Notes under the pieces: model-generated | What the model was told of the DNA's origin: nothing | Database searches by the model: none | What the model saw: only the letters and a program-made list of their open reading frames with translations | Position numbers and translations under genes: made by a program | DNA from: an uncultured Lachnospiraceae bacterium | GTDB taxonomy: Bacteria; Bacillota; Clostridia; Lachnospirales; Lachnospiraceae | Direction of reading: 5' to 3' | Length of the DNA: 64,000 nucleotides | NCBI GenBank assembly: GCA_902781895.1 | Contig: CACZLA010000006.1 | Coordinates: 835-64,834 of the forward strand | Shown: one piece after another, positions 1-64,000 of the stretch | Position numbering within the stretch: the stretch's first letter is position 1 | Layout of the letters: each line of letters opens with the position of its first letter

Positions 1-1037
1 ATATCATCAGAGACTTGAATATAAATCTTTTCTCCTTCTTTAATTGCTACAAAATCAACTTCTTTATCGTATAATTTGCCTACATAGACTTCATATCCAC
101 GTCTTAATAATTCAAGAGCTATAATGTTTTCATACAAGTGTCCATAATCAGCATTTTTCGTACCGATTTCTGAAAATCTGAACGAAAGATCTGACAAATA
201 ATACTTCTTATCAGACTCCAAATACCTTTTTCCTCTTATATCATACCGTTTTATTGGATAAAATAGAAACGAACGACAAAAGTAATTTATGTATGCACCA
301 ACCGTTTTGTCATTAGTTTTATAAGTACCCGACGTAAGTTTTGCAGCAACATTTCTTATAGATGTCTGACTACCAAGATTATCCATAAGGAAATTACCTA
401 TCATCACTAATAAATCTTCATTTTCCACTTTAAATTTTGAAATAATATCTTTAGTAATAGTAGAACGGTATATACCATTTACATACTTCTTAGCATCTTC
501 TTCTGACCTATATAAATATGAACCTGACATGCCCCCTCTTTTTACATAATCATCGAAAGCACTATCTATATCACTCGAAGGATAATAATCTAAATATTCA
601 TTAAATGAAAACGGATATAAACTCAACTCATAAACTCTTCCACCAAATAATGTTGCCAAATCACTAGAAAGAAGAAACGCATTTGAACCTGTTAAATATA
701 TGTCATATAGTTCTTCCTCATAAATGCTATTAATAACACGTTCAAAGCCTTCGCATAATTGTACTTCATCTATAAATAGATAATTATTTTTTTCAGGAAC
801 ATATTGTTGTTCAATATAATCGTATAAATTATTTGAATTAAGTAATCTCTCAAACTTTTTTAAATTAAGTTTAATTCTTACTATATTCACTGAATCGTCC
901 TTAGAAATAATGTCTATATATGAATCCATCAGTTTTGACTTTCCACTTCTTCTTATACCTGTAATCACCTTAATATCCGGTATATTCTTAACAGCCAAAA
1001 GTCTTTCAATATATTGTTTTCTATATATTAATTTCAT
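1..1037 (-). CDS. AAA+ ATPase of the DUF4143 (AAA_14/DUF4143) type; 3' end runs off the window
   Basis: Absent from the ORF track because no stop lies inside the window. My translation from ATG (CAT at 1035-1037) gives MKLIYRKQYIERLLAVKNIPDIKVITGIRRSGKSKL (P-loop), ...NYLFIDEVQ (Walker B-like), ...KKYYLSDLSFRF...YENIIALELLRRGYEVYVGK (DUF4143-like C-terminal part). RBS GGGTGGTGA lies just upstream. The region is markedly AT-rich. Confidence 0.75.
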   Translation of the reverse strand, partial: MKLIYRKQYIERLLAVKNIPDIKVITGIRRSGKSKLMDSYIDIISKDDSVNIVRIKLNLKKFERLLNSNNLYDYIEQQYVPEKNNYLFIDEVQLCEGFERVINSIYEEELYDIYLTGSNAFLLSSDLATLFGGRVYELSLYPFSFNEYLDYYPSSDIDSAFDDYVKRGGMSGSYLYRSEEDAKKYVNGIYRSTITKDIISKFKVENEDLLVMIGNFLMDNLGSQTSIRNVAAKLTSGTYKTNDKTVGAYINYFCRSFLFYPIKRYDIRGKRYLESDKKYYLSDLSFRFSEIGTKNADYGHLYENIIALELLRRGYEVYVGKLYDKEVDFVAIKEGEKIYIQVSDD

Positions 1038-1063
1038 ATTCAATCACCACCCTAGATGATTAT

Positions 1064-1110
1064 AACTCATTTCGCAAATATTATCAATTTTTACATTTGC
1101 GAAATGAGTT
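1064..1110. promoter_or_regulatory. Perfect 16-bp inverted repeat (AACTCATTTCGCAAAT / ATTTGCGAAATGAGTT) with a 15-nt spacer, in the leader of the ATPase gene
   Basis: Read directly from the sequence. It lies 27 nt upstream of the ATPase start and downstream of the XRE gene. It could be an operator or a terminator-like hairpin (T-rich on the plus side only). Confidence 0.5.
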
Positions 1111-1377
1111 GTATTTGATTTTTGAATCTATACCTCCCCTAGTCGTAGATCTGGTTTCATTACCTCCTGTATTATTTTGCTATGATAATCAGGCCTGCAT
1201 ATATAACAATATTTGAAGAAAAATATCCCTTAAAAATCAGAAAAGACGCTTTTTTGAAAAAGGACAAAGTTTTGAAGAGCTATCTTCTTCTGCCTCTTGA
1301 TAGTTTCATATCTTATACGATATTCATCCATAAATCATGCTCCCCAGACAGAGCGAGGTGCCATAGTAAAATGATTA

Positions 1378-1602
1378 TTAATTTGATTCCTTATCACCAA
1401 CTGAAAACTTTGAATCTCCCTTTATAACATGCTCCATTTCAGCTCTATATAGAATCAACCGTAAAACATATTCCGGAAGCTCTCTTTTTCCTGCTTCCCA
1501 ATCCTGAACCGTCCTATATGGAATACCTAAATAATCACAAAACTCTCTCCGGTTCATCCCCATTTTTTCTCTTAATTCGTTTATCTTGCTTCCTCTACTC
1601 AT
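1378..1602 (-). CDS. Small XRE-family helix-turn-helix transcriptional regulator
   Basis: The ORF-track protein contains INELREKMGMNRREFCDYLGIPYRTVQDWEAGKRELP, a typical HTH_3 pattern. The track start at 1614 is a TTG. ATG at 1602 (MSRGSK...) has a GGAG RBS 8 nt upstream, so I prefer it. Confidence 0.8.
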   Translation of the reverse strand: MSRGSKINELREKMGMNRREFCDYLGIPYRTVQDWEAGKRELPEYVLRLILYRAEMEHVIKGDSKFSVGDKESN

Positions 1603-1668
1603 TATTATCTCCAATCAACAGCATGACGCGTTGTGTTATGTTGTTGATATCAATTTTTAAACATCAAG

Positions 1669-2163
1669 TCAACCAAGCATTTCATAGCATTTTTGCACAG
1701 TATCTTCTATGGTCATTCCCTCTTCGGAAATAGTAATGTCAGCATATTTTTTGTAAAGCTCTATTCTCTCATCATACAGGTCTCGTTTGTTCTGTCCGGG
1801 ACGCAGTACAACTCCCCGCTGTTTTGTATGATGAAGGCGCTGTTCCAAAGTATCGTAATCTATTTCAAGATATATCACCTGTCCTATTTCTTTCAGGTGT
1901 TGCATACCCTTTTCTCCGTAAACCACACTGCCACCTGTTGCTATTACAGAATCTGTCAGCTCTATGTCGCAACATACCTCTTCCTCTATCTTAAGGAAAC
2001 CATCCAGGCCATCCTGCTCTATTATCTCAGGCAGGCGTCTGCCGGCTTTCTTTTGTATTATCAGATCTGTATCAACGAAGTCCATTCCCAGGAGCTTGGC
2101 AAGTATTACGCCTACGGTACTTTTTCCTGATGTTGGCATCCCGATTAGAATAATGTTATTCAT
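1669..2163 (-). CDS. aroK: Shikimate kinase
   Basis: 164 aa. N-terminal P-loop IILIGMPTSGKSTVG followed by the DTD motif. Length and layout are typical of AroK, and there is a GGAAGGA RBS. Confidence 0.9.
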   Translation of the reverse strand: MNNIILIGMPTSGKSTVGVILAKLLGMDFVDTDLIIQKKAGRRLPEIIEQDGLDGFLKIEEEVCCDIELTDSVIATGGSVVYGEKGMQHLKEIGQVIYLEIDYDTLEQRLHHTKQRGVVLRPGQNKRDLYDERIELYKKYADITISEEGMTIEDTVQKCYEMLG

Positions 2164-2195
2164 GTTTATATCCTTCCTTCTTCATATTCTTCATT

Positions 2196-2230
2196 CATAA
2201 AAACCGCCTATCTTTTTTAAGATAAGCGGT
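2196..2230 (-). terminator. Rho-independent terminator after the VanY-like gene
   Basis: The minus strand reads ACCGCTTATCTT-AAAA-AAGATAGGCGGT followed by TTTTTAT. The stem is 12 bp with one mismatch. Confidence 0.7.
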
Positions 2231-2237
2231 CTAAATT

Positions 2238-3296
2238 CTATTGCAAATATTCTTCCAGGCAAATTCCCCAATTATATATTTCCGCAGCTGCTGTCTTTCC
2301 AACATAACGATAGTGCCACGGTTCGTAGCTTATCCCTGTAATGTCGGATTTATTTTCCGGATATCGTTTGATAAATCCGTATTTATATGCGTTCCTGTCT
2401 AACCACGCATATACGGCATCTGAATCCGCTGAGTTTACAGCATTTATATCTACGCATATTCCCAGTTCGTGTTCACTTGTTCCGGGAACTGCAACATACT
2501 GTTTTGCCAGCTGCACTGCTTTGGAATACGAGTATCCCTGGGACTGATAATTCGCTATACGGCTGTCCATTATAGCCTGCTGATCAGCTCTGGTACGGTA
2601 ACCCTCTCTTACATACATATTTAAACCGCTGGCTCTCGCAGCATCAAACATATTCTGAAGCGGCCAGTATATTCTTGAATCAATCTGTTTTCCGTTTGAC
2701 AGGGTTGTGAGACTTACACTGTAGCCCGCCGGAACAGGGTTATATCTGTTCACAAGTATAAGTGCCCAGCTTTCGCTGTCCAGATAGCCGGAGGCATCAA
2801 ACCAGTAGATCACACCGTCTATCCAAAGATACTGATCTGCAGGATACCATCCCGAAGCATCCGTATACCACCAGCCATTACCGTTCTCACACCAATGACC
2901 GCCGTAGCTTTTCTCGTCCCATGCTCCGTCTGAACCAAGCCAGTATCCATCCCGGTATTCACTGTAATCCATGTAGCCTGTTGATGTAAAATAGTAATAT
3001 TTCCCATCTATCTTCTGCCACTCGGACTCAGCATACCATCCGGAATTATCCTCGTACCACCAGCCATCAGCATCACATTTCCATTCTCCGTCAAAGCAGT
3101 ATGTGCGGGATCCGTCATAGTCGTACCATTTTCCACCGGCCCATTCGTTGCTGTATTTTACTTCCGGCTCTTTCTCAGAAGTTTTTTCATCTGCATATAC
3201 CTGAGGTTTTTCATCTGCATATACCTGACTGAAACTACCACTAAATGAAATCAGGAAAACCAACAAAGTAAAAATACAGATTTTTTTACTTCCCAT
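2238..3296 (-). CDS. Secreted D-alanyl-D-alanine carboxypeptidase (VanY / peptidase M15B) with N-terminal choline-type cell-wall-binding repeats
   Basis: The C-terminus has LVNRYNP, SEHELGICVD and EPWHYRYVG, the VanY zinc-site motifs. The middle has GWYY/YYF-type CW_binding_1 repeats. The signal peptide is MGSKKICIFTLLVFLISFSG. I moved the start to ATG 3296, which has a GGAGGGG RBS. The coding direct repeat ADEKPQVY x2 lies at about 3185-3232. Confidence 0.85.
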   Translation of the reverse strand: MGSKKICIFTLLVFLISFSGSFSQVYADEKPQVYADEKTSEKEPEVKYSNEWAGGKWYDYDGSRTYCFDGEWKCDADGWWYEDNSGWYAESEWQKIDGKYYYFTSTGYMDYSEYRDGYWLGSDGAWDEKSYGGHWCENGNGWWYTDASGWYPADQYLWIDGVIYWFDASGYLDSESWALILVNRYNPVPAGYSVSLTTLSNGKQIDSRIYWPLQNMFDAARASGLNMYVREGYRTRADQQAIMDSRIANYQSQGYSYSKAVQLAKQYVAVPGTSEHELGICVDINAVNSADSDAVYAWLDRNAYKYGFIKRYPENKSDITGISYEPWHYRYVGKTAAAEIYNWGICLEEYLQ

Positions 3297-3363
3297 CTGC
3301 AAACCCCTCCGCACATTATTTAAATAATATGACATAAATGTCATATTACATCGACAGAACTGA

Positions 3364-4335
3364 TTATGATAATGCTATATCATTTGCTGAAGGATATCCA
3401 TATGCACTCTCGGCACTTGTTACCGCTCTGATTATAGCTTCGCTCATCACATCAGCCGCCAGTGTTCCAACCAGGTCCTGATCCACCTTCAGGTCTCCCA
3501 CGGATACTGCGAAGATGCTGTCTCCGTCCGCAGAAGTATGAACCGGTCTTATGGATCTTGCATATCCGTCGTGTGTCATACCCGCTATCTTGCAAAGCTG
3601 TGTTTTATTAAACTCAGCGTTTGTTATCACAACCCCAAGTGTAGTGTTACCTGTGAATTTATTTTCTACAACCTCTAAACTCTTTTTCATAACTTCGACA
3701 GTATCCGCGAAGCTTTTTTTATCCTCTGCCAGAAGTCCTGCTATCTTTCTGCCGTTCTTATAGTCATATATATCACCCAGTGCATTAACCGCAACTACTG
3801 CGCCGATCTTGAAATCATCAATCTGGATCGCATAGCTTCCGATACCGGACTTCATGCAGTACTCCATATTACATATCTTTCCTACTGTACATCCGCATCC
3901 TGCACCGTAATTTCCATCTCTGTAATTCTGCTCTTTATCAGCACACACCGCAGCTCTGTATCCCATATCCGGATCAGGTCTTATATACGGGTCTCCCACC
4001 GTCAGGTCAAAAAGATCCGCCTGAACTACCAGCGGAACCTTTGTTATTCCCACATCAAAGCCTACGCCCTTTTCCTCCAGGTATTTCATAACACCGTTTG
4101 CAGCACCGAGTCCGAATGCGCTACCACCTGATATGACTATACCATGTATCTCCTGGGCAGCCATAAGCGGATTCATCAGCTGACTGTCTCTGGAAGCAGG
4201 GCCTCCGCCTCTCACATCCAGTCCGGCACGCATACCTGTATCTCTAAGGAATACGGTGCAGCCTGTGGCTGCCTCTGTATCCTCTACCTGGCCGATCTTT
4301 ATATTCTCTATATCCTTTATCGAAATTTCTTTCAT
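3364..4335 (-). CDS. P1/S58 family peptidase (DmpA-like L-aminopeptidase / D-Ala esterase-amidase family)
   Basis: 323 aa with DVRGGGPASRDS, then SGGSAFGL, and the TLGVVITNA self-processing region typical of the DmpA/BapA Ntn-hydrolase family. Confidence 0.75.
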   Translation of the reverse strand: MKEISIKDIENIKIGQVEDTEAATGCTVFLRDTGMRAGLDVRGGGPASRDSQLMNPLMAAQEIHGIVISGGSAFGLGAANGVMKYLEEKGVGFDVGITKVPLVVQADLFDLTVGDPYIRPDPDMGYRAAVCADKEQNYRDGNYGAGCGCTVGKICNMEYCMKSGIGSYAIQIDDFKIGAVVAVNALGDIYDYKNGRKIAGLLAEDKKSFADTVEVMKKSLEVVENKFTGNTTLGVVITNAEFNKTQLCKIAGMTHDGYARSIRPVHTSADGDSIFAVSVGDLKVDQDLVGTLAADVMSEAIIRAVTSAESAYGYPSANDIALS

Positions 4336-4370
4336 GAATTTCCCCTATCCTATTAGATTCTTCGCCACCT

Positions 4371-6305
4371 TTATCTTAGATTGTTTATATCCACCTTCTT
4401 CTGTCTGGAGATAAGTGCGACAAAATCATTTTTCGGTATTGGCTTTGAGAAGAAGAAGCCCTGCAGATAATTAACTCCAAGCTTCTCAAGAAGCTTTATC
4501 TGGTCTGACGTTTCAACTCCTTCTACAAGTATTTTCTTTTCCATCTGCTTTATCATTCTTATGGTATTTTCGAGGATGATCATTCCCGACTCGCTCTTTT
4601 CAGCACCCCAGAGAAGACTCTTATCTATCTTGATAACATCAAGATTCAGAGAGAATATGGCACTTACATTTGAATAGCCTGTTCCGTAATCATCCATAGA
4701 GAAAAGGAAACCCTCTTTCTTCAGCTGCATTATGATATTACTGAGAAGATCATAGTCTGTTGCAGCTATGGATTCCGTTATCTCAAAATTGATAAAACTT
4801 TTATCTATATCATATCTATCAACGATTTTTATTATATGATCCACAAATTTCGGACGCATACACTGAAGCACCGAAAGGTTTACATTTATATTGTCTATGC
4901 CATGCCGCTGAGGAACTCCCGACTCGATAAACTTACAAACCTCTTCGAGTACGAAATCATCTATGTCATCAATAATCCCGTTCTGCTCTGCCACGGGGAT
5001 AAATTCATCCGGGTACAGATTTCCCAGCTCCTTATCATGCATTCTTATCAGAGCCTCTGCTCCATGCAGTCTTTTATCGATGTGATAGGTTGGCTGATAA
5101 TATACCTCATAGCTTCCCTCTGCAAAGCCTCGTGATAAAGCCTCCTCTATGGCCTGACGCTTCATGATATAGTCCAGATCATCGCCTCTCATTATCTTCT
5201 TGTTGTTTGATGGTAAAGGCTTATCGATCATGTATAATATCTCGGATACGTTGGTGATCCTATCCGGAATACTTGCAACCAGGATCACAGTATCAAGATA
5301 TATGCTCAGATTCTTATAATCCCAGTGCTTATCCATCCTTTTGTATATATCCTTAACTATCTCATTTAAACGCTCCTCCGGCGTATGGTAAAAAGCCATC
5401 ACAATGGCATCGTTGCTTGGCACATAGGTGTTGTACCTTTTTGCTATAGGCTTCAGATAATCAGCAAGAATATCAGAAAGTATATTTGCCTCATCTCCTC
5501 CGGTTATTCTGGAGATGATCTCATGATTCATCACTCTCAAAACGATAATGTCCACATTCCTGTTATGTGTTATACATGCATTCATGTCAAGTGTCAGTGC
5601 AGTCCTGTTATAATATCCTGCTGATCCGAAGATACGGTCATCCTCATTTTCAACCAGCATCATAACACCTGTAAAACCAAGAGCCTCAGATAAAACTTCC
5701 ATCTTGATATCTTTATTTATCATCTGGATAGCAACTCCCGCTCCTACAAATATAAAGAAGAATATTATAGCCAGACGTCGTCTGGATGACATGACGTTCC
5801 ACGAGGAAACAAGCACCACCAATGCAGCAATATAATAAAACAGAGCTGCCAGATAAATAACTGCCTCTCCTATACCTCTGTGAAATACCAGGTTCTCATC
5901 CATGGTCCACACCAGATCGGTAAATCCATTTGTTAATACCAGTAATTCCGTTACGATAAATGGAATATAAAGCACTAAGTTTTTCAGACTGCCAAATCTT
6001 GTGGAAACAAAACTGACACTGGAAATATAATTAAAGAACATCGGGCAGAGCGCCGAGTGCGAAATAAAATAGACATACTTATCAGCCCTGAGGATAAAAT
6101 CAGCCCCTTCTGCTCCCGGGTGCATTCCATAATAAGAAGAAAGAATACCTGATATGGAGTTGCTGATAAGTATAAAGAGTATCACAATAAAGGCCTTATT
6201 CTGAGCCTTATCAAGTCTTCCCTGAATTATCGTATATATTAAGTTTACGCAGCATATCAGCAGCGCCGATATGGCCAATCCGAAATTAAATGAATAATCA
6301 GCCAC
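4371..6305 (-). CDS. Membrane-anchored c-di-GMP phosphodiesterase: multi-TM sensor, degenerate GGDEF-like domain, EAL domain
   Basis: EAL-domain motifs YYQP...AEALIR, FEITES, DDYGTGYS, IKIDKS and EGVET..Q. The N-terminal ~220 aa is hydrophobic. The central domain lacks GGDEF. The start is GTG at 6303-6305 with an AAGGAG RBS. Confidence 0.85.
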   Translation of the reverse strand: MADYSFNFGLAISALLICCVNLIYTIIQGRLDKAQNKAFIVILFILISNSISGILSSYYGMHPGAEGADFILRADKYVYFISHSALCPMFFNYISSVSFVSTRFGSLKNLVLYIPFIVTELLVLTNGFTDLVWTMDENLVFHRGIGEAVIYLAALFYYIAALVVLVSSWNVMSSRRRLAIIFFFIFVGAGVAIQMINKDIKMEVLSEALGFTGVMMLVENEDDRIFGSAGYYNRTALTLDMNACITHNRNVDIIVLRVMNHEIISRITGGDEANILSDILADYLKPIAKRYNTYVPSNDAIVMAFYHTPEERLNEIVKDIYKRMDKHWDYKNLSIYLDTVILVASIPDRITNVSEILYMIDKPLPSNNKKIMRGDDLDYIMKRQAIEEALSRGFAEGSYEVYYQPTYHIDKRLHGAEALIRMHDKELGNLYPDEFIPVAEQNGIIDDIDDFVLEEVCKFIESGVPQRHGIDNINVNLSVLQCMRPKFVDHIIKIVDRYDIDKSFINFEITESIAATDYDLLSNIIMQLKKEGFLFSMDDYGTGYSNVSAIFSLNLDVIKIDKSLLWGAEKSESGMIILENTIRMIKQMEKKILVEGVETSDQIKLLEKLGVNYLQGFFFSKPIPKNDFVALISRQKKVDINNLR

Positions 6306-6330
6306 ACTTTACTCCTTGTTACTTAATACC

Positions 6331-8025
6331 TTATATCTCATCCTCCCAGCCATCAAGGAATTCCTTAAGCTTGGTTCTTTCCTTCTCGATGATCCTTTTA
6401 TCCTGAGACTTTAAAGCCAGCTCGAACTTTCGTATCTCATTTTCGAGCACATCCCTGTCAACACCCAGTGCCTCTTCATAAAGGCGTTCTGCTCTGAGAA
6501 GGATCAGCTTGTTTTCCTCCTGCTCTCTGGGCGGTATCTTCAGGTAAGCAAGTTCTTTGAACCTTGCCTCAATCTCTTCATCAGTCATCTCGGTATACTG
6601 ACCTTTGATGATCTGACGGTATTTTTTATCAGTCGAAATAACTCTGACCTCAACCTCGAGGATCGAGTTTATATCATAAGTATATGTTATATCGACAGAC
6701 TGCTCGCCCGCCTTTCCCTTTGGAACCTCAACCTCAAATGAGCCCAGCTCCAGATTGTTTTTAGCCATTCTGCTTTCACCCTGCAGAACACTGACGGTTA
6801 TTTTGCTCTGGTTATCATGGATAGTGTAGAATCTCTCCGTACGGCTTGCGGGAATGATTGTATTTCTCTCAATGATAGGACAGTAATGTCCGCTCTCCTT
6901 CACGCCCTCACCCAGATCAACTGTAACCTCAGTTCCCAGAGTAAATGGACAAACATCCGTAAGTACAACCTCTTTTATGGATTCCTTACGTTCCTTCATG
7001 GCCCCCTGAATAGCCGCACCAAGTGCTATGGCCTCATCAGGATTTATGCTGGTATCGGGAAATGTATGGAACAGCTTGCTTACAAAGCTCCTGACACCTG
7101 TCAGCTTTGTTCCGCCACCTACCAGAACTATCTTATCTATATCGGTCAGCTTCAGCTTTGCATCCGTAAGAGCACGTTTTACCGGCACTCTTATCTTCTC
7201 GTAAAGAGGTTCACATTCCTTATCATAATCCTGATAAGTAACCTCCATCTCCTTTACTTCCTCACCGATCTTAGCCTTCATTACAGCTGAACCGCTGTCG
7301 CTCAGTTCAAGCTTGCACTGCTCCGCTGCCTTATGGATAAATGCCAGCTCCCTCAGCTCCAGACTGTTTACATCGATATCGCTGAACTTCTTAAAGAACA
7401 TATCCTCAAGAACGCCTGTGAAATCCTCGCCACCGAGATAGTTATCTCCGGCAACTGCACGCACCTCGAGAATAGGAGGGAAATAGTCCAGTATGGATAC
7501 ATCCAGTGTTCCGCCGCCAAGGTCAAAAACAAGATTCTTTGCAGGCTTGTCGTCATTATATAAGCCGTAAGCAATAGCTGCCGCAGTGGGCTCACTTATG
7601 ATTCTCTCAACCTTGAGTCCTGCCAGCTCTCCGGCTCTTTTGGTTGCCTTTCTTCTCATATCATTGAAGTAAGCAGGCACCGAAATAACAGCCTCTTCAA
7701 CAGGTTCACCGAGAAATACCTCTGCATCCTCCTTGAGACTTCTCAGCACTATTGAAGAAAGCTCTTCTGCTGTAAAATCCTTATTTCCGAGACGATATTT
7801 TTTATCGCTTCCCATATCACGTTTGAAAACTGCCGCACTGCTTCCGGGGTAAAGCCTCATTCTTTCACGGGCAGTTTTTCCTACGTATACATTTTCATCC
7901 TCATCAATACTTACAACGGAAGGCGTAAGCCTTTCGCCAAGTCTGTTAGGTATGATCTTAGGACCTTCATCTGTATAATAAGCTACGAGGCTGTTCGTAG
8001 TCCCCAAATCAATTCCTACTATCAT
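6331..8025 (-). CDS. Hsp70-family chaperone, short HscC-like type
   Basis: MIVGIDLGTTNS, the DLGGGTLDVS phosphate-2 motif and VLVGGGTKL. 564 aa, shorter than DnaK. The GGAGG RBS is embedded in the end of the upstream gene, with a 3-nt gap. Confidence 0.9.
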   Translation of the reverse strand: MIVGIDLGTTNSLVAYYTDEGPKIIPNRLGERLTPSVVSIDEDENVYVGKTARERMRLYPGSSAAVFKRDMGSDKKYRLGNKDFTAEELSSIVLRSLKEDAEVFLGEPVEEAVISVPAYFNDMRRKATKRAGELAGLKVERIISEPTAAAIAYGLYNDDKPAKNLVFDLGGGTLDVSILDYFPPILEVRAVAGDNYLGGEDFTGVLEDMFFKKFSDIDVNSLELRELAFIHKAAEQCKLELSDSGSAVMKAKIGEEVKEMEVTYQDYDKECEPLYEKIRVPVKRALTDAKLKLTDIDKIVLVGGGTKLTGVRSFVSKLFHTFPDTSINPDEAIALGAAIQGAMKERKESIKEVVLTDVCPFTLGTEVTVDLGEGVKESGHYCPIIERNTIIPASRTERFYTIHDNQSKITVSVLQGESRMAKNNLELGSFEVEVPKGKAGEQSVDITYTYDINSILEVEVRVISTDKKYRQIIKGQYTEMTDEEIEARFKELAYLKIPPREQEENKLILLRAERLYEEALGVDRDVLENEIRKFELALKSQDKRIIEKERTKLKEFLDGWEDEI

Positions 8026-8028
8026 TTA

Positions 8029-11000
8029 TCAATCCTCCACAACTCCGGCAAGAGCCCTTAGTGCCATATATACTTCAACATCATTGTTTGATATTTTTCT
8101 CGAAAGCTTAAACAGTTCTATAGCCTTTGGAATATCACCGGATAATTCCGCCATTCTGGCCTGTGCAAGTATTTTATCATAACATGACCCATAGTTGCAA
8201 AAATCACAGGGACTTTTTTTCGTGCACTGCTCAACATACTTAAATGCTTCCTCGCCTCTTCCCTCAAAGAAATATATCATTCCCAGGTCACTTATCCTGA
8301 GAGGACTGGACGGTGCATACATTACATATCCCTCAACTGAGCCATATGCTTTTCTGAGACAGGCAAGAGCTCTTTTGGCCATTTCAGCCGCAAAATCTCT
8401 GATTCCGTAGGCATAACATGCCCCGGCAAAATACCTGTACATCTCAGCATATCGTCTGAGTTCACCTTTGCTGGTCGCATACTCTTCAGGCTTTTCTATC
8501 TTCAGCTGATCTGTTGATTTCTTTCCGATGCCGAACAGCTTACCCTTTGCATCCACAAGGGAATGGGCCGGATAAACACGCGCTTTCCCGTGAGGCATCT
8601 CAAATCTTATAACCTTCTCAAAATAATAAATAGAATTTTTGTAATTCCTCTCATCATTCAGATAAAAGTCTGCCAGGATTCTGAATATGTCTGCACATAT
8701 CTTTCTCGAATTCCCTTTGGAATTCACGTCAAGGCTCTTACTGTTATAGCCGTTATCATTGAGAAATTTATTTATATCAGAAAGCCTTGCAGCAGCCGCA
8801 GTTTCGTCTCCGGAAAGATGTGCCACACCTACTCTTCTAATCATGTTACGAACTATATTGAAATCGTACCATTTATTATTTGTCTGTTTTCTCTGTTCCT
8901 TATAATATGCATCTATTTCGATATATATCCTGTCAGCCGAAGCATAATCCCTGTTTCTGGTATGAAGTCTGGCAAGGATATCCTTTCGACTTGCGGTTAT
9001 TCCGTGTTTTTCGATACACTTCTCAACATACTCTATAGCCTTCCGGAATTCACCCATGGACTCAAAGCATCTGGCCGCATTCATAAATGGTGTCGGAGTC
9101 TCGTCATCCTTCATAACCTCTATAGACTTAAGGAAGCACTCCGCAGCCTCAGGGTACTTACGCATTTTAAGGAAGCAAAGTCCCAGTGCATTGTGGGCAT
9201 ATACATTTTGCGGATCAAACTCGATAGCCTTTCTCGCATCTGCCTCGGCCTTATCAAGCTCATAGCCATCCAGATAGAGAAGTGCCCTCTCTATCCTGTA
9301 ATAAGAATCATCAATCAGATCCAGCTGATGTGTTCCCAGCTTCACAGCCTGCTCATAGGCTTCTCTGTTTTCCTGATCCATATATTCTTCCTGAAGAATA
9401 TTCATCAGCTTATTGCTGGCCACCTTATGATTCGGATTCTTATTAAGGCACTCCAGGTATTGCTTCTTGGCTTCCCCGATACGATCCTTTCTTTTCAGAT
9501 ATTCTGCATACTCATAATTAATCTGGGCATCATCCGGATACTCCTGAAGCATGATATCATACACCCATTCCGACTCTCTGCCGCTGAACTCCTCAATATC
9601 CGTCTGAAGCCACAGGAGTCTTTTATTCTTCGGAGCTATCTTAAGGGCTTTATTCATGAATATCTCTGCATCCTTTATACGTATACGGTTTCCATTCTCA
9701 TCACGGATATTTAACAGCAGTGCCGCATAGTCACCGTAGAAAACCTCCGGTTCGTCCATATCGGACTCGCCGTTTGCTATACGCTCATCAATATTCTGAA
9801 ACATAACGAGAGCCTCGTCCTTTTTGCCTTCGCCATCAAGGATCTTGGCCTCAATAGCACGAAGCCTGTCGTTTTCTATACCCGCATCCTTAGCACGCTT
9901 CAGAACTGACTTAACATCTTCATCCTGATTGTAGATATAAAAAACTCTCGCAGCGAGAACATAGGCATTATCATACTGAGGATAATCACGGATGATATTG
10001 TAGTAATCATCTATTACCAGCTGCGCATCTCTCATCTTATGGGCAGTCTCCTGCCTGTGGATATACGCAGGAACACAGTGGTCGATGCTTGCGATCATCT
10101 CATTCCATATCTCCATGGACTGATCGTATTTTTCCTGTTTGTTAAGCATCTTGCCGTAGCTCTCCTGATAGAACAAAAGCTCATTCTGGTCTCCGTGTCC
10201 GGCTTTTGCTTCAGCTATGGCTCTATTATAATATGCATCAGACTGCTCATAGTCTTCCAACTCCTCAAGGCATGAAGCATACATATAGTAGCAGAATGCA
10301 TTTCTGCTGATACGCTCCTGATCCTTTTTGCTGAGCTTTTCACCCGCCTTGGATCTTGCCACCATATCATCCATCATCTCAACCCATTTTTTGAGATATG
10401 GTAGAGCCTTATTAAACTCTTTCTTTATGTGATAGCATCTGCCGTAGAGATTATTATATGCGTAAAATGTTTCATCCTCGGGCTCGGCTTTATCAAGCAC
10501 CTCAAATACACTGTCCACGTCCTCTATCCTGAAGTAGGACCATGCCAGTTCTACCAGATCTTTATTCGAAGCAGTTCCGTCTTCGTATCTCTTTTTATAT
10601 ACTTCAACGGATCTGCGGTTTATCTCCTTCATAAGCCATACCGCTTCAGCCATCCTGGAGTTTCTGTCCAGAACGCTTATAACAGTATCATTTGCATTCT
10701 CAAATTCCTCATCCTTCATTTCAAGGACGGATTTTGACAGTCTCGCCATAGCACTGTCATCACGTATGTTAAGCAGCTCCTCTACCATCTCTGCAGACTT
10801 AACATATATCCTTGCTTTCTCCTCTTCGGTAGTTGCCTCTGGTCTCTCAATAGTATCCATAAGAAGGAAATAGCACGCGGTTCCGTAGGTATATGTCTCA
10901 TACTCAGTTCCTTCCGGCAGCTTATAATCAAAGAGCAGAAACTCCGCCAGCCTTCTGGCATCGTCATACCGTTCCAACACCTTGAGTGCATTTATCTTTG

Positions 11001-11889
11001 CCGCCAGCTGCATGCAGTGAATATACGGAAAGCTGTCCAGATACTCGATAACCGAACAAAATGTGTCTATCTCTTTTTCTCTTTTTTCCAGAGACTCTTC
11101 TATAACGGACTTCTTTACACGTTCCTTTTCTTCTTCACTCATGCTGTCATCAACAGCATTCTTTCCGTCCTCTATCTCAAACTGTCTGATGTTATTATTG
11201 TATGCCTGGATAAATCCCATATGTCTCAGGTACGAATCTATCTTTGTTTCGAATTCCTCCGGATCAAATGTACCCGGCACACCTTCGATAACGATATCAA
11301 CAGGATAATCAGGACATCTCTTCAGAAACTCCTCTTTATCCTCTATATACTGAAAATCCACAAAGCCTTCGTTTAGTATATGGAACTCCACAAAGGAAAG
11401 AAAATCCGGCGGAAACATTTCCTGAAGGACAGCCTTATCCTGAACTATGCTGAATGTCTTATCTATCAGCTTCCATACCTCGTATGGAAGCAGGAAATGT
11501 CCCATAATAAAAACAAGCAGTGCCTCTCTCACAGCATCGGAGGTATCCAGCTCCGTACATAAGCTATCACCAAGCCACTCCTCCCAGAGAGAAATATCCC
11601 TTCTCTTATAGATATCCTCATAAATAGCCTTCAGCTTGTCTATGTGAATATCCACCTCTGACTTATTCTTTTGCTCCTCTGCAGCGTCTTCCAAGTTCCC
11701 GCTGTTCAGAACGTCATCCTCCCTGGCATAGTTTACAGCCAGCTCAAATGCCTCTCTGAGACGCATGAAACCCTCGGCATCATCCTCGGGATTAACAGTC
11801 ACAACCTTGTTTCTGTAGGCTGCTACTATTTCATTTTCGTCCTTTGTAGGTTCTATTCCCAGAACCTTCCACATATCTACTGTATTCAT
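8029..11889 (-). CDS. Giant J-like-domain / tetratricopeptide-repeat protein (1286 aa)
   Basis: The N-terminus MWKVLGIEPTKDENEIVAAYRNKVVTVNPEDDAEGFMRLREAFELA follows the J-domain helix II-III pattern but has NPE where HPD is expected. The rest contains many 34-aa TPR-like units (A..Y..AI....P....AY...A). Confidence 0.75.
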   Translation of the reverse strand: MNTVDMWKVLGIEPTKDENEIVAAYRNKVVTVNPEDDAEGFMRLREAFELAVNYAREDDVLNSGNLEDAAEEQKNKSEVDIHIDKLKAIYEDIYKRRDISLWEEWLGDSLCTELDTSDAVREALLVFIMGHFLLPYEVWKLIDKTFSIVQDKAVLQEMFPPDFLSFVEFHILNEGFVDFQYIEDKEEFLKRCPDYPVDIVIEGVPGTFDPEEFETKIDSYLRHMGFIQAYNNNIRQFEIEDGKNAVDDSMSEEEKERVKKSVIEESLEKREKEIDTFCSVIEYLDSFPYIHCMQLAAKINALKVLERYDDARRLAEFLLFDYKLPEGTEYETYTYGTACYFLLMDTIERPEATTEEEKARIYVKSAEMVEELLNIRDDSAMARLSKSVLEMKDEEFENANDTVISVLDRNSRMAEAVWLMKEINRRSVEVYKKRYEDGTASNKDLVELAWSYFRIEDVDSVFEVLDKAEPEDETFYAYNNLYGRCYHIKKEFNKALPYLKKWVEMMDDMVARSKAGEKLSKKDQERISRNAFCYYMYASCLEELEDYEQSDAYYNRAIAEAKAGHGDQNELLFYQESYGKMLNKQEKYDQSMEIWNEMIASIDHCVPAYIHRQETAHKMRDAQLVIDDYYNIIRDYPQYDNAYVLAARVFYIYNQDEDVKSVLKRAKDAGIENDRLRAIEAKILDGEGKKDEALVMFQNIDERIANGESDMDEPEVFYGDYAALLLNIRDENGNRIRIKDAEIFMNKALKIAPKNKRLLWLQTDIEEFSGRESEWVYDIMLQEYPDDAQINYEYAEYLKRKDRIGEAKKQYLECLNKNPNHKVASNKLMNILQEEYMDQENREAYEQAVKLGTHQLDLIDDSYYRIERALLYLDGYELDKAEADARKAIEFDPQNVYAHNALGLCFLKMRKYPEAAECFLKSIEVMKDDETPTPFMNAARCFESMGEFRKAIEYVEKCIEKHGITASRKDILARLHTRNRDYASADRIYIEIDAYYKEQRKQTNNKWYDFNIVRNMIRRVGVAHLSGDETAAAARLSDINKFLNDNGYNSKSLDVNSKGNSRKICADIFRILADFYLNDERNYKNSIYYFEKVIRFEMPHGKARVYPAHSLVDAKGKLFGIGKKSTDQLKIEKPEEYATSKGELRRYAEMYRYFAGACYAYGIRDFAAEMAKRALACLRKAYGSVEGYVMYAPSSPLRISDLGMIYFFEGRGEEAFKYVEQCTKKSPCDFCNYGSCYDKILAQARMAELSGDIPKAIELFKLSRKISNNDVEVYMALRALAGVVED

Positions 11890-11896
11890 TACTGTT

Positions 11897-14578
11897 TTAC
11901 TGTTTTCCTTTTTTCTTTTTTACTCTGCGGCTTTCCTGATATTTGATAATATCCTCATATACTCTGATACAGTTATTCCTGTCATCATATTCAAAGAAAT
12001 CGTCCGCTCTCATACGATAGATTTCCTTCATCTCACAGCCGTTTTTCATATAGTCCACCAGCAGCCCTACCAGCTCCTGTTTTCTTCTGACTATCTCACC
12101 AAAGGCCATGGTATCATAGTGAAATGTACCCTCTTCGTAATGGGCCTCCAGCTCCTGCGGATGATAGTACACCAGCGGCTTTCTCATATATGCAAAGTCA
12201 AACTGTATGCCACTGTAATCCGTCACCATGAGACTTGACTCACAGAACATCTTCTCGTAACTCATATCTCCCACAGCCGGAATAATATCTACATAATCAT
12301 TTTTATCAAAATCATCTGCCTGCGGACTGACGATAGGATGCAGCACATAGGCTATCCTGTAGCCGTACTCCTGAGCCGCCGCTATCAGATCCTTGTCATT
12401 GATAAGTCCGTTATATACTTTGAAATACGAGGTCTCTTTAAACAGCGGATTATAATCTCTCTCTACACCCTCATTCTTTGAGACGAATTTAGCCGACTGC
12501 ATTCTCCATGTAGGCGAGATCATTATCTGTTTTTTATCATCATTTATGAGCCCGTCATATCTCGGAATACCCGTAAGTCTGAGTGCATTATAGCCCACAT
12601 AATCATATACGGGATGTGACAGATTCTCTATCTCATACTTTGAAGCACAGTAGTAAAGTCTCGTATTGTCCCTGAGCCTCTGCTGCGCCAGCGCTATCTT
12701 CTGTACTGACAGACCATGCTGCAGGCATACAGTATGAAAGTCCACTATGCCTCTCACATATCTTGAATTCTCAAGATAATAATCATTAAATGCAAACACC
12801 GTAGAGTTTGTAACCAGCATCATATCCGCATTCAGGAATATAAGTCTATGCTTAAAGCTTCCTCTTTTCAGCGGCTTATATCCTTCAGATCTGAGCCTTG
12901 CATAATCCGCAGCGTTTCTGTCGATGAGATAATACAGTCTGTCGGGGCTGATCCTCTTACTTCGTTTCTTTGCTTTCTTATCAGAGGAATCCGACTTATC
13001 TTTCATCCTATCGGTGTCCGACTTATCCTTCATCCTCTGGTATGCATATTTATACATATACTCTGCAGAATCGCCGCCCTTATATATCTTATCGAAGAAC
13101 ATCCATATATTTTTGTTCTTGTAATACGGTCTCGTAAATACCCAGGCCATTCTGAGAAGCAGGAATCTGAATCTGTGCATCTGAAAAGATATGAGCAGCT
13201 GCCACCATATCTTCAGTTCCTTTCCTGCCATGGAGAACCAGTTATATTTTTTAACCACTATCCCCGTTACGATTATCTCATCCTTTTCATCATGAAAATG
13301 CTCCGTAACTGCGAGATAATTTCCGAAATGCCAGTAGGTTCCGGAAGGATAGGCCTCCAGCCTGCTGGTATGCGACTTGAATTCATATTTTATCTCATAT
13401 GCTTCTTTTTCATATTCCATAAAGAAACGCATGATATGTTTCTTTTTATCCCGGAAATGTTTATCCAGGGATACGCTTGCATGAAACGGATATCTTTTAT
13501 ATGCTGCTACTCCGAAATATTTTGTGAGAGAATATCTGTCACAAATCTGAATATCATACCTCTCTCCGTCTATCTCAAAATAGTATCTTACCTTTCGGGC
13601 GTCATAGATATCCGGAAGGGATCCGTCTATTTCCAGCATACCGTCCTTATAATCCATAAACTGGATATTACAGGATAGTCTGTCGGAGTTATATATCCTT
13701 GCATCCCCTGAGTAGATCATCAGCTCAGGATGATCATTTTCCTCATCTGTTTCCCGCTTATAGCTGAGGAAATCATCCTCTGCCTCTTCAGTCTCATACT
13801 CTCCGGAGCTCTGCCATGCATATTTAAATCTCAGCAGCATTCTGGAATACTGGTAATCCCTTTTATATACCGGATGCAAGTAAGTATTCATGATGATATC
13901 ATCATCTATATACTGCAGAGCCTCACCTATCTTCTCCCTGAATTTTACTGTCTGCTCAGGGCCGAGGACATGGCGGTTATTATTGTTCTGATTGGCATCC
14001 AGTCTGCAGGCAATGCTGTACATCCCGTAAAACTGAATAAGAAAGCTGAGAGGATTTTCTTCCCTCTCTTCATTCATATCTTTCAGTAATGGCAACAAAA
14101 ATCCATCCATGTGATCCAGGTACCATGCCTTGTCATAGATACCCTCAAACTCACGATAATTACCGTCTCCCGGCTCTCCCTGGATATACTCAATATCCTG
14201 AGCCACAAGAAACGGTGCATATCTGATGATCTTTAACAGATAGTCTGCCTCATAGTTATATTTCAGACTGCTGTCGAGTCTATAGGGCAGGGTGCTTAAA
14301 CGATTGATATTCAGCATGACACCGGCCATCCTGTTGGGAAACTGAAACAGCTTCTTCGGAGTGGCAAGCACAGCCTGCTCGTTCATATCAAGTATGTCCG
14401 CCAGCTTGTCTGCCATATCACAAACATACTTCTCACCCTTTCTGCCGCCCTTAAATGTATCTCCAACGGACAGAATAAGAAGATAACCGCTATGGTTATT
14501 ATCGAGAAATCTGTTAAACTTCTTTATGAAATTTTCTCTGTCTTTTTTTACTATTATGTGGTATCTCTTGTCTGCCAT
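11897..14578 (-). CDS. CDP-glycerol glycerophosphotransferase family protein (TagF/TagB-like teichoic-acid synthase) with a large uncharacterised N-terminal half
   Basis: The C-terminal ~400 aa matches the Glyphos_transf pattern (IWMFFDKIYKGGDSAEYMYKYA ... LTGIPRYD ... ISPTWR ... LHP ... DYSGIQFDFAYMRKP). An internal coding repeat DRMKDKSD x2 is present. Confidence 0.8.
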   Translation of the reverse strand: MADKRYHIIVKKDRENFIKKFNRFLDNNHSGYLLILSVGDTFKGGRKGEKYVCDMADKLADILDMNEQAVLATPKKLFQFPNRMAGVMLNINRLSTLPYRLDSSLKYNYEADYLLKIIRYAPFLVAQDIEYIQGEPGDGNYREFEGIYDKAWYLDHMDGFLLPLLKDMNEEREENPLSFLIQFYGMYSIACRLDANQNNNNRHVLGPEQTVKFREKIGEALQYIDDDIIMNTYLHPVYKRDYQYSRMLLRFKYAWQSSGEYETEEAEDDFLSYKRETDEENDHPELMIYSGDARIYNSDRLSCNIQFMDYKDGMLEIDGSLPDIYDARKVRYYFEIDGERYDIQICDRYSLTKYFGVAAYKRYPFHASVSLDKHFRDKKKHIMRFFMEYEKEAYEIKYEFKSHTSRLEAYPSGTYWHFGNYLAVTEHFHDEKDEIIVTGIVVKKYNWFSMAGKELKIWWQLLISFQMHRFRFLLLRMAWVFTRPYYKNKNIWMFFDKIYKGGDSAEYMYKYAYQRMKDKSDTDRMKDKSDSSDKKAKKRSKRISPDRLYYLIDRNAADYARLRSEGYKPLKRGSFKHRLIFLNADMMLVTNSTVFAFNDYYLENSRYVRGIVDFHTVCLQHGLSVQKIALAQQRLRDNTRLYYCASKYEIENLSHPVYDYVGYNALRLTGIPRYDGLINDDKKQIMISPTWRMQSAKFVSKNEGVERDYNPLFKETSYFKVYNGLINDKDLIAAAQEYGYRIAYVLHPIVSPQADDFDKNDYVDIIPAVGDMSYEKMFCESSLMVTDYSGIQFDFAYMRKPLVYYHPQELEAHYEEGTFHYDTMAFGEIVRRKQELVGLLVDYMKNGCEMKEIYRMRADDFFEYDDRNNCIRVYEDIIKYQESRRVKKKKGKQ

Positions 14579-14609
14579 ATTCCTTGCTTTCCAATAAAGG
14601 ATTTTATTT

Positions 14610-14987
14610 TTAAACCTCTGCTATAGCTTCCATCTCTATAAGAACATCCTTCGGAAGACGAGCTACCTCCACGCAGCTTCTTGCAGGATAATCGCCTGTA
14701 AAATACTCGGCATAGATCTCATTTACCTTTGTAAAGTCATTCATATCCTTCAGGAATACAACAGTCTTTACAACCTGTGACATACCGACACCGCGTGCTG
14801 AAAGGATAGCCTTTACATTTTCAAAAACACGTCTTGCCTGTACTTCAATACCACCCTCAACCAGAGTATTTGTCTCCGGATCGATAGGTATCTGACCTGA
14901 TGTGAATAACAGATTTCCTGTCTTCACTGCCTGTGAGTATGGTCCTATAGCTGCGGGTGCCTTGTCTGTTGCAATTATTTCTTTCAT
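14610..14987 (-). CDS. ridA: RidA family reactive-intermediate deaminase (YjgF/L-PSP)
   Basis: 125 aa with [11 protein letters not shown]...GQIP...[22 protein letters not shown], the classic RidA signature. Confidence 0.92.
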
Positions 14988-15012
14988 TTTTATTCTCCTT
15001 CTATCATAAATT

Positions 15013-15912
15013 TTATTTTTTTAAAATACTGTCATCTGTTATCTCTATCTTCCCATTTTTCAAGAGTCTTCCAACCGCTCTTTTAAATGCATTCTTACTG
15101 ATTCCGAATTCCTTTTTGATAAGTGCTGCATCAGCCTTGTCAGTAAAGGGCAGTTTTCCGCCGTAGCTTTCGATGATGTCCAGCACCATCATGGCATCCT
15201 TCTCCATCTGCTGAGGTATCTCATCACGCATGGCAAGATCCAGCTTTCCGTCGTCTCTTGCTTTTACGACGCGGCATACAACCTCATCACCCACATGAAG
15301 ATTTTCAAATACCTCATTTGAATGTATAAGGCCTGAGTACCTGTACTGACTCTTCATTTTGTCCTGACCGTCTGATCCATCCGTATCTACAGCCATATTT
15401 TCGACAGCCACAAAGACTCCGAAATCCTTCTTGATATTATAGACTACTCCTCTGACATGGTCGCCTTTTTTGAACATGTCATTGGGTTTAAGTGCTCCCG
15501 CTATTTTCATAGAAGCAGCCAGTCTTCCGGTTTTATCAACATATAATCTCACAGGATATAGCCGCTCCTGCTGAACCTTCACAGTCTGCTCCCTGAAAGG
15601 CATGAACAGATCTCTGCTGAGTCCCCAGTCGAGAAATGCACCTATATCGCTTACGGACTTTACCTTAAGACGCCTTATCTCTCCCAGTGTTATCAGGGGG
15701 CTGATGGTCGTTGCAATAACCCTGTCCTCCGAATCCCTGTATAAAAACACCTCTATATTGTCTCCTGTCTCAAGTCCTTCCGGTATCTGCTTCGATGGAA
15801 GAAGCACATCCATTATATCGGGATTTACATCAAGTCCCTTTCCGTCTGTCAGATATGCACCCACGTCCTTGATCCTGTCTATTCTGAGAATATTCCACTT
15901 TCCAAGTTCCAT
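15013..15912 (-). CDS. cvfB: S1-like RNA-binding protein CvfB/YitL family
   Basis: 299 aa with repeated S1-like modules (GAYLTDG, GAFLDWG, GVFVAVE) and a C-terminal winged-helix part ([21 protein letters not shown]). Confidence 0.8.
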
Positions 15913-16006
15913 TATTTACTGTTCCTTACTTCTTATTCTTTATTTCTGTTTCCTTTTCCTACCTGATGAATTCTTACCGGTCATTCATTCACTATATTCA
16001 TTTTCT

Positions 16007-18493
16007 TTATTCCCCGGATTTAGATAGCTCAGTTGCCACATCCAGCTTCAGCTGTCTGAAGAACAGCAGATTGGTTCCGCATACCATGAACAGCTCAAGC
16101 ACCATCGTTATTATTATTCCCCACCAGAAGATATGCATTCCGGAATTGATAATATATGACAGCACAGCCTTATGAATGATAAACTGCGCTCCAAGTCCTA
16201 TAATGAGTCCTGCCACACTGGAGATGATCCAAACGATACCACCCTCGAGAATGACGGATTTCGTAAGGGACTTCTTCGACATACCTATAGCCCTCAGCTG
16301 TGCAAACTCACCCCGCCTCAGCTGCAGGCTGCTTATGGTCACATTCATGGCATTGAATACATTTATCAAAACTATAAGCAGCGCCACCGCTCCGATAATT
16401 ATCATATTCCTGATACCACCTGTGGCTCCGTTTATAAAAGCGAGATACGAGGAGTCGTACATTTCTTCCATCATAAAGTCCACAAATTTTTCCGAGGAAA
16501 GATCTGAACTGTAAATGTTACTTATGTGGAACTGATATCCGGTAAAATCCATCTCACCTCTGTCGGTTATTTCGTAAAATCTGTCAATCGGAACCACCAG
16601 CGTCGGAGTTGTAACACGATGATTGGGATCCTGACTGACTATTCCCTCTACTACCAGAGTCCTGCACTTTCCCTCTTCTATCAGTTTTTCTCTGGCACTG
16701 TTTATGACCCAGCACCTTTTTCTGACAGCCGTGCTTACTTCATGATATCCCTCTTTATCCTGATTCTTCTTATCATACTCTTCGGCTCTTTTCAGTTCCT
16801 CACGGACCAGAGCCTTTAACTCCTTCTCGTCCACGATAACAATCTCGTCTCCCACCTTGAGATCGGTAAGCTCGTATGGATGAGACTCATTATATAAGTA
16901 CTCCGTGTCCACATCCCAGGCATTCTCCAGCTTGGCCTGATTTACCAGGATGACACCATTTTCCGAAAGCTCTGTGGTGCCGTCTATCAGATAATCCTTA
17001 TACCTTGAAAAGTCCTTTTTATCGTATCCGTAGATACTGAAACTCGAATCCCAGAGAGTGTACATTGCATTATTGTCCGCCATGGCACCCTCTTTTCCTT
17101 CATCGGGTTCCATAACAGAATAATCGATCAGCCCTTTACCGCTGTCCCTGTACTCTTTTCTCGCCTTCTTCTCAAGTTCCAGCTTATTTTCCAGTTCATC
17201 TGTTTCAGGTCCGAGTTTTCCAAAAAGGGAAGCTTCCAGGGTTTCATCCTTGTAATTTCCCCTGAGATGTTCATATACCCATCTGTCCTGAGCTGTAAAT
17301 AACGTATCTGAATATACCCTCTTCGCAGAATCTATTCCGACAGTCTTTTCTATCCTTTCCACCGTATCCGTGGTATAAAGCTGCGTCTTTTCCTCCTCGG
17401 GCCTATAGCATGGCATGGTATCGGCTATACAGTACTCCTGATAATAACCGCTTCTGTCGGTTACCGAATCTATAAAATCCTTAAAGAAAACGATGATTCC
17501 GCCTATAACCACAACTGTCACAAGACCAAATGCCATGGCAATGGTTGTCTTAATAAATCTGCCGTTGTTTCGCTTTATATTTTTATAGGCGTAGTCACCT
17601 TCCACACCGAAAAGCTTCTTCCAGATACGACCCTTTACTCTTTTTATCTTACCGGTCTTTATCCTGCAGTTTCCTCTGACGGACTCGATGGGGCTCACCT
17701 TCAGAACGCTCTTTATACCGTCGTTTATGGCAAAGAACATATCCCCGTAAAATGTAACAAGAAGCAGCACAAACGGAATGATATGAAATGCCACCGGATA
17801 ATGTCTGGTTTTGCAAAATTGAATACTCAGCAGGAAGCCGGAGAGGATTCCGCCGAATACGCCTATGGTCTCCAGGATAAATGATTCCCTGAATATGATT
17901 GCCTTTATCTGCTTCTTCGTTGCACCGACACATCTTAAGATTCCATAATCCCGTATTCTCTCCATAGCTGATATCTGTATGGAATTTCTCAGTATACCCA
18001 CACCGACTATGGAGAATATAACCGCAATAAATATGGCCCCCAGTATAAGTATGTAGCCCATACTTCCGTCACTGATTCCGTAGGTCCACAGCAGATCCTC
18101 ATTAAGCTCGGCCTCAACTCCGTATTTTTCTTCAAGATAATCTCTGTTGCTCTTTGCTTTATAAACATTTTTTATCTTCAGATAAAGAGCTGTCTCGTAT
18201 TCATTTCCGGCGATATCATCCTTCGTAATGTTACTGTTGCTCTGTATCTTATCTACAAAGTCTTCATTTATGATCTGGGATCTTGCATCCAGATCATCGG
18301 ATATAACAACTATCTCATAATCATTTTCCTTTCGTTTCTCTGCCCTTTCCTTATCCAGCCATCCACACATCGTATTGAGAAATGTATAGAGAAACATGGC
18401 CACCAGCAGACAGCCAACTACGGTAATTATCGATCGTCTTTTGTTCTGTTTTAAGTATCTGTTTCCAAGTGTTTTGAAACTGTTCACGACCAT
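16007..18493 (-). CDS. ABC transporter permease, FtsX/MacB-like with two FtsX modules and a large extracytoplasmic domain
   Basis: 828 aa. Two C-terminal-type FtsX 4-TM blocks (ILRCVGATKKQI..., LRAIGMSKKSL...) are separated by a long soluble region. Confidence 0.8.
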   Translation of the reverse strand: MVVNSFKTLGNRYLKQNKRRSIITVVGCLLVAMFLYTFLNTMCGWLDKERAEKRKENDYEIVVISDDLDARSQIINEDFVDKIQSNSNITKDDIAGNEYETALYLKIKNVYKAKSNRDYLEEKYGVEAELNEDLLWTYGISDGSMGYILILGAIFIAVIFSIVGVGILRNSIQISAMERIRDYGILRCVGATKKQIKAIIFRESFILETIGVFGGILSGFLLSIQFCKTRHYPVAFHIIPFVLLLVTFYGDMFFAINDGIKSVLKVSPIESVRGNCRIKTGKIKRVKGRIWKKLFGVEGDYAYKNIKRNNGRFIKTTIAMAFGLVTVVVIGGIIVFFKDFIDSVTDRSGYYQEYCIADTMPCYRPEEEKTQLYTTDTVERIEKTVGIDSAKRVYSDTLFTAQDRWVYEHLRGNYKDETLEASLFGKLGPETDELENKLELEKKARKEYRDSGKGLIDYSVMEPDEGKEGAMADNNAMYTLWDSSFSIYGYDKKDFSRYKDYLIDGTTELSENGVILVNQAKLENAWDVDTEYLYNESHPYELTDLKVGDEIVIVDEKELKALVREELKRAEEYDKKNQDKEGYHEVSTAVRKRCWVINSAREKLIEEGKCRTLVVEGIVSQDPNHRVTTPTLVVPIDRFYEITDRGEMDFTGYQFHISNIYSSDLSSEKFVDFMMEEMYDSSYLAFINGATGGIRNMIIIGAVALLIVLINVFNAMNVTISSLQLRRGEFAQLRAIGMSKKSLTKSVILEGGIVWIISSVAGLIIGLGAQFIIHKAVLSYIINSGMHIFWWGIIITMVLELFMVCGTNLLFFRQLKLDVATELSKSGE

Positions 18494-18507
18494 CCGCTCC
18501 CCGGTTC

Positions 18508-19170
18508 TTACTTTATCTGTCCGTCTTTTATCTCTATCTTCCTTGATGCCATATCCGCTATATCATTATTGTGCGTGATGATGACCAGAGTCTGGCCGAT
18601 ATCATTCACGGACTTCATCAGAAGATCCATGACCTCCTGACCGTTCTTTGAATCAAGAGCACCCGTAGGCTCATCTGCAAGTATAAGCGAAGGCTTGTTT
18701 GCAAGTGCTCTGGCTATGGCAGTTCTCTGCTGCTGTCCGCCGGAAAGCTGATTCGGCAAATGCTTTACTCTGTCACTAAGTCCCAGCATTTCTATAACAT
18801 GGTCTATATATTCTTTATCAGGTTTCTTTCCGTCAAGAAGAACCGGCATGGTTATATTTTCCTCTACAGTAAGCACAGGAATAAGATGATAGGACTGAAA
18901 GATAAAGCCTATCTTTTTTCTTCGGAATTCCGACATTTTGTCATCGCTGAAATTTGTTATTTCCTCTCCGTCGAAAATAACCGTTCCTTCGGTGGGTTTA
19001 TCCACACCGCCCATTATATTAAGAAGTGTGGACTTGCCGCTGCCGGATGCACCTATCACCGAAACCACGCTTCCTTTTTCTATCTCAAGATTTACATCAC
19101 GAAGTGCATACAGCTTGTTTTCACCTTCACCGTAAACCTTTGATATTCCTTTCATTTCTATAATATTCAA
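18508..19170 (-). CDS. ABC transporter ATP-binding protein (MacB/LolD-type)
   Basis: Walker A GASGSGKST, the Q-loop, signature LSGGQQQR and Walker B LILADEPTGALD. The ORF track starts at 19200 with no RBS. TTG at 19170 follows AAAGGAGAG by 7 nt and gives the usual (M)NIIEMKGISKVY N-terminus. Confidence 0.85.
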   Translation of the reverse strand: MNIIEMKGISKVYGEGENKLYALRDVNLEIEKGSVVSVIGASGSGKSTLLNIMGGVDKPTEGTVIFDGEEITNFSDDKMSEFRRKKIGFIFQSYHLIPVLTVEENITMPVLLDGKKPDKEYIDHVIEMLGLSDRVKHLPNQLSGGQQQRTAIARALANKPSLILADEPTGALDSKNGQEVMDLLMKSVNDIGQTLVIITHNNDIADMASRKIEIKDGQIK

Positions 19171-19260
19171 GGGCACTCTCCTTTCGAGTACATAATCCAT
19201 TTTATTTTATCACTTATCGGCTTTATTATCTACTGGATTGTTGGCCCAATGACCTTCTTT

Positions 19261-19411
19261 CCGTATGTCATATGGTGTCAAAAGGAAGTTTTGACACCTA
19301 CATCATTATCTTAGTAAGTTAATTGAATATCATTTTGACACTTTAGTCTTAAATACAGTACAATAATTATTGTACTGATACAGGTGTCAAATGACACCAT
19401 ATGACATACGG
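19261..19411. repeat. 151-bp element bounded by perfect 20-bp inverted repeats (CCGTATGTCATATGGTGTCA / TGACACCATATGACATACGG) with nested palindromes
   Basis: Arms at 19261-19280 and 19392-19411 are exact reverse complements. A second pairing tier is TTTGACACCT (19290-19299) / AGGTGTCAAA (19382-19391). The inner perfect 22-bp palindrome CAGTACAATAATTATTGTACTG lies at 19356-19377. TTGACA-type -35 boxes are embedded. Confidence 0.8.
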
Positions 19412-19434
19412 GTTGAGAAAGGATAGTCTGTCAT

Positions 19435-20073
19435 ATGAAAAAAGGTAATGATAAACTGATATTCATTATCCTGATTCTCATAGTTGCTGTGATTGCAGGA
19501 TATTTCTATATGAACCGCGGCATTGTGCGGTCTGTAAAGGGGATTCCGGATCCCATACAAAAAGACGATAAAGGCAGCGTCGAAAAAAAGGTAGGCGGGT
19601 ATGATCTTACAATAACCTTTAAAAATTCCTACGATATAAGCGCTCTGGTGGTTCATGATTGTGATTACAGCGGAGGAAGTATAGATGATCTGCTTGCCCC
19701 CAAAGATGTGGCACTTGCCTGGGGACCGGTAGCTGAGTACAATGATCAGATAGATTTTAACTGGGATCAAAGCGGAAGATGGTATTACTGGTATGTAAAT
19801 GATGCATCTGTATTGGGACCGGTTGGAGGTGCGGATGGCGTGAATCTGCATTCCGCAAACAACCACCTGATCCCGGCAGATGAAAACACTAAAGAAAAAG
19901 TAAAGAGACTTAAACAAGGTGATTATATAAGAATACAGGGTTACCTTGTTGATGTTGATGGAACTGATTCATCCGGCGGAACCTTTTACTGGTACAGCAG
20001 TACCACACGTGAGGACACCGGAAATGGATCCTGTGAAATAATATATGTAACAAGTGTCGAGTGGCTTGATTAA
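19435..20073 (+). CDS. Hypothetical single-pass membrane-anchored protein
   Basis: 212 aa with an N-terminal TM helix (LIFIILILIVAVIAGYFY) and a Trp/Tyr-rich soluble domain. I recognise no family. Confidence 0.6.
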   Translation: MKKGNDKLIFIILILIVAVIAGYFYMNRGIVRSVKGIPDPIQKDDKGSVEKKVGGYDLTITFKNSYDISALVVHDCDYSGGSIDDLLAPKDVALAWGPVAEYNDQIDFNWDQSGRWYYWYVNDASVLGPVGGADGVNLHSANNHLIPADENTKEKVKRLKQGDYIRIQGYLVDVDGTDSSGGTFYWYSSTTREDTGNGSCEIIYVTSVEWLD

Positions 20074-20097
20074 AACCACTCGACACTTATTTTTTTA
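20053..20097. terminator. Bidirectional rho-independent terminator between convergent genes
   Basis: AGTGTCGAGTGG / CCACTCGACACT is a 12-bp stem (20053-20064 / 20076-20087) followed by TATTTTTTT. The stem overlaps the last codons of the plus-strand gene. Confidence 0.8.
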
Positions 20098-20106
20098 TAT
20101 CTGTTT

Positions 20107-21660
20107 TTATGAACCCAGGTTTTCTCTTTCGGGTACTGTAACTGTTTTTTCATAACAGGTAAACATTTCTTCAACCTTACCCTGATCAGGCTTAGGAGTT
20201 ATGGCACTTACGATAGGAACTATGATAAGTCCTGCTACCATAGTAACTGCTCCTGCATTGATCGGAGACTGGATGATAGGGAAGAACATATTTACAACTG
20301 TAAATCCTACACCCAGGATGTAGCTTGTCCATACAGCTGCACTTGTGATCTTCTTGCTATAGAGACCGTACATGAACGGTGCAAGGAATGCTCCCGCAAG
20401 TGCTCCCCATGAATAACCCATCAGCTGAGCGATGAATGTAGGAGGATTGAATGCGATAACTACGGAGATTATGATGAATACCATAACCAGTACCTGCATA
20501 AGTCTTACCTGTGTCTTCTCCTTCATATCCTTCTTAAGTACAGGCTTGATAAGGTCAAGTGTAAGTGTTGAACTGGATGTAAGTACCAGTGATGAAAGTG
20601 TAGACATTGATGCTGAGAATACCAGCACTACTACTATTCCAATAAGTATATCCGGAAGTGTTGAAAGCATAGTAGGTACTATGTTATCAAATGCTATTCC
20701 AGGTGTTCCGTCTGCATTTGTGATATGTATTCCCGGTTCGCCGCCGAACAGACGACCGAATCCTCCGAGGAAATAGCATCCGCCTGCTATGATGATAGCG
20801 AAGAATGTAGAAACAACTGTTCCTGTTTTTACCGCCTTCTCATCCTTGATGGCATAGAACTTCTGAACCATCTGAGGAAGTCCCCAGGTACCAAGGGATG
20901 TAAGAACTATTACTCCCAGAAGTGCCAGTGGATCAGGACCAAAGAAGCTTGCGAAAAGTCCCTGTGATTCCTGAAGTGCTGGAGTTGTAACTGCAGGATC
21001 TGTTGCAATATTTGAAAGCTCCTTAACTGCATTAAGGAAACCGCCCTGTCCGTTAAGAACTGCAAATATAACTGCACAGATACCGATAAGCATGATGATA
21101 CCCTGCACAAAGTCATTCAGAGCTGTTGCCATATATCCGCCGATTACTACGTATGCTCCTGTAAGAAGGGCCATAACGATAACGCATATACGATAGTCAA
21201 TATCGAAAGCCATACCGAACAGTCTTGAAAGACCGTTATATACACCTGCTGTATAAGGAACAAGGAAGATGAATGCCACTACTGAACCTACAACACGAAG
21301 AGCCTTGGAATCAAATCTTTTTCCGAAGTACTCCGGCATAGTCTTTGCATCAAGCTTCTGTGTCATAAGTCTTGTACGACGTCCCAGTACAAGCCATGCA
21401 AGAAGACTTCCTATAAATGCATTTCCCAGTCCTATCCATGTTGATGAAAGACCGAACTTCCAACCGAACTGTCCTGCATATCCTATGAATACAACTGATG
21501 AAAAGTAAGATGTACCGAACGCGAATGCCGAGATCCATGGACCTACGGTTCTTCCTCCGAGGACGTAGTCATTTACATTTTTTGCCTTATTTCTTGAATA
21601 GACACCTATTCCGAGCATAACGCTAAAAAATACGACGAGCAGAGCGATTTTGATAACCAT
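20107..21660 (-). CDS. Sodium:solute symporter (SSS) family transporter
   Basis: A polytopic protein with the N-terminal DYVLGGRTVGPWISAFAFGTSYFSSVVFIGYAG pattern typical of PutP/PanF-type SSS carriers. I moved the start to ATG 21660 (MVIKIALL...), which has an AAGGGAG RBS. The 37-aa extension in the track looks non-coding. Confidence 0.85.
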   Translation of the reverse strand: MVIKIALLVVFFSVMLGIGVYSRNKAKNVNDYVLGGRTVGPWISAFAFGTSYFSSVVFIGYAGQFGWKFGLSSTWIGLGNAFIGSLLAWLVLGRRTRLMTQKLDAKTMPEYFGKRFDSKALRVVGSVVAFIFLVPYTAGVYNGLSRLFGMAFDIDYRICVIVMALLTGAYVVIGGYMATALNDFVQGIIMLIGICAVIFAVLNGQGGFLNAVKELSNIATDPAVTTPALQESQGLFASFFGPDPLALLGVIVLTSLGTWGLPQMVQKFYAIKDEKAVKTGTVVSTFFAIIIAGGCYFLGGFGRLFGGEPGIHITNADGTPGIAFDNIVPTMLSTLPDILIGIVVVLVFSASMSTLSSLVLTSSSTLTLDLIKPVLKKDMKEKTQVRLMQVLVMVFIIISVVIAFNPPTFIAQLMGYSWGALAGAFLAPFMYGLYSKKITSAAVWTSYILGVGFTVVNMFFPIIQSPINAGAVTMVAGLIIVPIVSAITPKPDQGKVEEMFTCYEKTVTVPERENLGS

Positions 21661-21762
21661 TATTCTATCTCCCTTTATGTTTTTTAGTTTCACTTTATCG
21701 CAGTAACGATTTAACGTGCTAAAGTGTATTATACAACTATCACTTTTAAAGTCAAGGGAAAA

Positions 21763-23094
21763 ATGGTACAATATTTTACTATGGAAAATATAATTATTGT
21801 TGAATGTACTTCATCCGCAACTGAATATGTCCGGGACGCCAGAGAGCTGGGATATAACCCTGTTATTCTCGAAGTTTTTATAGATAACCCTGAGACCCTG
21901 AAGGTATGTGAAGCCTTCAGACGACAGTGGTATAAACAGATCCAGGCGCCACTTCCCGAGATCATTCGTGATACGGGAGATTTTGAGATACTTCTGTCTT
22001 CGGTTTCTGCTTACGAGCCCGTAGCAGTTATTCCGGGGCATGAGCTGGGAGTAGCTCTTGCCAGCAGACTTTCCGAAGCCCTTGGACTTCCCGGTAATCC
22101 TGTACATATCATTCCCGGGATGATAGAAAAATACGAAATGCATAAGGCACTGAAACGGGCCGGTCTTCGTTATATCAGAAGCAGGAAGATAAAAACCACA
22201 GAAGAAGCACTCAGCTTTTACAGGGAAATCAAAAAGAGTGTTGTTATAAAACCTGACATCGGTGGAGGTTCCATCGGCTGTCATATCTGCCATAGTGAGG
22301 ATGAGATAATAAAGGTTACAGAGACCGAGCTTAGTTCCTTCAATATGTATGGTGACAAAAATGAAACTCTTCTGATTCAGGAATTTATTGATGGAAAAGA
22401 GTATGTCATAGATACCATTTCACAGGATGGAAAGCATTACTTCGAGTTTGCGGCATATTATAAAAAGAATACAACCCATGACGGCCGAAAGGTTTATGAT
22501 ATAACCTACTATATGAAAAGGGATGCTGAGTCAGATACCTTAAGGGAGTTAATCTTCTATGCTTTTAAGGTTCTGGATGCGATTGGAATCGTGGTCGGTC
22601 CGGTACACGGAGAGTTTATGATAGATAATGATGGTATCGTACTTATGGAAATAAACTGCCGCCCCTGCGGAAGTACACCTCGTGAATTTTCAGATCAGAT
22701 CATCGGAACTCATGAAACCCTGCTGGGACTTAAGGCATATCTGGGAATGGACCTTTCTGAGATAAGCACGCTTCCGAAAGAGGAGCAGACACAGAATAGT
22801 CCTGCAAAGACTTATAAATCAGGACTGCAGAAGTTGATCATAGTTCCCGAAAATATGACTGTGGAGTCAGCCCCCATACTTGAGTGGGTAAAGGAGCTGC
22901 CAAGCTACCATTCAACCGAAGGAATAGACGGAGTGTTCCCCAGAGAGCTTCCACGTACCGTGGATCTGGCCACTGACGGAGGTATGGTATATCTCCTTAG
23001 CGCCGATGAAGAAGCTCTATGGGCAGACTATAAAAAAATAAAAGATGCTGAACAAAACAGCTTTGATAAAATATATAAATATCAATCAAAATAA
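21763..23094 (+). CDS. ATP-grasp domain enzyme (L-amino-acid-ligase-like)
   Basis: The layout is Rossmann-like N-domain (IIIVECTSS...GYNPVILE), then KYEMHKALKRAGL, VIKPDIGGGSIG, LIQEFIDGKEY and MEINCRPCG. This is the ATP-grasp order of motifs. The start is ambiguous among 21763, 21781 and the track start 21724. Confidence 0.75.
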   Translation: MVQYFTMENIIIVECTSSATEYVRDARELGYNPVILEVFIDNPETLKVCEAFRRQWYKQIQAPLPEIIRDTGDFEILLSSVSAYEPVAVIPGHELGVALASRLSEALGLPGNPVHIIPGMIEKYEMHKALKRAGLRYIRSRKIKTTEEALSFYREIKKSVVIKPDIGGGSIGCHICHSEDEIIKVTETELSSFNMYGDKNETLLIQEFIDGKEYVIDTISQDGKHYFEFAAYYKKNTTHDGRKVYDITYYMKRDAESDTLRELIFYAFKVLDAIGIVVGPVHGEFMIDNDGIVLMEINCRPCGSTPREFSDQIIGTHETLLGLKAYLGMDLSEISTLPKEEQTQNSPAKTYKSGLQKLIIVPENMTVESAPILEWVKELPSYHSTEGIDGVFPRELPRTVDLATDGGMVYLLSADEEALWADYKKIKDAEQNSFDKIYKYQSK

Positions 23095-23119
23095 ACTTTA
23101 TTAAAAGGAAGTATTTCCC

Positions 23120-25558
23120 ATGTTTATTAAGGAATTAATAAGTAGAACTGAAAACTGCGGATCAAAGATCGCTATAGTTGATAAAGACGGCAAGAGAAAG
23201 ACCACATACGATGAGTTATGGAAGATGGCGTTTTCCGTTGCAGGAAAGCTCCGGGATGACGGCTTCAAAAAAGGCGACATTATAATGATCAGTATGCCAA
23301 GAAGTACCGAATACGTTGCAGCCTATCTCGGCATACTCATTAACGGATGTGTTGCCCTTCCCACTGCTATGGATTATTCCGAGCATAAGATTGCTTCCAT
23401 AGTTAACACCTGTGATGTCAAATCCGTTATGACTCTTACCGACGTTACTTCTATACAAAATATTGATTCCCAAACAGCAGCAGCACTGCGTAGTGACAGA
23501 AGCGACTGTGTATGCTCCGGAACAGATCCTGCATTCATTATCTTTACGTCAGGTTCCATCGATGTTCCCAAGGGCATACTTCATGACCAGAACAGCCTGC
23601 AGTCTTCCGTTGACAGAGCAAGTATATGGCAGAATAATCTGGAGGACGTAAGACTTCTCTCCACTGCCCCCTTCCCATTTATTGTATTTACGGGAGAAAT
23701 ACTTGGTATTTTATGGAGAGGTTCTACTGTTTATATCCTTCCTGAGGAAGACAGATTTGACGCAAAAAAGATCATAGAAGCAATCAACCGGTTCAATATA
23801 AATCTTGCTTTTATTTCCCCTCAGATGCTGAAGGTTATTTTCGAGTATAGTATCTCCATTCCTTCAATGAAGAGAATCATTACCGGCTCCGAAAAAGTAT
23901 CTGATTTATATAACCCTGATATAGAAATATGGAATACCTACGGTATGTCGGAAACAGCAGGTCTCACTATTTTCAAGATAGATAAACCATATGAAAATAC
24001 GCCTATCGGAGATCCTATGGGAGATGCAGAAGTTTTTCTTAATAATGGTGAAATCTGTGCCATAGGTTATTTTTCACATGAATATATAGGTCTTACAGAC
24101 GAAGCAAAAAATCGTTTCCAGCTGCTTGAAGACGGCCGTACTCTTATCAGAACAGGGGACCTGGCTTATAACGATGACGCCGGCCATATTATCTTTATGA
24201 ACAGAAGAGACTGGATGGTGAAAATTAACGGACAAAGAGTGGAGCCCGGCGAGGTTTCCTCCACAATGAAGCATCATCCTCTGATAAAGGACGCTGTTGT
24301 AAAGGGCGAAAAAGCCAACGACAACCGTTATATTCTGATTGGATATTATATAAGTGACGGTATCATCCCCAGTGATGACATCAAAGAATTTCTGAGCAAA
24401 ACACTACCTTCATACATGATTCCGACTTACTACAGAAGAATGGTTGAGTTTCCAAAAAACCGTAACGGTAAGCTGGATATGAAGCGTTTTCCGGGTCTTG
24501 TTACACTTAAGACAAGGGATACAGAACCACCCGTTCCTCCTATCTCAGATGATGAAAAGAAGCTTCAGCATATTTTCCATGAGATACTTGATTATCCGGA
24601 AGACGACATAGGTACCAATGCCGATTTCTTCCATATAGGCGGAGATTCCATCCGTGCACTTATGCTTTCGGCAAAAATAGAACAGGAGTTCTCTGTATCC
24701 ATAACACCCATGGATATATTTACAAACCCTACAATAAAATCCCTGGTTCCTCTTATAATGCAGGACGAGGGGGATAACGATATATATGTTTATCATTATG
24801 ATGAAAATCTTCCGGAAATGATATTTGTTCATACCGGTCATGCCGGCGGCGAAGCTTATTCAAATCTTTCAAAGACTCTGAAGGGGCTCTGCTCATTTGT
24901 CTGCGTGGAACCCTATAATATCTTCCATCCGGAAATGATGATCAAAGGAATAGATAATCTGGCTGCCAAATATATAGAAATTATAAAAAAGAAAAACCCT
25001 CATGGTCCATACATCCTCGGTGGCTGGTCCTACGGCGGACTGATAGCTTACGAAATGGCATGTCAGCTGGCTGAGCAGGGTGAAGAAATACAGCATCTGT
25101 TTATTATGGATTCAAATATAATGAACGATGAAGAAAAACATTTATTCAAACAATTCTTTACAGCAGATGAATTTGATGAATATCTGGAAAAGGATCCTTT
25201 ATTCGAACGATTCAGAAGAATGGGAGTTCTGGACAGGGTAAAGATAAACAGCAAGAATGTTCTTAATGATATGCTGTCCTTTGTTCCGAAAAAATATGAT
25301 GGTCCTGTAACATTTTTCAAGGCTATGGAATACAAAATAGGCGAGGATGCTCTGCAGGCAAGTATTCAGCGTAGAGCTGAAGAAATATCAAGAAAAAAAC
25401 CTGCAAACGGTTTTGAAAAAGTAGCATCAAACTTAAAGATCGTTAATATAGACTCCGATCATGACAGCTTCATGCGTAACTATGCACTCTATAAGATATC
25501 ACTTACTATAGAAATGACGATCAACAAAATAATCAAGGATTCAAAAAATGAAGAGTAA
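23120..25558 (+). CDS. Single-module nonribosomal peptide synthetase-like protein: adenylation - thiolation (PCP) - thioesterase
   Basis: A-domain cores FTSGSIDVPKG (A3), NTYGMSETAG (A5), IRTGDLAY (A7), RRDWMVKINGQRVEPGEV (A8) and NGKLDMKRF (A10). The carrier core is FFHIGGDSIRAL. The TE has GWSYGG (GxSxG) and a late DSDHDSF histidine. No condensation domain is present. Confidence 0.85.
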   Translation: MFIKELISRTENCGSKIAIVDKDGKRKTTYDELWKMAFSVAGKLRDDGFKKGDIIMISMPRSTEYVAAYLGILINGCVALPTAMDYSEHKIASIVNTCDVKSVMTLTDVTSIQNIDSQTAAALRSDRSDCVCSGTDPAFIIFTSGSIDVPKGILHDQNSLQSSVDRASIWQNNLEDVRLLSTAPFPFIVFTGEILGILWRGSTVYILPEEDRFDAKKIIEAINRFNINLAFISPQMLKVIFEYSISIPSMKRIITGSEKVSDLYNPDIEIWNTYGMSETAGLTIFKIDKPYENTPIGDPMGDAEVFLNNGEICAIGYFSHEYIGLTDEAKNRFQLLEDGRTLIRTGDLAYNDDAGHIIFMNRRDWMVKINGQRVEPGEVSSTMKHHPLIKDAVVKGEKANDNRYILIGYYISDGIIPSDDIKEFLSKTLPSYMIPTYYRRMVEFPKNRNGKLDMKRFPGLVTLKTRDTEPPVPPISDDEKKLQHIFHEILDYPEDDIGTNADFFHIGGDSIRALMLSAKIEQEFSVSITPMDIFTNPTIKSLVPLIMQDEGDNDIYVYHYDENLPEMIFVHTGHAGGEAYSNLSKTLKGLCSFVCVEPYNIFHPEMMIKGIDNLAAKYIEIIKKKNPHGPYILGGWSYGGLIAYEMACQLAEQGEEIQHLFIMDSNIMNDEEKHLFKQFFTADEFDEYLEKDPLFERFRRMGVLDRVKINSKNVLNDMLSFVPKKYDGPVTFFKAMEYKIGEDALQASIQRRAEEISRKKPANGFEKVASNLKIVNIDSDHDSFMRNYALYKISLTIEMTINKIIKDSKNEE

Positions 25559-27281
25559 CGACAATCTTCTTCGAAAAACATTTTTGCGGTTTTTACTTCC
25601 GCTGATCATACAGTATCTTGCATTTTCACTCAGCGAGTTTACCGACAGCATACTTGTCAGCCAGATGCTTGGAGACAAGGCTATGGCTGCAGTAAACCTT
25701 GCTTCCAGCTTTGTTCTTATCTTCAGTACTGTCTCGATCACTATAGGAACCGGAGGTTCCGCCGAATATACAAAGTTTCTGGGAGAGAAAAATCCCAAAC
25801 TTGCTAATATCACAAAGAACTACTCCACCTGGCTGTTCGTGGTAAGTGGTATAGTTCTTAGTTTGCTTTGCGTTACTGTCTTCCCTCTGATCGTTCCCCT
25901 TATATCAAAGGATCCCGAGATAGTCGATGCAGCTAAGGGATATACCATTTTCCTTGGAGCACTGGCTCTGCCTTATATACTTGTAAACGGTATGTGTGCT
26001 TTTCTTACTGCCGCCGACCATCCGAAATTCGCAGCCCTGCTAACTGTTATTGCAAATGGTATCAACCTGGGAATGGATATATTCTATGTAAAGGTTGTTG
26101 GTTTTGGTGCCGAAGGCACCGCCCTTGCCACTGCCACCGGTTACATCATCGCTCTGGTCATTATGTTTATATACATGAAGAAGAAGGGACTCTGGGGCAT
26201 AAAGAGACCTCCGAAGAGCGAATTAAAGAGTATAAAAAATCAGACACTTATAGGTTTTGCATCCGGTCTGGGCCAGCTGGGCTTCTCCATCAAGGTAACT
26301 GCCGTAAGTGCCATCTCAAGTCTTGTTGCAGGCTCAGTGGGACTGATCACATTTTCCTTTTCATTCCAGACCGTATCCATCATCAGTCTGTTCGGTGCCG
26401 GCATTATCGGAAGTGCAGTTCCCATAGTCTCAGCTCTGTATGGAGAAAAAGACTTTGTGGGAATCAGAAAGGTTACAAACTATGCAATGATGATACTGCT
26501 TGTCTTCCAGGTGGCTACACTTATATTCTTTGAGCTTCAACCGGAGTTCATGGCAAAGATATATAATATAAATAAGGACAATCTTGATTTTGCCATCCAT
26601 GGTTTCCGTATCTTTTCACTTATGAATATACTTCGATTCCCGACTATATTTATGATGTATATATATTCGGCGATCCGAAAGAACAAACTGGCTATAACCA
26701 TCAGTATCATGGACAGTCTTCTGGTCATCCCGATATCATTTATCATGGGAAAGACCATGGGGGCAGACGGAATATGGTGGGCATTCAGTGTTGCTGCATT
26801 TATCCTGTTCCTTTACATTGTCATATATACCATACGCGAAAACAGGAAAAACAAGCACACAACTACAGGTCCTCTCATGCTTCCTGTAGCAGATAAGGAC
26901 AATACTTTATATTTATCAATCCCAAGTTCCAGTGACTCAGCCTCAGAGCTTTCCATGCAGACCACCGATTTTCTTTCTGAACACGGAATAGACAGAAAAA
27001 CTTCAATGAGATGCGGGCTTCTGGCTGAAGAACTTGGAGTATACCTGTTAAATGAATCCGAAAAAATGGAAATGATCGATTTCATCGTAAGAATCTTTAC
27101 GGGACATATAGATATATGTTTCAGAAGTGACGGAGAACCCATCTCCGGTTTTCTCCTTCTCAAGGAAAAGGAAGACAGTATCAGCGAGAGCATACTCTCC
27201 TCTCTTTCCTCCGAATGCAAATATAACAGATATCTGGGTCTGAACAATTCATATATCAGGGTTGATATCCCGGAGGCCTGA
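25548..27281 (+). CDS. MATE family efflux transporter with an extra ~130-aa C-terminal cytoplasmic domain
   Basis: About 440 aa of 12-TM MATE-like sequence, then a soluble tail (from about nt 26880) containing DRKTSMRCGLLAEELGVYLLNES...IVRIF...FRSDGEPISGF. Its start overlaps the NRPS stop by 11 nt. Confidence 0.8.
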   Translation: MKSNDNLLRKTFLRFLLPLIIQYLAFSLSEFTDSILVSQMLGDKAMAAVNLASSFVLIFSTVSITIGTGGSAEYTKFLGEKNPKLANITKNYSTWLFVVSGIVLSLLCVTVFPLIVPLISKDPEIVDAAKGYTIFLGALALPYILVNGMCAFLTAADHPKFAALLTVIANGINLGMDIFYVKVVGFGAEGTALATATGYIIALVIMFIYMKKKGLWGIKRPPKSELKSIKNQTLIGFASGLGQLGFSIKVTAVSAISSLVAGSVGLITFSFSFQTVSIISLFGAGIIGSAVPIVSALYGEKDFVGIRKVTNYAMMILLVFQVATLIFFELQPEFMAKIYNINKDNLDFAIHGFRIFSLMNILRFPTIFMMYIYSAIRKNKLAITISIMDSLLVIPISFIMGKTMGADGIWWAFSVAAFILFLYIVIYTIRENRKNKHTTTGPLMLPVADKDNTLYLSIPSSSDSASELSMQTTDFLSEHGIDRKTSMRCGLLAEELGVYLLNESEKMEMIDFIVRIFTGHIDICFRSDGEPISGFLLLKEKEDSISESILSSLSSECKYNRYLGLNNSYIRVDIPEA

Positions 27282-27320
27282 TTATTATCTACAGCTTATA
27301 AATAATTACCACTATGGTAA

Positions 27321-27349
27321 TAGACATATTATGTAAATAACTTTATAAT
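27321..27349 (+). promoter_or_regulatory. Sigma-A-type promoter (TAGACA - 17 nt - TATAAT) for the wall-binding protein gene
   Basis: Hexamers at 27321-27326 and 27344-27349 with a 17-nt spacer, about 70 nt upstream of the ATG. Confidence 0.5.
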
Positions 27350-27416
27350 GATTTTGTTGGTGACAGATTAGCACCAAAAAGTATATTTTATAAGTATTTA
27401 TGAAGGAGGATGGAAA

Positions 27417-28253
27417 ATGAGATTAAAGAAATTACTCAAGACAGCAGCAGCTACCACTCTTGCAGCAGTCGTATGCCTGGGTGCAGCAAGCGTTGCAAAG
27501 GCAGCAGGCGGTCAGTGGATGGAAAGTGCCAAGGGCTGGTGGTATAAGAACGCAGATGGTTCTTATCAGAAAGACCAGTGGATGCAGGACGGCGGAAAAT
27601 GGTATTACTTCGATGCCGACGGGTATATGGACTGCAACGGCTATCGTCAGGGCTTCTGGTTAAATGCTGACGGATCATATGATTCAAAATACTCAGGTGG
27701 AAAATGGTATCAGAACAACCAGGGCTGGTGGTGGGCTGATAAGTCCGGCTGGTATCCAAAGAACACATGGGTAAGAATAGACGGAAAGTATTATTACTTC
27801 CATAATTCAGGTTACCTTGCAACAGACTCATGGATTGGTGATTATTACGTAGATAAGACAGGTGCATGGGATGCTTCTGTTGTAAAGGACGGTTATTCAG
27901 GAACATATTCTGAAACTATCGCCGGAAGAGGATTTATGAGCATCATCAAGAACGGAAATCAGCACAGAGTTACAGTAACATGGCCTGACTCAGCAGCTAA
28001 GTATTATTACTGGGAGTTCACAGGAACATTTGATTCCAAGGGCGTTATGAGTTATAAGGGCGCTACAAAGACAGTTTATATTTATGACAAAGACGGAAAC
28101 CTTACTGTAGATGAAAAGGGTCATCAGACACCTTATCAGACATATGCTGACGGTACAGGTACTATCAAGATAAACGGCTCAAAGCTTGAGTGGGTTGAAA
28201 AAGACGGAAGCGGAAAGCAGATTCAGAAGAGTAATTTCAACAAAAATAAGTAA
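27417..28253 (+). CDS. Secreted protein with choline-type cell-wall-binding repeats and a C-terminal beta-rich domain
   Basis: The signal peptide ends AASVAKAAGG. CW_binding_1-like repeats (GWWYKNADGSY, GKWYYFDADGYM, GWWWADKSGWY, GKYYYFHNSGYL) are present. The RBS is GAAGGAGG. Confidence 0.8.
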   Translation: MRLKKLLKTAAATTLAAVVCLGAASVAKAAGGQWMESAKGWWYKNADGSYQKDQWMQDGGKWYYFDADGYMDCNGYRQGFWLNADGSYDSKYSGGKWYQNNQGWWWADKSGWYPKNTWVRIDGKYYYFHNSGYLATDSWIGDYYVDKTGAWDASVVKDGYSGTYSETIAGRGFMSIIKNGNQHRVTVTWPDSAAKYYYWEFTGTFDSKGVMSYKGATKTVYIYDKDGNLTVDEKGHQTPYQTYADGTGTIKINGSKLEWVEKDGSGKQIQKSNFNKNK

Positions 28254-28293
28254 TCCTTCTTAATTTGAGTAAACCCGATGGGTGCAAATATAA

Positions 28294-28335
28294 ACGGGAC
28301 ATATCGAAATGATATGTCCCGTGTTTTTTGTTTTG
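28294..28335. terminator. Rho-independent terminator (plus strand; possibly bidirectional with pta)
   Basis: ACGGGACATATC-GAAAT-GATATGTCCCGT is a perfect 12-bp stem followed by GTTTTTTGTTTT. Confidence 0.85.
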
Positions 28336-28366
28336 ATCACCGTGTTCTGTAATTCAGATTCAGATA

Positions 28367-29359
28367 TTACTTAATAGTAGCTGAAGCTGCTGTGATGATG
28401 GACATTGAGTAAACCTCCTGAGCTGTACATCCACGTGACAGATCGTTGATAGGTGAATTAAGACCGAGAAGTATAGGTCCAAATGCTTCAAAATTACCGA
28501 TTCTCTGAGCAAGCTTGTAACCGATGTTACCTGCATTGATGTCAGGGAAGATAAATGTATTTGCATGTCCTGCAACCTCTGAACCCGGAGCCTTCTTTGC
28601 TGCAACGTTCGGTGAAACAGCTGCATCAAACTGAAGCTCTCCATCGATAGGGATATCAGGAAGAAGCTTCTTTGTCTTCTCAGCTGCATTACGCATCTTT
28701 TCTACGCTCTCTCCCTTTCCTGAGCCCTTTGTTGAGTAGCTGAGGAATGCAACCTTCGGATCAACTCCGAAAAGCTTAGCACACTTGATAGTCTCACTTG
28801 CGATCTCAACAAGATCATCTTCTGAAGGATCGATAGTGATAGCACAGTCACCCATAGCCAGAACCTCATTATGTCCTGTTGCACCGGGACGAACAAGGAT
28901 AAAGCATGATGTAACTATATTATTTCCCGGCTTTGTCTTTACAAGCTGGAATGCAGGTCTTACTGTATCAGCTGTTGAATATGAAGCTCCGCCGAGAAGG
29001 CAGTCAGCAATGCCCATCTTTACAAGCATTGTTCCAAAATAGTTATTTGATTTAAGTGTTTCTCTTGCAGTTTCCTCTGTAGCTCCTTTGTTCTTACGGA
29101 TCTCTACAAACTGAGCAACCATCTCATCTATCTTGTCATAGTTAAGAGGATCGATGATATTTGCTCCGCGAATATTGAAACCACTGTCCTCTGCTATAGC
29201 ATGGATCTCATCAGGATTTCCGATAAGGATTGGCTTCAGGAAGTTACTTGCAAGAAGTCTGGATGATGCCTCAAGTATACGAGGATCATTTCCGTCAGGA
29301 AGGACGATCGTTTTCGGATCAGCCTTCAGTCTGTTGATCATTTCTCCAAAATAGTTCAT
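28367..29359 (-). CDS. pta: Phosphate acetyltransferase
   Basis: 330 aa. It is collinear with short-form Pta by my recall: IVLPDGNDPRILEA, YFGTMLV, GGASYSTADTVRPAFQLVKTKPG, LSYSTKGSGKG, FIFPDINAGNIGYKLAQRIGNFEAFGPILLGLNSPINDLSRGC. Confidence 0.9.
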   Translation of the reverse strand: MNYFGEMINRLKADPKTIVLPDGNDPRILEASSRLLASNFLKPILIGNPDEIHAIAEDSGFNIRGANIIDPLNYDKIDEMVAQFVEIRKNKGATEETARETLKSNNYFGTMLVKMGIADCLLGGASYSTADTVRPAFQLVKTKPGNNIVTSCFILVRPGATGHNEVLAMGDCAITIDPSEDDLVEIASETIKCAKLFGVDPKVAFLSYSTKGSGKGESVEKMRNAAEKTKKLLPDIPIDGELQFDAAVSPNVAAKKAPGSEVAGHANTFIFPDINAGNIGYKLAQRIGNFEAFGPILLGLNSPINDLSRGCTAQEVYSMSIITAASATIK

Positions 29360-29462
29360 TTTTACACCTCACTTAAGACTTTTTTTTCGAACATAAATTA
29401 TAGCACACAGAGGGGTTCTTCTCAACACAAAATGTGTCAAGTCAGATACACAAAATATGAAA

Positions 29463-30971
29463 TCAGATAACAGGGAATGGCAGCTGGGATATGATGTCCC
29501 GTTCTCTATCCACTCCGGGATAAACCTCTATCAGCTTCAGTCCTTTATCCGTAAGTTCGAAGACGCAGCGTTCAGTAACATATATAACTCTCTGGCCGTT
29601 CTTAAGTGCACGCTGACCTGAAAAGCTTACACTGCTTACCTCATTAACAAACTTCGGTATGGTTCCTTCCTGCACGATCTTCACTTTTCCGTTTTCCTCT
29701 TCAACGAAAAGTCCCTTTGCCGTGAAGGAAAGACAGAATACAACTACGGGCGTTTTGGATGTGATATTGGCAAAGCCTCCTATACCCGCATAAGCTCCGG
29801 CTCCTCTATGGGCATTTACATTTCCGTGTTTATCAACCTCCAGGCCTCCCATGAAGCATATATCAAGGCCTCCGTTATCATACAGGTCGAACTGGTTCGC
29901 CATATCATAAACCGAAGCCGCTCCGATCATTGCTCCGAATACGGGACCGGAAGCCGGGAAGCCACCTACACCACCTGACTCAACGGTAAGTGTTATCTTA
30001 TTCAGCATTCCGGATTCTTTTGCATATTTTGATACCGTCTCGGGGATACCGATTCCGATATTTACTATATCGTCCTCCTTCAGCTCTTTGGAAGCACGAC
30101 GACCTATGATATCAGCCACCACGCTGTTCTGTCTCTGAGATGATGACAGTCTTTCGATAATCTCTACCCACATATCCCACTGTCCCGGGGGTATTTCAAA
30201 GCTACCGGTAAGTGCCTCATATCCGCTTCCCAGAGGTTCCTGCTCTACCACAACTATGGCATCTACCAGGCATCCGGGAATAATGGCATTACGAGGTCTG
30301 GTGGGTTTACGTACCAGCTTGTCCACCTGAACTATGACCTTACCTCCGTTCGCTTTAGCTGCCTGACATATGGAAAGAGCATCTCCCGACATATACATAT
30401 CGTCAAAGGATATATTTCCCTTTCTGTCAGCGGCAGTTCCTTTTATAAGAGCAACATTTATCTTCGGAAGCTGATAGTACAGGAATTCCTCTCCGTCAAC
30501 CTCAACTATTTTTACAAGAGTTTCATCCCTGGAAATGTTATTGATGCCGGGACCTTCCTTACGGGGATCCACAAAAATATCCAGACCAACCTTCGAAAGT
30601 GCACCGGGGATTCCTCCCGCCTGTGCCCTTATGGCATGTGATATACATCCCAGAGGAAGATTGTATGCTTCAAATCTGTCCTCAAGAACCAGCTTCTTTG
30701 TACTGAGCATAGCCCCGAAATGTCCGCATATCAGCTTCTTTACGGCACCCTCTCTTATATAACTCTCGGCATTACGATTCTCATCCCAGAGTCCGAAGCC
30801 CGCACTTGAAAGCAGGGTAAGTTCGGAGGGGGAGCCGGTATTTTTATATCTTTCATATATAGCCTCGTGAAGCTCCACCGGATTCTCTATACCCACGAAT
30901 GAATTGACACAGACACAGTCTCCATCATTTATCAGCTCCACCGCCTCAGACGGTGTCATTATCTTATACAT
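29463..30971 (-). CDS. Family-I acyl-CoA:carboxylate CoA-transferase, fused alpha/beta type (propionate CoA-transferase Pct/YdiF-like)
   Basis: 502 aa with an N-terminal LINDGDCVCVNSFVG, TVESGGVGG (catalytic Glu context), GGLDICFMGGLEVDKHGNVN and YVTERCVF, as in Pct-type enzymes. Confidence 0.8.
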   Translation of the reverse strand: MYKIMTPSEAVELINDGDCVCVNSFVGIENPVELHEAIYERYKNTGSPSELTLLSSAGFGLWDENRNAESYIREGAVKKLICGHFGAMLSTKKLVLEDRFEAYNLPLGCISHAIRAQAGGIPGALSKVGLDIFVDPRKEGPGINNISRDETLVKIVEVDGEEFLYYQLPKINVALIKGTAADRKGNISFDDMYMSGDALSICQAAKANGGKVIVQVDKLVRKPTRPRNAIIPGCLVDAIVVVEQEPLGSGYEALTGSFEIPPGQWDMWVEIIERLSSSQRQNSVVADIIGRRASKELKEDDIVNIGIGIPETVSKYAKESGMLNKITLTVESGGVGGFPASGPVFGAMIGAASVYDMANQFDLYDNGGLDICFMGGLEVDKHGNVNAHRGAGAYAGIGGFANITSKTPVVVFCLSFTAKGLFVEEENGKVKIVQEGTIPKFVNEVSSVSFSGQRALKNGQRVIYVTERCVFELTDKGLKLIEVYPGVDRERDIISQLPFPVI

Positions 30972-30986
30972 TTATATTCCTCTCTA

Positions 30987-32093
30987 TCACTGTTTTTTGT
31001 TGACTATCTTGAATCTTGCAACTCCTCTTTCTTTGCTAGGAAGCTTTACCAGTATTCTGTTCAGGATATTATCTACAAGCACGTCATTTCCTCTCTCAAA
31101 TGGATTTCCCACGCTCATTATTGATGAATAATCAATCTCCAATCCCATCTCACTGCCTTCACTACCTGCACTTAGACGAACAATGACATCACCCTCTTCG
31201 GCATATTCCAGGGATGGGATCAGCATAGACGTTACTATCTCTTCAACAGCCAGCTGACAATTCATGATAGTCTTCCTGTCCATAAACTGATTCCTGCAGA
31301 ATTCATCCAGCTCACCCATCAGGGCAAATACATCCATGTTGTCATTATTCAGGACATATTCAAAATCACGGATACTGTATAAAAATCTCCTTGTTCGTTC
31401 ATCCTTCGGATTATCAAATATCTGACTTGAAGGACAGTCCTCTATGATTCCTTCTTTATCGAGATACAGCACTCTTTTTGATACATACTTGACCAGCCGC
31501 ATCTCGTGAGTGACCATTATCATCGTAACTCCGGTTCCGGCAACATTTCTCATAACCGACAGAACCTCGGAAACCATAGTAGGATCAAGTGCATTGGTAG
31601 GCTCATCAAAAAGAATTATCTTCGGATGCATGGCAAGTACTCTTGCTATGGCCACACGCTGCTTTTGTCCTCCCGTAAGATCCTCGGGATAGCTGCGTTC
31701 CTTTGATTCCAGTCCCACCAGCTTCAGCTGCTTCATCGCCTCATCATAAGCCTCCCTGGGGGATTTCTTCAGCAGATCCATCTGGGGCATCATTATATTT
31801 TCAACTACGGTCTTATGACCGAAAAGATTGAAGTATTGAAATATCATTCCCATTTTCATTCGAACAGACTGAAGGTCGGCCTTCGGATCACATACATCCA
31901 CCCCGTCTATAATGACAGAGCCGGAGGTTGGTTCTTCAAGCCTGTTAAGGCATCTGAGCAGTGTGGACTTGCCGACACCCGGCGGTCCTATAATGCTGAC
32001 TATCTCGCCCTCTTCAATATCCACACTTATATCCTTCAGGGGAGTGATATCACCGTAGCTTTTACAAAGATTTTTGATCTCTATAAGGCTCAT
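30987..32093 (-). CDS. Polar amino-acid ABC transporter ATP-binding protein with an extra ~120-aa C-terminal domain
   Basis: Walker A GPPGVGKST, signature LTGGQKQR and Walker B ILFDEPTNALD, ending near aa 245. A tail (nt 30990-31361) follows with DRKTIMNCQLAVEEIVTSMLIPS...VIVRLSAG...LEIDYSS. Confidence 0.85.
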   Translation of the reverse strand: MSLIEIKNLCKSYGDITPLKDISVDIEEGEIVSIIGPPGVGKSTLLRCLNRLEEPTSGSVIIDGVDVCDPKADLQSVRMKMGMIFQYFNLFGHKTVVENIMMPQMDLLKKSPREAYDEAMKQLKLVGLESKERSYPEDLTGGQKQRVAIARVLAMHPKIILFDEPTNALDPTMVSEVLSVMRNVAGTGVTMIMVTHEMRLVKYVSKRVLYLDKEGIIEDCPSSQIFDNPKDERTRRFLYSIRDFEYVLNNDNMDVFALMGELDEFCRNQFMDRKTIMNCQLAVEEIVTSMLIPSLEYAEEGDVIVRLSAGSEGSEMGLEIDYSSIMSVGNPFERGNDVLVDNILNRILVKLPSKERGVARFKIVNKKQ

Positions 32094-32795
32094 TTAGTCC
32101 ACCCCCTTTACCAGTGCTTTTTTTCGTTTATTTTTAAAGGCTTTGTCAGCCAGTCCGAGAAGCATCTTCATGCCCTTCGTGAGCAGATAATAGATGACAG
32201 CGGCAATAATTATGGGCACCAGTGCCGCCGTACCCTGGCTACGCACCTGATCTGCTGCTTTTGTCAGATCAACCACGGTAATAAATCCGACTACACTGGT
32301 TTCCTTCAGAAGGCTGATAATCTGTGCTTTATAAGCAGGATAAAATATAACTGCCGCCTGAGGAAATACAACCTTGAAGAAGGCTTTTCTCTCACTATAT
32401 CCAAAAGCTATAGCCGCTTCTCTCTGACCCTTATCTACCTTTTTAGTTCCATTCCACATAAGCTTATAGCATCTGGCACTGAATATGACAGTAAATCCGA
32501 TGATCGCCACTAAAACAGCCGGAAGATAAACCCTGCCTAACAATGCATAATACAGAAGCATAAGTATCACAACCACCGGCACTCCGGTTATGATATCACT
32601 GTATACGAATATCACGCCGTTGAGTATCTTTATATTTCTCCGCCTTATAAACAAAACTAAAAGACCGAGAAGAGAACCCAGCACTCCTGCTATAACTGTA
32701 ATAAGAACAGTTATCCCCAGTCCGCTGAGGAGACTTTTATATCCATCCCCGGTAATAAATGTCTTTTCAAATCCGATCATAAAATCATTAAACAT
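32094..32795 (-). CDS. Polar amino-acid ABC transporter permease (HisM/GlnP-type)
   Basis: 233 aa, 5-TM type with the EAA loop REAAIAFGYSERKAFFKVVFPQA. Its stop abuts the ATPase start. The RBS is AAAGGAGA. Confidence 0.85.
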   Translation of the reverse strand: MFNDFMIGFEKTFITGDGYKSLLSGLGITVLITVIAGVLGSLLGLLVLFIRRRNIKILNGVIFVYSDIITGVPVVVILMLLYYALLGRVYLPAVLVAIIGFTVIFSARCYKLMWNGTKKVDKGQREAAIAFGYSERKAFFKVVFPQAAVIFYPAYKAQIISLLKETSVVGFITVVDLTKAADQVRSQGTAALVPIIIAAVIYYLLTKGMKMLLGLADKAFKNKRKKALVKGVD

Positions 32796-32912
32796 CTGTT
32801 ACATCTCCTTTATTAGCACATTGTTTATTTTATTATTATGAGCCTAATAAAGCAAATTGTTTTTATACCTAAAAAACGTGGTAAAATATAGCCAAAATGA
32901 CTAAAGGTATTT

Positions 32913-32941
32913 TTGACACTCACTGCAGAGTATGGTATTAT
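32913..32941 (+). promoter_or_regulatory. Strong sigma-A-type promoter (TTGACA - 17 nt - TATTAT, with TGG extended -10)
   Basis: Hexamers at 32913-32918 and 32936-32941. It is followed in the leader by the hairpin/palindrome TGTCAAAAG-TCC-CTTTTGACA at 32971-32991. Confidence 0.6.
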
Positions 32942-33043
32942 ATTTTATGGATGTAATAACACGATGTAAGTGTCAAAAGTCCCTTTTGACATCGTATAAC
33001 ATAAGTTTAAAAATCCACATAAAAAGGGGAGGTTTTTTGCAAT

Positions 33044-33373
33044 ATGGAGAAAGAAAATCGCTACACAGTATATGAGGATGATACCTGGTCAATAGAGCTT
33101 CGTCCGCGAAACAATTTCCACGAGGGTGAGCCCACCATGAAAGTATGGGTTTCAATGATGGGACAGGAAGTAGCCCAGTATTCAAATAAGTTCCGTGGAT
33201 ATGGCCATTATAAAAATAATGAGGAGCTGCTCGATCCTTCTGTTGCCGAAGCTGCAAAAAAGACATGGGAAAAGCTTAAAGAAGGCGATTTAACAGACGA
33301 ATTATTGGAGGCTATAAAGACAGAGGTTGCTGACATAATAAAAGCCGCACCTGCTGAGGAGCCTGCAGAGTAA
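33044..33373 (+). CDS. Hypothetical small acidic protein
   Basis: 109-aa ORF with a GGGGAGG RBS and a terminator downstream. I recognise no family. Confidence 0.55.
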   Translation: MEKENRYTVYEDDTWSIELRPRNNFHEGEPTMKVWVSMMGQEVAQYSNKFRGYGHYKNNEELLDPSVAEAAKKTWEKLKEGDLTDELLEAIKTEVADIIKAAPAEEPAE

Positions 33374-33384
33374 TAAGTTTAGAA

Positions 33385-33415
33385 GGGGTTACGGATTTAC
33401 CGTAACCTCTTTTAA
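33385..33415 (+). terminator. Rho-independent terminator
   Basis: GGTTACGG-ATTTA-CCGTAACC followed by TCTTTTAATAATT. Confidence 0.65.
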
Positions 33416-33447
33416 TAATTCTAGTACACATTAAGGAATCACATTTT

Positions 33448-35037
33448 ATGAGTAATTCAAACACTCTTGAAGTGACTGTAGATTACAAAGGAATAGATAC
33501 CATTTCGGAGTTTATCAGTAACTGGATGACCGAATGTAAAACGGACAAGTATGAACTTATCCGAACAAGGCTCACAGTTGAGGAGCTTCTTCTTAGTGTT
33601 AATGCTCATTACGAAAAGGAAGTCTCGGCCACCGTTTACACCGGAACAAAGTTCGGAAAAAGATACTGCAGGATAGTATATGATGGCGAAAGCTTCGATC
33701 CCTTTGCAAAGGATGAAAATCTGGACGAATGGACAGAGCATCTTATTTCAAGTTCTGAAACAGTTCCGTCATGGAGCTTTTCCGGCGGAAAAAATGAATT
33801 ATATTTTACTCTCTCAAAAAGAGTTATAAAAACAGAATCCTTACTTGTGGGTTCCGTGATCCTCGCCATCCTTTTCGGACTCATAAAAGTTGATTATTCC
33901 GGTGATGTTATAGACTTCGCATCAGAAAATATCCTTACTCCTTTATCTGATGTATTTATAAATCTACTGAACACATTTGCGGTTCTTCTTATATTTTTCT
34001 CCGTACTCAGCGGCATCTGTGGTCTCGGTGGTGCGAGAGATTTCAGTAAGATGGGTAAAACCATCATCAATCGTTTTCTGATACGCAGTGCTTTCTTCAT
34101 AGCAATGAGTATAGGAATACTCTATCTCATATACAGACTTCCCTACGGAGAAACACAGGGTAGCTCTCAATCCGATGAACTGATAAAAAGAATATTTGCA
34201 ATAATCCCCTCAGATCCGTTATCTCCCTTCATAAATGGCGACATGCTTCAGATAGTTTTCATGGCCATTATTATAGGGATTGTTATTCTTGCAAATAAAC
34301 ACAGGCTGCGTCATACCACAAGTCTGCTTATTGAGCTGAATGATATAAGCACACGTACAGTGGAACTGGTATGTAAGCTGCTTCCGCTCTATATCTTTGT
34401 TACCCTTACTCTTCTTTTCTGGCAGAATGGAATGGGTATATTCTTCAGGATATGGAAGCCTCTTCTTATATATACATCGATATCATTTTTCATTGTGATT
34501 TTATCGATGCTGATAGTTTCCATTAAGTTTAAGGTTAGTCTCAAGGTTCTCGCAAAAAAAATCAGACCAACATTTATCATTGGTCTGACTACTGCGTCAT
34601 CAACTGTGGCATTCAGTAAGGTTCTTGATACAAACGAACGAAAACTGGGAATATCCCCGGATGTTTCAAAATTCGGTGTTCCCATCGGCAATCTGCTCTG
34701 CAGTGCCACAACCGGAGCATCTATGGCTTCCATAGTTTTCTATCTCACCGACTACTATGGCCTTTCCATTAATGTCGGCTGGTTTATAATGCTCTGGCTC
34801 ATGTGCTTCATTTTCGCCATATCACTTCCTCCTGTTTCCGGAGCACTGCTGATATGTCTCGGAATTATCATGAAAAACTTTAACATTCCATCTGAAGGAC
34901 TTGCCATTGCCGGAACCATGGGACTGATATTCGACTTTATAGATACATCAAGTCGTATCGTCATATCACACATGGAGCTCTGTCTGTCGGCAGATAAGCT
35001 GGGAAAGCTGAACAAAGAGAAGCTGAGAAAACCGTGA
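33448..35037 (+). CDS. Dicarboxylate/amino-acid:cation symporter (DAACS/GltP-type) with an extra ~125-aa N-terminal cytoplasmic domain
   Basis: The C-terminal ~400 aa is polytopic with SDF-family features (ASSTVAFS, GVPIGNLLCSATTGASMA, SLPPVSGALL). The N-terminal soluble part (33448-33822) contains DKYELIRTRLTVEELLLSVNAHYEKE...RYCRIVYDGESFDPF. Confidence 0.8.
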   Translation: MSNSNTLEVTVDYKGIDTISEFISNWMTECKTDKYELIRTRLTVEELLLSVNAHYEKEVSATVYTGTKFGKRYCRIVYDGESFDPFAKDENLDEWTEHLISSSETVPSWSFSGGKNELYFTLSKRVIKTESLLVGSVILAILFGLIKVDYSGDVIDFASENILTPLSDVFINLLNTFAVLLIFFSVLSGICGLGGARDFSKMGKTIINRFLIRSAFFIAMSIGILYLIYRLPYGETQGSSQSDELIKRIFAIIPSDPLSPFINGDMLQIVFMAIIIGIVILANKHRLRHTTSLLIELNDISTRTVELVCKLLPLYIFVTLTLLFWQNGMGIFFRIWKPLLIYTSISFFIVILSMLIVSIKFKVSLKVLAKKIRPTFIIGLTTASSTVAFSKVLDTNERKLGISPDVSKFGVPIGNLLCSATTGASMASIVFYLTDYYGLSINVGWFIMLWLMCFIFAISLPPVSGALLICLGIIMKNFNIPSEGLAIAGTMGLIFDFIDTSSRIVISHMELCLSADKLGKLNKEKLRKP

Positions 35038-35069
35038 TTGCTGTTCAAAGCTACGATCAGAAGCCAGTT

Positions 35070-35795
35070 CTAGAATTCTGTAACCACCAGAGAGCCGTCC
35101 ATACCGCTCTGACTTATCGAGAATCTTTTTTCATTTCCGGATGGATCTATGTAAGAATATCCGAAGGTAGGAAGATCACCTGCAAATACCATATCAACAC
35201 AAAGAGGATGTGCTGAGTTCAGGGTATCCCGTACATATAATTCCTCTATATCGAAGCTTGGAGTTCCGTCATCGGCAACATCCGTCATGCTGAGACTGAG
35301 CAGCTTAAAGTTCGTAACCTCACCCTGTACTTCAAACAGAAGAGATGTTACTGCGTCCGACGAATCGGCAACGGATACCGACTCTATATCATCCTTACTG
35401 TACTGTGAATCACTCAGATACTTAACAGTAACAGTGGCTTCTTCAGACTTAAGATCTGACTGAGTATCAGAGGTAACCGGAGTTTCTTCCCTGCCGTCTT
35501 CCATCTCTTCCACAGAATCCATTGTTACATCCTTGTCTGAGTCTTTATCCTTCGATGATTTTTTTGCCTGTTTCTTTGCCTCTTTTTCATCAACCTTTTC
35601 TTCCGCCACTGCAGTTGCCGACGCATTACTACCTTCGGCTTCTTCTACTGCCGACTGATTCGCAGCCATTTCGGCGGTGGTCATTTCCTTAGCCCCCTTA
35701 GATGTATGCGTGCTCTTAGAAGAACTATCGTCTCCACATGCCACCATAGATAACATCATAACTGATATCAGAATTATTCCAACAAATTTCTTCAT
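35070..35795 (-). CDS. Lipoprotein with a low-complexity acidic linker
   Basis: The signal peptide with lipobox is LSMVAC|GDD. The middle is E/K/S-rich. The ATGA overlap with the tenA stop suggests co-translation with the thiamine genes. Confidence 0.7.
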   Translation of the reverse strand: MKKFVGIILISVMMLSMVACGDDSSSKSTHTSKGAKEMTTAEMAANQSAVEEAEGSNASATAVAEEKVDEKEAKKQAKKSSKDKDSDKDVTMDSVEEMEDGREETPVTSDTQSDLKSEEATVTVKYLSDSQYSKDDIESVSVADSSDAVTSLLFEVQGEVTNFKLLSLSMTDVADDGTPSFDIEELYVRDTLNSAHPLCVDMVFAGDLPTFGYSYIDPSGNEKRFSISQSGMDGSLVVTEF

Positions 35796-36454
35796 AGATC
35801 GTCCTCCTCAACCATATCCCAGAATCTGTTTTCAAAAACGGCACACTCCTTAAAAATACGGCAGAGCCTCTCTGTCTCTTCGGGACTTATTCCCTCAGTT
35901 TCCTTGTCTACCATATCTATCCACATCTGATTTGCCTCATTATACTCATCACAGGCATATGCTTCAAACCAGCTTTTGTACGGTGAATGTTCTATCTCCT
36001 TCGGATAACGGCTGACCATGCTGCGGGCTATATATGCATATACCCAGGAGCAGTGAAGCAGAGCCGTAAGTCCGGGAATAACCCCTTCGGTTTCCACCAG
36101 CTTTCTGAGATAATCAACATACTCCGAATTCTCAGGAGTCCTCTCAGTACATCGAAGCTCCTGCCCGGTTATCCCGAGACGGTTCATATTCGGAATATGA
36201 ACCTTTTCAAGTTCCCCTCTTGTAGTCTCTATGATTTCTTCCAGAAAGTCTTTTAGTTCTTTTCCTTCAGCTATTTCCAGTATCTTCTCAAGTATTTCAA
36301 TATAATCATTTATATAGAAATAATCCTGAAGCATGTATTTACGGTATTTCCTCTCATGCAAAGTACCGTTTGCCATTTCCATGACAAACGGTTTCTTTGT
36401 TGATTCTTCCCACATATCTATAGTTGTTTCATATAGTTTATCGGACAGCTTCAT
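35792..36454 (-). CDS. tenA: TenA-family aminopyrimidine aminohydrolase (thiaminase II)
   Basis: 220 aa with KPFVMEMANGTL...YMLQDYFY and C-terminal ...FENRFWDM, the TenA/PqqC-like pattern. It lies in a thiamine gene context. Confidence 0.85.
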   Translation of the reverse strand: MKLSDKLYETTIDMWEESTKKPFVMEMANGTLHERKYRKYMLQDYFYINDYIEILEKILEIAEGKELKDFLEEIIETTRGELEKVHIPNMNRLGITGQELRCTERTPENSEYVDYLRKLVETEGVIPGLTALLHCSWVYAYIARSMVSRYPKEIEHSPYKSWFEAYACDEYNEANQMWIDMVDKETEGISPEETERLCRIFKECAVFENRFWDMVEEDDL

Positions 36455-36463
36455 ACTTAATTC

Positions 36464-37168
36464 CTATTTCTGAGCTATGATGGCAACATATCCGCCGCTC
36501 TTATAGCCCTCGACTACTTCCTCAGGCTCTTCATTTGTATACATAGGATTCTTTACAAGAGTCTGGTAAAACTTGAAATCAGTTATACCCAGGGACTTAA
36601 GCACATCGATCTTCTCCTCTGTAGAATGCCATACTCCCGAAGAAGCAAGCTCTATAGGATAAGGAAGCATTGGCATGGTACCCTCAAGATACTCATGATC
36701 ATAGGTTCCGAGACTCTTGCCCAGAAGATACATAAATCCAAATGCACTCTCCTTCGGCACGTCAAGAAGTATCAGCTTTCCGTCAGCCTTAAGCGCCTTC
36801 AGACTCTTTTCATAAACCGGATAAAGATCCTCCATATAGCTAGAGCTTCCGTTGAAATAAATGATATCATAGGTATTCTCCGGAAGGTCCACATCTTCTA
36901 TAATACCATACTTGATAACATTTACACCACGTTTTTCGGCTATAGCTCCCATATCCCTGGAGGGCTCTATACCCTCTACTCCCGAGCAGTCAATATAGCT
37001 TTCAAAAAGTCCGCTTCCGCATCCTACGGAAAGAAGCTTCTTTCCTTCATAATCACCCAGCACCTTCTTGAAAAGTCTCAGCTCGCTGGTGAAAAGATTA
37101 TCGTTTTCCATAAACCACTCATCATACTGGTTTGCATAGCCATCAAATTTCTGTTTTTCGTTACTCAT
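36464..37168 (-). CDS. Class I SAM-dependent methyltransferase
   Basis: Motif I is LLSVGCGSGLFE, followed by the post-I acidic residue and LKADGKLILLD (motif II/III). Confidence 0.75.
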   Translation of the reverse strand: MSNEKQKFDGYANQYDEWFMENDNLFTSELRLFKKVLGDYEGKKLLSVGCGSGLFESYIDCSGVEGIEPSRDMGAIAEKRGVNVIKYGIIEDVDLPENTYDIIYFNGSSSYMEDLYPVYEKSLKALKADGKLILLDVPKESAFGFMYLLGKSLGTYDHEYLEGTMPMLPYPIELASSGVWHSTEEKIDVLKSLGITDFKFYQTLVKNPMYTNEEPEEVVEGYKSGGYVAIIAQK

Positions 37169-37195
37169 TTTTTCTCCATTTCTTTTATAATAATT

Positions 37196-37244
37196 AAGAT
37201 TCTTCGCTCAGAATGACATCTTGTTGCTTCGCTCAGAATGACAT
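37196..37244. repeat. Two direct copies (25-bp register) of CTTCGCTCAGAATGACAT preceded by AAGATT; same short repeat family as at 55935-56045
   Basis: Copies at 37202-37219 and 37227-37244, immediately 3' of the thiD stop. The string TAAGATTCTTCGCT...GCTCAGAATGACAT recurs at 55964-55994. Confidence 0.8.
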
Positions 37245-37245
37245 A

Positions 37246-38028
37246 TTACATTATCTTGTAAGCGTGGTTCATGGGGCCGCTGCCCTTTCCCAGATCCAGC
37301 ATAGCTGCAAGAGCGCCTGATATATAATCCTTTGCATTTTTTACGGATGTATCCAGGTCATTCCCCTTTGCAAGATTTGATGCGATAGCACTTGACAAGG
37401 TGCAGCCTGTTCCATGTGTATTCGGGTTATCTATACGGCGTCCTTTAAACCATACAAAGTCCCCGTCACGATAGAGCAGGTCATTTGCATCATTTATCTG
37501 ATGTCCTCCCTTACAGAGAACAGCGCAGCCAAAGGCTTCATAGATTGCCTTTGCGGCAGCGATCATATCCTCCTCCGACTTTATTTCAAGACCGGACAGA
37601 ACCTCTGCCTCCGGAATGTTCGGAGTTATAACCGTAGCTATGGGAAGGAGACGCTTTTTAAGTGTTTCTATCGCATCATCACTTATCAGCTTTGCTCCGC
37701 TGGTTGCTACCATTACAGGATCCACCACGATGTTTTTTGCATCGTACTCCTTCAGTTTGTCGGAGATTACTTCAATAAGCTCAGTGGATGATACCATACC
37801 GGTTTTAACCGCATCAGGAAAGATATCCGTAAAGATTGCATCTATCTGATCCGATAAAAAATCCGGCGTAACCTCCATAATATTTGTTACGCCGGTTGTG
37901 TTCTGGGCGGTAAGAGCCGTAACTGCACTCATGGCATAAACTCCATTTGCAGTCATGGTCTTGATATCCGCCTGGATACCGGCGCCTCCGCTGGAATCAC
38001 TTCCTGCGATCGTTAAGCATGTGTTCAT
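37246..38028 (-). CDS. thiD: Hydroxymethylpyrimidine / phosphomethylpyrimidine kinase
   Basis: 260 aa with LTIAGSDSSGGAGIQADIKT, VKTGM, VVDPVMVATSG and NTHGTGCTLSSAIA, the full ThiD motif set. Confidence 0.93.
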   Translation of the reverse strand: MNTCLTIAGSDSSGGAGIQADIKTMTANGVYAMSAVTALTAQNTTGVTNIMEVTPDFLSDQIDAIFTDIFPDAVKTGMVSSTELIEVISDKLKEYDAKNIVVDPVMVATSGAKLISDDAIETLKKRLLPIATVITPNIPEAEVLSGLEIKSEEDMIAAAKAIYEAFGCAVLCKGGHQINDANDLLYRDGDFVWFKGRRIDNPNTHGTGCTLSSAIASNLAKGNDLDTSVKNAKDYISGALAAMLDLGKGSGPMNHAYKIM

Positions 38029-38190
38029 AGCATTACCCTCTTTCTTAGTTTTTATTTACTATAATTTGCTTATTTTTTATAGCGATCCAAGGTGGTGCCC
38101 CCGGTGGACCGCTTATTTTGTTTTCTATACGCTGCGGTTTCATCCGCATGCTTTCAGGTGTCAGTTCAGAGTGTCAGTTTAGCATTCAGT

Positions 38191-38901
38191 TCAGACTTTG
38201 AAATCATCTATACGGTTCAGAAATATGTCCGCAGTATTTTTCAGACCTTCCACATCACTCTCACCGTATTCATCATATACACCAACTGTTATATACCCTG
38301 CATCCTTTGCAGTTTTAAGTGCATAGAGTGAATCCTCAAATACAAGGGTTTCCTCGGGAGAGGTGTTCATGTACTGAGCCGCCATATTATAAATCTTCGG
38401 TGAGTGCTTACTTTCTCCAACCTCTGAGTTGGTAAATATCCTGTCGATATATTCAAGAAGTCCGTTTCTTTCCAGAGCCCTTTCAATCTGCTGTCTCGGG
38501 CTGGAGGTTGCAGCAGTGACAGGAAGATTATTTGAACTGAAATATGTCACCAGCTCCCGGGCTCCCGGTTTTAAATCCACCTCATGGAAATAAAAATCCT
38601 CAAGCATACCTCTTATTCCTTCCAGCAGTTCCTCCCGGGTTCTGTCCGGAACATAATGCTCTCTCAGATAGTCAGCTCCCTGTTCCATACTCATGGAAAA
38701 CAGGATTTTATTTAAGCCCTCTTCCGGCTGGATACCATTTTTTATGAGATATCTTGCTCCCAGATCATTCCATATCTTCATGGAATCCAGAAGCACTCCG
38801 TCTATATCAAAGATAACTCCGCTGATTTTTTTACCCTTTATTTCCATACTCACTGATCCACCATTTTCCGTTTCAGCATTCACAGCTTCAACATTCATCA
38901 T
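38191..38901 (-). CDS. HAD-superfamily hydrolase (beta-phosphoglucomutase-like subfamily IA)
   Basis: FDIDGVLLDS (motif I DxD), TAATSS (motif II) and FEDSLYALKTAKDAG (motif IV). The true start may be the internal ATG at 38847 (MEIKGKK...). Confidence 0.8.
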   Translation of the reverse strand: MMNVEAVNAETENGGSVSMEIKGKKISGVIFDIDGVLLDSMKIWNDLGARYLIKNGIQPEEGLNKILFSMSMEQGADYLREHYVPDRTREELLEGIRGMLEDFYFHEVDLKPGARELVTYFSSNNLPVTAATSSPRQQIERALERNGLLEYIDRIFTNSEVGESKHSPKIYNMAAQYMNTSPEETLVFEDSLYALKTAKDAGYITVGVYDEYGESDVEGLKNTADIFLNRIDDFKV

Positions 38902-39543
38902 TTACTGATTCACCATTTTCTTTGTTACTTCCTTCAGTTCGGCCGCAGCTGCTTTGATATCCTTAGCTGCATATATGGCACTGATCACCGCTATACCGCA
39001 GATGCCGCTGCCGCCCAGCTGGGGCGTATTATCCTTCGTGATACCGCCTATGGCTATAACAGGGATTGACACTGCTTCGCATATGGCCTTCAGTGTTTCA
39101 TAGGACACATCATCAGCATCATCCTTTGATCCTGTGGGAAATACAGCTCCGACTCCGAGATAGTCAGCTCCCCGCTTTTCGGCAAGAACTGCCTGCTCAA
39201 CAGACTGTGCTGAAACTCCGATAATCTTATCAGGTCCCAGCTTCTCACGAACATCTCCGGCCTCCATGTCACTCTGACCAACGTGAACTCCGTCCGCATC
39301 CATTTTAATGGCGATATCCACATTATCATTTATGACAAATGGAACCTTATACTCTCTGCATAGTTCCTTAAGCTCTATAGCTTCCTCGAGAAATGTTTCA
39401 TCATCCAGCTGTTTTTCTCTGAGCTGGAGAAATGTAACGCCGCCCTCCAGACTTTCCTTTACAACATCTGTAAGCTTTCTTCCCTCCAGCCAGTGACGGT
39501 CGGTTACTGCATATAACAGAAGATCATCCTTAGAGCACTTCAT
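38902..39543 (-). CDS. thiE: Thiamine-phosphate synthase
   Basis: LYAVTD, FLQLREK, VHVGQSD, GVSAQS, DYLGVGAVFPT and IPVIAIGGI. The start is moved to ATG 39543 (MKCSKDD...), which overlaps the thiM end. Confidence 0.9.
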   Translation of the reverse strand: MKCSKDDLLLYAVTDRHWLEGRKLTDVVKESLEGGVTFLQLREKQLDDETFLEEAIELKELCREYKVPFVINDNVDIAIKMDADGVHVGQSDMEAGDVREKLGPDKIIGVSAQSVEQAVLAEKRGADYLGVGAVFPTGSKDDADDVSYETLKAICEAVSIPVIAIGGITKDNTPQLGGSGICGIAVISAIYAAKDIKAAAAELKEVTKKMVNQ

Positions 39544-40351
39544 ATTTTGCTCCCTCCTCAAGTGTCTTGCCATCCATGTTATAGATAGCGTCTATGATAC
39601 GGTTACGGTATGTGGAATTTCCATCTGATGGCTGCATATTTTTCCAGCCTATCTCACCGGCAAGTCCCATAGTACATACAGCTGCAGCTGCAGCTTCCAG
39701 CATGTTATCGGGATTTGCCACAATAAATGCAGTGAGCATACCTGACAGCTGACAACCGGTTCCGGTTATCTTTCCCATCTCGGGGCGTCCGTTTCTTATC
39801 ACATAACATTTTTCTCCATCACTGACCAGATCTATGGCTCCGGTTATGGCTACGATGGAGCCGCTCTTTTTTGAGAAATCCTTTACAAATTTTACGGCCG
39901 CCTCAAGGCTGTCCTCAGTTACGGCATCCGCAACATCAGCATCAACTCCCTTTGTGGTTCCGCTTCCCAGAGCAAGAGTCTTTATCTCGGAAATATTTCC
40001 TCTGATAACATCAAACCTTATCTCCTCCATCAGCTTTACCGCCGTTTCAGTCCTAAGCTTTGACGCTCCCGCTCCGACAGGGTCTAGCAGGGTTTTATGT
40101 CCCAGTTCATTCGCCTTTTTTCCGGCCAGGAACATTCCCTTTATACTGCTCTGATTCAGAGTTCCTATGTTGATGTTCAGACCTCCGCAGATGGATGTGA
40201 TATCCTCCACATCCTCCGGTTCGTCTGACATGATAGGACTTCCTCCGCATGCCAGCAGTACATTTGCCACATCATTAACAGTTACATAGTTCGTAATATT
40301 ATGTACCAGTGGCACATTCTTACGAACATTTTCGATACAGGCACCAAGCAT
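39530..40351 (-). CDS. thiM: Hydroxyethylthiazole kinase
   Basis: 273 aa with PLVHNITNYVTVNDVANVLLACGGSPIM, NIGTL, DPVGAGAS and TGTGCQLSGM. The RBS is AAGGAGG. Confidence 0.92.
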   Translation of the reverse strand: MLGACIENVRKNVPLVHNITNYVTVNDVANVLLACGGSPIMSDEPEDVEDITSICGGLNINIGTLNQSSIKGMFLAGKKANELGHKTLLDPVGAGASKLRTETAVKLMEEIRFDVIRGNISEIKTLALGSGTTKGVDADVADAVTEDSLEAAVKFVKDFSKKSGSIVAITGAIDLVSDGEKCYVIRNGRPEMGKITGTGCQLSGMLTAFIVANPDNMLEAAAAAVCTMGLAGEIGWKNMQPSDGNSTYRNRIIDAIYNMDGKTLEEGAKYEVL

Positions 40352-40370
40352 ATCGAATCCTCCTTTATAT

Positions 40371-40525
40371 TAAAAATTAAAGCAGATACAACCCGGACGT
40401 GGTATATCTGCTTTTAACTCTAAGCTATCGGCTTTTATATCCCTACGTTGGCATTATCCAAATCAGGTAACGGGTCCAGACAATACAGTCTGTTCTCAGC
40501 CTGTTTCCCACAAGCTCCCCTCTTG
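40371..40525 (-). promoter_or_regulatory. TPP (THI-box) riboswitch with intrinsic terminator expression platform, upstream of thiM
   Basis: The minus strand reads GAGGGGAGC...GGCTGAGA...ACCCGTTACCTGATTTGGATAATGCCAACGTAGGGA (about 40441-40523), matching the conserved TPP aptamer cores. The downstream hairpin AAAGCAGATA / TATCTGCTTT (40379-40414) is followed by AATTTTTA. Confidence 0.9.
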
Positions 40526-40603
40526 TTTTTATTATCATATGCTCAGCATGATGATTTATGATACTTACGCCATTGTAGGCTTTGAATGTCATAAAGTCAA
40601 CAT

Positions 40604-43600
40604 TTATTTCGCACTTTCTTCTTCCGAAACATCATAATAGCCTCTGGTCATCTTTTCTTCAAACTCTTCCTTAGGAAGAGGCTTGTCGAAGAAGAAGCCC
40701 TGCGCATAGTTGCAGTTGTTTTTCATGAGCACACCCAGCTGTTCCTCTGTCTCCACTCCTTCAACTATACACTCGACATTCATCTCGTTTACCATGGCAA
40801 TAACATGCTTGAACATGATCCTGCTCACTTCATCCTTTGATTCGAGATTTTCAGGAAGGAAGCTTCTGTCGACCTTAATAACATTCCAGGGCAGTTCTCT
40901 GATAAGGTTAAGCGATGAATAACCCATACCAAAGTCATCAACCGAAGTAAATATTCCTACACTCTGAAGTCCGCTTACAACTCTCTTCAGATCACTGAAT
41001 CCCACATCTGTTGTTGTCTCGGTAAGCTCTATCTCTATGCAGCTGTGAGGCACATTATGCCTGTCAATGATCTTCAGGATATTCTCAAGAAGATTTGAAT
41101 TGATCATGTGTTTACGGGACAGATTTACGGATATTCTCACAACCTTCTTTCCCATATCAAGCCATCCGCGGATATCTCTGCAGACATGATCCAGCATATA
41201 GAAATCCAGCTTACATATCTCACTGGTTTCCTCCAGCATCGGTATGAATTCACCGGGACTTATCATCTTTCCTCTATGGAACCATCTGCATAATGCTTCG
41301 GCACCTATTATCTCACCTGTCCTAATATCAACCTTTGGCTGATAATAAACCTTAAACTCCTCATCACGAAGAGCATCCGGGAACAGATGCTGAACCTTCA
41401 TTACGTTATTTCTGTCTTCAACCAGATTTCCACTATAGAAAACTATGTTATCCTTTCCGCCGTTCTGTGCTGCCCTGAACGGAGTAACTATCTTCTCCAT
41501 AATGTTACCCGGATGCTGTATCACATAATTATTTGGTATCCTGAATACACCTACATCAGAGGTTATTATTACGGACTTTGCTTCCATGTTATCATAAACT
41601 ATCGTAGTCTCGTTCAGATATGCAAGAACATTTCCAAGCTGTGAGTTATCACAGATAGCAACAAAATTGCCGCCTCCGAGACGAGCCACTGTTCCTCCGT
41701 CTCCTATCATGGATTCAAGATTCTCATAATACTGCTTGGTTATCAGATTACCTGCTCTGTCACTTATCTCACTATTGATAAATGAAAAATGTCTGATATT
41801 GTACATCAGCGCAGACTTACCGCCGATACTCTTACGATTTTCCATAATATATCTATAGAAGCTTCTGAGATTTCTGAATCCGTCATCATCATAAAACGCC
41901 ATTCTCTCTGCTATATCTCTGATACGGTTTCTGCTGAGATAGGTTAATGTAGTCCTTACAACCAGCTCCAGACGACGTCTTTCCTCTTCACCTAATGGTC
42001 GTTCATTCGGCGACATATAAATAGTGATCACAGCAATAGACATTATCTTTGTCACTATCCGAAGAGACATTATCTCTTCCCCTTCTATGCCGGTATCATG
42101 ACATACAAGGGTCTCACTATTTCCAACCAATTCATCATGAGGAGACTTATAAAGCTTTGCTACACCCTTTGAAACCCTGAAGTAATCACCAAACTGATCC
42201 AGAAGTTTCATTATCAGCTCTCTGTCCAGATTGTCAACATCTGTCATGCAGGAGATCAGCTGTTCAAAAAGGTCGTGGAACCTCATATCATGTTCCAATT
42301 TCGCTTTTTCAATAGGGCTTATTTCTTCGTTTCGCTCTTTCTTTACATAGTATCTTTTATTTGCAAACATATATCTGTCTGCACGGTCAAATACGTCCTG
42401 AACCCTGTTATCAAGAGTAGGCTTATATTCAGACATGCCGAACGCAAATGTAACCCGGCCCTTATCTCTGCTTTCCTTAAGCTTTTCAAGGAGTTTACTT
42501 ATCAGTTCATCACGATGCTTATAATCATCACCCTTTAACACAACTGCAAACTCATCTCCGCCTATACGGTAAAGTGTACTGGTTTTATATACTTCGGAAA
42601 GAATCTTAGCCGCATCCTGTATATATTCGTCACCTATTTTATGTCCCTGTTCATCATTGATCTTCTTCAGATCATTTATATCACAGACAAGTATGGCAAA
42701 GCTGAGGCCTATCTGATCATCAATATCACGGTCAGCCTTTATTTCCTGCTGGGCATAGTAACGCTTATTATAAAGACCTGTTAAAGGATCACGATTTGCC
42801 ATATCCATGGCATTTCCAAGGGCGGTTTCCAGATCTATTTCCATTCTTCTTGACTCATCGATATTCGAAACGGCAACTATAACAAAATCCGACTCTTCCC
42901 TCGACTTTACAGCAAAAAGAGTTACGAACTGAGGTCTTCCGTCAATGATCAACCTGTAATTAAGAACAAATTTACCGGTCTGTTCAAGAATCTTCAGCAT
43001 ATAATCCTTCTGCATGGCATGTGCCATCATCGGATAATCCTCAGGAAAAATATCCTTTTTCATATTTTCCTGAGTATCCGCAAAAAAGTCACTTCCCTTT
43101 ATTCCAACCTCAAGCTTTGCGTACTTTTTACTGGAGCTGAACTCCAGATATTCATTCGTTTTCGTATTTACCTGATAAATAACCTCATATCTATGGGCAA
43201 GGGCTGTTGCTATCTCATCAAAGCTCTGGCTTTCGGATTTTATTGCACGCTCACGCCTTACCTGTGCATCAATATTCGTGACACCCATAAGCAGATGCTT
43301 CTCATCATTTTTAGGCCTTACAACCAGCAAGGAAACATATATGGACTTTCCATCGAGAAACTGTCGATAATTCATGGTCATAGAGCCTTCCTTATCGAGT
43401 ATGCTCAGAAGATTCTCCTTATCCATAACACGAAGAACCTTTCTCTGATCATCCTTATGGATGTATCTTTTTATGTCCGGTACGGCATCTTCAAAAAAAT
43501 TACCACCCTTCTTCGTTGTTCCAAGCTTTGCATACTGTTCACTGGCACTGTACTGCACATATGAATCCGTATCCAGATCTACGTAATATATGACTTCATA

Positions 43601-44461
43601 TCTGCTTGCCAGAGATCCGGCTATCTTATCATATATCTCAACCTCATCCTCCTGACGCTTCTGTTCATCGATATTTCTTATACCGATAACGAGATGATCA
43701 TCATTACTCTGCTGTCTGAAAGCTATCAGGTTCATATACTGTACAGTATCATCATAATTCTGCCTGTACACAACAGAATACATTTCATCAACCTGAAGAT
43801 GACTCAGCAGATTATCTCTACTGAGTTCATTTACGAGCATCTCCCTGTCTTCTTCATATATATATTTTCTTATATCTGTTTTGACCCTGTTGAAGAAATC
43901 ATCATCTCCGCCACTCTCTATTCCCAGTTCGGCAAAGGCACTACTGGAATAATATTCTGTATAATGTCCGGTATTTATATCTACATGGTAGATAACCTCG
44001 AACATGCTTGCCAGAGATCCGGCTATTTCCGAATAGATTATAACTCTTTCCTGATCCTTCAGTTCTCTCCGAACCTGTTTATCTATATTCTGAACACCGA
44101 TTATTATATCCTCACCCTTTTTTCTGATAGTCTTCAGAAAATAATACTGAGGATTATTTTCATCATTCAATCTGTAATTCAGTCCGAAGGACTCACCGCT
44201 CTCAAGAGCAGTTTCAACTCTTTCCTTTTTAAAAGCTTCAAGAAATCTTTCCTGATCTTCCGGCCATACATACTGTCTGCACTCTATTTTTACTTCCTCA
44301 TAGAAATCCGTGCCGGTTCTTTTAACCTGCAGTTCATCACCTTCGGAGTAATATTCCACGTAGCTGTCATCCTTTGAATCAACTACATATATGCTTTCGT
44401 AATCATTTGCCAGAGCGAGTGCCAGATCTGAAAATGATGTATTTTTTTCTTTAGCTCCCAT
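40604..44461 (-). CDS. Cytoplasmic c-di-GMP signalling protein: 4 tandem PAS-like modules - GGDEF - degenerate GGDEF - EAL
   Basis: Four ~125-aa repeats start with (R/M)(Y/F)EVIY.V(D/N)..T..Y.E(Y/F). The active-looking cyclase has RIGGDEFAVV. The second domain has LGGGNFVAI. EAL motifs are GAEALCRW, IELTET, DDFGMGYS and EGVETEEQ. The start is moved to ATG 44461 (MGAKEK...), which has a GGAGGGGG RBS. Confidence 0.88.
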   Translation of the reverse strand: MGAKEKNTSFSDLALALANDYESIYVVDSKDDSYVEYYSEGDELQVKRTGTDFYEEVKIECRQYVWPEDQERFLEAFKKERVETALESGESFGLNYRLNDENNPQYYFLKTIRKKGEDIIIGVQNIDKQVRRELKDQERVIIYSEIAGSLASMFEVIYHVDINTGHYTEYYSSSAFAELGIESGGDDDFFNRVKTDIRKYIYEEDREMLVNELSRDNLLSHLQVDEMYSVVYRQNYDDTVQYMNLIAFRQQSNDDHLVIGIRNIDEQKRQEDEVEIYDKIAGSLASRYEVIYYVDLDTDSYVQYSASEQYAKLGTTKKGGNFFEDAVPDIKRYIHKDDQRKVLRVMDKENLLSILDKEGSMTMNYRQFLDGKSIYVSLLVVRPKNDEKHLLMGVTNIDAQVRRERAIKSESQSFDEIATALAHRYEVIYQVNTKTNEYLEFSSSKKYAKLEVGIKGSDFFADTQENMKKDIFPEDYPMMAHAMQKDYMLKILEQTGKFVLNYRLIIDGRPQFVTLFAVKSREESDFVIVAVSNIDESRRMEIDLETALGNAMDMANRDPLTGLYNKRYYAQQEIKADRDIDDQIGLSFAILVCDINDLKKINDEQGHKIGDEYIQDAAKILSEVYKTSTLYRIGGDEFAVVLKGDDYKHRDELISKLLEKLKESRDKGRVTFAFGMSEYKPTLDNRVQDVFDRADRYMFANKRYYVKKERNEEISPIEKAKLEHDMRFHDLFEQLISCMTDVDNLDRELIMKLLDQFGDYFRVSKGVAKLYKSPHDELVGNSETLVCHDTGIEGEEIMSLRIVTKIMSIAVITIYMSPNERPLGEEERRRLELVVRTTLTYLSRNRIRDIAERMAFYDDDGFRNLRSFYRYIMENRKSIGGKSALMYNIRHFSFINSEISDRAGNLITKQYYENLESMIGDGGTVARLGGGNFVAICDNSQLGNVLAYLNETTIVYDNMEAKSVIITSDVGVFRIPNNYVIQHPGNIMEKIVTPFRAAQNGGKDNIVFYSGNLVEDRNNVMKVQHLFPDALRDEEFKVYYQPKVDIRTGEIIGAEALCRWFHRGKMISPGEFIPMLEETSEICKLDFYMLDHVCRDIRGWLDMGKKVVRISVNLSRKHMINSNLLENILKIIDRHNVPHSCIEIELTETTTDVGFSDLKRVVSGLQSVGIFTSVDDFGMGYSSLNLIRELPWNVIKVDRSFLPENLESKDEVSRIMFKHVIAMVNEMNVECIVEGVETEEQLGVLMKNNCNYAQGFFFDKPLPKEEFEEKMTRGYYDVSEEESAK

Positions 44462-44647
44462 AAGCCCCCTCCATATACATATAGTAATTTTAACAAGAAT
44501 ATATAAATCTATCAATCATAAAAAGCTTTTTATATGCTATGAAAAGCCCCTTTTTTCTTTAATAAACAGCTGTGCTGTCTTGAATAAACATTTGAATTAT
44601 GATAAATTACGGAATAGTTGAGTAAAATTTAGATTCGAGGGATCGAC

Positions 44648-46273
44648 ATGTTATATTACTATCTGTTTTTTTCAGTAGTTTTCATACCCCTTACAATTAT
44701 TTTTTATCAGATAATTCCTAAGCGTTTCAGGTGGGTAATGCTCCTGCTTGCAAGCATAGGTTTTTATTTTACGTTCTCTTATTATCTTTTTGTATTTCTT
44801 ATTTTTTCTACCGCCGTTACATACTGCACCGGCCGTATCCTGGAAAGAGTATCCAATAATAAAAAGAACGCCCTGAAGCTCCTGAAGGAAAATAAGGAGC
44901 TGGCTTCAGATAAAGAAGCAATGAAAAAGAGCAAGGCTGATGTTAAGGCAAAGTTCCAGAAGAAATCCAGACTCATACTTACAGTCGGAATCATACTTGC
45001 ACTTTCCACACTGCTTTATCTCAAGTATTACAATTTCTTCGCAGAAAATATAAACTCGTGGTTTGGCTCAAAAGCAAATCCCGAGATACTTCCCATCAGG
45101 ACTCTGGCTCTGCCTCTCGGAATATCCTTCTATACTATGCAGGCCATCAGTTATCTGGTGGATGTTTACTGGGGTAAATATGAAGCGCAGAAGAATCCAT
45201 TTAAGCTTCTGCTCTATCTCTGCTTTTTCCCTACTATCATAGAAGGTCCTATCGCTCTTTATTCAGATATGAAGGACAGACTGTATGTAGGTAATTCCAT
45301 AGATCCCGATAATATTGTCCGGGGCTTCACCCGGTTTATCTGGGGTATCATGAAAAAGCTGGTCATAGCAGACCGTCTCAGTCCGGCTGTTACTCTGTTG
45401 TTTGATCCGGGACATAAGACCAAAGGCTTCGAGGTTATAGCCGCAGCAGTTCTATTTACGGTAATGGAGTATATGGACTTTTCAGGCTGCATGGATATGG
45501 TCATAGGTATAGCACGTATGTTCGGGATAACCCTTCCGGAGAACTTCCGTCAGCCCTTCCTTGCCAGAAATGCTTCTGAGTTCTGGCGCCGCTGGCATAT
45601 ATCTCTGGGTGTGTGGTTCAAGACATACATTTTCTATCCCGTATCAATGTCGGGGCTTTCAAAGAAATGGGGCAAGATAGCCCGGGGAAAAGTCAACAAG
45701 CATCTGACACGTGTTGTTGCTTCAGCTATAGCACTTCTTCCCGTATGGCTTTGTAACGGACTCTGGCATGGTCCGAAGTGGACATACATTTTCTATGGAG
45801 TCTTCTACTTTGTTGTGATAGTACTGGAGCTTCTGCTGGAACCGGTGGGTGACGGAATACTGAAACGCCTTCATACATCCAAAGAAAACAAGGTAGTAAA
45901 TGTTATCCGTATTTTAAAAACATGGATCATTATATTTACGGGTGAGCTTTTCTTCCAGGCATATTCCCTTAAGGAAGGCTTCCGTATGCTTGGCGATATC
46001 GGCCACGGATTTAAAATCAGTTCCTTATGGAACGGTGACGCTCTCACCTGGGGACTGGATTTGTATGACTGGCTGGTGGTTCTTATAATGCTTATCGTTG
46101 TCATCATCATCAATCTTATCAGAGAAAAAGGTGTAGACATACCTGATGCTCTTCTTCACAGACCTCTGGTCTTAAGATGGGCTCTTCTTCTGATGCTTCT
46201 GATGGTGATCACTATATTCGGCTGCTATGGCCCGGGATTTGAGGAGGTGGATCTGATATATGCAGGATTCTAA
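44648..46273 (+). CDS. MBOAT-family membrane O-acyltransferase (DltB/AlgI-like)
   Basis: A polytopic protein with FWRRWHISLGVWFKTYIFYP and the conserved His in NGLWHGPKW. A Lys-rich cytoplasmic insertion lies near aa 70-115. Confidence 0.88.
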   Translation: MLYYYLFFSVVFIPLTIIFYQIIPKRFRWVMLLLASIGFYFTFSYYLFVFLIFSTAVTYCTGRILERVSNNKKNALKLLKENKELASDKEAMKKSKADVKAKFQKKSRLILTVGIILALSTLLYLKYYNFFAENINSWFGSKANPEILPIRTLALPLGISFYTMQAISYLVDVYWGKYEAQKNPFKLLLYLCFFPTIIEGPIALYSDMKDRLYVGNSIDPDNIVRGFTRFIWGIMKKLVIADRLSPAVTLLFDPGHKTKGFEVIAAAVLFTVMEYMDFSGCMDMVIGIARMFGITLPENFRQPFLARNASEFWRRWHISLGVWFKTYIFYPVSMSGLSKKWGKIARGKVNKHLTRVVASAIALLPVWLCNGLWHGPKWTYIFYGVFYFVVIVLELLLEPVGDGILKRLHTSKENKVVNVIRILKTWIIIFTGELFFQAYSLKEGFRMLGDIGHGFKISSLWNGDALTWGLDLYDWLVVLIMLIVVIIINLIREKGVDIPDALLHRPLVLRWALLLMLLMVITIFGCYGPGFEEVDLIYAGF

Positions 46274-47165
46274 AAAATGGCTCCGATGGATAGAGATATT
46301 CTGTTTCCTTGCAGTATTTCTCACAATACTTAAGGTTACCTCCTGGTACACCGATCCGGTTCGAACAGATCAGCCCGAAAAGGTTGTTGCCCGTGATCAG
46401 GCAACTATCGCTGCTCTTGCCGAGCCTGCTGACTCTATGGATGTTATGGTTGTGGGTGACAGCGAGGCCATGGTAATGGTTTCTCCATATGTCATGATGG
46501 ATGAAGCCGGTATAGATGTATACAACTGCAACCAGCTGGGACAGAGAATATCCGAAACCTATTTCTTCCTCCAGAAGATACTGAAGAAACAGCATCCAAA
46601 GGTTTTAGTACTTGAAACAAATGTTATCACCCACGAAACCTCTATCAAGATAGAGCCCCACCTTACCTTCAACGTACTGACACAGGAAGCATTTCCTTTC
46701 CTCAGATATCACAGTAAGTGGAGAGAAAGATTCGGCCTGGTGGAACCGGAGAAATACGACCACTATAAAGGCTACGAGGATATATACGTTGTAGACCCCT
46801 ATGACGGACATCAATATATGTTTGAGACAGGTGAAAAGGCATGGTTCGATCCCATAACCCGTTACTATTTTGATAAGATAGTCAAGCTGTGTGAGTCAAA
46901 GAATATCCCTCTGGTACTGGCCAGTGCTCCATCAGCAATAAATATGGATTATCCAAGGCATAACGCCGTTCAGGAACTGGCGGATAAGTACGGCCTTGAT
47001 TATATAGACTTCAATCTACTGACCGATGAGATAGGCATTGACTGGAGTAACGATACCGGAGATGCCGGAGATCATATAAATACCTACGGCACTACGAAGA
47101 CAACCCGATATCTGATGAATTATCTGAAAGAGAACTATGATCTGCCGGATCATAGAGAGGACTGA
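46260..47165 (+). CDS. Membrane-anchored SGNH/DltD-like accessory protein of the MBOAT system
   Basis: An N-terminal TM helix (IEIFCFLAVFLTIL), VMVVGDSEAM (SGNH block-I-like GDS) and a late GDAGDH block. It overlaps the MBOAT stop by 14 nt. Confidence 0.6.
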   Translation: MQDSKKWLRWIEIFCFLAVFLTILKVTSWYTDPVRTDQPEKVVARDQATIAALAEPADSMDVMVVGDSEAMVMVSPYVMMDEAGIDVYNCNQLGQRISETYFFLQKILKKQHPKVLVLETNVITHETSIKIEPHLTFNVLTQEAFPFLRYHSKWRERFGLVEPEKYDHYKGYEDIYVVDPYDGHQYMFETGEKAWFDPITRYYFDKIVKLCESKNIPLVLASAPSAINMDYPRHNAVQELADKYGLDYIDFNLLTDEIGIDWSNDTGDAGDHINTYGTTKTTRYLMNYLKENYDLPDHRED

Positions 47166-47168
47166 TAT

Positions 47169-48656
47169 ATGAAAAATGTTTTGGAATATCTTGAAAACAG
47201 CGCAAAGCGACTTCCCGATAAAACGGCGGTCATAGATCCGGATGAATCCTGCAGCTTCTCAGAGCTGCAAAACATAAGCTCCAGGATCGGACGTGTGCTT
47301 TCGGAGTATATCTCCCCATCCCGTCCTGTGGCTGTAATGATGAAGAAAAGCACAAAGACGCTTCAGATATTTCTGGGAACAGTATATGCCCGGGGCTTCT
47401 ACTGTCTGCTGGATCCGGACTTTCCGGATGAAAGACATAAGAGCCAGCTCAAAGCGCTGGAGCCTCAGGTCATCATCACCGAGCCCCAGACTCTGGAGAA
47501 GATTGAAAGACTGGGATATAAGGGAAATGTTATCACAACGGATGAGCTGTTCAGCAGAGTAAATGACGCAGAGCCCATTTCCATGGATATGGAAGTTACT
47601 CCCAGCACACCGCTGTACTGTAACTTTACATCAGGATCCACGGGAGTTCCGAAGGGCGTTCTGGTGGGACACGCTTCTGTCATCAGCTTTATAAATACAT
47701 TTACGGAGCTGTTCAATATAACTGAGGATGATATTATCGGAAATCAGGCTCCATTTGATTTTGATGTTTCGGTTAAGGATATATACAGCTGTCTTAAAAC
47801 CGGTGCAACCATGGTCATCATTCCCACAGCTTATTTCAGATTTCCCAACAATGTGGTGGATATGCTGGAGCAGTATAAGGTTACGACACTGACCTGGGCA
47901 GTATCTGCATTGGTTCTTCTGAATCGTCTGCATGTGTTCATGTATAAAACTCCATCTGCTATAAACAAGGTTCTTTTCAGCGGAGAGGAAATGCCGGCCA
48001 AGCATCTGCAGGACTGGATGAAGGAATATCCGGATGCTAAGTTCGTAAACCTGTACGGGCCTACGGAAATAACCTGCAACTGCTCATACTATGAAATAGA
48101 CAGAAATGATGTTCCGGAAAAACTGCCTATAGGAAATGTATTCCCGGGTAAGGAAATATATCTTATAGATGAAAAGGGACGTATCATTCCCGAGACCGAG
48201 GAGGAATCTGTCGGCGAGATATGCGTTGCGGGAAATGAACTGGCACTGGAATATTACAATAACGAAAAGGCTACAGCTGCTTCCTTCGTTGATATAGAGG
48301 GAATCGGCAGAGTCTATAAAACCGGGGACCTGGGATTCAGAAAAGACGGGCTGTTACATTTTGCAGGAAGGCGTGACTTCCAGATAAAACATAACGGTCA
48401 CAGGATAGAGCTGGAAGAAATAGAAAGAGCCATGAACTCACTTCCGGGCATCGGTCAGGCATGCTGTATCTATGACAGTGCAAAGTACCGCATCATCGCT
48501 TATTATACAGGGGAATCTCCCGATAAGAAAATGATAGTTGCCGGTCTGAAGGAAAAGCTTCCTGAGTATATGCTGCCGAATATATTTAAGTATCTGGAGG
48601 AGCTGCCCCTCAGCAAGAACGGAAAGATAGACAGAAACAAACTGAGAGAGATGTAA
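47169..48656 (+). CDS. DltA-like carrier-protein ligase (stand-alone adenylation enzyme)
   Basis: FTSGSTGVPKG, NLYGPTE, YKTGDLGF, GRRDFQIKHNGHRIELEEIE and LPLSKNGKIDRNKL. The size (495 aa) and the FQIK.(H/N)G.RIELEEIE block are as in D-alanine-D-alanyl carrier protein ligases. Confidence 0.85.
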   Translation: MKNVLEYLENSAKRLPDKTAVIDPDESCSFSELQNISSRIGRVLSEYISPSRPVAVMMKKSTKTLQIFLGTVYARGFYCLLDPDFPDERHKSQLKALEPQVIITEPQTLEKIERLGYKGNVITTDELFSRVNDAEPISMDMEVTPSTPLYCNFTSGSTGVPKGVLVGHASVISFINTFTELFNITEDDIIGNQAPFDFDVSVKDIYSCLKTGATMVIIPTAYFRFPNNVVDMLEQYKVTTLTWAVSALVLLNRLHVFMYKTPSAINKVLFSGEEMPAKHLQDWMKEYPDAKFVNLYGPTEITCNCSYYEIDRNDVPEKLPIGNVFPGKEIYLIDEKGRIIPETEEESVGEICVAGNELALEYYNNEKATAASFVDIEGIGRVYKTGDLGFRKDGLLHFAGRRDFQIKHNGHRIELEEIERAMNSLPGIGQACCIYDSAKYRIIAYYTGESPDKKMIVAGLKEKLPEYMLPNIFKYLEELPLSKNGKIDRNKLREM

Positions 48657-48658
48657 AA

Positions 48659-49858
48659 ATGAAAGATATAGAATTAATAAACAAATACGGCACTCCCTTC
48701 TATCTGTATGATATCCCGGAGCTGAAAAAAAGGGTTGATATGATGAAGGGGCATCAGGAAGATATAGGTCTCTGCTATGCCATGAAGGCCTCTCCTGTTC
48801 TGGCCGGATACATAGCTCCCTTCGTAGACCGGCTGGAGGTATGCTCTCCCGGTGAATACGAGATATGCGTAAGAGATAAGGTTGCTCCGGAAAAGATACT
48901 GGTCTCCGGAGTTAACAAAACAAAAGAAAGTATGATGAGGATTCTGTCCCTCGGAGGCGAGGCAGGTATGTTTACCATAGAATCCCGCGAACACCTGAAC
49001 ATACTGGAGGAAGCTGCCGGACAGTTTGTAAAAAATAAAAATAAGCTGAAATGCTATATCCGTCTGACTTCAGGAAATCAGTTCGGAGTGGATAAGGATA
49101 CGTTGGAAGAACTGGCCGGTAAGGTCATGGCTTCGGAGCATCTGGAATTTGTGGGAATCCATTTCTTTTCAGGAACCCAGAAGAATCTGAAAAAGATAGA
49201 AGCCGAGCTGACTGAGCTTACTCAGTACGGAGTCAAGCTCAGCGAAAAGTTCGGTGGGAAAATCAGTCTGGAATACGGTCCGGGACTGAGCATCGATTAT
49301 TTTAACTATGATCCTTCTGATGAGAAAGAAATGTATCTTCATAATGAGTCCTATCTGACTGAACTGATGGATATAGTCGGTAAAACCGGTATCAAAAACA
49401 GCTACTCCGACATAACATTTGAATATGGTCGCTACATAGTTGCAACCTGCGGAAAATATTTTACCGGGATTGCGGATGTAAAAACGAATAACGGCACTAA
49501 CTACGCTATACTTGAGGGCGGTCTGCACCAGATCACATACTTCGGAAGCATGGCAGGAATGAAGGTTCCTTATATTGAGTATATGGGGGATGCCGGAACT
49601 GAAACGCAGGACTATGTTCTCGCCGGATCACTCTGCTCTGTAAATGATATCCTTGTACGCAAGATATCACTTCCCAAGCTTGACATCGGTGATACTCTAT
49701 GTTTCAATATAGCCGGAGCCTACTGTGCAACAGAAGGCATCTCTCTGTTCCTCAGCCGGGATATCCCCGCAATTGTCATTCGAGACATGGAGGGAACGGA
49801 AAAAATCGTAAGAAACCATACGGAAACAAATACATTTAACGGAGGTTACAATGGATAG
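48659..49858 (+). CDS. Fold-type III PLP-dependent decarboxylase (Orn/DAP/Arg decarboxylase family, LysA-like)
   Basis: N-terminal YGTPFYLYD...CYAMKAS (PLP-lysine context), HFFSGTQ, EYGPGL, the EGGLH region and a C-terminal beta domain. There is a 2-nt gap after the adenylase gene. Confidence 0.8.
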   Translation: MKDIELINKYGTPFYLYDIPELKKRVDMMKGHQEDIGLCYAMKASPVLAGYIAPFVDRLEVCSPGEYEICVRDKVAPEKILVSGVNKTKESMMRILSLGGEAGMFTIESREHLNILEEAAGQFVKNKNKLKCYIRLTSGNQFGVDKDTLEELAGKVMASEHLEFVGIHFFSGTQKNLKKIEAELTELTQYGVKLSEKFGGKISLEYGPGLSIDYFNYDPSDEKEMYLHNESYLTELMDIVGKTGIKNSYSDITFEYGRYIVATCGKYFTGIADVKTNNGTNYAILEGGLHQITYFGSMAGMKVPYIEYMGDAGTETQDYVLAGSLCSVNDILVRKISLPKLDIGDTLCFNIAGAYCATEGISLFLSRDIPAIVIRDMEGTEKIVRNHTETNTFNGGYNG

Positions 49859-50075
49859 ACTATTAGAGATATTAGAGGAAATAGTTCCCGGAGAAGACGT
49901 AGAAAACTGCACCACACTGGTAGATGATAACATACTTGATTCATTTGCTATCATCTCACTGGTATCAGCACTGGAAGAGGAATACGATATTGTTATTTCT
50001 CCTGCTGAACTGGTTCCCGAGAACTTTAATTCAGCCGCTTCACTCTGGGAGATGGTTGAAAGACTTTCTGAATAG
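49851..50075 (+). CDS. DltC-like acyl/aminoacyl carrier protein
   Basis: 74 aa with the phosphopantetheine site context DDNILDSFAIISLVSALEEEY. It overlaps the decarboxylase stop by 8 nt. Confidence 0.8.
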   Translation: MDRLLEILEEIVPGEDVENCTTLVDDNILDSFAIISLVSALEEEYDIVISPAELVPENFNSAASLWEMVERLSE

Positions 50076-50089
50076 TGATCATTAAACAA

Positions 50090-50111
50090 GGGGATGGCTG
50101 ACGCCATCCCC
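50090..50111. terminator. Bidirectional terminator hairpin between convergent operons
   Basis: GGGGATGGC-TGAC-GCCATCCCC is followed by GTTTCATTC on the plus side and TTGTTTAAT on the minus side. Confidence 0.7.
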
Positions 50112-50163
50112 GTTTCATTCTATGCTTTTCCTGCAAGCAGGAACGCTTTTTGATTTTTAATAC

Positions 50164-52455
50164 TTATTTGGCAAAATTCCTTTTCCAGACACGCTTATTC
50201 TCATACATGATCTTATCCGCACGTCTTATAGTATCCTCAAGATTTTCATCAGCCTCAGGATCGAAAATAGCAACTCCCAGGGAGATATTAACCTCATCCC
50301 ATTCATTTTCCGCCAGCTCACAGATTTCCTTCTTACGACGATAGAAGGATCTTATCATACCTTCCATATTTCGAAAATCCTGATTCTCTATGATGACCGA
50401 AAATTCATCTCCGCCTATTCGGAATACCGAGCTGTTTCTGAACACATGACATATCAGCTGACTTGCACCCTTCAGATAGATATCACCCTTATCGTGTCCA
50501 TAAGTATCATTTATCTTCTTCAGATTATCACAGTCCAGCATACCTATGGCAAAATCAACATCACCATCATTTTCCAGCATCTTCTGAAGTCTTCCGATAT
50601 ATTCGGTAAATGCAGCTTTGTTTCTGACATTGGTAAGTGAATCCGTAAATGCTTTCTTATTCAGATCCTTTACCAGACGATGCTCCTTCTTTACCCTGTT
50701 CTTAAAACGAAGACTACGTATAGACAACACCAGAATTATAAGTGCAATAAGAATTCCAACAAGAAGTATGGGGATGATGTTATCCTTGATAACATCAAAA
50801 AATCCGGTCTTAACATCCTCTGTGGAATAATACATAAGTGCCGCACTTGTTGTTGAACCCGGAACAACATATGTTGTCTTCGACAGGATAGAATACAGTT
50901 CTCCCTCATTTTCACGGACAGCAAAGCAGTAATCCATATCAACTCCGGTATATACTGATGACAGATGAAGTTCCTGACACTGCTTGGAAATGTTATTATA
51001 CCGGTAATTGCTTATAATAACACAGTCTGCATCACCGTCTGCAACTCCTTCAAGTCCCGCCGGAGTATCATCGAAATATGCTACTTTCCATCCCGGATAA
51101 TTGTCCACAAGGAACATCTCATAATTAGTATTTCCCGTATTTACTGCTACAGTGATGTCATCTTTTTTAAAGAATTCTTTCTTTTCAGAAGAACGAACTA
51201 TAGCATCCATTTCCGTGGTCATGAGTGGAGGTGTCATGACCATATTCATTTGTTCTCCCTCATAATCCGAAAGGTTTGCCGGGAACACACAATCTATCTC
51301 ACCATTATTCAATGCCTCCATCGCTTCTGCAGCAGTCTGATAGCATACCGGCTCAAACTCTATTTCCGCATTTTCAAATCCGGTGGATGCATAACTGAGA
51401 TAATCCTTCAAGGCACCCGTAAGCTCTCCTGTTTTAGAATCCTTAGCACAAAATGCCAGATAATTATCCTGATATCCCACACGTATTTTCCCATGTTTGG
51501 AAATATAGTCCAGCTCATCCAACGAAAGATAATGAGCAGTTCCTCCGTTAACCATATACTTTTCGGCAAGAATCTGATTATAGTTTTTATTCTCATCCTG
51601 AATCTTACTGAGGGCCTGATCCAGTTCTTTAAGAAGATCAGGTCTGTCCATGCTCACCGCAAAAAAGATTTCAGCCGAACCAACCTTCCAGACAGGCTCA
51701 ACCGTTCCCGGATCACCAAATGAATCCAGAGTGACAAATGCATCTATCTCGCCACTGCCCAGCATCCGGACAACCTCTTCCTGATTCTTGGTAAGCTCAA
51801 CAAGATCAACATCTATCCCCTGCATATCGGTCCATTTGTAAAACATTTCCTCCTGGACACTGTCTTTATCTACACCAACCTTCTTCCCAACCAGAGAGGA
51901 TACATCATCCATCTTTATTTCGGCGTTATTCGGATTTATATAAATGTAATAAGCCTCTGCCCCCATGGGGAGCGATGCGTAAAGCATCTCCTCCGTACGT
52001 TCATCCGCATAGGATACATCGCCGAGAAGATCTATCTCTCCTTTTTTCAGCATCTCCAGAAGTTCAGACCAGTTGCCCTCAACATATTCATATTCCCAGC
52101 CGGTATAAGCAGCTATCTTTCGCTGATATTCGTATGCATAACCGGATTTTCTTCCGAACTGATCTGTATGGTTAAACTTGGATTCAAACCATCCGACCCG
52201 GACTTTCTTTCTATCTTTTCCCTCAGGATCCTCGCTTGAATTTTCATCGGAAGAATCTTTTACGCTGAGAGTATCATTTGACGAAATATGAATGTTTGAG
52301 GCCGCCAGACTGTCATGGTTATAAAAAGACACAGCAAAAATAACCGCCAGGCATAAGAATATAACCAGCAGTTTTGAGGATGATTTTATATGATATGTTT
52401 TTGGATTGTCTTTTTTAATTCTTAACATGACATTGCTATATTCTGTATGAAACAT
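50164..52455 (-). CDS. Membrane diguanylate cyclase with two extracytoplasmic amino-acid-type solute-binding (SBP_bac_3-like) domains
   Basis: An N-terminal TM helix, two ~230-aa SBP-like repeats (VRVGWFE..., IRVGYQDNY...), a second TM helix, then GGDEF (RIGGDEFSVI, preceded by DCDNLKKINDTYGHDKGD). The start is either ATG 52455 or ATG 52428. Confidence 0.85.
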   Translation of the reverse strand: MFHTEYSNVMLRIKKDNPKTYHIKSSSKLLVIFLCLAVIFAVSFYNHDSLAASNIHISSNDTLSVKDSSDENSSEDPEGKDRKKVRVGWFESKFNHTDQFGRKSGYAYEYQRKIAAYTGWEYEYVEGNWSELLEMLKKGEIDLLGDVSYADERTEEMLYASLPMGAEAYYIYINPNNAEIKMDDVSSLVGKKVGVDKDSVQEEMFYKWTDMQGIDVDLVELTKNQEEVVRMLGSGEIDAFVTLDSFGDPGTVEPVWKVGSAEIFFAVSMDRPDLLKELDQALSKIQDENKNYNQILAEKYMVNGGTAHYLSLDELDYISKHGKIRVGYQDNYLAFCAKDSKTGELTGALKDYLSYASTGFENAEIEFEPVCYQTAAEAMEALNNGEIDCVFPANLSDYEGEQMNMVMTPPLMTTEMDAIVRSSEKKEFFKKDDITVAVNTGNTNYEMFLVDNYPGWKVAYFDDTPAGLEGVADGDADCVIISNYRYNNISKQCQELHLSSVYTGVDMDYCFAVRENEGELYSILSKTTYVVPGSTTSAALMYYSTEDVKTGFFDVIKDNIIPILLVGILIALIILVLSIRSLRFKNRVKKEHRLVKDLNKKAFTDSLTNVRNKAAFTEYIGRLQKMLENDGDVDFAIGMLDCDNLKKINDTYGHDKGDIYLKGASQLICHVFRNSSVFRIGGDEFSVIIENQDFRNMEGMIRSFYRRKKEICELAENEWDEVNISLGVAIFDPEADENLEDTIRRADKIMYENKRVWKRNFAK

Positions 52456-52585
52456 TCATTTAATCCCATTGAAACATTCATTATTATATCATAAAAAAAA
52501 GCAATGTGTTAATAATATGAGAGAACAGTTCTCCCCTGACTCCGTGGAAGGAGTCAGGGGAGACAGTCCCGGGTGACTATGTGGT

Positions 52586-53344
52586 TTACCAGCCCAGATC
52601 CATGAGCCAGTTATTAAGAGCTCTCTCTCTTTCCTTTGTATCCTTTGTAGGATCGTTTATGAATTCACCTTCAATATTTCCGTCGATGATGTAGAGCACG
52701 CGGGAGCATTTTGCTGCTACCTTGGAATCGTGAGTTACCATCATGATGGTTGTACCTTCGTTATTAATCTTAGTAAGCTCTTCCATAACCTCGTTTGAGT
52801 TTGCTCGGTTCAGAGCTCCCGTAGGCTCGTCTGCGAAAAGAACTCTCGGCTTATTGATAAGACTTCTGCAGATGCAGGCACGCTGGAGCTGTCCACCGGA
52901 TACCTCGTTGATATCATTGTCAGCAGCCTCGATGATGCCCAGCTTACGCATCAGATCTTCACCAAACTGTGTAACCTCTTTACGTGATCTTTTATTCTTC
53001 TTACTCTGAAGTCCGGGAAGGAGGATGTTATCAAGGATAGTGAGATTCTTCATCATGAACATCTGCTGGAAGATAAATCCCATCTCATCCAGTCTTACGT
53101 CAGAAAGCTCATTTTTCTTCATCTTTGTGATATCTTTATTATTAAAAAGAACTGTTCCGCTTGTTGCATTATCCATACCGGACACGCTGTAGAGAAGAGT
53201 TGACTTACCTGATGCAGATGGTCCCATGATGGCAACCATTTCTCCCTCTTCAACCTTGAAGCTTACGTTCTTAAGAACGTTGTTCTGTCTTTTATTTGTA
53301 ACATAGGTTTTGCATAAATCCTTAACTTCTAATACTGTGCTCAT
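52586..53344 (-). CDS. ABC transporter ATP-binding protein (MacB/Bce-type)
   Basis: Walker A GPSASGKST, signature VSGGQLQR and Walker B LFADEPTGALN. The start is moved to ATG 53344 (MSTVLEVKDL), which has an AAAGGAGAA RBS. Confidence 0.88.
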   Translation of the reverse strand: MSTVLEVKDLCKTYVTNKRQNNVLKNVSFKVEEGEMVAIMGPSASGKSTLLYSVSGMDNATSGTVLFNNKDITKMKKNELSDVRLDEMGFIFQQMFMMKNLTILDNILLPGLQSKKNKRSRKEVTQFGEDLMRKLGIIEAADNDINEVSGGQLQRACICRSLINKPRVLFADEPTGALNRANSNEVMEELTKINNEGTTIMMVTHDSKVAAKCSRVLYIIDGNIEGEFINDPTKDTKERERALNNWLMDLGW

Positions 53345-53368
53345 ATTTATTCTCCTTTTCATTAACTT

Positions 53369-55819
53369 CTATTCGATCGATGCTGTGTCTCTGGCTTTGA
53401 TCGATCCTGTATAAATCGATGTGATCCTGGTGATCAACACTGTTACTGCTACTAACAATAACGGATATTTTAGTAAACCTAAAACGCTATACATGAATTT
53501 GATCGATGTTGCTCCCATCATAGAGAAGATCGCGCCTCCTGCTATATTGGTAAGCGGTATAGATATAGCTACAGCTATCAGTACCGCTATAACCCCCAGG
53601 ATTCCGAATCTTATTACGTGCCATCCGATAATGTCACTGTTTCTGAAACCTACAGCCTTAAGTATTGCTATCTGCTTTTTCTCTCTTGATATGAAGCTTC
53701 TCTCCATCAGCACCGTTACAAGTATGATAACCAGAATTGTGATGATCATCAGCAGCATCTCAACTGCCTGCATGGCATCAAGTGTTCCCATATTATCAAC
53801 ACATTCTTCAGTCTGATCCTTTACTGTACCGGCATTTAAGATATCCTTTATCTTATCTTTTCTTTCTTCTATAGTTTTCTGATCAGGATTATCCGTAAAT
53901 GTTATAAGTATACTCATATAACCGGTAGCAGCCGCAAAATCCGTGGGAACATCTTCGTGTATTCTCATCAACGCTCCCAGATTGTTCATACTCTGGAATT
54001 TTCCGGTTACCGTACATTTATCCTTATAACCATTATAATTGATTTCTATGGTATCGCCGATCTTCATTCCATATGTATCTTCAACAGCCTGCGTAAAAGC
54101 AACTTCATTTTTATTCTGAGGCTGAGTCCCTTCGGTCATTGGATACTCTCCTGTTCCATTTCCCACAACCTGCATGAAGTTATATGCATATTCCTCATTA
54201 TTGTAAGTAAATTTATAAGAATAAATGACGTCGTTATATACCTTTGCCGGCATTCCTTCGCTTGCAAGTTTTTCTTCGATCAGCTTCAGATAATCCTTAT
54301 AGATTTCTTTTCCGTTCTCATATTTTTTAAGCGTATCCGGTTCAATCTCTTTCATATTCCGGAGCTCTTCTATACCGGGAACATCACTATATTTGTCTAT
54401 GAGCTTTGAAATATCCAACGTATCCGGATCCTCATTTGTCAGATACAGATCTCCTCTTACACTGAAGGTATCGATAAATGCGTTACTGTCAAATGTACTT
54501 GTCAGATTTGCAAGTATCAGCAGGAATGTGGTACATATTCCTATAGAAATAACGATATTCAGATATCTCTTCGGACTGCTCAGTATATCATTCCATGCCA
54601 GATATGATGAGTTCCTCAAATGACTCTTACCTATTCTGATTCCTCGTTTTTTCCTGAATCTTTCTCCGGTCTCACCGCTTCTTATTGCATCAACCGGCGT
54701 CATCTTCTTCACCTTTCCGGTAGAAAGAAATGCAAGCAGCATAATGAGTATAAACACAAGGATGGAACCGAGAATATTTATTATCACTCCATAACCATTT
54801 CCAAGCATCATGCTTTTAGATACACTGTCAAGCAGCATATCTCCAAATGGAAAGCTGATCGCACATCCTGCTACCACACCTATCAGACTTATGGCCAGAT
54901 ATTTTATCAGATAAAGTCTTCTTATCTTAAAATTCCTGATTCCGATGGCCTTCATGACTCCTATCTCTCTGAAGTCATCCTGTATGGTAAATCCGATAGA
55001 GAATTTCAGGATTACAAATGATACTATTATCAGACATACACTGAGGATTACAATGATAAATGCAACCATCATATCAACTATTCGAGTAAGGATGATCGTA
55101 CTTCTGGGGAAGCTTCCTCCGGCTCCCTCTAAATCTGTTAATCCCTTTGAAACAGCTTCCACATCATCTGTTTCGATATAAACTATAGTATTACTGAAAG
55201 ATCCTTCCTTATCAGAATCAAAGTACTGCTGTAAATCCTCATTATTCATATATAAACGATTCATACCTGATATGGAAGATCCAAATACAGCATCCTTTAA
55301 TCCGGCATCTATAATATATTCTTTTTCAGCATTATTCAGATTGAGTCTTATCTTGTCACCTGCCTTCAGATCAAACTCTTCCATGAATTTATATGAAAGA
55401 CAGGCATGTCCTTTTTCAACACTCTTTACTTCATTGTTTTCAGAATCAAATAGCTTTATATATGTACTTTCCGGAGACTCTATCATAATAGCCCCGCTCC
55501 AGTCCAGCTTCTTTCCTTTTTCATTCCATACTTCGTCGCTATAGCCAAAATACGAGTCATATGCATAGGACTTAATCTTTTCCGATTCATCCAGCACTTT
55601 ACAAAGGTTTGAATTATCCTTACCGTTATTTATAATAAGCAACAGGTCATCCTTATCTCCCACCGCTTGTTCGAGAAAGTAATCCATTCCCTTCACCACT
55701 GAGAAAAGATTCGAAAGTCCACTGGAAACAAATACACTGGCCAGGATAATGAAAAGAAATAGTATCGCATTCATCGTCTTACTTCTTTTCAGATCCTTCT
55801 TTAAAATCTTAAAAAACAT
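53369..55819 (-). CDS. ABC transporter permease with two FtsX modules and a large extracytoplasmic domain
   Basis: 816 aa with FtsX-type blocks (IGVMKAIGIRNFKIRRLY..., IAILKAVGFRNSDII...) and 10 predicted hydrophobic helices. Confidence 0.8.
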   Translation of the reverse strand: MFFKILKKDLKRSKTMNAILFLFIILASVFVSSGLSNLFSVVKGMDYFLEQAVGDKDDLLLIINNGKDNSNLCKVLDESEKIKSYAYDSYFGYSDEVWNEKGKKLDWSGAIMIESPESTYIKLFDSENNEVKSVEKGHACLSYKFMEEFDLKAGDKIRLNLNNAEKEYIIDAGLKDAVFGSSISGMNRLYMNNEDLQQYFDSDKEGSFSNTIVYIETDDVEAVSKGLTDLEGAGGSFPRSTIILTRIVDMMVAFIIVILSVCLIIVSFVILKFSIGFTIQDDFREIGVMKAIGIRNFKIRRLYLIKYLAISLIGVVAGCAISFPFGDMLLDSVSKSMMLGNGYGVIINILGSILVFILIMLLAFLSTGKVKKMTPVDAIRSGETGERFRKKRGIRIGKSHLRNSSYLAWNDILSSPKRYLNIVISIGICTTFLLILANLTSTFDSNAFIDTFSVRGDLYLTNEDPDTLDISKLIDKYSDVPGIEELRNMKEIEPDTLKKYENGKEIYKDYLKLIEEKLASEGMPAKVYNDVIYSYKFTYNNEEYAYNFMQVVGNGTGEYPMTEGTQPQNKNEVAFTQAVEDTYGMKIGDTIEINYNGYKDKCTVTGKFQSMNNLGALMRIHEDVPTDFAAATGYMSILITFTDNPDQKTIEERKDKIKDILNAGTVKDQTEECVDNMGTLDAMQAVEMLLMIITILVIILVTVLMERSFISREKKQIAILKAVGFRNSDIIGWHVIRFGILGVIAVLIAVAISIPLTNIAGGAIFSMMGATSIKFMYSVLGLLKYPLLLVAVTVLITRITSIYTGSIKARDTASIE

Positions 55820-55920
55820 CGCCCTTCATCCTTTCATAAACTTGTTAAACTATTAGTTATAGTTCGGTACCTTGATTGAAGTATAAAAAATCAATTATTA
55901 AATAATCATTAAGTCCTGAA

Positions 55921-55992
55921 AAATAAATAAAAAAGTCATCCTGAACGTTAGTGAAGAATCTTTTAAGATTCTTCGCTTACGCTCAGAATGAC
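55921..55992 (-). terminator. Long compound-hairpin terminator after the histidine kinase gene, built from the GTCATTCTGAGCG repeat family
   Basis: The minus strand reads GTCATTCTGAGCGT-AAGC-GAAGAATCTT-AA-AAGATTCTTC-ACTA-ACGTTCAGGATGAC followed by TTTTTTATTTATTT. The two outer-stem mismatches become G-U pairs only on the minus-strand RNA. Confidence 0.7.
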
Positions 55993-56045
55993 ATACTTGG
56001 TAATTACTTTCAGAATGACATGCTTGGTAATTACTTTCAGAATAA
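55984..56045. repeat. 27-bp tandem repeat x2.3 (CAGAATGACATRCTTGGTAATTACTTT) immediately 3' of the kinase stop
   Basis: Copies start at 55984, 56011 and 56038 (the last partial). They explain the spurious ORF 55988..56305. Confidence 0.8.
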
Positions 56046-56056
56046 TATTATTTTAT

Positions 56057-57289
56057 TCACGCTTTCCTCGCTACAAGTGTCACATTAAAGTTTCCATCCT
56101 GTACACTTGCAAATACATCTCCGTCCATCCTATGCATCAGCTGTTTTACAATATACAGACCGAGACCGTTACCCTGGATATTTTCAGTATTGCTTCCTCT
56201 GTAGAAGGAATCAAATATACTGGACAGCTCGCTCTCTTCTATGGAGCAGCCGGTGTTCGTAACCGTGATCAGTCTGCAGTCCTCTTCTTCGCTGAAGCTG
56301 ACTGATATGCTCCGACCGTCACCGTACTTGATGGCATTTTCCATCAGATTCTGGATGGTTTCGATAAGTCTGTCCTTGTCTCCGCTCAGGATACAGTCCT
56401 CATACTCTCCAACTTCAAACTCTGTATGAAGCACGCTGAGTTTATCTTTATAGTAGGTTACGATACTTGCCATAGCTTCGGATAAATAAAACTCTCCGGG
56501 CTTCACATCGAACTCCATGAACTCCTCGCGTGATATCCTGTGTATCTCATCAACGTAGTTCTTTATCTCATCTGTTTTAGCTAAAATGCCATCGTATGCA
56601 TTTTTCTTTTCTTCATCCGTTTCGTAGATGCCCTCCGAAAGTGCTTTGGTATAAAGCTGTATCGCAGAAAGGGGTGTCTTGATATCATGGGACAGGGAAA
56701 GCAGAAGCGTCTTCTTCTCTTTCTGGAATTCCAGATTCTTCGACTTGGAATCCTCCAGATTCTCTCTCAGCATATCCACGCCCCAGAGAAACTTGCCGAA
56801 GAAACGGTTTTTCTCTTCCTTCACAGGATTTGTCAGGTTACCCTTTGCCAGATCCACCGTCATATTCGACATCCTGTTAAATGGACTTATAACCTTTCTG
56901 TCTATATAAATGAAAATGAATACTGTAAGTAAAAACAGAACTGCCAGCCCCACATTCATAAGTATTAATGGATCATTGTTCTTTTTTACTTCGTACTCTA
57001 TCCTGTATTCTCTGTCTCCAACCTTCTCAACAACATAGCTGCTGTTACATATCTCTTCGCTGTCAAAAAAACTTACCCTCTTCATAGTTTCATACTTTGA
57101 CAGATCTATGTTTCCGGGATTTTCCCTTAAACTCTCATCCTCCTCCAGCTGTCTCACCACACGCTCTGCCTCAACACTGTAGTAACGTGCCTTTGAATCT
57201 TCTCTGCTGACATAGATAATATTCAACACAACTATAAGGATTATTTCCAATATTATGATTGATGCAGATATCTTTTTGAATCGTCTCAA
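56057..57289 (-). CDS. Sensor histidine kinase (two TM helices, ~100-aa extracytoplasmic loop)
   Basis: H-box LSLSHDIKTPLSAI, N-box LMENAIKYG, and G-boxes NTGCSI and GNGLGLYIV. Confidence 0.88.
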   Translation of the reverse strand: MRRFKKISASIIILEIILIVVLNIIYVSREDSKARYYSVEAERVVRQLEEDESLRENPGNIDLSKYETMKRVSFFDSEEICNSSYVVEKVGDREYRIEYEVKKNNDPLILMNVGLAVLFLLTVFIFIYIDRKVISPFNRMSNMTVDLAKGNLTNPVKEEKNRFFGKFLWGVDMLRENLEDSKSKNLEFQKEKKTLLLSLSHDIKTPLSAIQLYTKALSEGIYETDEEKKNAYDGILAKTDEIKNYVDEIHRISREEFMEFDVKPGEFYLSEAMASIVTYYKDKLSVLHTEFEVGEYEDCILSGDKDRLIETIQNLMENAIKYGDGRSISVSFSEEEDCRLITVTNTGCSIEESELSSIFDSFYRGSNTENIQGNGLGLYIVKQLMHRMDGDVFASVQDGNFNVTLVARKA

Positions 57290-57319
57290 ATCATACCTCC
57301 GGTAAAAAACAAGTGCTTT

Positions 57320-57604
57320 TTAAACCAACTCGGAATAACCGTTTTCCTTCAGAAACTTAAGTAACTCCGGCTTGCAATTTATCATTTTCAGGTTACCGAA
57401 TTCAAGCCTTAGTCTCTTGATGACCATCAGACCTGCAGTTGATATATAATCAAGATTTTCAGCATCAAAGAATGTCTTATAATTTGAGCCGTCTTTAATG
57501 ATACAATATAACTCTCTTTCAAATTTTAGAGAATCTTCCTTTTCAACTCTTTGGGGGAGCTGAATGATCATCTCATCTTCTATTATCTTATATGGTATAT
57601 CCAT
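57320..57604 (-). CDS. STAS-domain protein (anti-sigma-factor-antagonist-like) inserted between response regulator and kinase
   Basis: 94 aa. DAENLDYISTAGLMVIKRL...LKMINCKPELLKFLKENGY follows the SpoIIAA/STAS beta-alpha pattern with the DYIS(S/T)AGL loop. It has its own GGAGGT RBS. Confidence 0.7.
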   Translation of the reverse strand: MDIPYKIIEDEMIIQLPQRVEKEDSLKFERELYCIIKDGSNYKTFFDAENLDYISTAGLMVIKRLRLEFGNLKMINCKPELLKFLKENGYSELV

Positions 57605-57635
57605 ATCTACCTCCGGATTTATTTATTCTGCCTCT

Positions 57636-58298
57636 TTATTCAAATCTGTAACCCACGCCCCAGACCGTGATTATGTGATCCGGTTTCTTGGGATCTTCTT
57701 CTATCTTTTCTCGAAGCCATTTGATATGAACCGTAAGTGTCTGAATTTCAGACTCGCTGTCACTGCCCCAAATGGTATTAAATATATAATCCTTTTTGAG
57801 GGTAACACCCTTATTCTCAATAAGCAGCTTCAGAAGTTCAAACTCTTTTGCAGTCACAACCACTTCCCGGTCACCCACCGTCAGAGTCTGTGTCACGGTA
57901 TTCAGCTTCAGGTTTCCTTCCACCATAACCTCCTGAGCATATTTCCTTTTAAAGATACCTCTGATCTTTGCAAGGAGAATATCTATATCATAAGGCTTCT
58001 CTATATAGTCATCGGCGCCGAGGCTGAGACCCTTAAGTTTATCATCCTTTTCGGTCTTTGCACTGGCAACAAGTATATGGGCATTTGAGCTTTCTCTGAT
58101 CTTCGAGCATACAGCAAAGCCGTCCATTCCCGGAAGCATGATATCCAGAATCACCAGCTTTGCCCCATATCTCGAAAAAATATTCAGTGCCTTCTCTCCG
58201 CTTTCAGCTACACTCACAACATAGTTTTCCTTTTGCAGAAACGTCTGAAGCAGCCCGCCTATTTCCTTATTATCCTCTACTATAAGTATATCCAGCAT
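57636..58298 (-). CDS. OmpR/PhoB-family response regulator
   Basis: The receiver has ILIVEDN, LVILDIMLPGMDG and a conserved K. The C-terminal winged helix ends TVWGVGYRFE. Confidence 0.92.
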   Translation of the reverse strand: MLDILIVEDNKEIGGLLQTFLQKENYVVSVAESGEKALNIFSRYGAKLVILDIMLPGMDGFAVCSKIRESSNAHILVASAKTEKDDKLKGLSLGADDYIEKPYDIDILLAKIRGIFKRKYAQEVMVEGNLKLNTVTQTLTVGDREVVVTAKEFELLKLLIENKGVTLKKDYIFNTIWGSDSESEIQTLTVHIKWLREKIEEDPKKPDHIITVWGVGYRFE

Positions 58299-58323
58299 AT
58301 CTAAGTCTCCTTTTATGTGGGTA

Positions 58324-58767
58324 TCAAAAACCTTTGAATAAGCTTACATGCTTTGAAATATCATTAAATCCATTTTTCCTGTAAAATTTATAAGCCGGTT
58401 TATCACTATCCGTCTGCAGGAAAATGCCCTTTACATCACGAGTCTTAAGATCCGCTTCTATAAACTCCATAAAACGTGTTCCGATTCCGGTCCCCTGCAG
58501 ATTCGGGGACACACACAGTTCGTCCAGAACATAATTCGTTCCTTCCCACCAGTGGGTGATCTGCCCCAGCGATATCGCAACGAGAGCACCATCTATAAGC
58601 AGCCCATAATTGATAGCGTGGAAACCACCTGACTTTTCTTTGATATATTCAGTCAGCTGCTCTTCATCACTCCAGTCATCGTTCCATGGCTCCCCATAGA
58701 ACGCCGACTTATATAACTTAACCATTTCCGGTAAATATGATTGATCTAATATTATAAATTTTTCCAT
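58324..58767 (-). CDS. GNAT-family N-acetyltransferase
   Basis: 147 aa with the acetyl-CoA motif LCVSPNLQGTGIGTRFMEF and C-terminal YKFYRKNGF. Confidence 0.85.
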   Translation of the reverse strand: MEKFIILDQSYLPEMVKLYKSAFYGEPWNDDWSDEEQLTEYIKEKSGGFHAINYGLLIDGALVAISLGQITHWWEGTNYVLDELCVSPNLQGTGIGTRFMEFIEADLKTRDVKGIFLQTDSDKPAYKFYRKNGFNDISKHVSLFKGF

Positions 58768-58795
58768 GACAGTAATCCTTTTGTTAGCATTGATT

Positions 58796-58965
58796 CTATG
58801 TCAGTTTTTATACTATGCCAGCTTTTATACTATGCCAGCTTTTATACTATGCCAGCTTTTATTCTATGCCAGCTTTTATACTATGCCAGCTTTTATTCTA
58901 TGCCAGCTTTTATACTATGCCAGTTTTTATACTATGCCAGTTTTTATACTATGCCAGCTTTAGAA
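58796..58965. repeat. Tandem array: 17-bp unit CTATGCCAGCTTTTATA x10, head-to-tail
   Basis: Units start at 58796, 58813, 58830, 58847, 58864, 58881, 58898, 58915, 58932 and 58949. There are only 1-3 substitutions per unit. The array begins 29 nt upstream of the GNAT start codon. Confidence 0.95.
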
Positions 58966-59291
58966 ATATTATACCTTGTTAGACTAAGGAGTACAGTGAT
59001 ATTTCTTTTTTCATAATATAAGCTCCACTATTATGATTTCCCATAAGAAACTCATTTTTAGTATTACATTAACTCATTTTAACATAATTCTTAACGTAAT
59101 CAACGATATTATATATAGTCAGAACAAGCCAAACAATGGTATATCTGATATATACCAAAGCTTGGCTCTACTATTATATTCATTATTTTCTTTATCTTTC
59201 TATATCTTTATCTTCTTAATTATTTTGACTATTATGTCCTATCGACTATAGATCCCTAATATTTCAGATTTATATCTCTATGTTATCGGAT

Positions 59292-59510
59292 TTATATCTC
59301 CGAAAGCTTGATGAAATATGCCAGATCCGGCGACATGGCAAAGCGTCTGTTATCATAGGATACGACAACATTTCCACCCTTATTTTTTGAAACCACTCTC
59401 AATACCTTTCCAGTTTCATACCTCATCATATCCTTTATTTCTTCGGCCTGTCCGAACATCCAAAGAATCCGGTAACTCGTTCCCTCTCTTGCATCGTTTA
59501 AACTGATCAT
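59292..59510 (-). CDS. FeoA-domain (SH3-like) small protein, orphan
   Basis: MISLNDAREGTSYRILWMFG...GKVLRVVSKNKGGNVVVSYDNRRFAMSPDLAYFIKL follows the FeoA pattern (L..L..G....I; G..I.V; ...I.L). The start is moved to ATG 59510 (GGAGGGGG RBS). No feoB is nearby. Confidence 0.65.
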   Translation of the reverse strand: MISLNDAREGTSYRILWMFGQAEEIKDMMRYETGKVLRVVSKNKGGNVVVSYDNRRFAMSPDLAYFIKLSEI

Positions 59511-59666
59511 ACGAACACCCCCTCCGTGACCAATCAACAAAACCCCTTTAAAGGAATTATCGCTTAATGGGGGTTATATAGTCAACGATAAAGAGTGTTT
59601 GTACTGTCGAACTGATTAATATAATAAACGAAGTTTAGTAATAAATCATTTTCCTCATATTTTTTC

Positions 59667-60395
59667 TCATTTATTGCTTTCGATTCCATCAGCAACATTT
59701 TTCGGTTTTTCTCTCATTTGTGTTGCTTTTTCTTCTTTTCAGTAGCCTTTTTTCAGCACCTTCAGCAACACTTTTCGTCTTTTTTCCTGTTTCTGTTGCT
59801 TTTTCTTCTTTTCAGTAGCCTTTTTTCAGCACCTTCAACAACACTTTTCGTCTTTTTTCCTGTTTCTGTTGCTTTTTCTTCTTTTCAGTAGCCTTTTTTC
59901 AGCACCTTCAGCAACACTTTTTGCTTTTTTTCCTGTTTGTGTTGCTTTTTCTTCTTTTCAGTAGCCTTTTTTCAGCACCTTCAGCAACACTTTTTCGTCT
60001 TTTTTCCTGTTTGTGTTGCTTTTTTTCTTTTCAGTAGCCTTTTTTCAGCACCTTCAGCAACACTTTTCGTCTTTTTTCCTGTTTGTGTTGCTTTTTCTTC
60101 TTTTCAGTAGCCTTTTTTCAGCACCTTCAGCAACACTTTTTGCTTTTTTTCCTGTTTCTGTTGCTTTTTCTTCTTTTCAGTAGTCGATTTTCAATACCCT
60201 TAGCAACACTTTTCGCTTTTTTTCCTGTTTCTGTTGCTTTTCCTTCTTTTCAGTAGCCTTTTTTCAGCACCTTCAGCAACACTTTTTGCTTTTTTTCCTG
60301 TTTCTGTTGCTTTTCTTCTTTTCAGTAGCCTTTTTTCAGTACCTTCAACAACACTTTTTGCTTTTTTTCCTGTTTCTGTTGCTTTTCCTTCATGC
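59667..60395. repeat. Tandem array: 73-bp unit x9 plus one degenerate leading copy, T-rich on the plus strand, non-coding
   Basis: The unit is CAGTAGCCTTTTTTCAGCACCTTCAGCAACACTTTTCGTCTTTTTTCCTGTTTCTGTTGCTTTTTCTTCTTTT. CAGTAG starts at 59740, 59813, 59886, 59959, 60032, 60105, 60178, 60251 and 60323, so the period is 73 (one 72). Each unit carries the 7-bp inverted pair AGCAACA / TGTTGCT. Confidence 0.95.
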
Positions 60396-60414
60396 TTGTA
60401 CTATTTGTCTAATT

Positions 60415-61860
60415 TTATGCCGACTGTCTTACTCGCGCAACATTTCTATTCATAACTTTTCTTCCATAATGACTATATGCAAAGTCCTTCACCTTGTTCC
60501 ATGTCTGAGCATGCTCTTTGAAGAATGCATCAGGGCTTTCATAAACGCCAAAGTCCTTTACTACTGAAGTGTTCTGAACGAAGAGATTATCTCCGTTCCA
60601 GTCCAGACTTAAACATTCTAAACTCGGCACGGAAATGGCATATCCTTTAAAATCACCCTTCACATCCGGGAATCTGTTCTTTACGCCGCAAACATACGCT
60701 TCATCTGTTATAACTCCTTCCAGTGCTATCCACTTATCCTCATATAAAACCTCAACCCAGGTATGGGTAACTGTTTCAGGTGCAAGCTTTGAAATAAGAC
60801 CTGATGTGGCACCTTCCTGGAAATACTTACTTACCTCTGAACCATGGAGTCTGCAGGGAATATCTACAGCTCTGAGAAGAGCCATGAGAAGTGTTCCTTT
60901 TGTATTGCACTGTCCATAGCCATCTTTTAACACTTCCTCAGCTGTGAGAAGATCTGAACTGTTATAACCAAATAGTATCTCGTTTCTTACGAAGTCATAT
61001 ACCGCTCCGATTCTTTCAAACTCATATAAGTTTTTCCAGCCCCGTTTCTCCACAAGCTTTTGAATACTTTCAGCTCTGTAATTTACCATCTGAGTTTCTT
61101 TTAAATATCTATCCTGCATATTATTAATCCTTTCTTCATCGCCGGACTCAAAGCTGCAATCAGAACTACATTCAGAACTACATTCAGAACTACATTCAGA
61201 ACTACGCTCAGATCCACTTTTTTTGAACGATGCCACAAATGTCACATCACACTTCTCCATCCTCTCAAGCTCAAATCCATAATCAGCAAAGAATATTCTC
61301 TTATCGCAGCTATAGTACTTCTTGAAATACTTCGGCGTCACCACGCTTTCACATACATAAAGCGGTGAAAACTTGACTTTGCCTCTTATGCTGGTCTGTT
61401 TGTCCCAGTCTAGAATTATAAGTCGGCCATCAGCCTTGAGAAGCCGTCCGGCCTCTTCGAGTATAGATTTCCAGAGCTCCGGATTACACTCGTGAAGCAC
61501 GAGGCCTATGATGACATAGTCAAATGCTCCGCTCCTGATTCCGGTGTCCGTTGCATCCCTGCATACGAGCTTCACATTCTTTAATCCATTATCCTCCACC
61601 TTCTGCTTTGCCTTCCTGAGCATGGGCTTTGATCTGTCCAGTCCCACAACCTTAGCCTCAGGTCTGTTTTTCGCAACAACCAGACCATTTGCAAATGTAC
61701 CACAGCACATATCCAGAACCTTTACCTTACCATCCGGAATCATCTCTCCTATCACTTCTCTGGGATTCCTTCCACCGGAAGTAAAATACATTCTGTCCAA
61801 TGTGTCATAAACCTTTGATATCTTTTTATAAAAAGCTTTGCTTATTTTTTTACCAGCCAT
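60415..61860 (-). CDS. Fusion protein: class I SAM-dependent methyltransferase + Ser/Glu/Cys repeat linker + transglutaminase-like cysteine-protease-fold domain
   Basis: The N-terminal domain has VLDMCCGTF (motif I) and DGRLIILD. The linker is SECSSECSSECSSDCS, encoded by 12-bp repeats at about 61150-61205. The C-terminal domain has GYGQCNTKGTLLMALLRAVDIPCR (Cys), HTWVEVLYEDKWIALEG (His) and a following D. Confidence 0.75.
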   Translation of the reverse strand: MAGKKISKAFYKKISKVYDTLDRMYFTSGGRNPREVIGEMIPDGKVKVLDMCCGTFANGLVVAKNRPEAKVVGLDRSKPMLRKAKQKVEDNGLKNVKLVCRDATDTGIRSGAFDYVIIGLVLHECNPELWKSILEEAGRLLKADGRLIILDWDKQTSIRGKVKFSPLYVCESVVTPKYFKKYYSCDKRIFFADYGFELERMEKCDVTFVASFKKSGSERSSECSSECSSECSSDCSFESGDEERINNMQDRYLKETQMVNYRAESIQKLVEKRGWKNLYEFERIGAVYDFVRNEILFGYNSSDLLTAEEVLKDGYGQCNTKGTLLMALLRAVDIPCRLHGSEVSKYFQEGATSGLISKLAPETVTHTWVEVLYEDKWIALEGVITDEAYVCGVKNRFPDVKGDFKGYAISVPSLECLSLDWNGDNLFVQNTSVVKDFGVYESPDAFFKEHAQTWNKVKDFAYSHYGRKVMNRNVARVRQSA

Positions 61861-61875
61861 AATCCGCTCTCCTTA

Positions 61876-61909
61876 TTTTAATATATGAACATCTGTTCAT
61901 ATATTAAAA
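61876..61909. promoter_or_regulatory. 34-bp palindrome TTTTAATATATGAACA-TC-TGTTCATATATTAAAA containing a GAAC-N4-GTTC (Firmicute LexA/DinR-box-like) core
   Basis: The core GAACATCTGTTC lies at 61887-61898, starting 3 nt downstream of the -10 hexamer and upstream of the AAGGAGAG RBS. Arms are perfect over 16 bp. Confidence 0.55.
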
Positions 61910-61929
61910 TATTGATCATTATTTGTCAA
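61901..61929 (-). promoter_or_regulatory. Consensus-like sigma-A promoter (TTGACA - 17 nt - TAATAT) for the methyltransferase/transglutaminase-like gene
   Basis: On the minus strand the -35 is at 61929-61924 and the -10 at 61906-61901, with a 17-nt spacer. Confidence 0.65.
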
Positions 61930-62102
61930 CAAGAAATTTAACTATTACTTCTTCTTTTATCCATATATAGATTATATATATAGATTATTAACAATGAAAA
62001 TTATTAACAATAAAAAGGACACACTAAAAAAGGACGACAGTTTTTGAACCATCGCCCCGGAATTATTTTTCTTTGACTAAAAAAATCCATTATATATAAC
62101 TT

Positions 62103-62615
62103 TTATATATAACTTACTGTTTCAGATAAATCCTTTCTTTTAAAATGCTTTTCAAGAGGGCCGGCCCCTTCTGCTGCATATCCAAGATCCATGACCATCA
62201 GGATTTCTTCATTTTCCGGAAGCCCCAGATCTGATGCCAGCTTATCAGGATCAAAATAGTTAAGCCAACAGCTGTCAACCCCTTCATTAGTTGCAGCAAG
62301 AAGCATATGCGTAGCCACTATGGTAGCATCTTCCACCCCTGAATCTCTCTTTCCTCCCGGATATGTAAATACATCAGTCTTGTCAAATGCAACTACAAGC
62401 ACAACCGGAGCACCGAAACGACATGGTGTATTTGCATCTATCTTAGCCAGAGCATCTTCTGACTTCACCACATATATATGCTGTTCCTGAAGATTCTTTG
62501 CTGTAGGTGCAAGTCTTCCGGCTTCCAAAATAGCATTTATCTTATCATCTTCAACCATTTTTCCGCTATACTTTTTGCATGAATATCTGTTCTTTATCAC
62601 ATCATTAAATTCCAT
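62103..62615 (-). CDS. Nitroreductase-family oxidoreductase
   Basis: 170 aa with VIKNRYSCKKY...IL.AGRLAPTAKNLQ and a C-terminal GYAAEG...KRK pattern. Confidence 0.85.
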   Translation of the reverse strand: MEFNDVIKNRYSCKKYSGKMVEDDKINAILEAGRLAPTAKNLQEQHIYVVKSEDALAKIDANTPCRFGAPVVLVVAFDKTDVFTYPGGKRDSGVEDATIVATHMLLAATNEGVDSCWLNYFDPDKLASDLGLPENEEILMVMDLGYAAEGAGPLEKHFKRKDLSETVSYI

Positions 62616-62649
62616 TTGTTGTTACTCCTTTACACATTATCTCTTTCCA

Positions 62650-63213
62650 TCAATTATTCAGATCATTTTTAATTACATCGGCAACAATCTTATCCGCATC
62701 ATTTCCGACAATATCAAGTCCTGTGGCTTTAATAAGCTCCACAGTCTTTATCCCATAGAAATTCTCAGCCAGAGATTTTATATATCCATAGCCGTACTCT
62801 TCCGGGAAAAAGTCTCCGCCGGCAGTGGTGACAAATGTAAGCTTCTCAGCCTTGCACAGTCCCTTTGGAATTCCTTGATCATCATATACAAATGTGATAC
62901 CCAGCACATTAATCAGCTCTATATACTGCTTAAGTGATGCCGGAAATGAAAGATCCCAGAACGGAGCAGCTATCAGTATCTCCTCCGCTTCGGCAAACTG
63001 TCTTGCCAGATCAAACATCGGATCATCAAACTGTCCGGAGTATATGAAAGAATCTCTCTTTTCAAGAAAATCCTCATCAACCACAGGAAAGCTTTGTTCC
63101 CAAAGCTTAACCTCGTTGACAGGAAGCTCATTCTTTGCCATAACCGCATCGGCAAGAAGTTTTGTCCTTGAATCCTTTCTTACACATGCGTTTATAAAAA
63201 GCATATTTCCCAT
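62650..63213 (-). CDS. Flavodoxin-like-fold NAD(P)H-dependent FMN oxidoreductase (azoreductase/quinone reductase-like)
   Basis: MLFINACVRKDSRT...AEEILIAAPFWDLSFPASLKQYIE is the Flavodoxin_2 pattern. The start is chosen at ATG 63213, which follows a GGAGG RBS. Confidence 0.7.
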   Translation of the reverse strand: MGNMLFINACVRKDSRTKLLADAVMAKNELPVNEVKLWEQSFPVVDEDFLEKRDSFIYSGQFDDPMFDLARQFAEAEEILIAAPFWDLSFPASLKQYIELINVLGITFVYDDQGIPKGLCKAEKLTFVTTAGGDFFPEEYGYGYIKSLAENFYGIKTVELIKATGLDIVGNDADKIVADVIKNDLNN

Positions 63214-63252
63214 ACTCTTAACCTCCAAAGGTGTCTTTTTTTTAGCACTTTT

Positions 63253-63399
63253 CTATTCTATCGTTATCCTTTTATCCAGTCCCGTAGTTTTAAGAAGACC
63301 TCTTACATTATCTGCAACATTTCGAAGGACCATATTGCCTTTTACTCTTTTATGAGCTGCAACAAACTGACGAAGTCCCGAAGATGAAATGTACTCCAT
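63253..63399 (-). pseudogene. Remnant of a STAS-domain (anti-sigma antagonist-like) gene: C-terminal ~50 codons only
   Basis: My translation gives (TILDLSQ)MEYISSSGLRQFVAAHKRVKGNMVLRNVADNVRGLLKTTGLDKRITIE*. An in-frame TAA lies a few codons upstream of the Met, and the N-terminal beta-strands of the domain are missing. Confidence 0.55.
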
Positions 63400-63576
63400 C
63401 TGCGACAGATCTAAAATAGTTTATCTACTACAGTTCTTTTATACTAATAGATTTCTTTTGTTTTATTACTATTCTTATACTCTATTAAATACGAGTGTAA
63501 CTACATTTTCACCCTTCACCCGCTCATAACGCAGTTCGGTTACTGCACTTTTAAATATGCCGATTCCCGTAAAAAT

Positions 63577-63650
63577 GTACCTGTCACCATTACGAATATG
63601 TTATATATTGTAACACATTTGTAACGGTGACAGGCACCTTTTTTCTGGCA
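63577..63650. terminator. Long hairpin terminator (bidirectional-looking) after the last minus-strand gene
   Basis: CCTGTCACCATTAC ... GTAACGGTGACAGG is a 14-bp stem with one mismatch. It is flanked by TTTTTTCTGGCACTTTTTT on the plus side and ATTTTTAC on the minus side. Confidence 0.6.
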
Positions 63651-63659
63651 CTTTTTTAA

Positions 63660-64000
63660 TTACACTCCCATATCTTCCTTGAGACCATATAGTCCCAAAT
63701 AATGATAATATAGAAGATATCTCAGTCGTCCTCTTATCTCCTCTTCTTCTGTATGATTTACGAGGATGTCTGTGAGTCCGACAATAAGGAGCTTAGATAT
63801 AAGTTCCTTTATCTCATCATCGTCTATCGGACATGCTTCGAGGAACTTACTTGTTATTGCCGATTCAACCAGCCGCCTGTCTTCCATTCCACTGGAACGG
63901 AGCATGATGAGCATTCCCGTATGATGCTCACTCATTAGTTTAGCTATGATTCCTGCGATTTCCTCGCACTTTTCCGAATCATATCTCCCGATAAAAGCAG
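63660..64000 (-). CDS. Hypothetical protein, 5' end beyond the window (helical C-terminal domain, possibly of a small-molecule-binding regulator)
   Basis: The reading frame stays open from 63935 to the window edge (...AFIGRYDSEKCEEIAGIIAKLMSEHH...). I recognise no diagnostic motif. Confidence 0.5.
   Translation of the reverse strand, partial: AFIGRYDSEKCEEIAGIIAKLMSEHHTGMLIMLRSSGMEDRRLVESAITSKFLEACPIDDDEIKELISKLLIVGLTDILVNHTEEEEIRGRLRYLLYYHYLGLYGLKEDMGV

Follow-up and report, generated by a model that had tools for sequence, protein, structure and literature searches.

A conserved three-gene cassette joining an ATP-grasp ligase, an A-T-TE protein and a MATE exporter in an uncultured Lachnospiraceae bacterium

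Gene layout of the cassette

Within the 64,000-nucleotide stretch of Lachnospiraceae DNA analysed here (the window), three open reading frames on the forward strand (21724/21763-23094, 23120-25558 and 25548-27281) encode an ATP-grasp L-amino-acid-ligase homologue, an NRPS-like protein of A-T-TE architecture and a MATE transporter. The gap between the ligase and NRPS genes is 25 nt long (23095-23119) and contains a ribosome-binding site, AAAGGAAG, while the MATE gene starts before the NRPS stop codon (TAA, 25556-25558), so that these two genes overlap by 11 nt; an AAGGA site stands 8 nt 5' of the MATE ATG at 25548. For the ligase gene, homology to a second lineage that carries the same trio begins exactly at ATG 21781 (MENIIIVEC) and not at 21763, so that the feature spans 21781-23094 on the forward strand and its product measures 437 aa (443 aa from 21763).

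Upstream lies a divergent intergenic region (21661-21780), the presumed promoter, in which only consensus promoter-like sites are seen and which is not conserved, since the nucleotide sequence matches that of the second lineage only downstream of it. On its far side a sodium:solute symporter is transcribed divergently (20107-21660, reverse strand; Pfam SSF, 4.1e-63), and the flanks further include an ABC transporter, Pta and, right after the cassette, a cell-wall-binding-repeat protein. The three genes and their domains, the 25-nt gap, the 11-nt overlap and the divergent symporter are all as a first-pass annotation of this DNA had described them. The symporter was considered as a cluster member and rejected, because the two lineages are homologous only from 21781 onwards and have different upstream genes.

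A search of the whole window with Rfam found no riboswitch or T-box upstream of the cassette that might serve as a substrate clue, and a motif scan saw no phosphopantetheinyl transferase in the window, which is weak negative evidence. The sole Rfam match in the window is a TPP riboswitch (40423-40531), and a dlt-like carrier-protein system lies elsewhere (44648-50075).

The ATP-grasp ligase

The product of the first gene matches ATP-grasp_4 (7.7e-16) and several other ATP-grasp models in Pfam, and phmmer against the PDB aligns its residues 65-427 with an 'L-amino acid ligase' (30vh) at 3e-35. An AF2 model (pLDDT 88.3) retrieved BL00235, RizA and BacD/YwfE at Foldseek ranks 1-6 (3vot, 4wd3, 3vmm, 3wo1 and 3wnz; TM about 0.7), with identities of only 14-18% in these alignments. 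The E-x-N-x-R catalytic motif is present as E-I-N-C-R, with E290 and R294 invariant in 16 homologues. Sequence and modelled fold both place this ATP-grasp protein with the L-amino-acid-ligase type, and the comparison with known ligases that the first-pass annotation had called for bears out its BacD/YwfE-type reading. The protein misses the curated NCBIfam cut-offs for PRK07206 (233 vs. 302), DdaF (110 vs. 840) and BacD (24.6 vs. 850), and DdaF is its second-best NCBIfam match (7.9e-32); by these scores it is related to the named ligases but is an equivalog of none of them. Short-form homologues of the ligase (35-38% identity) are also encoded directly 3' of TE-terminated NRPS genes, the TEs of which are homologous to the window TE.

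The A-T-TE protein and its adenylation pocket

The second gene encodes an 812-aa stand-alone NRPS-like module that begins at the N-terminus of an adenylation domain (23120-24499, forward strand; Pfam AMP-binding, 1.3e-44) and continues with a thiolation (PCP) domain (24560-24748; PP-binding, 1.5e-16) and a thioesterase domain (24818-25558; Thioesterase, 5.1e-25). The adenylation cores are readable in the translation (A3 FTSGSIDVPKG, A5 NTYGMSE, A7 RTGD, A8 NRRDWMVKINGQRVEPGEV and A10 NGKLD). An alignment of the eight-member family shows as invariant Lys451 (the Lys517 equivalent), the residues G507-G508-D509-S510 of the PCP motif GGDSI with its carrier serine Ser510 (codon 24647-24649), and the TE residues Asp664 (25109-25111) and His781 (25460-25462). 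The TE nucleophile Ser637 (25028-25030), in the motif GWSYGG, is Ser here and Cys in the Bacteroidales members. NocB TE (6ojc, 6.5e-14) is the best PDB match of the TE, the Ser and Asp of which align with it, and the domain falls in the standard clade of NRPS terminal TEs, with 58% identity to that of a C-A-T-TE module. The earlier description of complete A, PCP and TE cores thus holds on alignment, with the PCP serine and the TE triad intact. Equally sound was the statement that condensation and reductase domains are absent, as Pfam returned no Condensation or NAD_binding_4 match to this protein at E <= 0.01, which leaves the ATP-grasp enzyme or the TE as the source of any amide bond.

Extraction of the Stachelhaus code, as the first-pass annotation had proposed, gave I-V-G-F-I-G/T-T-G-(-/L)-K (IVGFIGTG-K), with Gly at positions 239, 301 and 330. 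Ile188 aligns with GrsA Asp235, and the Asp that binds the alpha-amino group is absent. The GrsA reference sequence was checked only in that it yields DAWTIAAICK at the canonical residues; the reading is validated by the elongation A domains of related NRPSs, for which the same alignments return normal D-codes. Among relatives of the TE domain, Asp235 is absent in 22 of 25 C-less A-T-TE (A-first) proteins and kept in 21 of 22 C-A-T-TE modules (Fisher p = 3.6e-9), and the first A domain of a related NRPS (L017) has an acid-type pocket, reading VAWTIAAATK, the GrsA Phe code with D235V. Given the absence of Asp235, the A domain should load a non-alpha-amino, or N/O-blocked, carboxylic acid and not a plain aminoacyl unit. 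Of the single 'acyl or aminoacyl' unit that the first-pass annotation had allowed, the code leaves the acyl (or blocked) part standing and removes the aminoacyl part; the tethered unit should, by this reading of the pocket, be an acyl group or else a blocked unit. Gly, Phe, Ile and Leu line the pocket, which makes a 2-oxo, 2-hydroxy, aryl or medium-chain acid a candidate.

The same pocket would be explained if the ligase acted before the A domain. VanA joins D-Ala-D-Lac, and the window ligase might likewise join an amino acid to another amino acid or to a 2-hydroxy acid, after which the A domain would activate the dimer and the TE would cyclise it to a diketopiperazine, morpholinedione or lactam; the alpha-substituent of such a dimer, being already acylated, would account for both the missing Asp235 and the roomy pocket with Gly at 239, 301 and 330. 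The position of the ligase as first gene and the affiliation of the TE with standard NRPS terminal TEs also fit this order. Against it, A domains of this Asp235-less clade initiate A-T-C-A-T-R synthetases that have no ligase, and we know of no A domain that activates a dipeptide; we consider this order unlikely.

Several neighbouring A domains carry VAQF/VAEF-type codes, which, together with the like A-T-TE architecture and the lack of Asp235, bring to mind quinone or furanone synthetases that dimerise alpha-keto acids, with the product here being amidated by the ATP-grasp enzyme. This is improbable: the window code agrees at only 3-4 of 10 positions with what we take to be the fungal keto-acid code (V-A-E-F-S-G-G-A-C-K, a string that a literature search did not return), and the window TE groups with ordinary NRPS terminal TEs. 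In non-reducing NRPS-like enzymes two aromatic alpha-keto acids are condensed (PMC9047271).

The exporter and its C-terminal domain

The third gene encodes a MATE membrane domain (25548-26852, forward strand) supported by Pfam MatE (1.3e-28, in two stretches) and by NCBIfam MATE models, of which TIGR00797 scores 103 against a subfamily cut-off of 147. The C-terminal ~140 residues (26880-27281) form a separate domain that was absent from the first-pass annotation. The window copy of this tail has no Pfam match; PF13581 is matched by four of six aligned homologues (best 3.7e-13), and an AF2 model (pLDDT 67.5) retrieved only anti-sigma kinases (SpoIIAB, RsbW and UsfX) among its top 20 Foldseek matches (best E 1.1e-5, TM about 0.55). 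The N-box Asn for Mg-ATP binding was not found in the window copy, which reads EELGVYLLNES where homologues have EEMVNNIVEHG or EEFVNNIIRHG. We read the tail as a SpoIIAB/RsbW-like (HATPase_c_2-like) domain that is probably degenerate and, from its sequence, probably a non-catalytic binding domain. Extended MATE proteins of the same kind occur in at least 40 of 80 related NRPS loci, and the SpoIIAB/RsbW-like tail is common in Clostridial NRPS clusters. The coupling of a MATE exporter to the NRPS gene, as earlier proposed, is upheld, with the amendment that the exporter is a probable MATE-RsbW-like fusion.

Conservation and distribution

In the second lineage the trio forms a single 5.5-kb collinear block (window 21781-27272, 70% nucleotide identity), the three proteins being 59%, 72% and 72% identical (the last figure for the MATE protein), and the short gap and the overlap are also kept. 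The flanks there (YhhN, NAD synthase and SpoIIE) are unrelated to those of the window; SpoIIE genes follow the cassette in the second lineage, and none follows it in the window. This co-inheritance between different flanks supports the earlier view of the trio as a compact unit. A search of 5.8 billion proteins found close lineages of the cassette to be two only, no relative closer than 37% turned up among 185,579 GTDB species representatives, and the literature yielded no characterised example of this gene combination; the trio is a rare orphan cassette, and a conserved one.

These observations bear on whether the genes are simply neighbours that share no pathway, or else modify the cell envelope instead of making a diffusible metabolite. 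The dlt-like system at 44648-50075 and the cell-wall-binding-repeat protein directly behind the cassette speak for such a reading. We regard it as quite improbable, given that the three genes are co-conserved as one block while the flanks differ and translational coupling is kept, and that such a MATE exporter is a regular partner of related NRPS genes.

The nearest wider relative is a 42%-identical A-T-TE protein (locus L004) beside two A-T-C proteins that stand in the ligase's place. Of the three modules there, the A-T-TE protein comes last, and for condensation it is partnered by the C domain of the A-T-C protein before it. Because the ligase of the trio takes the place of those A-T-C proteins and the tight gene coupling is conserved, one may ask whether ligation happens on the carrier, the ATP-grasp enzyme standing in for a C domain and acylating a hydroxyl or non-alpha amine of the T-tethered substrate before the TE hydrolyses or cyclises the dimer. 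In butirosin biosynthesis BtrJ ligates on the carrier BtrI; to our knowledge, no L-amino-acid ligase uses a carrier-bound acceptor, which counts against this reading and makes it, in our estimate, distinctly unlikely. The Bacteroidales A-T-TE relatives have no ATP-grasp gene alongside, and since they work without one, the TE clade needs no ligase, a point against the pathway proposed below. Two further cluster proteins, of 471 aa (L004) and 420 aa (L007), were considered as diverged ligases or C domains; they showed no similarity to the ligase and no Pfam match, and a PDB search gave no match for the latter and only E > 0.2 for the former, leaving the idea unsupported.

A proposed pathway

Taken together, the genes at 21781-27281 are likely to couple the biosynthesis of a small amide or ester to its export. 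That they form an operon-like cassette making and exporting a small hybrid metabolite, by the route set out here, is an overall explanation that we advance tentatively as quite possible, and the order of steps within it is more doubtful. The A domain would adenylate a carboxylic acid other than a free alpha-amino acid, and the acid would be loaded on the carrier and then handed to the TE. The ATP-grasp enzyme would form an aminoacyl phosphate and couple this to an amine, with a dipeptide or amino-acid conjugate as the result, and the TE would release the tethered acyl group onto an amino (or hydroxyl) group of this ligase-made partner, aminolysis by a free amine being assumed. Alternatively, the ATP-grasp enzyme might extend the carboxylate of an N-acyl amino acid released by the TE. 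Both orders would end in an amino acid or dipeptide that is N-acylated (or O-acylated), which is the probable product; mere hydrolysis by the TE would amount to a futile cycle. The MATE protein would export the product, and the cytosolic kinase-like tail probably links export to a partner-switching circuit.

The first-pass annotation had likewise proposed a small exported amide, ester or dipeptide-like product; its coupled cassette survives, its attribution of the amide bond to the ATP-grasp enzyme in place of a C domain is widened to either that enzyme or the TE, and the product class is one that we infer. A bolder synthesis, which strikes us as rather unlikely, would have the ATP-grasp enzyme replace a C domain outright, either acylating a carrier-tethered non-amino (e.g., 2-hydroxy) acid or supplying the nucleophile for TE release, with this C-free logic having evolved from a Clostridial A-T-C/A-T-TE assembly line and the RsbW-like tail of a dedicated MATE exporter coupling export to SpoIIE-type partner switching.

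If the cassette works as proposed, its three genes would show in 5.5 kb how an ATP-grasp ligase and a carrier module can be combined without a condensation domain, and would offer a first handle on the largely uncharacterised bacterial class of C-less A-T-TE proteins, the A domains of which almost always lack Asp235. The MATE-RsbW-like fusion, found with many NRPS clusters of gut and rumen Clostridia, points to a possible regulatory link between export and partner switching, of which our literature search found no description. An ordinary outcome is also likely: simple N-acyl amino acids or dipeptides are a class with known examples in gut bacteria, and the product could be one of them.

Comparison with known systems

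The layout had been called 'not a textbook cluster type', which overstates its novelty. In mycosporine clusters the ATP-grasp gene mysC adjoins the C-less A-T-TE gene mysE (MysC/MysE, Ava_3856/Ava_3855), and MysE activates Ser or Gly and adds this one unit to a small scaffold (PMC10666671). In dapdiamide biosynthesis the ATP-grasp enzyme DdaF works with the A-T module DdaD, a protein of 578 aa that has no TE (PMC12451424). The other genes of both pathways are missing here. The adjacency of MysC/MysE (PMC10666671) and the rank of DdaF as second-best NCBIfam match of the ligase (7.9e-32) might suggest that the cassette is a fragment of one of these pathways. We hold this to be very improbable: no homologues of MysA (DHQS/EEVS homologue), MysB (O-methyltransferase), DdaC, DdaG or DdaH are among the flanking genes of either lineage, MysE takes Ser or Gly (PMC10666671) whereas the window A domain lacks Asp235, and the DdaF score of 110 lies far below the equivalog cut-off of 840, with DdaD lacking a TE (578 aa, PMC12451424). 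Membership of the mycosporine (MAA) or dapdiamide pathway is effectively refuted by gene content, the absence of Asp235 and the curated cut-offs.

Activation of Ser or Gly by MysE, homologues of which are reported from cyanobacteria only, requires Asp235, and the enzyme works on 4-deoxygadusol from MysA/MysB; neither those genes nor Asp235 are found in the window. Dapdiamide biosynthesis resembles the proposed route in pairing one NRPS-like module, to which a small acid is tethered, with an L-amino-acid-ligase-type enzyme that makes the peptide bond, but its DdaC/G/H-type partners are missing from the window. The ligases BacD/YwfE, RizA and BL00235 match the window ligase in fold and domain order and, unlike it, act alone or with non-NRPS partners. 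The non-reducing terphenylquinone or furanone synthetases are, like the window protein, free-standing A-T-TE enzymes; they take a non-amino (alpha-keto) acid, and their TE builds the product (PMC9047271). Those treated in that paper are fungal, the window code appears to match theirs poorly, and the window TE groups with ordinary bacterial NRPS terminal TEs. Also comparable are Clostridial and rumen clusters that encode A-T-C-A-T-R synthetases with MATE-HATPase_c_2 and SpoIIE proteins (e.g., in Ruminococcus sp. JL13D9, L063): while these have C domains and a terminal reductase where the window cassette has a TE and an ATP-grasp ligase, with no SpoIIE gene behind, they use an A domain from the Asp235-less clade of the window protein and a MATE-RsbW-like exporter of its type.

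A conserved three-gene cassette

The three forward-strand ORFs placed by the first-pass annotation agree in position with ours: an ATP-grasp gene ending at 23094, an A-T-TE gene of 812 aa (23120-25558) and a MATE gene of 577 aa starting at 25548, with a divergent sodium:solute symporter gene on the minus strand (20107-21660; Pfam 4.1e-63). Both ends of the 25-nt spacer between the ATP-grasp and A-T-TE genes were confirmed, and this spacer contains a AAAGGAAG ribosome-binding site; the 11-nt overlap proposed between the A-T-TE and MATE genes was likewise recovered, as the MATE start, preceded by an AAGGA site, falls within the final 11 nt of the A-T-TE gene. Pfam matched several ATP-grasp models in the first protein (ATP-grasp_4, 7.7e-16), AMP-binding (1.3e-44), PP-binding (1.5e-16) and Thioesterase (5.1e-25) in the 812-aa protein, with neither a Condensation nor a reductase match, and MatE (1.3e-28) in the third, scores far beyond chance that bear out the annotated complete A, PCP and TE domains, the lack of C and R domains, and the MATE and symporter assignments. 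The GGDSI (Ser510) and GWSYGG (Ser637) motifs are both present, and the PCP serine and TE catalytic residues hold up on proper alignment of 8 family members, in which Ser510, Asp664, His781 and K451, the A10 lysine, do not vary and the TE nucleophile is Ser in Clostridial and Cys in Bacteroidales members.

Searching the A-T-TE protein against 5.8 billion protein clusters returned just three closest relatives, at 99%, 72% and 42% identity, followed by a Bacteroidales group at 34-36%. No close relative turned up when one genome from each of 185,579 species was scanned, and full-length A-T-TE homologues at 33-36% were confined to Bacteroidales MAGs. The 99% copy comes from the same species with the same flanks. 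The 72% relative, from a second lineage, has the identical three-gene arrangement (ligase 59%, MATE 72% identity), including the short ligase/A-T-TE gap and the A-T-TE/MATE overlap, within wholly different flanks (YhhN, an NAD-synthase-like gene and DUF436 upstream; two SpoIIE phosphatase genes downstream). The expectation that the trio is conserved as a unit was thus upheld among unrelated neighbours. Nucleotide comparison of these lineages shows one collinear block (window 21781-27272, 70% identity) with no homology outside it, which sets the cassette boundaries, makes ATG 21781 rather than 21763 the most likely start of the predicted ligase, and rules out the symporter as a cassette member. 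We conclude that the trio is a genuine orphan cassette, conserved and rare.

Directly 3' of it lies a gene for a secreted protein with cell-wall/choline-binding repeats (27417-28253, +), which has its own promoter-like sites and ribosome-binding site, is closed by a strong terminator-like bidirectional hairpin of 13 pairs (28294-28322), and is kept in same-species contigs and absent from the second lineage. Cell-wall-binding repeats, Pta and GGDEF/EAL proteins, together with a GC of 42%, suggest that the window comes from a gut-type Clostridia genome. A motif scan of the window saw no PPTase. A TPP riboswitch (RF00059, 40423-40531, -, 59.6 bits) lies just 3' of a 1303-aa GGDEF-EAL gene and upstream of a minus-strand gene (39530-40351).

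Adenylation domain specificity

We aligned the window A domain to GrsA-PheA and compared it with amino-acid codes, the reference sequence being checked solely by the presence of DAWTIAAICK at the canonical positions. The resulting code is I-V-G-F-I-G/T-T-G-(-/L)-K, with Ile188 at the position of Asp235, which binds the substrate alpha-amino group, and with Lys517 conserved.

This loss does not appear to be an alignment artefact, since the same alignments gave ordinary D-codes in elongation A domains of related synthetases, and only three of the codes listed for the 120 nearest A domains start with Asp. Initiation A domains of related synthetases, homologous to the window domain, also lack the Asp. 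Further, among 60 proteins with a window-clade TE, taken from an HMMER search covering all 1.84 billion representatives, Asp235 is absent in 22/25 proteins beginning with an A domain and present in 21/22 C-A-T-TE modules (Fisher p = 3.6e-9). Consequently, we infer from these codes that the carboxylic acid loaded by the window protein either has no free alpha-amino group or is N/O-blocked; the aminoacyl unit earlier allowed as cargo does not fit a code that has Ile188 in place of Asp235. Gly at 239, 301 and 330, together with lining Phe, Ile and Leu, suggest a roomy, hydrophobic pocket from which no specific substrate can be read.

One related initiation domain (the first A domain of locus L017) carries VAWTIAAATK, a Phe code with D235V and the pattern that would be expected for a phenylpyruvate/phenyllactate-type substrate. 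We also observed a set of proteins of ~1016-1047 aa (P0295, P0308-P0312, P0318-P0320) with an Asp235-less A domain first and an extra ~230 aa between T and TE; all three examined (P0295, P0308, P0311) have a Cys nucleophile (GWCYGG). Elsewhere in the window, a five-gene, dlt-like operon that contains an additional enzyme (44648-50075, +) includes a DltA-like AMP-binding enzyme (495 aa) in which Asp235 is present (FDFDVS), alongside an MBOAT protein (541 aa), a 301-aa protein with no Pfam match, a PLP-dependent Orn/DAP/Arg-decarboxylase-fold protein (399 aa) and a carrier-like ORF (74 aa, ..NILDSFAIISL..), an unusual case of a D-alanylation-type operon containing a decarboxylase.

The ATP-grasp ligase and its family

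The first-pass suggestion of a BacD/RizA-type ligase was supported by a match over nearly the whole length to a solved 'L-amino acid ligase' (30vh, 3e-35), a match to BL00235 (1.4e-9), and an AlphaFold model (pLDDT 88.3, 16 homologues) whose six best PDB neighbours are BL00235, RizA and BacD/YwfE (TM ~0.7). All 16 homologues keep Glu290 and Arg294 of the E-I-N-C-R motif. On these grounds the protein is of the L-amino-acid-ligase kind by sequence and predicted fold; it is not an equivalog of any named ligase, since it falls below the curated cut-offs of PRK07206, DdaF and BacD. BtrJ ligates on a carrier-bound substrate, and by analogy the window ligase might act on the loaded T domain, a route we consider improbable.

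The wider family (35-41% identity) comprises a long form (560 aa), found either as paralogues in tandem next to MFS and MarR genes or as the final gene of a his operon, and a short form (424-442 aa), found directly 3' of TE-terminated multimodular NRPS genes. The TE of these NRPS genes is homologous to the window TE, so the pairing of TE type with ligase type recurs in a second architecture. As examples of the long form, loci L011 and L012 (5328-12327) carry four tandem paralogues of 557-568 aa with a C-terminal extension of ~125 aa, with three MFS transporter genes and one MarR gene at their flanks. Source databases attach Methanobrevibacter names to some similar long-form proteins. On a Saccharofermentans-like contig (L013, 7001-8701), a 566-aa long-form ligase homologue (40% identity) closes a complete histidine-biosynthesis operon, a position that hints at a His-containing dipeptide product.

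The exporter and its C-terminal domain

The final ~140 residues of the MATE protein (26880-27281) make up a domain of their own. Pfam gives no match for the window copy, HATPase_c_2 is matched in 4/6 aligned homologues, and the top 20 PDB matches of a moderate-confidence model (pLDDT 67.5) are all anti-sigma-factor kinases (UsfX, SpoIIAB, RsbW). With its N-box asparagine apparently lost, the domain probably serves for binding and not as a kinase. MATE proteins whose alignment runs past the membrane domain were located no more than 10 kb from the A-domain match in at least 40 of 80 related loci. As a hallmark of this group of gut/rumen NRPS clusters, the extended exporter supports a genuine functional link between MATE and A-T-TE proteins.

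Among relatives, SpoIIE (PP2C) genes follow the MATE-RsbW-like exporter, one of them fused to a further HATPase_c_2 (L063 14889-18429; L002 5678-9174), and PF13581 is also carried by some NRPS proteins (P0021, P0027). These arrangements suggest that a partner-switching module may be attached to many Clostridial NRPS clusters.

Related assembly lines

The 42% relative forms the final module of three, none of which has Asp235 (A-T-C, A-T-C, a 471-aa protein of no assigned family, A-T-TE; L004 822-10406). An ABC exporter follows, made up of a GAF-ABC ATPase and an FtsX permease of 1250 aa. Absence of Asp235 from all three A domains suggests that the product may be an oligomer of non-amino (e.g., 2-hydroxy) acids. 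The Bacteroidales relatives sit after a large C-A-T...R synthetase, in loci that also hold a beta-lactamase-fold protein, a 420-aa protein without assigned family and a MATE-HATPase_c_2 exporter. In Ruminococcus and Lachnospiraceae, the Asp235-less A clade also supplies the initiation domain of A-T-C-A-T-R synthetases, with a MATE-HATPase_c_2 gene (577 aa) and a SpoIIE-HATPase_c_2 gene downstream. In the window cassette every C-domain-bearing partner is missing, and an L-amino-acid ligase is found in their stead.

Separately, the TE-terminated NRPS at L017 (30-6929) has a Condensation-family (C or E) domain after its last T, with the TE directly after (T-C/E-TE); 3' of it are a short-form ligase homologue and a Methyltransf_24 gene.

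Proposed function and comparison with known systems

Our analyses establish the cassette's enzyme families, intact catalytic residues, missing Asp235, co-inheritance and gene coupling. For a lone A-T-TE protein loading a nucleophile-less acid, one non-futile outcome would be TE transfer to an external nucleophile. Another would be cyclisation of a pre-assembled substrate, which would have the ligase act first and activation follow; we regard that sequence of events as unlikely. C-C dimerisation of alpha-keto acids, with amidation afterwards, would also be non-futile, and we hold it to be very unlikely. In the reading we prefer, the L-amino-acid ligase would provide a dipeptide or amino-acid nucleophile, or add an extra amide bond on the released carboxylate, giving an N-acyl (or O-acyl) amino acid or dipeptide for export by the MATE protein. 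We consider the general reading, a coupled biosynthesis and export cassette for a small amide or ester, probable, and the specific order of steps tentative.

A search of the available papers found no description of this trio. Of wider use are the correlation between lack of a C domain and lack of Asp235, and the MATE-RsbW-like fusion. Among known systems, an ATP-grasp gene adjoins an A-T-TE gene in the MysC/MysE pair of mycosporine clusters (PMC10666671), an A-T module works with an L-amino-acid-ligase-type enzyme in dapdiamide DdaD/DdaF, where DdaD has 578 aa and no TE (PMC12451424), and stand-alone fungal A-T-TE enzymes act on non-amino acids (PMC9047271). The window cassette shares the logic of all these systems and appears to belong to none of them: unlike mycosporine clusters it lacks MysA/B and Asp235, unlike dapdiamide clusters it lacks DdaC/G/H and misses the curated DdaF cut-off, and its specificity code appears to differ from those of the fungal enzymes.

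Follow-up and report, generated by a model that had tools for sequence, protein, structure and literature searches.

An extra soluble domain of about 120 amino acids, homologous in the three proteins, is carried by a MATE-family transporter, a GlnQ-like ABC ATPase and a DAACS symporter whose genes lie within 10 kb in the DNA of an uncultured Lachnospiraceae bacterium. Structure models assign this domain to the GHKL (Bergerat) fold with SpoIIAB topology, and the analysis as a whole makes it reasonably probable that the domain descends from the SpoIIAB/RsbW class, has a degenerate nucleotide site and acts on each transporter as a pseudokinase-type, non-enzymatic regulatory module. What is new is that an anti-sigma-kinase fold that has apparently shed its ATP site was recruited repeatedly onto transporters of three unrelated superfamilies, and that the family, which exceeds 1,600 sequence clusters, is unnamed in current family libraries. 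To our knowledge, only a handful of domains are known to exert post-translational control on bacterial transporters (TOBE, ACT/NIL, CBS, RCK, STAS and the targets of EIIA).

The three transporters and their extra domains

The window, which is the whole stretch of DNA analysed, comprises 64,000 nt (GCA_902781895.1, contig CACZLA010000006.1, positions 835 to 64,834). The MATE-family transporter gene (25548..27281, plus strand, 577 aa), whose start overlaps with the stop of the A-PCP-TE gene lying upstream, codes for a MatE core at about aa 1-430 (Pfam MatE match at aa 18-430, E 1.3e-28, with which the NCBIfam MATE models agree) and for a predicted C-terminal cytoplasmic GHKL-like (degenerate HATPase_c_2) domain that was delimited by HMM matches (26880..27278, plus strand), with its core at about aa 460-573 (nt 26925-27266). 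An identical copy of this protein is present on 5 metagenome contigs, and MATE fusions of the window type were found in near-identical metagenome contigs only. The GlnQ-like ABC ATPase gene (30987-32093, minus strand, 368 aa) includes an ABC_tran nucleotide-binding part of the GlnQ/polar-amino-acid type at aa 1-242 (31368..32093, minus strand; PF00005, E 1.1e-36), of which the NCBIfam GlnQ model spans about aa 3-240, and a C-terminal GHKL-like (degenerate HATPase_c_2) domain at aa 243-368 (30990..31367, minus strand) predicted by AF2 and Foldseek. No linker separates the nucleotide-binding domain (NBD), whose end is at about aa 242, from the GHKL-like domain, which begins at aa 243. An ABC permease gene of the same operon (BPD_transp_1 by Pfam; 32094..32795, minus strand) shows similarity to homologues that reaches further upstream, to about nt 32888; its substrate-binding part was not found, and a fused SBP-permease homologue matches in tblastn by the permease half only. 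The DAACS symporter gene (33448-35037, plus strand, 529 aa) codes for an N-terminal cytoplasmic GHKL-like (degenerate HATPase_c_2) domain at aa 1-126 (33448..33825, plus strand), also predicted by AF2 and Foldseek, which ends about 6 residues ahead of TM1, followed by the membrane core of the sodium:dicarboxylate symporter family (33826..35037, plus strand; PF00375 (SDF), E 1.1e-48, aa 134-501). For the extra 120-130 residues or so of each transporter, no model from Pfam or NCBIfam scored above its cut-off. The three open reading frames and the peptide strings quoted in a preliminary description of this DNA were all found at the coordinates given there, and its claim that transporters of three different superfamilies carry an additional soluble domain was borne out.

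The same description had regarded the three segments as one domain and proposed their pairwise and profile alignment. Pairwise comparison yielded an E value of 1e-5 for the MATE tail against the ABC tail and of 0.2 for the MATE tail against the DAACS N-terminal domain, with no alignment returned for the ABC tail against the DAACS domain. These weak or null results in two of the three pairs are what favours a chance or compositional likeness of unrelated extensions, a reading of practically negligible probability. Against it, hhalign of the DAACS-N (68 sequences) and ABC-C (65 sequences) profiles gave a probability of 93.7% and an E value of 2e-7 over 93 columns. When all six-frame ORFs of at least 60 aa of the window were searched, the DAACS-N HMM matched the MATE tail (E 1.7e-8, HMM positions 18-122) and the ABC tail (E 3.7e-4), the ABC-C HMM matched the MATE tail (E 9.3e-5), and no fourth domain-bearing ORF appeared above inclusion. 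The MATE tail scored 64 bits with the joint profile, the joint MAFFT alignment of the three domains is collinear from the first strand through the last, and the separately modelled ABC and DAACS domains recover one PDB family. The profile comparisons settle the homology of the three domains, and chance resemblance is effectively refuted by the hhalign result, the HMM cross-matches and the Foldseek results on both models.

Predicted fold and degeneration of the ATP site

Structure models and Foldseek searches cover the ABC and DAACS domains (pLDDT 93.9 and 84.6 in the AF2 models, respectively), and the MATE tail was placed by sequence profiles. The top 21 PDB matches of the ABC-C model were all RsbW, UsfX, SpoIIAB or SiaB (probability 0.69-1.00, nearly all 1.00), and the top 20 of the DAACS-N model were SpoIIAB, UsfX, RsbW and the Rv1364c RsbW domain (probability 1.00, E down to 7.6e-7), with TM values for both models in the range 0.5-0.72 and up to 0.72 for DAACS-N. 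Since the top matches of both models are exclusively anti-sigma kinases, the SpoIIAB/RsbW-type (HATPase_c_2) fold suggested in the preliminary description, which had also proposed this structural check, is right. In addition, hhalign to a SpoIIAB/RsbW mini-profile gave E values of about 2-3e-5, and sub-threshold PF13581 matches were obtained for 25 of the 65 ABC-C and 21 of the 68 DAACS-N family members (best E 1.1e-4). The window domains share with SpoIIAB, RsbW and UsfX (PF13581), their closest structural matches, the same Bergerat/GHKL sandwich in the order strand, two helices, two strands, helix, two strands, as well as a weak but recurrent PF13581 signal and the N-box Glu. They differ from these free-standing proteins in being fused to membrane transporters, in lacking the N-box Asn, G1 Asp, G2 box and ATP lid, in falling under the Pfam cut-off and in having no adjoining STAS, PP2C or sigma genes.

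The Pfam PF13581 (HATPase_c_2) gathering score is 27.4 bits; the window ABC tail reached 12.4 bits (E 0.17), under that score, and the window MATE tail and DAACS domain gave no PF13581 match at E <= 1-10. At the position of SpoIIAB N50, the N-box Asn coordinating Mg-ATP, the window MATE copy has Tyr and the window DAACS and ABC copies each have Ser, and the Asn is kept in only 14/68 DAACS and 8/58 ABC relatives. The motif reading 'ExxxxxxNAxxH ... DxGxxF' proposed earlier for the symporter copy proved to be out of register, the profile alignment setting Ser50 and not Asn52 on the N-box Asn. The G1 box DxGxG is replaced in the DAACS family by Y-x-G-E-x-F-(N/D)-P, with Asp changed to Tyr in 50/68 members and the first Gly alone kept; the ABC family is variable in this box, and the G1 Asp is lost in the window copies. 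Gaps occupy the columns of the G2 box (GxGxxG) and of the ATP lid in all DAACS-N (68/68) and all ABC-C (58/58) sequences as well as in the window MATE tail, and the AF2 models (ABC and DAACS) have only about 14-16 residues from strand 3 to the next helix.

The window domains would therefore not be competent kinases, since the N-box Asn has gone from them and from most relatives and neither G2 box nor ATP lid is left, and this loss of Mg-ATP-binding residues and loops points to a pseudokinase. That the domain is still an active ATP-binding kinase or ATPase, phosphorylating the transporter or a partner or sensing ATP, is very improbable. The N-box Glu, invariant in the ABC family (58/58), speaks for such activity and could allow some residual chemistry or nucleotide contact, as do the minority of relatives with the Asn and the canonical-looking tails of Butyrivibrio MATE proteins; the Y, S and S residues at the Mg-binding Asn and the missing G1 Asp in the window copies, the G2 glycine loop/lid present in 0/126 aligned family members, and the Pfam cut-off, which none of the window copies or aligned DAACS-N/ABC-C members reached, argue against it.

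Distribution and naming of the family

The joint profile matches 1,648 clusters at 50% identity, and a census of fusion partners among the best 150 of these matches revealed nearly all of them to be of the DAACS type. At least 120 ABC homologues bear the domain, i.e. all 120 among the matches listed (362-436 aa; query coverage 85-100%, most 99%), and its location directly C-terminal to the importer NBD is conserved across the ABC orthologues listed. About 68 full-length DAACS homologues bear the N-terminal domain. The fused architectures are conserved across many Clostridia. The domain family comes mostly from rumen and gut Clostridia.

Butyrivibrio MATE-HATPase_c_2 fusions (e.g. WP_034445349.1), whose annotation is automatic only, have the architecture of the window MATE protein, and their genes adjoin DAACS genes with the N-terminal domain. 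Over the MATE core they share only about 21% identity with the window protein, and their tails, unlike the window tail, pass PF13581 (29.9 bits against the 27.4 cut-off) and keep the N-box Asn and His-Gly; the tail from Butyrivibrio AE2032 also keeps a G2-like 'SGFG'. These MATE relatives are intermediate forms. Some relatives (P0338, P0359) have a 7TM sensor module of the histidine-kinase type in front of the domain and the DAACS core. Domain-bearing transporters cluster: 3 within 9.5 kb in the window, 2 adjacent in Butyrivibrio AE2032 and 3 within 8 kb in FC2001.

In agreement with the earlier statement that such a module had not been described, no description of the transporter-fused domain family was found in the literature searched and no protein-family library names it; the one naming met was the automatic IMG name of the canonical MATE version, 'multidrug efflux pump/anti-sigma regulatory factor'.

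Possible roles of the domain

A regulatory role is suggested by analogy and by the architecture, and both the 7TM sensor-domain-DAACS proteins and the clustering of domain-bearing transporters point to it. In the proposed mechanism, an ancestral SpoIIAB/RsbW-class GHKL Ser-kinase (HATPase_c_2) would have lost its Mg-ATP-binding residues and loops, so that the present domain would phosphorylate nothing any more. The domain is attached directly to its carrier, following the ABC NBD with no linker and lying 6 residues ahead of the symporter's TM1, and might make transport respond to a signal from the cytoplasm; this signal could be a protein partner or a small ligand that binds in the remodelled pocket. 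In the ABC ATPase the domain could restrain or release NBD closure, as the C-terminal regulatory domains of MalK, MetN and OpuAA do. Because the same module is found on a clustered exporter, ABC importer and symporter, one signal would probably tune several transport routes together.

The regulatory domain of MalK, the C2/NIL domain of MetN, the TOBE domain of ModC and the CBS domain of OpuAA mediate trans-inhibition or signal input. These are soluble domains placed directly after the NBD of a type-I importer, an arrangement that the window ABC ATPase matches without linker; their folds are of the TOBE, ACT-like or CBS kind, whereas the window ABC domain is GHKL according to Foldseek, and the window-type domain is also found on secondary transporters.

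A purely structural add-on, i.e. an oligomerisation, folding or membrane-targeting module without signal input, is rather unlikely. It would be in keeping with the lost catalytic motifs and with the lack of conserved partner genes near the homologous loci examined, and a SpoIIAB/RsbW-like dimer could clamp the ABC NBD pair, in view of what is established for MalK and MetN. SpoIIAB and RsbW form constitutive dimers, but DAACS proteins assemble as trimers and MATE proteins are monomeric, so that no structural mechanism shared by all the carriers is obvious; a dimer clamp is ill-suited to a trimeric DAACS or monomeric MATE protein, yet the domain is conserved on all three carriers. Moreover, the conserved polar residues (an invariant Glu pair, together with D12 and E69 in the ABC family) suggest a binding site rather than mere packing, and the 7TM-sensor-domain-DAACS architectures suggest signal relay.

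The preliminary description also suggested a partner-switching-like gating of the transporters and listed two stand-alone STAS genes in the window, one of them as a remnant. At the latter's position, 63253-63399, the C-terminal half of a STAS domain is indeed present (Pfam E 1.7e-6), and stop codons precede it, so it is a remnant; the other, at 57320-57604, stayed under the cut-off for STAS (E 0.018) and lies within a two-component operon. Both are 22-30 kb from the domain-bearing transporters, the nearest (57320-57604) at 22 kb. The window does not co-encode the full set of a STAS antagonist, a PP2C and an output (sigma factor or other), and no PP2C, sigma factor, canonical RsbW or other competent kinase was found in its 64 kb, so the proposed gating gained little support. 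It is quite unlikely that the domain is a partner-switching receiver that binds a free STAS protein, whose phosphorylation is set elsewhere and whose binding opens or closes the transporter. In its favour are the fold shared with STAS-binding anti-sigma kinases, the near-canonical Butyrivibrio MATE tails, which might still be kinases, the STAS-like ORFs of the window, one DAACS homologue (L021) convergent to a sigma-STAS-GGDEF-2xPP2C cluster, a SpoIIE gene 2.3 kb from the FC2001 cluster and the fusion of STAS to SulP transporters. A STAS gene lies within 10 kb at 1/9 homologous loci, however, the other 8/9 being without one within 7-10 kb. A PP2C gene is near 2/9 loci, but such genes are probably common in the genomes concerned, so that occasional proximity is expected. 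Furthermore, Arg20 and the ATP lid of SpoIIAB are presumably its contacts with SpoIIAA (STAS) in SpoIIAB:SpoIIAA complexes; in the family the Arg20 column has Ser/Thr or Met/Leu and the whole lid is deleted. In SiaB/SiaC, BtrW/BtrV and SypE/SypA an RsbW-type domain likewise controls a non-sigma output, and SiaB is among the Foldseek matches; in these systems, by contrast, the kinase is active and is encoded together with its STAS substrate and a PP2C phosphatase, and none of the three is evident here.

The STAS domain is reportedly present on SulP/SLC26 anion transporters (Aravind & Koonin 2000), and there too a fold from partner switching has become a permanent part of a transporter, at its cytoplasmic end. 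The window domains have the kinase (anti-sigma) fold instead of the antagonist (STAS) fold of SulP, and their carriers are MATE, ABC and DAACS proteins. As a speculative extension, which has a small chance of being correct, the domain may be the receiver of an undescribed control system in which one diffusible cytoplasmic signal would directly and coordinately gate exporter, ABC importer and symporter at the protein level. The signal would be a STAS-type protein or else a second messenger of nucleotide type that the remodelled GHKL pocket binds, and the system would be a mirror image of STAS on SulP, with the 7TM-fed members as 'transceptor' symporters.

Should the domain prove to be a regulatory module, it would represent a new class among transporter regulators and a clear case of a GHKL pseudokinase in bacteria. 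It would also connect components of partner switching with nutrient transport, in a way open to testing, in organisms that matter for fibre fermentation. The immediate use is a profile (alignment A4) for annotating transporter extensions of this family. The carrier proteins are currently named merely 'symporter' or 'ABC ATP-binding protein', and current family libraries leave the domain unannotated.

The three transporter genes and their extensions

Three transporter genes were located within 9.5 kb of the window by ORF listing and family scans. They encode a MATE efflux protein of 577 aa (25548-27281, plus strand; MatE at aa 18-430), a polar-amino-acid-type ABC ATPase of 368 aa (30987-32093, minus strand; ABC_tran and GlnQ models at aa 1-240) and a DAACS/SDF symporter of 529 aa (33448-35037, plus strand; SDF at aa 134-501). 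In each protein about 120-130 residues, located at the C-terminus of the MATE protein and of the ABC ATPase and at the N-terminus of the symporter, gave no Pfam or NCBIfam match above the cut-off. All the peptide strings quoted in the preliminary description were found in the window ORFs. The extensions span nt 26880-27278 (MATE), 30990-31367 (ABC) and 33448-33825 (DAACS). In MATE proteins, which have 12 TM helices, both termini face the cytoplasm, as does the N-terminus of DAACS proteins, and the ABC nucleotide-binding domain (NBD) is soluble; from these established topologies the three extensions were all assigned to the cytoplasm. The ABC extension joins the NBD directly, without a linker, the DAACS extension stops about 6 residues ahead of TM1, and a basic linker of about 20 residues separates the MATE core from its extension.

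Pairwise BLAST comparisons of the extensions were weak (E 1e-5 for MATE and ABC, E 0.2 for MATE and DAACS, and no alignment for ABC and DAACS), and therefore family alignments were built. The full-length DAACS query retrieved about 68 homologues of 520-570 aa in which the N-terminal extension was covered, from Butyrivibrio, Ruminococcaceae, Clostridiales, Acidaminococcaceae and many metagenome-only sequences. The ABC query yielded at least 120 homologues, 362-436 aa long, from Eubacterium, Oscillospiraceae and Flexilinea, and the C-terminal extension was present in all of them. The MATE tail alone found no match in a word-indexed homologue search, a result attributed to the index and to the divergence of the tail, the MATE protein itself being present in that collection. 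Profile-profile comparison of the DAACS-N and ABC-C alignments gave a probability of 93.7% and E 2e-7 over 93 columns. When the window six-frame ORFs were searched, the DAACS-N HMM matched the MATE tail nearly full length (E 1.7e-8) and the ABC tail (E 3.7e-4), the ABC-C HMM matched the MATE tail (E 9.3e-5), and nothing more passed inclusion with either HMM, so that no fourth copy was found in these ORFs. The joint alignment of the three types was collinear from the first strand through the last. Judged from these profile comparisons, cross-matches and collinearity, the three extensions are homologous, which upholds the relationship proposed previously.

The MATE gene starts at 25548 and thereby overlaps the end of an adenylation-PCP-thioesterase gene (23120-25558); an ATP-grasp ligase gene (21724-23094) comes before the latter. 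The region 21724-27281 looks like a small non-ribosomal amide/peptide biosynthetic operon that includes its own exporter, the MATE protein, and the same arrangement recurs on four other metagenome contigs. The ABC operon (28367-32888) is ordered as permease, ATPase with the extra domain, CoA-transferase (29463-30971) and phosphate acetyl/butyryl-transferase (28367-29359). Elsewhere, homologous ATPases come after a 491-511-aa protein in which SBP_bac_3 and permease are fused; the window permease has no substrate-binding part, and a tblastn search of the 64 kb with a fused SBP_bac_3-permease homologue matched only the permease and found no SBP gene for this system. A thiamine salvage/biosynthesis cluster (35792-40351) that includes TenA, a methyltransferase, ThiD (Phos_pyr_kin), a HAD hydrolase, ThiE (TMP-TENI) and ThiM (HK) is located directly downstream of the symporter region. 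Two tandem-repeat arrays were also observed in an apparently non-coding stretch, one of 17 bp with 9.8 copies and 94% match (58796-58961) and another of 73 bp with 9.6 copies and 92% match (59689-60391), and both yield spurious repetitive ORFs on the plus strand.

Fold and nucleotide site of the domain

Neither domain profile found anything significant among the PDB sequences (malic enzyme and UCH-L3 appeared as noise at E > 0.3), and structure prediction was therefore needed for the link to SpoIIAB/RsbW. The AlphaFold2 models obtained from the family alignments reached pLDDT 93.9 and pTM 0.87 for ABC-C, and pLDDT 84.6 and pTM 0.78 for DAACS-N, and both models showed the same order of elements (strand, helix, long helix, two strands, short helix/loop, helix, two strands). 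Foldseek comparison of the ABC-C model with the PDB placed UsfX, RsbW, SpoIIAB, the RsbW domain of Rv1364c and SiaB at ranks 1-21 (TM 0.5-0.69), and ranks 1-20 for DAACS-N were occupied by SpoIIAB, UsfX, RsbW and the Rv1364c RsbW domain, with a lowest E value of 7.6e-7 and a highest TM of 0.72; only anti-sigma Ser-kinases were found in the top ranks for both models. Sub-threshold Pfam HATPase_c_2 matches were present in 25 of 65 ABC-C and 21 of 68 DAACS-N members, no other family recurring in more than 7 members. Comparison of each family by hhalign with a four-sequence SpoIIAB/RsbW reference, in which the SpoIIAB and RsbW sequences had been checked against PDB chains, gave E 1.7-3.2e-5. The models, the Foldseek results and these agreeing sequence signals indicate that the SpoIIAB/RsbW-type HATPase_c_2 fold had been correctly recognized.

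The families were aligned to SpoIIAB and RsbW by MAFFT and by profile. The N-box Glu was retained in all 58 ABC members, and the joint alignment has one invariant column only, a Glu. The Mg-binding N-box Asn is replaced by Tyr in the MATE copy and by Ser in the DAACS and ABC copies, and was found in only 14 of 68 DAACS and 8 of 58 ABC relatives. In the DAACS family the G1 box 'DxGxG' reads Y-x-G-E-x-F-(N/D)-P, with Asp changed to Tyr in 50 of the 68 members, and it is variable among the ABC family. Neither the ATP lid nor the G2 glycine loop is present, the corresponding columns being gaps in the MATE tail and in 126/126 aligned family members, and none of the three window copies reached the Pfam HATPase_c_2 cut-off. 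The symporter motif 'NAxxH', taken for the N-box in the preliminary description, lies two residues out of register in the profile alignment and is not conserved, so this assignment was discarded. The window domains share fold and ancestry with the HATPase_c_2 anti-sigma kinases, but they depart from the functional kinases in the four features tested (Pfam score, N-box Asn, G1 box, and G2 box plus lid). From these motifs, the domains are considered putative pseudokinase versions of the SpoIIAB-type fold and not kinases; that some residual kinase activity is retained, in spite of the conserved N-box Glu, appears extremely improbable.

In the ABC-type family the 126-aa domain has two cysteines that hardly vary, C24 (helix 1) and C37 (helix 2). 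The second one is also present in the MATE tail, and the DAACS domain has neither. A redox or metal role for the cysteines of the ABC domain is conceivable.

Distribution and architectures of the family

A search of 1.84 billion representatives with the joint profile of the three types retrieved 1,648 clusters (50% identity) at E <= 1e-3 and 682 at E <= 1e-10. The best 150 of the 1,648 matches were nearly all of the DAACS type, 102 of them with an SDF core and the remainder mostly truncated genes. Scans of GTDB genomes and JGI metagenomes detected no close relatives of the window MATE protein, but only distant MATE proteins, matched over the core, and one spurious 24-residue match. Inspection of gene neighbourhoods revealed a conserved MATE fusion adjoining a DAACS homologue. 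In Butyrivibrio sp. AE2032 (locus L013:8001-11369) a DAACS gene and a MATE-HATPase_c_2 gene are adjacent and convergent, and the tail of this 569-aa MATE protein passes the Pfam HATPase_c_2 cut-off (29.9 bits versus 27.4) and retains the N-box Asn, His-Gly and a G2-like 'SGFG'. Two tandem N-domain DAACS genes, a SBP_bac_3 gene and a MATE-HATPase_c_2 gene coding for a 604-aa protein are located within 8 kb in Butyrivibrio sp. FC2001 (locus L019:10001-17743). WP_034445349.1 is an example of these Butyrivibrio MATE-HATPase_c_2 proteins. These canonical-like tails and those of the window thus form a gradient on transporters, from near-canonical to fully degenerate.

Some DAACS relatives carry an extra N-terminal membrane module ahead of the domain. 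P0359, a relative of 757 aa, has a 7TM module followed by the GHKL-like domain and the SDF core, and P0338, which shares 35% identity with it across 380 aa, matches Pfam HisKA_7TM (31.8 bits); the 7TM region of both proteins is of the kind seen at the N-termini of histidine kinases. Another relative, P0376, displays three TM helices, the domain and then SDF. These odd numbers of TM helices keep the domain in the cytoplasm. A 498-aa relative (P0296) combines the domain, a DAACS-like TM1, a SpoIIE PP2C and a true HATPase_c_2 (66.9 bits), and was set aside as evidence that the domain is physically connected with enzymes of partner switching. Its junction is located within the PP2C motif 'PAKEVGGDFYD', and about 40 residues that are found ahead of this motif in intact PP2C neighbours are missing from its phosphatase, so that it may be a chimera of the assembly rather than a true fusion. 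P0356, with the domain and half of a sugar permease, also has a chimeric look and was rejected on similar grounds.

Full-text literature searches found no description of RsbW/HATPase_c_2-like domains on transporters, and the content of one candidate (PMC8939145) was unrelated. Only IMG records the canonical MATE fusion, through the product name 'Na+-driven multidrug efflux pump/anti-sigma regulatory factor (Ser/Thr protein kinase)' given automatically to a member of the AE2032 cluster, which is named just 'MATE family efflux transporter' by NCBI. The regulatory domains of ABC importers and the STAS domains on SulP transporters would be functional analogues. The fold is known, and the large unannotated pseudokinase subfamily and its architectures are rated as new.

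Possible partners and role of the domain

A partner-switching-like module with STAS proteins that gates the transporters had been suggested. When nearly all large window ORFs were annotated with Pfam, no PP2C/SpoIIE phosphatase, sigma factor, canonical RsbW or SpoIIAB was found among them. From the two STAS genes described in the window, the remnant at 63253-63399 (48 aa) was confirmed as a genuine STAS C-terminal half (Pfam E 1.7e-6) and is a pseudogene remnant because stop codons close the upstream frame; the ORF 57320-57604 (94 aa) matched STAS over its full length only at E 0.018, and is located 22 kb from the closest of the three transporter genes. This STAS-like ORF is flanked on one side by the gene for an OmpR-type response regulator (57636-58298) and on the other by that for a HisKA/HATPase_c histidine kinase (56057-57289), a two-component neighbourhood that is an unusual setting for a STAS protein.

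The flanks (7-10 kb per side) of nine homologous loci were examined, six of the DAACS and three of the ABC type. One of them (L021, a DAACS-homologue locus) has a STAS-sigma-GGDEF-2xPP2C cluster in convergent orientation to the symporter, another (the FC2001 locus) has a SpoIIE gene 2.3 kb past the transporter cluster, and neither was present in the flanks of the remaining seven. Since PP2C genes are probably numerous in these bacteria, this proximity was not regarded as enrichment. In the SpoIIAB:SpoIIAA structures the STAS contacts are presumably made by Arg20 and the ATP lid; in the domain family neither is conserved, Arg20 being replaced and the lid lost altogether. Binding of a partner would still be open to a pseudokinase, but reception of a STAS-type protein by the domain is quite improbable and has little positive support. 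The homology and the fold are now more solid than could be known at the time of the preliminary description, and the mechanism proposed there less so.

A conserved cytoplasmic domain of SpoIIAB type, with a degenerate ATP site, is rigidly attached to three transporter classes, on each of which it would most likely act as a non-enzymatic regulatory module. One argument is that the window ABC extension occupies the place on the ABC ATPase that is taken in MalK, MetN, ModC and OpuAA by regulatory domains, through which cytoplasmic effectors govern the closure of the NBDs. The order 7TM sensor, domain and DAACS, in which the domain sits between sensor and transporter, also counts toward regulation. 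A purely structural domain is unlikely: the former nucleotide pocket is lined by conserved polar residues, a Glu pair that is joined in the ABC family by D12 and E69, and these fit a binding site better than mere packing. The Glu pair corresponds to E284/E285 of the full-length ABC protein and to E45/E46 of the DAACS protein.

As input to the putative regulatory module, ligand or allosteric sensing is favoured over a protein partner. In three genomes, transporters of different classes that bear the domain are grouped together, an arrangement suggestive of a single common input. SpoIIAB and RsbW work as dimers, a mode of action that would suit the ABC NBD pair but not trimeric DAACS or monomeric MATE proteins, so the mechanics may differ between carriers. 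Three proteins of c-di-GMP turnover are encoded in the window, an EAL protein (4371-6305), a GGDEF-EAL protein of 1303 aa (40604-44515) and a SBP_bac_3-GGDEF protein (50164-52455), and CckA is a precedent for the binding of c-di-GMP to a GHKL domain.

Follow-up and report, generated by a model that had tools for sequence, protein, structure and literature searches.

A previously undescribed five-gene cassette of gut and rumen Clostridia that appears to be a relative of the D-alanylation (Dlt) pathway

The Dlt D-alanylation pathway influences antibiotic resistance and host interaction, and DltB is, to our knowledge, the only characterised MBOAT that takes an acyl group from a carrier protein. 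For DltX and PatA, it was demonstrated that the Tyr of the FxYxxF motif forms an acyl-Tyr intermediate, and MBOATs with the motif fused to them (PatA-type) use acyl-CoA and are described as carrier-independent (PMC12148441). BtrK, which acts on carrier-bound Glu, and SbnH belong to a decarboxylase subfamily that acts on conjugated amino acids (PMC7857480), and the VinN/VinL/VinO and FlvN/FlvL/FlvO systems load a stand-alone carrier with 3-MeAsp or Asp, which is decarboxylated only after the thioester has formed (PMC11284099). Here, we analyze a cassette that is carried by many gut and rumen Clostridia and that appears to be a relative of the Dlt pathway.

Layout and conservation of the cassette

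The cassette was found in a 64,000-nt stretch of DNA (the window), in which an ORF check placed five co-directional ORFs at 44648-50075, all on the + strand and with coordinates that match those of the initial annotation. The genes encode, in order, an MBOAT, a TM-anchored SGNH protein, an NRPS-type adenylase, a PLP decarboxylase and a 74-aa carrier. The first two genes overlap by 14 nt and the last two by 8 nt, and the adenylase gene is separated from its neighbours by 3 nt (5' side) and 2 nt (3' side), so that the tight packing initially described (overlaps, or gaps of at most 3 nt) is borne out. The quoted motifs were likewise all found, namely FWRRWHISLGVWF (His317), WHG (His374), GDS (Ser68), GRRDFQIKHNGHRIELEEIE, ILDS (Ser31) and TPFYLYD...CYAMKAS (Lys43). 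The features are:

44516..44647, + strand: presumed cassette promoter region, 132 nt, intergenic and common to the divergent GGDEF-EAL gene
44648..46273, + strand: MBOAT acyltransferase of 541 aa; its core is DltB-like, with His317 and His374, and two extra TM helices follow at the C-terminus
46253..46270, + strand: L-I-Y-A-G-F (Tyr538), the 'acyl shuttle' hexapeptide with which the MBOAT ends
46260..47165, + strand: SGNH-fold acyltransferase of 301 aa with an N-terminal TM anchor, predicted to make the final transfer to the polymer
47169..48656, + strand: adenylation enzyme of NRPS type, stand-alone, 495 aa, with the specificity code DVKTLSLCNK
48659..49858, + strand: alanine-racemase-fold (fold-type III) PLP decarboxylase, 399 aa, BtrK/SbnH-like, PF02784 and PF00278
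49851..50075, + strand: acyl/peptidyl carrier protein (PP-binding), 74 aa, phosphopantetheine site Ser31 (ILDS)
50090..50111, either strand: bidirectional G+C-rich hairpin, 9-bp stem with 7 G-C pairs, seen on both strands

As the cassette is bounded at its 5' side by the divergent GGDEF-EAL gene and at its 3' side by the bidirectional hairpin, beyond which lies a convergent GGDEF gene, it forms a self-contained unit, and the hairpin is likely a terminator common to the cassette and the convergent gene. Within 44516..44647, sigma-70-like matches were weak and no more numerous than in shuffled sequence, and a search for Rfam elements found none. DltX is absent from the cassette, and the 132-nt upstream gap cannot hold a DltX-like ORF. 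The TagF-like gene noted elsewhere in the window is real (Glyphos_transf match), yet it lies 30 kb off and nothing ties it to the cassette.

All five genes are found together on one strand in 69 of the 80 species-level genome loci examined, which places the arrangement far above chance. Two permuted gene orders occur, and both keep the adenylase-decarboxylase-carrier trio (A-D-C) and the MBOAT-SGNH pair (M-P) whole; across the 80 loci, trio and pair are almost never split. Approximately 10 genomes present an MP-ADC-MP layout, with a single trio flanked by two paralogous exporter pairs, and four loci (L027, L028, L045 and L068) are off the usual pattern. The genes that flank the cassette differ between genomes. 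In the neighbourhood census proposed in the initial annotation, the decarboxylase, which is encoded in at least 477 species, was conserved at its position in 69/80 genomes and was 41-70% identical across families of Clostridia. The carrier gene is always 3' of it, with 58-95% identity between loci.

Active sites and folds of the five proteins

Pfam searches gave MBOAT (E 1e-14), AMP-binding (E 1e-63) with AMP-binding_C, Orn_Arg_deC_N with Orn_DAP_Arg_deC (PF02784 and PF00278; PF01168, alanine racemase, matched weakly) and PP-binding (E 1e-4), and thus confirmed the reported Orn/DAP/Arg-decarboxylase-family enzyme between adenylase and carrier. For the 301-aa SGNH protein of the window, neither Pfam nor NCBIfam gave a match. 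The curated DltA/B/C/D and LysA thresholds were reached by none of the five proteins: the adenylase scored 299-316 bits against the NCBIfam DltA models (cutoffs 476-560), the MBOAT 146 bits against DltB TIGR04091, its sole NCBIfam match (cutoff 375), the carrier 33 bits against DltC NF003464 (cutoff 68) and the decarboxylase 146 bits against lysA TIGR01048 (cutoff 298).

Judged by sequence, the adenylase is nearer to an NRPS A domain than to DltA, as in the PDB it matches the LgrA module-2 A domain best, with 340 bits against ~200 bits for DltA and 150-170 bits for related beta-aminoacyl-ACP synthetases. Its code, DVKTLSLCNK, includes Asp199, Lys203 (equivalent to position 239) and Lys486, and is conserved among 80 adenylase homologues as D-V-K-[TIV]-[LM]-S-L-C-N-K, with Lys239 invariant. 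When compared with the DltA code DLMTMCTVAK, 7/10 positions differ, including the Cys301 position, which we take to be important to DltA for D-Ala selection; the code equals no specificity code known to us. This non-DltA pocket supports the earlier suggestion that the cargo is not plain D-alanine. The blocks that had been termed 'DltA-type' (GRRDFQIKHNGHRIELEEIE) and 'DltC-type' (ILDS, Ser31) are indeed present, but every adenylation domain has the former, the generic A8 core motif, and the latter is a generic carrier-protein site, such that neither is Dlt-specific.

In a sister family with 38% identity, Lys239 is kept and the adenylase-carrier-MBOAT-SGNH order is the same, and in 5/6 of its genomes an aspartate-type racemase (TIGR00035 190-207 bits, cutoff 93) is found in the decarboxylase's place. 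Both enzymes, the racemase of the sister family and the decarboxylase of the window, act on an acidic amino acid at its alpha-carbon. The invariant Lys239, together with a sister family that combines Lys239 with this racemase, argues for an acidic substrate, and the racemase points to one of Asp type, a deduction from one pocket residue and the sister system. Of the two cargoes initially put forward, beta-alanyl is thus favoured and 4-aminobutyryl (GABA) is less likely.

The sole PDB sequence matches of the MBOAT are DltB structures (8jem/6bug, E 2e-21, over residues 142-393), and additional hydrophobic segments are found at residues 473-491 and 507-525. Every MBOAT of the family ends C-terminally in (L/M/F)-(I/M)-Y-x-x-(F/Y), with the Tyr invariant, and the terminal hexapeptide fits the FxYxxF motif known from DltX and PatA. 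The proposed equivalence to DltB therefore holds for the core, but the build is of PatA/AlgI type, with a fused C-terminal Tyr motif and no DltX. Given the invariant terminal Tyr, the two extra TM helices and the DltX/PatA precedent, transfer probably proceeds via acyl-Tyr. Pfam and NCBIfam revealed no other off-loading enzyme accompanying the trio (no C domain, thioesterase, KS or acyltransferase), and the MBOAT is the sole cassette member that could accept the acyl from the carrier. As the core, moreover, matches DltB only, the MBOAT is the candidate carrier-fed exporter.

Across 35 homologues, the SGNH protein shows no variation at Gly66-Asp67-Ser68, His151, Asp268 or His272, and 23/35 family members match Lipase_GDSL_2 weakly. 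Its AF2 model (pLDDT 92.7) shows a helix at 6-30 and an SGNH fold, for which Foldseek returned SGNH hydrolases (TesA, E 2e-5), with DltD (6o93) only at rank 42. The fold and the invariant GDS and His suggest an acyltransfer partner; the protein may thus fill the role of DltD, as initially assigned, but is not a DltD orthologue.

The decarboxylase conserves Lys43, His168, Glu255-x-Gly-Arg258, Cys326 and Tyr355, so that all catalytic residues are kept, and the residues with which DAP decarboxylases (DAPDC) bind their substrate are missing. Its Cys loop is C-S-V-N-D, against C-E-S/T-G-D in DAPDC, and it lacks the NDLIRP arginine. An ordinary DAP decarboxylase was rejected on the basis of this loop, the missing arginine and the TIGR01048 score below cutoff. 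The parallel with BtrK that had been drawn is upheld both by sequence, where BtrK is the best match among solved structures (E 2e-23, identity ~23%), and by fold search, where it ranks first (7ru7, TM 0.82), with DAP decarboxylases scoring nearly level. The kept catalytic set, the missing DAPDC substrate residues and the best matches to BtrK/SbnH argue for decarboxylation on the carrier.

Proposed pathway and alternative explanations

The tight packing, the co-occurrence in 69/80 loci and the A-D-C and M-P modules kept in both orders favour a Dlt-like surface acylation. We read the whole as a carrier-dependent aminoacylation cassette with on-carrier decarboxylation and export to an extracytoplasmic envelope polymer, with a probability of roughly 0.55. 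For the amino acid, the loaded carboxyl, the order of steps and the acceptor, we infer the following. The adenylase would activate an acidic, Asp-type amino acid and thioester it to Ser31 of the carrier, most likely via the side-chain carboxyl. The BtrK-like decarboxylase would then strip the free alpha-carboxyl on the carrier, yielding beta-alanyl-S-carrier (4-aminobutyryl if the amino acid is Glu). His317 of the MBOAT would shift the acyl from the carrier to the protein's own Tyr538 at the outer membrane face, after which Ser68 of the SGNH protein would receive it and esterify the acceptor polymer, adding positive charge. If true, a Dlt relative places a cationic acyl group on a cell-surface polymer.

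The decarboxylase could also act before loading, on the free amino acid (Asp to beta-alanine, Glu to GABA), with the adenylase loading the product and export unchanged. Both step orders, which were already raised in the initial annotation, are compatible with gene adjacency, and a fold search does not separate carrier-acting from free-substrate enzymes. Nonetheless, we consider decarboxylation before loading rather unlikely, as the invariant Lys239 suggests that the adenylase substrate is still anionic, and as the adenylase retains Asp235, which is absent from the beta-Ala-activating A domains known to us. Furthermore, the nearest characterised decarboxylases, BtrK and SbnH, use conjugated rather than free substrates, and the Vin and Flv precedents need the thioester for decarboxylation (PMC11284099). 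Alternatively, the PLP enzyme might catalyze beta-decarboxylation and/or epimerisation of an alpha-linked aspartyl-carrier, giving (D-)alanyl-carrier with no alanine racemase. An alpha-linked acidic substrate would suit conventional A-domain binding, with Lys239 on the side-chain carboxylate, and the fold is common to alanine racemase (the weak PF01168 match), the name that some databases give to homologues. Yet the homology to alpha-decarboxylases is far stronger, the decarboxylase catalytic set is intact and we know of no fold-type III beta-decarboxylase, which makes this chemistry very improbable.

Trio and pair might also be chance neighbours, the MBOAT-SGNH pair being an acetyl-CoA-dependent wall-polysaccharide O-acetyltransferase and the trio making a small metabolite or lipid head group. 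Indeed, MBOAT-SGNH pairs of the same family are found without any loading genes, within a capsule/wall-polysaccharide locus (L088/L089) and adjoining nucleotide-sugar genes (L090), so that this type of MBOAT can presumably use another donor. The stand-alone MBOAT is ~40% similar to that of the window, on par with some trio-linked ones, and fused-motif MBOATs were published as acyl-CoA users (PMC12148441). Against this, pair and trio are adjacent and co-directional in 69/80 genomes, in two permutations plus MP-ADC-MP, the adenylase-carrier-MBOAT-SGNH order recurs in the sister family and the trio has no off-loading enzyme of its own, so that we deem chance neighbourhood improbable. Finally, a divergent but ordinary Dlt paralogue for D-alanine, with a housekeeping LysA in the operon by chance, would explain why the best or near-best NCBIfam names of three of the proteins are DltA, DltB and DltC. 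It is scarcely credible, as every score is well under the curated cutoff, 7/10 pocket positions (Cys301 among them) are unlike DltA, the DAPDC substrate-binding residues are missing and, in different families of Clostridia, the decarboxylase still occupies the same place, at 41-70% identity.

Comparison with known systems

As in Dlt, an adenylase would charge a small carrier, an MBOAT with a DltB-like core would carry the acyl across the membrane, and an acyl-Tyr shuttle motif is combined with a TM-anchored SGNH-fold transferase, the expected product being a cationic envelope-polymer ester. Unlike Dlt, the cassette has no DltX, and its shuttle motif forms part of the MBOAT itself, carried on two extra TM helices; the pocket of the adenylase is not one for D-Ala, the SGNH protein is no DltD orthologue, all curated Dlt cutoffs are missed and a PLP decarboxylase lies between adenylase and carrier. 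With PatA/PatB (and AlgI and WssH), the cassette shares an MBOAT bearing an FxYxxF-type Tyr motif on two added TM helices and a separate membrane-anchored SGNH protein, but PatA/PatB use acyl-CoA and are described as having no carrier (PMC12148441), whereas the cassette encodes an adenylase, a carrier and a decarboxylase.

The alanine-racemase-fold decarboxylase is shared with BtrI/BtrJ/BtrK of butirosin biosynthesis, where an acidic amino acid is held on the carrier as a side-chain thioester (PMC7857480). The Btr product, however, goes to an aminoglycoside and not to a membrane exporter. BtrJ, moreover, is an ATP-grasp ligase and not an A domain. The combination of stand-alone A enzyme, stand-alone carrier and PLP decarboxylase is that of Vin/Flv, which yield a beta-aminoacyl thioester (PMC11284099), although these serve actinomycete secondary metabolism, providing macrolactam starter units for PKS. 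By sequence, the cassette adenylase falls outside the VinN lineage, and the likeness is one of logic, probably by convergence. Lastly, an AMP-forming ligase and a DAPDC-like decarboxylase are also paired in the exosortase-A-associated TIGR03098/TIGR03099, which are found in exopolysaccharide loci and match the window proteins well under their cutoffs (177 vs 592 and 138 vs 478); unlike the cassette, this pair is proteobacterial, uncharacterised and without a known MBOAT link.

Organization and conservation of the cassette

Five open reading frames are found on the + strand of the window between 44648 and 50075, exactly where the initial annotation had placed a dlt-like surface-acylation operon. 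Junctions between consecutive genes are, in cassette order, a 14-nt overlap, a 3-nt gap, a 2-nt gap and an 8-nt overlap. Pfam profiles supported four of the five protein assignments, while the 301-aa protein gave no match. The sequence motifs on which the resemblance to dlt was originally based are all present; however, neither the GRRDFQIKHNGHRIELEEIE block, a generic A8 core shared by adenylation domains, nor ILDS, a generic carrier site, is specific to Dlt.

Genes and boundaries of the cassette
40604-44515, -, GGDEF-EAL gene, divergent from the cassette
44648-46273, +, MBOAT, 541 aa (Pfam MBOAT)
46260-47165, +, SGNH protein, 301 aa (no Pfam match)
47169-48656, +, adenylase, 495 aa (Pfam AMP-binding and AMP-binding_C)
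48659-49858, +, decarboxylase, 399 aa (Pfam Orn_Arg_deC_N and Orn_DAP_Arg_deC)
49851-50075, +, carrier, 74 aa (Pfam PP-binding)
50090-50111, bidirectional hairpin at the end of the cassette, just ahead of a convergent GGDEF gene

To follow conservation, we used a motif-guided scan of one genome per GTDB species, in which at least 477 genomes (species) were found to encode a relative of the window decarboxylase. The best 80 of these 477 belong nearly all to Lachnospiraceae, Butyrivibrio, Eubacterium, Clostridium, Coprococcus, Roseburia, Agathobacter, Butyricicoccaceae and Allofournierella, and cultured carriers of the cassette include Coprococcus hominis CLA-AA-H212, Lachnospiraceae bacterium NE2001, AC2031 and Eubacterium sp. 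MSJ-21. In 69 of the 80 best loci the complete set of five genes occurs as one co-directional group, with the decarboxylase kept between adenylase and carrier; most of the remaining 11 loci have short flanking DNA. The window order, in which the MBOAT and SGNH genes precede those for adenylase, decarboxylase and carrier, is seen in 33 of the 69, and the order with the latter three genes first in 36. Since the adenylase-decarboxylase-carrier trio stays contiguous across loci, as does the MBOAT-SGNH pair, the cassette can be divided into two functional modules, one for loading and one for export. About ten genomes, Coprococcus hominis among them, carry a second pair after the trio (locus L050, 4762-13066; also L051, L052, L056, L061, L063, L064, L065, L073 and L084). 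As the second MBOAT of these loci is 66% identical to that of the trio-first arrangement, a single loading trio here lies between two paralogous exporter pairs, which suggests that both exporters draw on the same loaded carrier, perhaps for two acceptor polymers.

The genes flanking the cassette vary widely between genomes, and the cassette is thus self-contained. No conserved acceptor-synthesis gene emerged from the flanking-gene census, in which the only recurrent neighbors were two-component and ABC/FtsX genes, and no Rfam element or riboswitch was found upstream of the cassette. In the window, a two-component and ABC/FtsX block (52586-58298, -) lies 2.5 kb downstream, and similar genes adjoin the cassette in loci L004, L010, L014, L019, L040 and L067 and in the L050 group. 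The dlt operon is controlled by peptide-sensing two-component/ABC modules, and a comparable regulatory link may exist here.

Other features of the window
4371-6305, -, c-di-GMP turnover gene
6331-14578, -, co-directional trio of Hsp70/DnaK-like (564 aa), TPR-repeat (1286 aa) and 893-aa proteins
38902-39573, TMP synthase
39530-40351, hydroxyethylthiazole kinase
40423-40531, -, TPP riboswitch RF00059 (59.6 bits)
50164-52455, -, c-di-GMP turnover gene
52586-53362, -, ABC ATPase
53369-55819, -, FtsX/MacB-type permease
56057-57289, -, histidine kinase
57636-58298, -, response regulator

The window holds three c-di-GMP turnover genes, including that at 40604-44515; the 1303-aa GGDEF-EAL protein and a GGDEF protein with a solute-binding domain directly flank the cassette, while an EAL protein is encoded farther off. 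The TPP riboswitch is an ordinary one, upstream of thiamine genes. The co-directional trio at 6331-14578 is unusual in composition, and the C-terminal part of its 893-aa protein is a TagF-type CDP-glycerol glycerophosphotransferase domain. The TagF-like gene of the initial annotation is therefore real, but, being 30 kb away in a separate operon, it provides no evidence on the acceptor and was rejected as a pointer to it.

The loading module

The adenylase does not reach the thresholds of the DltA models TIGR01734 (299 bits, cutoff 560) and NF003417 (316 bits, cutoff 476), and among PDB sequences its best match is the second A domain of LgrA (340 bits), well ahead of DltA structures (about 200 bits). 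Nor does it belong to the VinN/IdnL1/CmiS6/HitB lineage, as HitB- and IdnL-like structures scored 150-173 bits over partial length against the 340 bits of the LgrA domain. The ten-residue specificity code was read by alignment to GrsA-PheA, and this mapping can be considered valid because the GrsA sequence returned the published DAWTIAAICK. For the window adenylase the code is DVKTLSLCNK, and across the 80 homologues it is D-V-K-[TIV]-[LM]-S-L-C-N-K. For B. subtilis DltA the code is DLMTMCTVAK; relative to this, 7 of 10 positions differ, with Ser replacing the DltA Cys at 301 and Lys at 239, such that the D-Ala pocket, including Cys301, is absent. Asp235, which in A domains binds the amino group of the substrate, is retained, while Lys239 (Lys203 in window numbering) is invariant. 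A basic residue at 239 may also occur in the iso-Asp and iso-Glu adenylation codes of microcystin synthesis. Judged by sequence, Lys239 in the pocket points to a substrate that bears an anionic group. The carrier, a generic protein of 74 aa with Ser31, likewise falls below the cutoffs of the DltC models (33 and 18 bits against 68 and 52).

In the decarboxylase, both PF02784 and PF00278 score above cutoff and the catalytic set is complete and invariant, comprising Lys43 (PLP), His168, Glu255-x-Gly-Arg258, Cys326 and the phosphate-binding Tyr355. Its best solved sequence relatives are BtrK (E 2e-23) and SbnH, which rank higher than any DAP decarboxylase (DAPDC). A Foldseek search with the decarboxylase model also placed BtrK first, but only narrowly; as DAP decarboxylases rank nearly level, the fold alone does not separate the two groups, while active-site motifs do. 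The Cys loop reads C-S-V-N-D in the window, C-T-P-E-D in BtrK, C-T-P-K-D in SbnH and C-E-S/T-G-D in DAPDC, and on sequence the window loop can be assigned to the BtrK/SbnH type. In addition, the window protein reads GGLHQITY in the region of the DAPDC NDLIRP helix and lacks its Arg, and the score against the LysA model TIGR01048 is 146 bits for a cutoff of 298. An ordinary meso-DAP decarboxylase, which the initial annotation had named, together with a strictly D-Ala-specific adenylase, as a finding that would speak against its proposal, is thus not what the gene encodes. Scores for the exosortase-A-associated ligase and decarboxylase families TIGR03098 and TIGR03099 are likewise below threshold (177 bits for a cutoff of 592 and 138 for 478).

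BtrK, SbnH, AcsE, FigC and MccE form a subfamily that decarboxylates amino acids already conjugated, the BtrK substrate being Glu thioestered to the carrier BtrI (PMC7857480). The sequence and fold match to BtrK, the Cys loop and the invariant position between adenylase and carrier offer indirect support for a decarboxylase that would act on an aminoacyl-S-carrier.

Two variants in related genomes should be mentioned. In L001 (10750-13087) and seven other loci, a DAP epimerase and a class I/II aminotransferase are found shortly downstream of the cassette. These neighbors probably reflect inherited synteny, and DAP, which they brought up as a candidate substrate, was rejected as the decarboxylase lacks the distal-site residues of DAPDC. 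In L068 (8962-13641), a clostripain-family peptidase (PF03415) and a 339-aa protein are inserted between decarboxylase and carrier, and no MBOAT was found within the locus.

The export module

The MBOAT matches PF03062 (E 1e-14). Its sole NCBIfam match, the DltB model TIGR04091, is below threshold (146 bits against a cutoff of 375), and a search of PDB sequences returned DltB structures only (E 2e-21, residues 142-393). WRRW-His317 and W-His374-G align with the DltB motifs, such that the conserved catalytic His is present. Beyond this core lie two extra TM segments (hydrophobic stretches 473-491 and 507-525) and a 16-residue tail that ends in the hexapeptide L-I-Tyr538-A-G-F (residues 536-541). 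A terminal motif of the form (L/M/F)-(I/M)-Y-x-x-(F/Y) is found in every MBOAT of the family (about 77 proteins), with the Tyr invariant. In Dlt, the FxYxxF acyl shuttle motif is carried by the microprotein DltX, while PatA, AlgI and related MBOATs carry it as a C-terminal fusion on two extra TM helices (PMC12148441). The Tyr of PatA forms a covalent acyl intermediate, which is then handed to the SGNH partner, and MBOATs with a fused motif are described as involving no carrier protein because acyl-CoA is the donor (PMC12148441). Neither the 132-nt upstream spacer nor the 88-nt downstream spacer of the cassette has room for a DltX-like small ORF. The description of this protein as a DltB thus applies to its core, but not to its fused Tyr motif, which takes the place of a separate DltX. 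Between the early TM segments, upstream of the DltB-aligning region, the MBOAT also contains an insertion of about 45 residues that is highly charged and rich in Lys (44843-44971, residues ~66-108); it may form a loop on which the acidic carrier protein docks from the cytoplasm.

The 301-aa partner has an N-terminal TM helix (residues 6-30) and the invariant residues Gly66-Asp67-Ser68, His151, Asp268 and His272, and Lipase_GDSL_2 is weakly matched by 23 of its 35 relatives. As the family profile yielded nothing meaningful against PDB sequences, a fold search was needed. The AlphaFold model (pLDDT 92.7) retrieved SGNH hydrolases, with DltD appearing only at rank 42, and the DltD profile PF04914 gave no match to the window protein and a weak match in one of the 35 family members. 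The proposed DltD role, equivalent to that of PatB, is thus filled, but by a protein that is not a DltD orthologue. In two loci from Oscillospiraceae-type hosts (Limivicinus and Allofournierella), the interval between MBOAT and adenylase encodes instead an unrelated TM-anchored protein of 348 aa (L004, 5448-6494, and its equivalent in L067), with no Pfam match and no GDS block but with GHS and D-x-D-G-H; the MBOAT there is only about 30% identical, yet the Tyr motif at its end is retained.

Pairs of the same MBOAT and SGNH families are also found with no adenylase, decarboxylase or carrier gene nearby (L088/L089, 5500-7999; L090, 5396-8125), their MBOATs being 40-47% identical to those linked to the trio. 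The L088/L089 locus includes Wzz, LytR-CpsA-Psr, glycosyltransferase and dTDP-sugar genes, while only nucleotide-sugar epimerase and dehydrogenase genes lie near the L090 pair. These surroundings hint at a wall polysaccharide as acceptor, rather than, or besides, teichoic acid.

Sister cassettes, proposed mechanism and relation to known systems

Distant SGNH homologues led us to a sister family, in which one adenylase cluster alone comprises 1,544 sequences and the hosts are abundant Lachnospiraceae and Clostridiaceae. The gene order is adenylase, carrier, MBOAT (with the Tyr motif), SGNH-like protein, a protein of about 160 aa and a transglutaminase-core protein that also contains Big_2 (L093, 6279-13411; L096, 7001-14499; L097, 8001-16006; L098, 7269-14714; L099, 8001-15446). 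The decarboxylase is absent from these cassettes. A PF01177 racemase is instead found in five of six distinct sister genomes, its gene overlapping the start of the adenylase gene or lying at the downstream end. It scores 190-207 bits with the aspartate-racemase model TIGR00035, whose cutoff is 93; one copy is also above threshold for the cysteate-racemase model, and all are distant from glutamate racemase. Locus L091 has no visible decarboxylase, but its contig begins inside the adenylase gene; longer contigs of its sister family carry the racemase where the decarboxylase would be. Sister adenylases are 38% identical to the window family, about 30% to DltA and 27-30% to GrsA, and their code, DAKCAGLGMK, again has an invariant Lys239. 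Lys239 adenylases that feed this type of MBOAT are thus accompanied by either a decarboxylase or a racemase, two accessory enzymes whose chemistry would lie at the alpha-carbon of an acidic amino acid the size of Asp. The sister cassette probably exports a D-Asp-type residue. The pocket of the window family is tighter (L/M299, S301, C330, N331), a weak hint that Asp would fit it better than Glu.

The best-supported reading of the window cassette is on-carrier decarboxylation followed by export. From the observed architecture, conservation, folds and motifs, and from active sites that are neither those of DltA nor those of LysA, we infer the order of four steps, the amino acid, its linkage and the acceptor. 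The adenylase would load an Asp-type amino acid on the carrier via the side-chain carboxyl, and the BtrK-like enzyme would strip the free alpha-carboxyl to leave beta-alanyl-S-carrier (4-aminobutyryl in the case of Glu). His317 of the MBOAT would then move the acyl group to the protein's own Tyr538, and Ser68 of the SGNH protein would hand it to a polymer hydroxyl. An exact precedent for the first two steps, with thioester formation preceding decarboxylation, is provided by VinN/VinL/VinO and FlvN/FlvL/FlvO (PMC11284099); as the window adenylase lies outside the VinN lineage, this likeness is probably convergent. The last two steps have their model in DltB/DltX/DltD and PatA/PatB, whose mechanism has been demonstrated (PMC12148441).

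Other explanations should be considered. The decarboxylase might work on the free amino acid ahead of loading, which we regard as unlikely given Lys239 and the affinity of the enzyme to BtrK and SbnH. That pair and trio are unrelated neighbors, with the MBOAT using acetyl-CoA, draws support from the existence of stand-alone MBOAT-SGNH pairs; nonetheless, the linkage is constant even when permuted, one trio can lie between two pairs, the sister family shows the same association and no other off-loading enzyme is present, all of which make this reading improbable. Unusual PLP chemistry on an alpha-linked aspartyl-carrier seems more improbable still, as we know of no precedent for it in the alanine-racemase fold to which the decarboxylase belongs. 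An ordinary Dlt paralogue accompanied by a housekeeping LysA is scarcely credible, being contradicted by all curated thresholds and by both active sites.

Taking on-carrier decarboxylation together with the sister family, a broader reading can be proposed, to which we tentatively assign a probability of about 0.4. Gut and rumen Clostridia would possess a modular, programmable envelope-aminoacylation platform, in which swappable loading modules (adenylase and carrier, together with either a decarboxylase that acts on the carrier or a racemase of the aspartate type) supply MBOAT-SGNH exporters resembling PatA, yielding beta-alanyl or 4-aminobutyryl esters in the window and D-Asp-type residues in the sister cassettes. 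If true, the published carrier-independence of fused-shuttle MBOATs would be overturned, PLP decarboxylation on a carrier would be known for the first time outside secondary metabolism, and the cargoes would be ones never reported on bacterial wall polymers. A beta-alanyl or GABA cargo would derive directly from Asp or Glu, and its ester would differ in chemistry, and possibly in stability, from the D-alanyl ester. The cassette occurs in Lachnospiraceae and related Clostridia (at least 477 species), which are dominant commensals of gut and rumen and have a scarcely charted envelope chemistry.

Dlt D-alanylation is the model for surface-charge tuning in Gram-positive bacteria, for resistance to cationic peptides and antibiotics and for host signaling, and to our knowledge it is regarded as the sole envelope MBOAT pathway with a carrier protein. 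Neither the cassette nor its sister turned up in full-text literature searches, and the sister thus appears undescribed. Each part of the window cassette is of a known kind, but the combination of Dlt-style loading, a PatA-style self-shuttling MBOAT and on-carrier tailoring appears to be new. With its MBOAT His, terminal Tyr motif and anchored SGNH partner, the cassette agrees with bacterial MBOAT-SGNH envelope acyltransferases in general. It differs, as far as gene content tells, from the acyl-CoA-dependent PatA/AlgI subclass, which is defined by having neither carrier nor adenylase, in that its operon encodes both (69 of 80 genomes), and it would thereby contradict the published generalization that fused-shuttle MBOATs are carrier-independent (PMC12148441).
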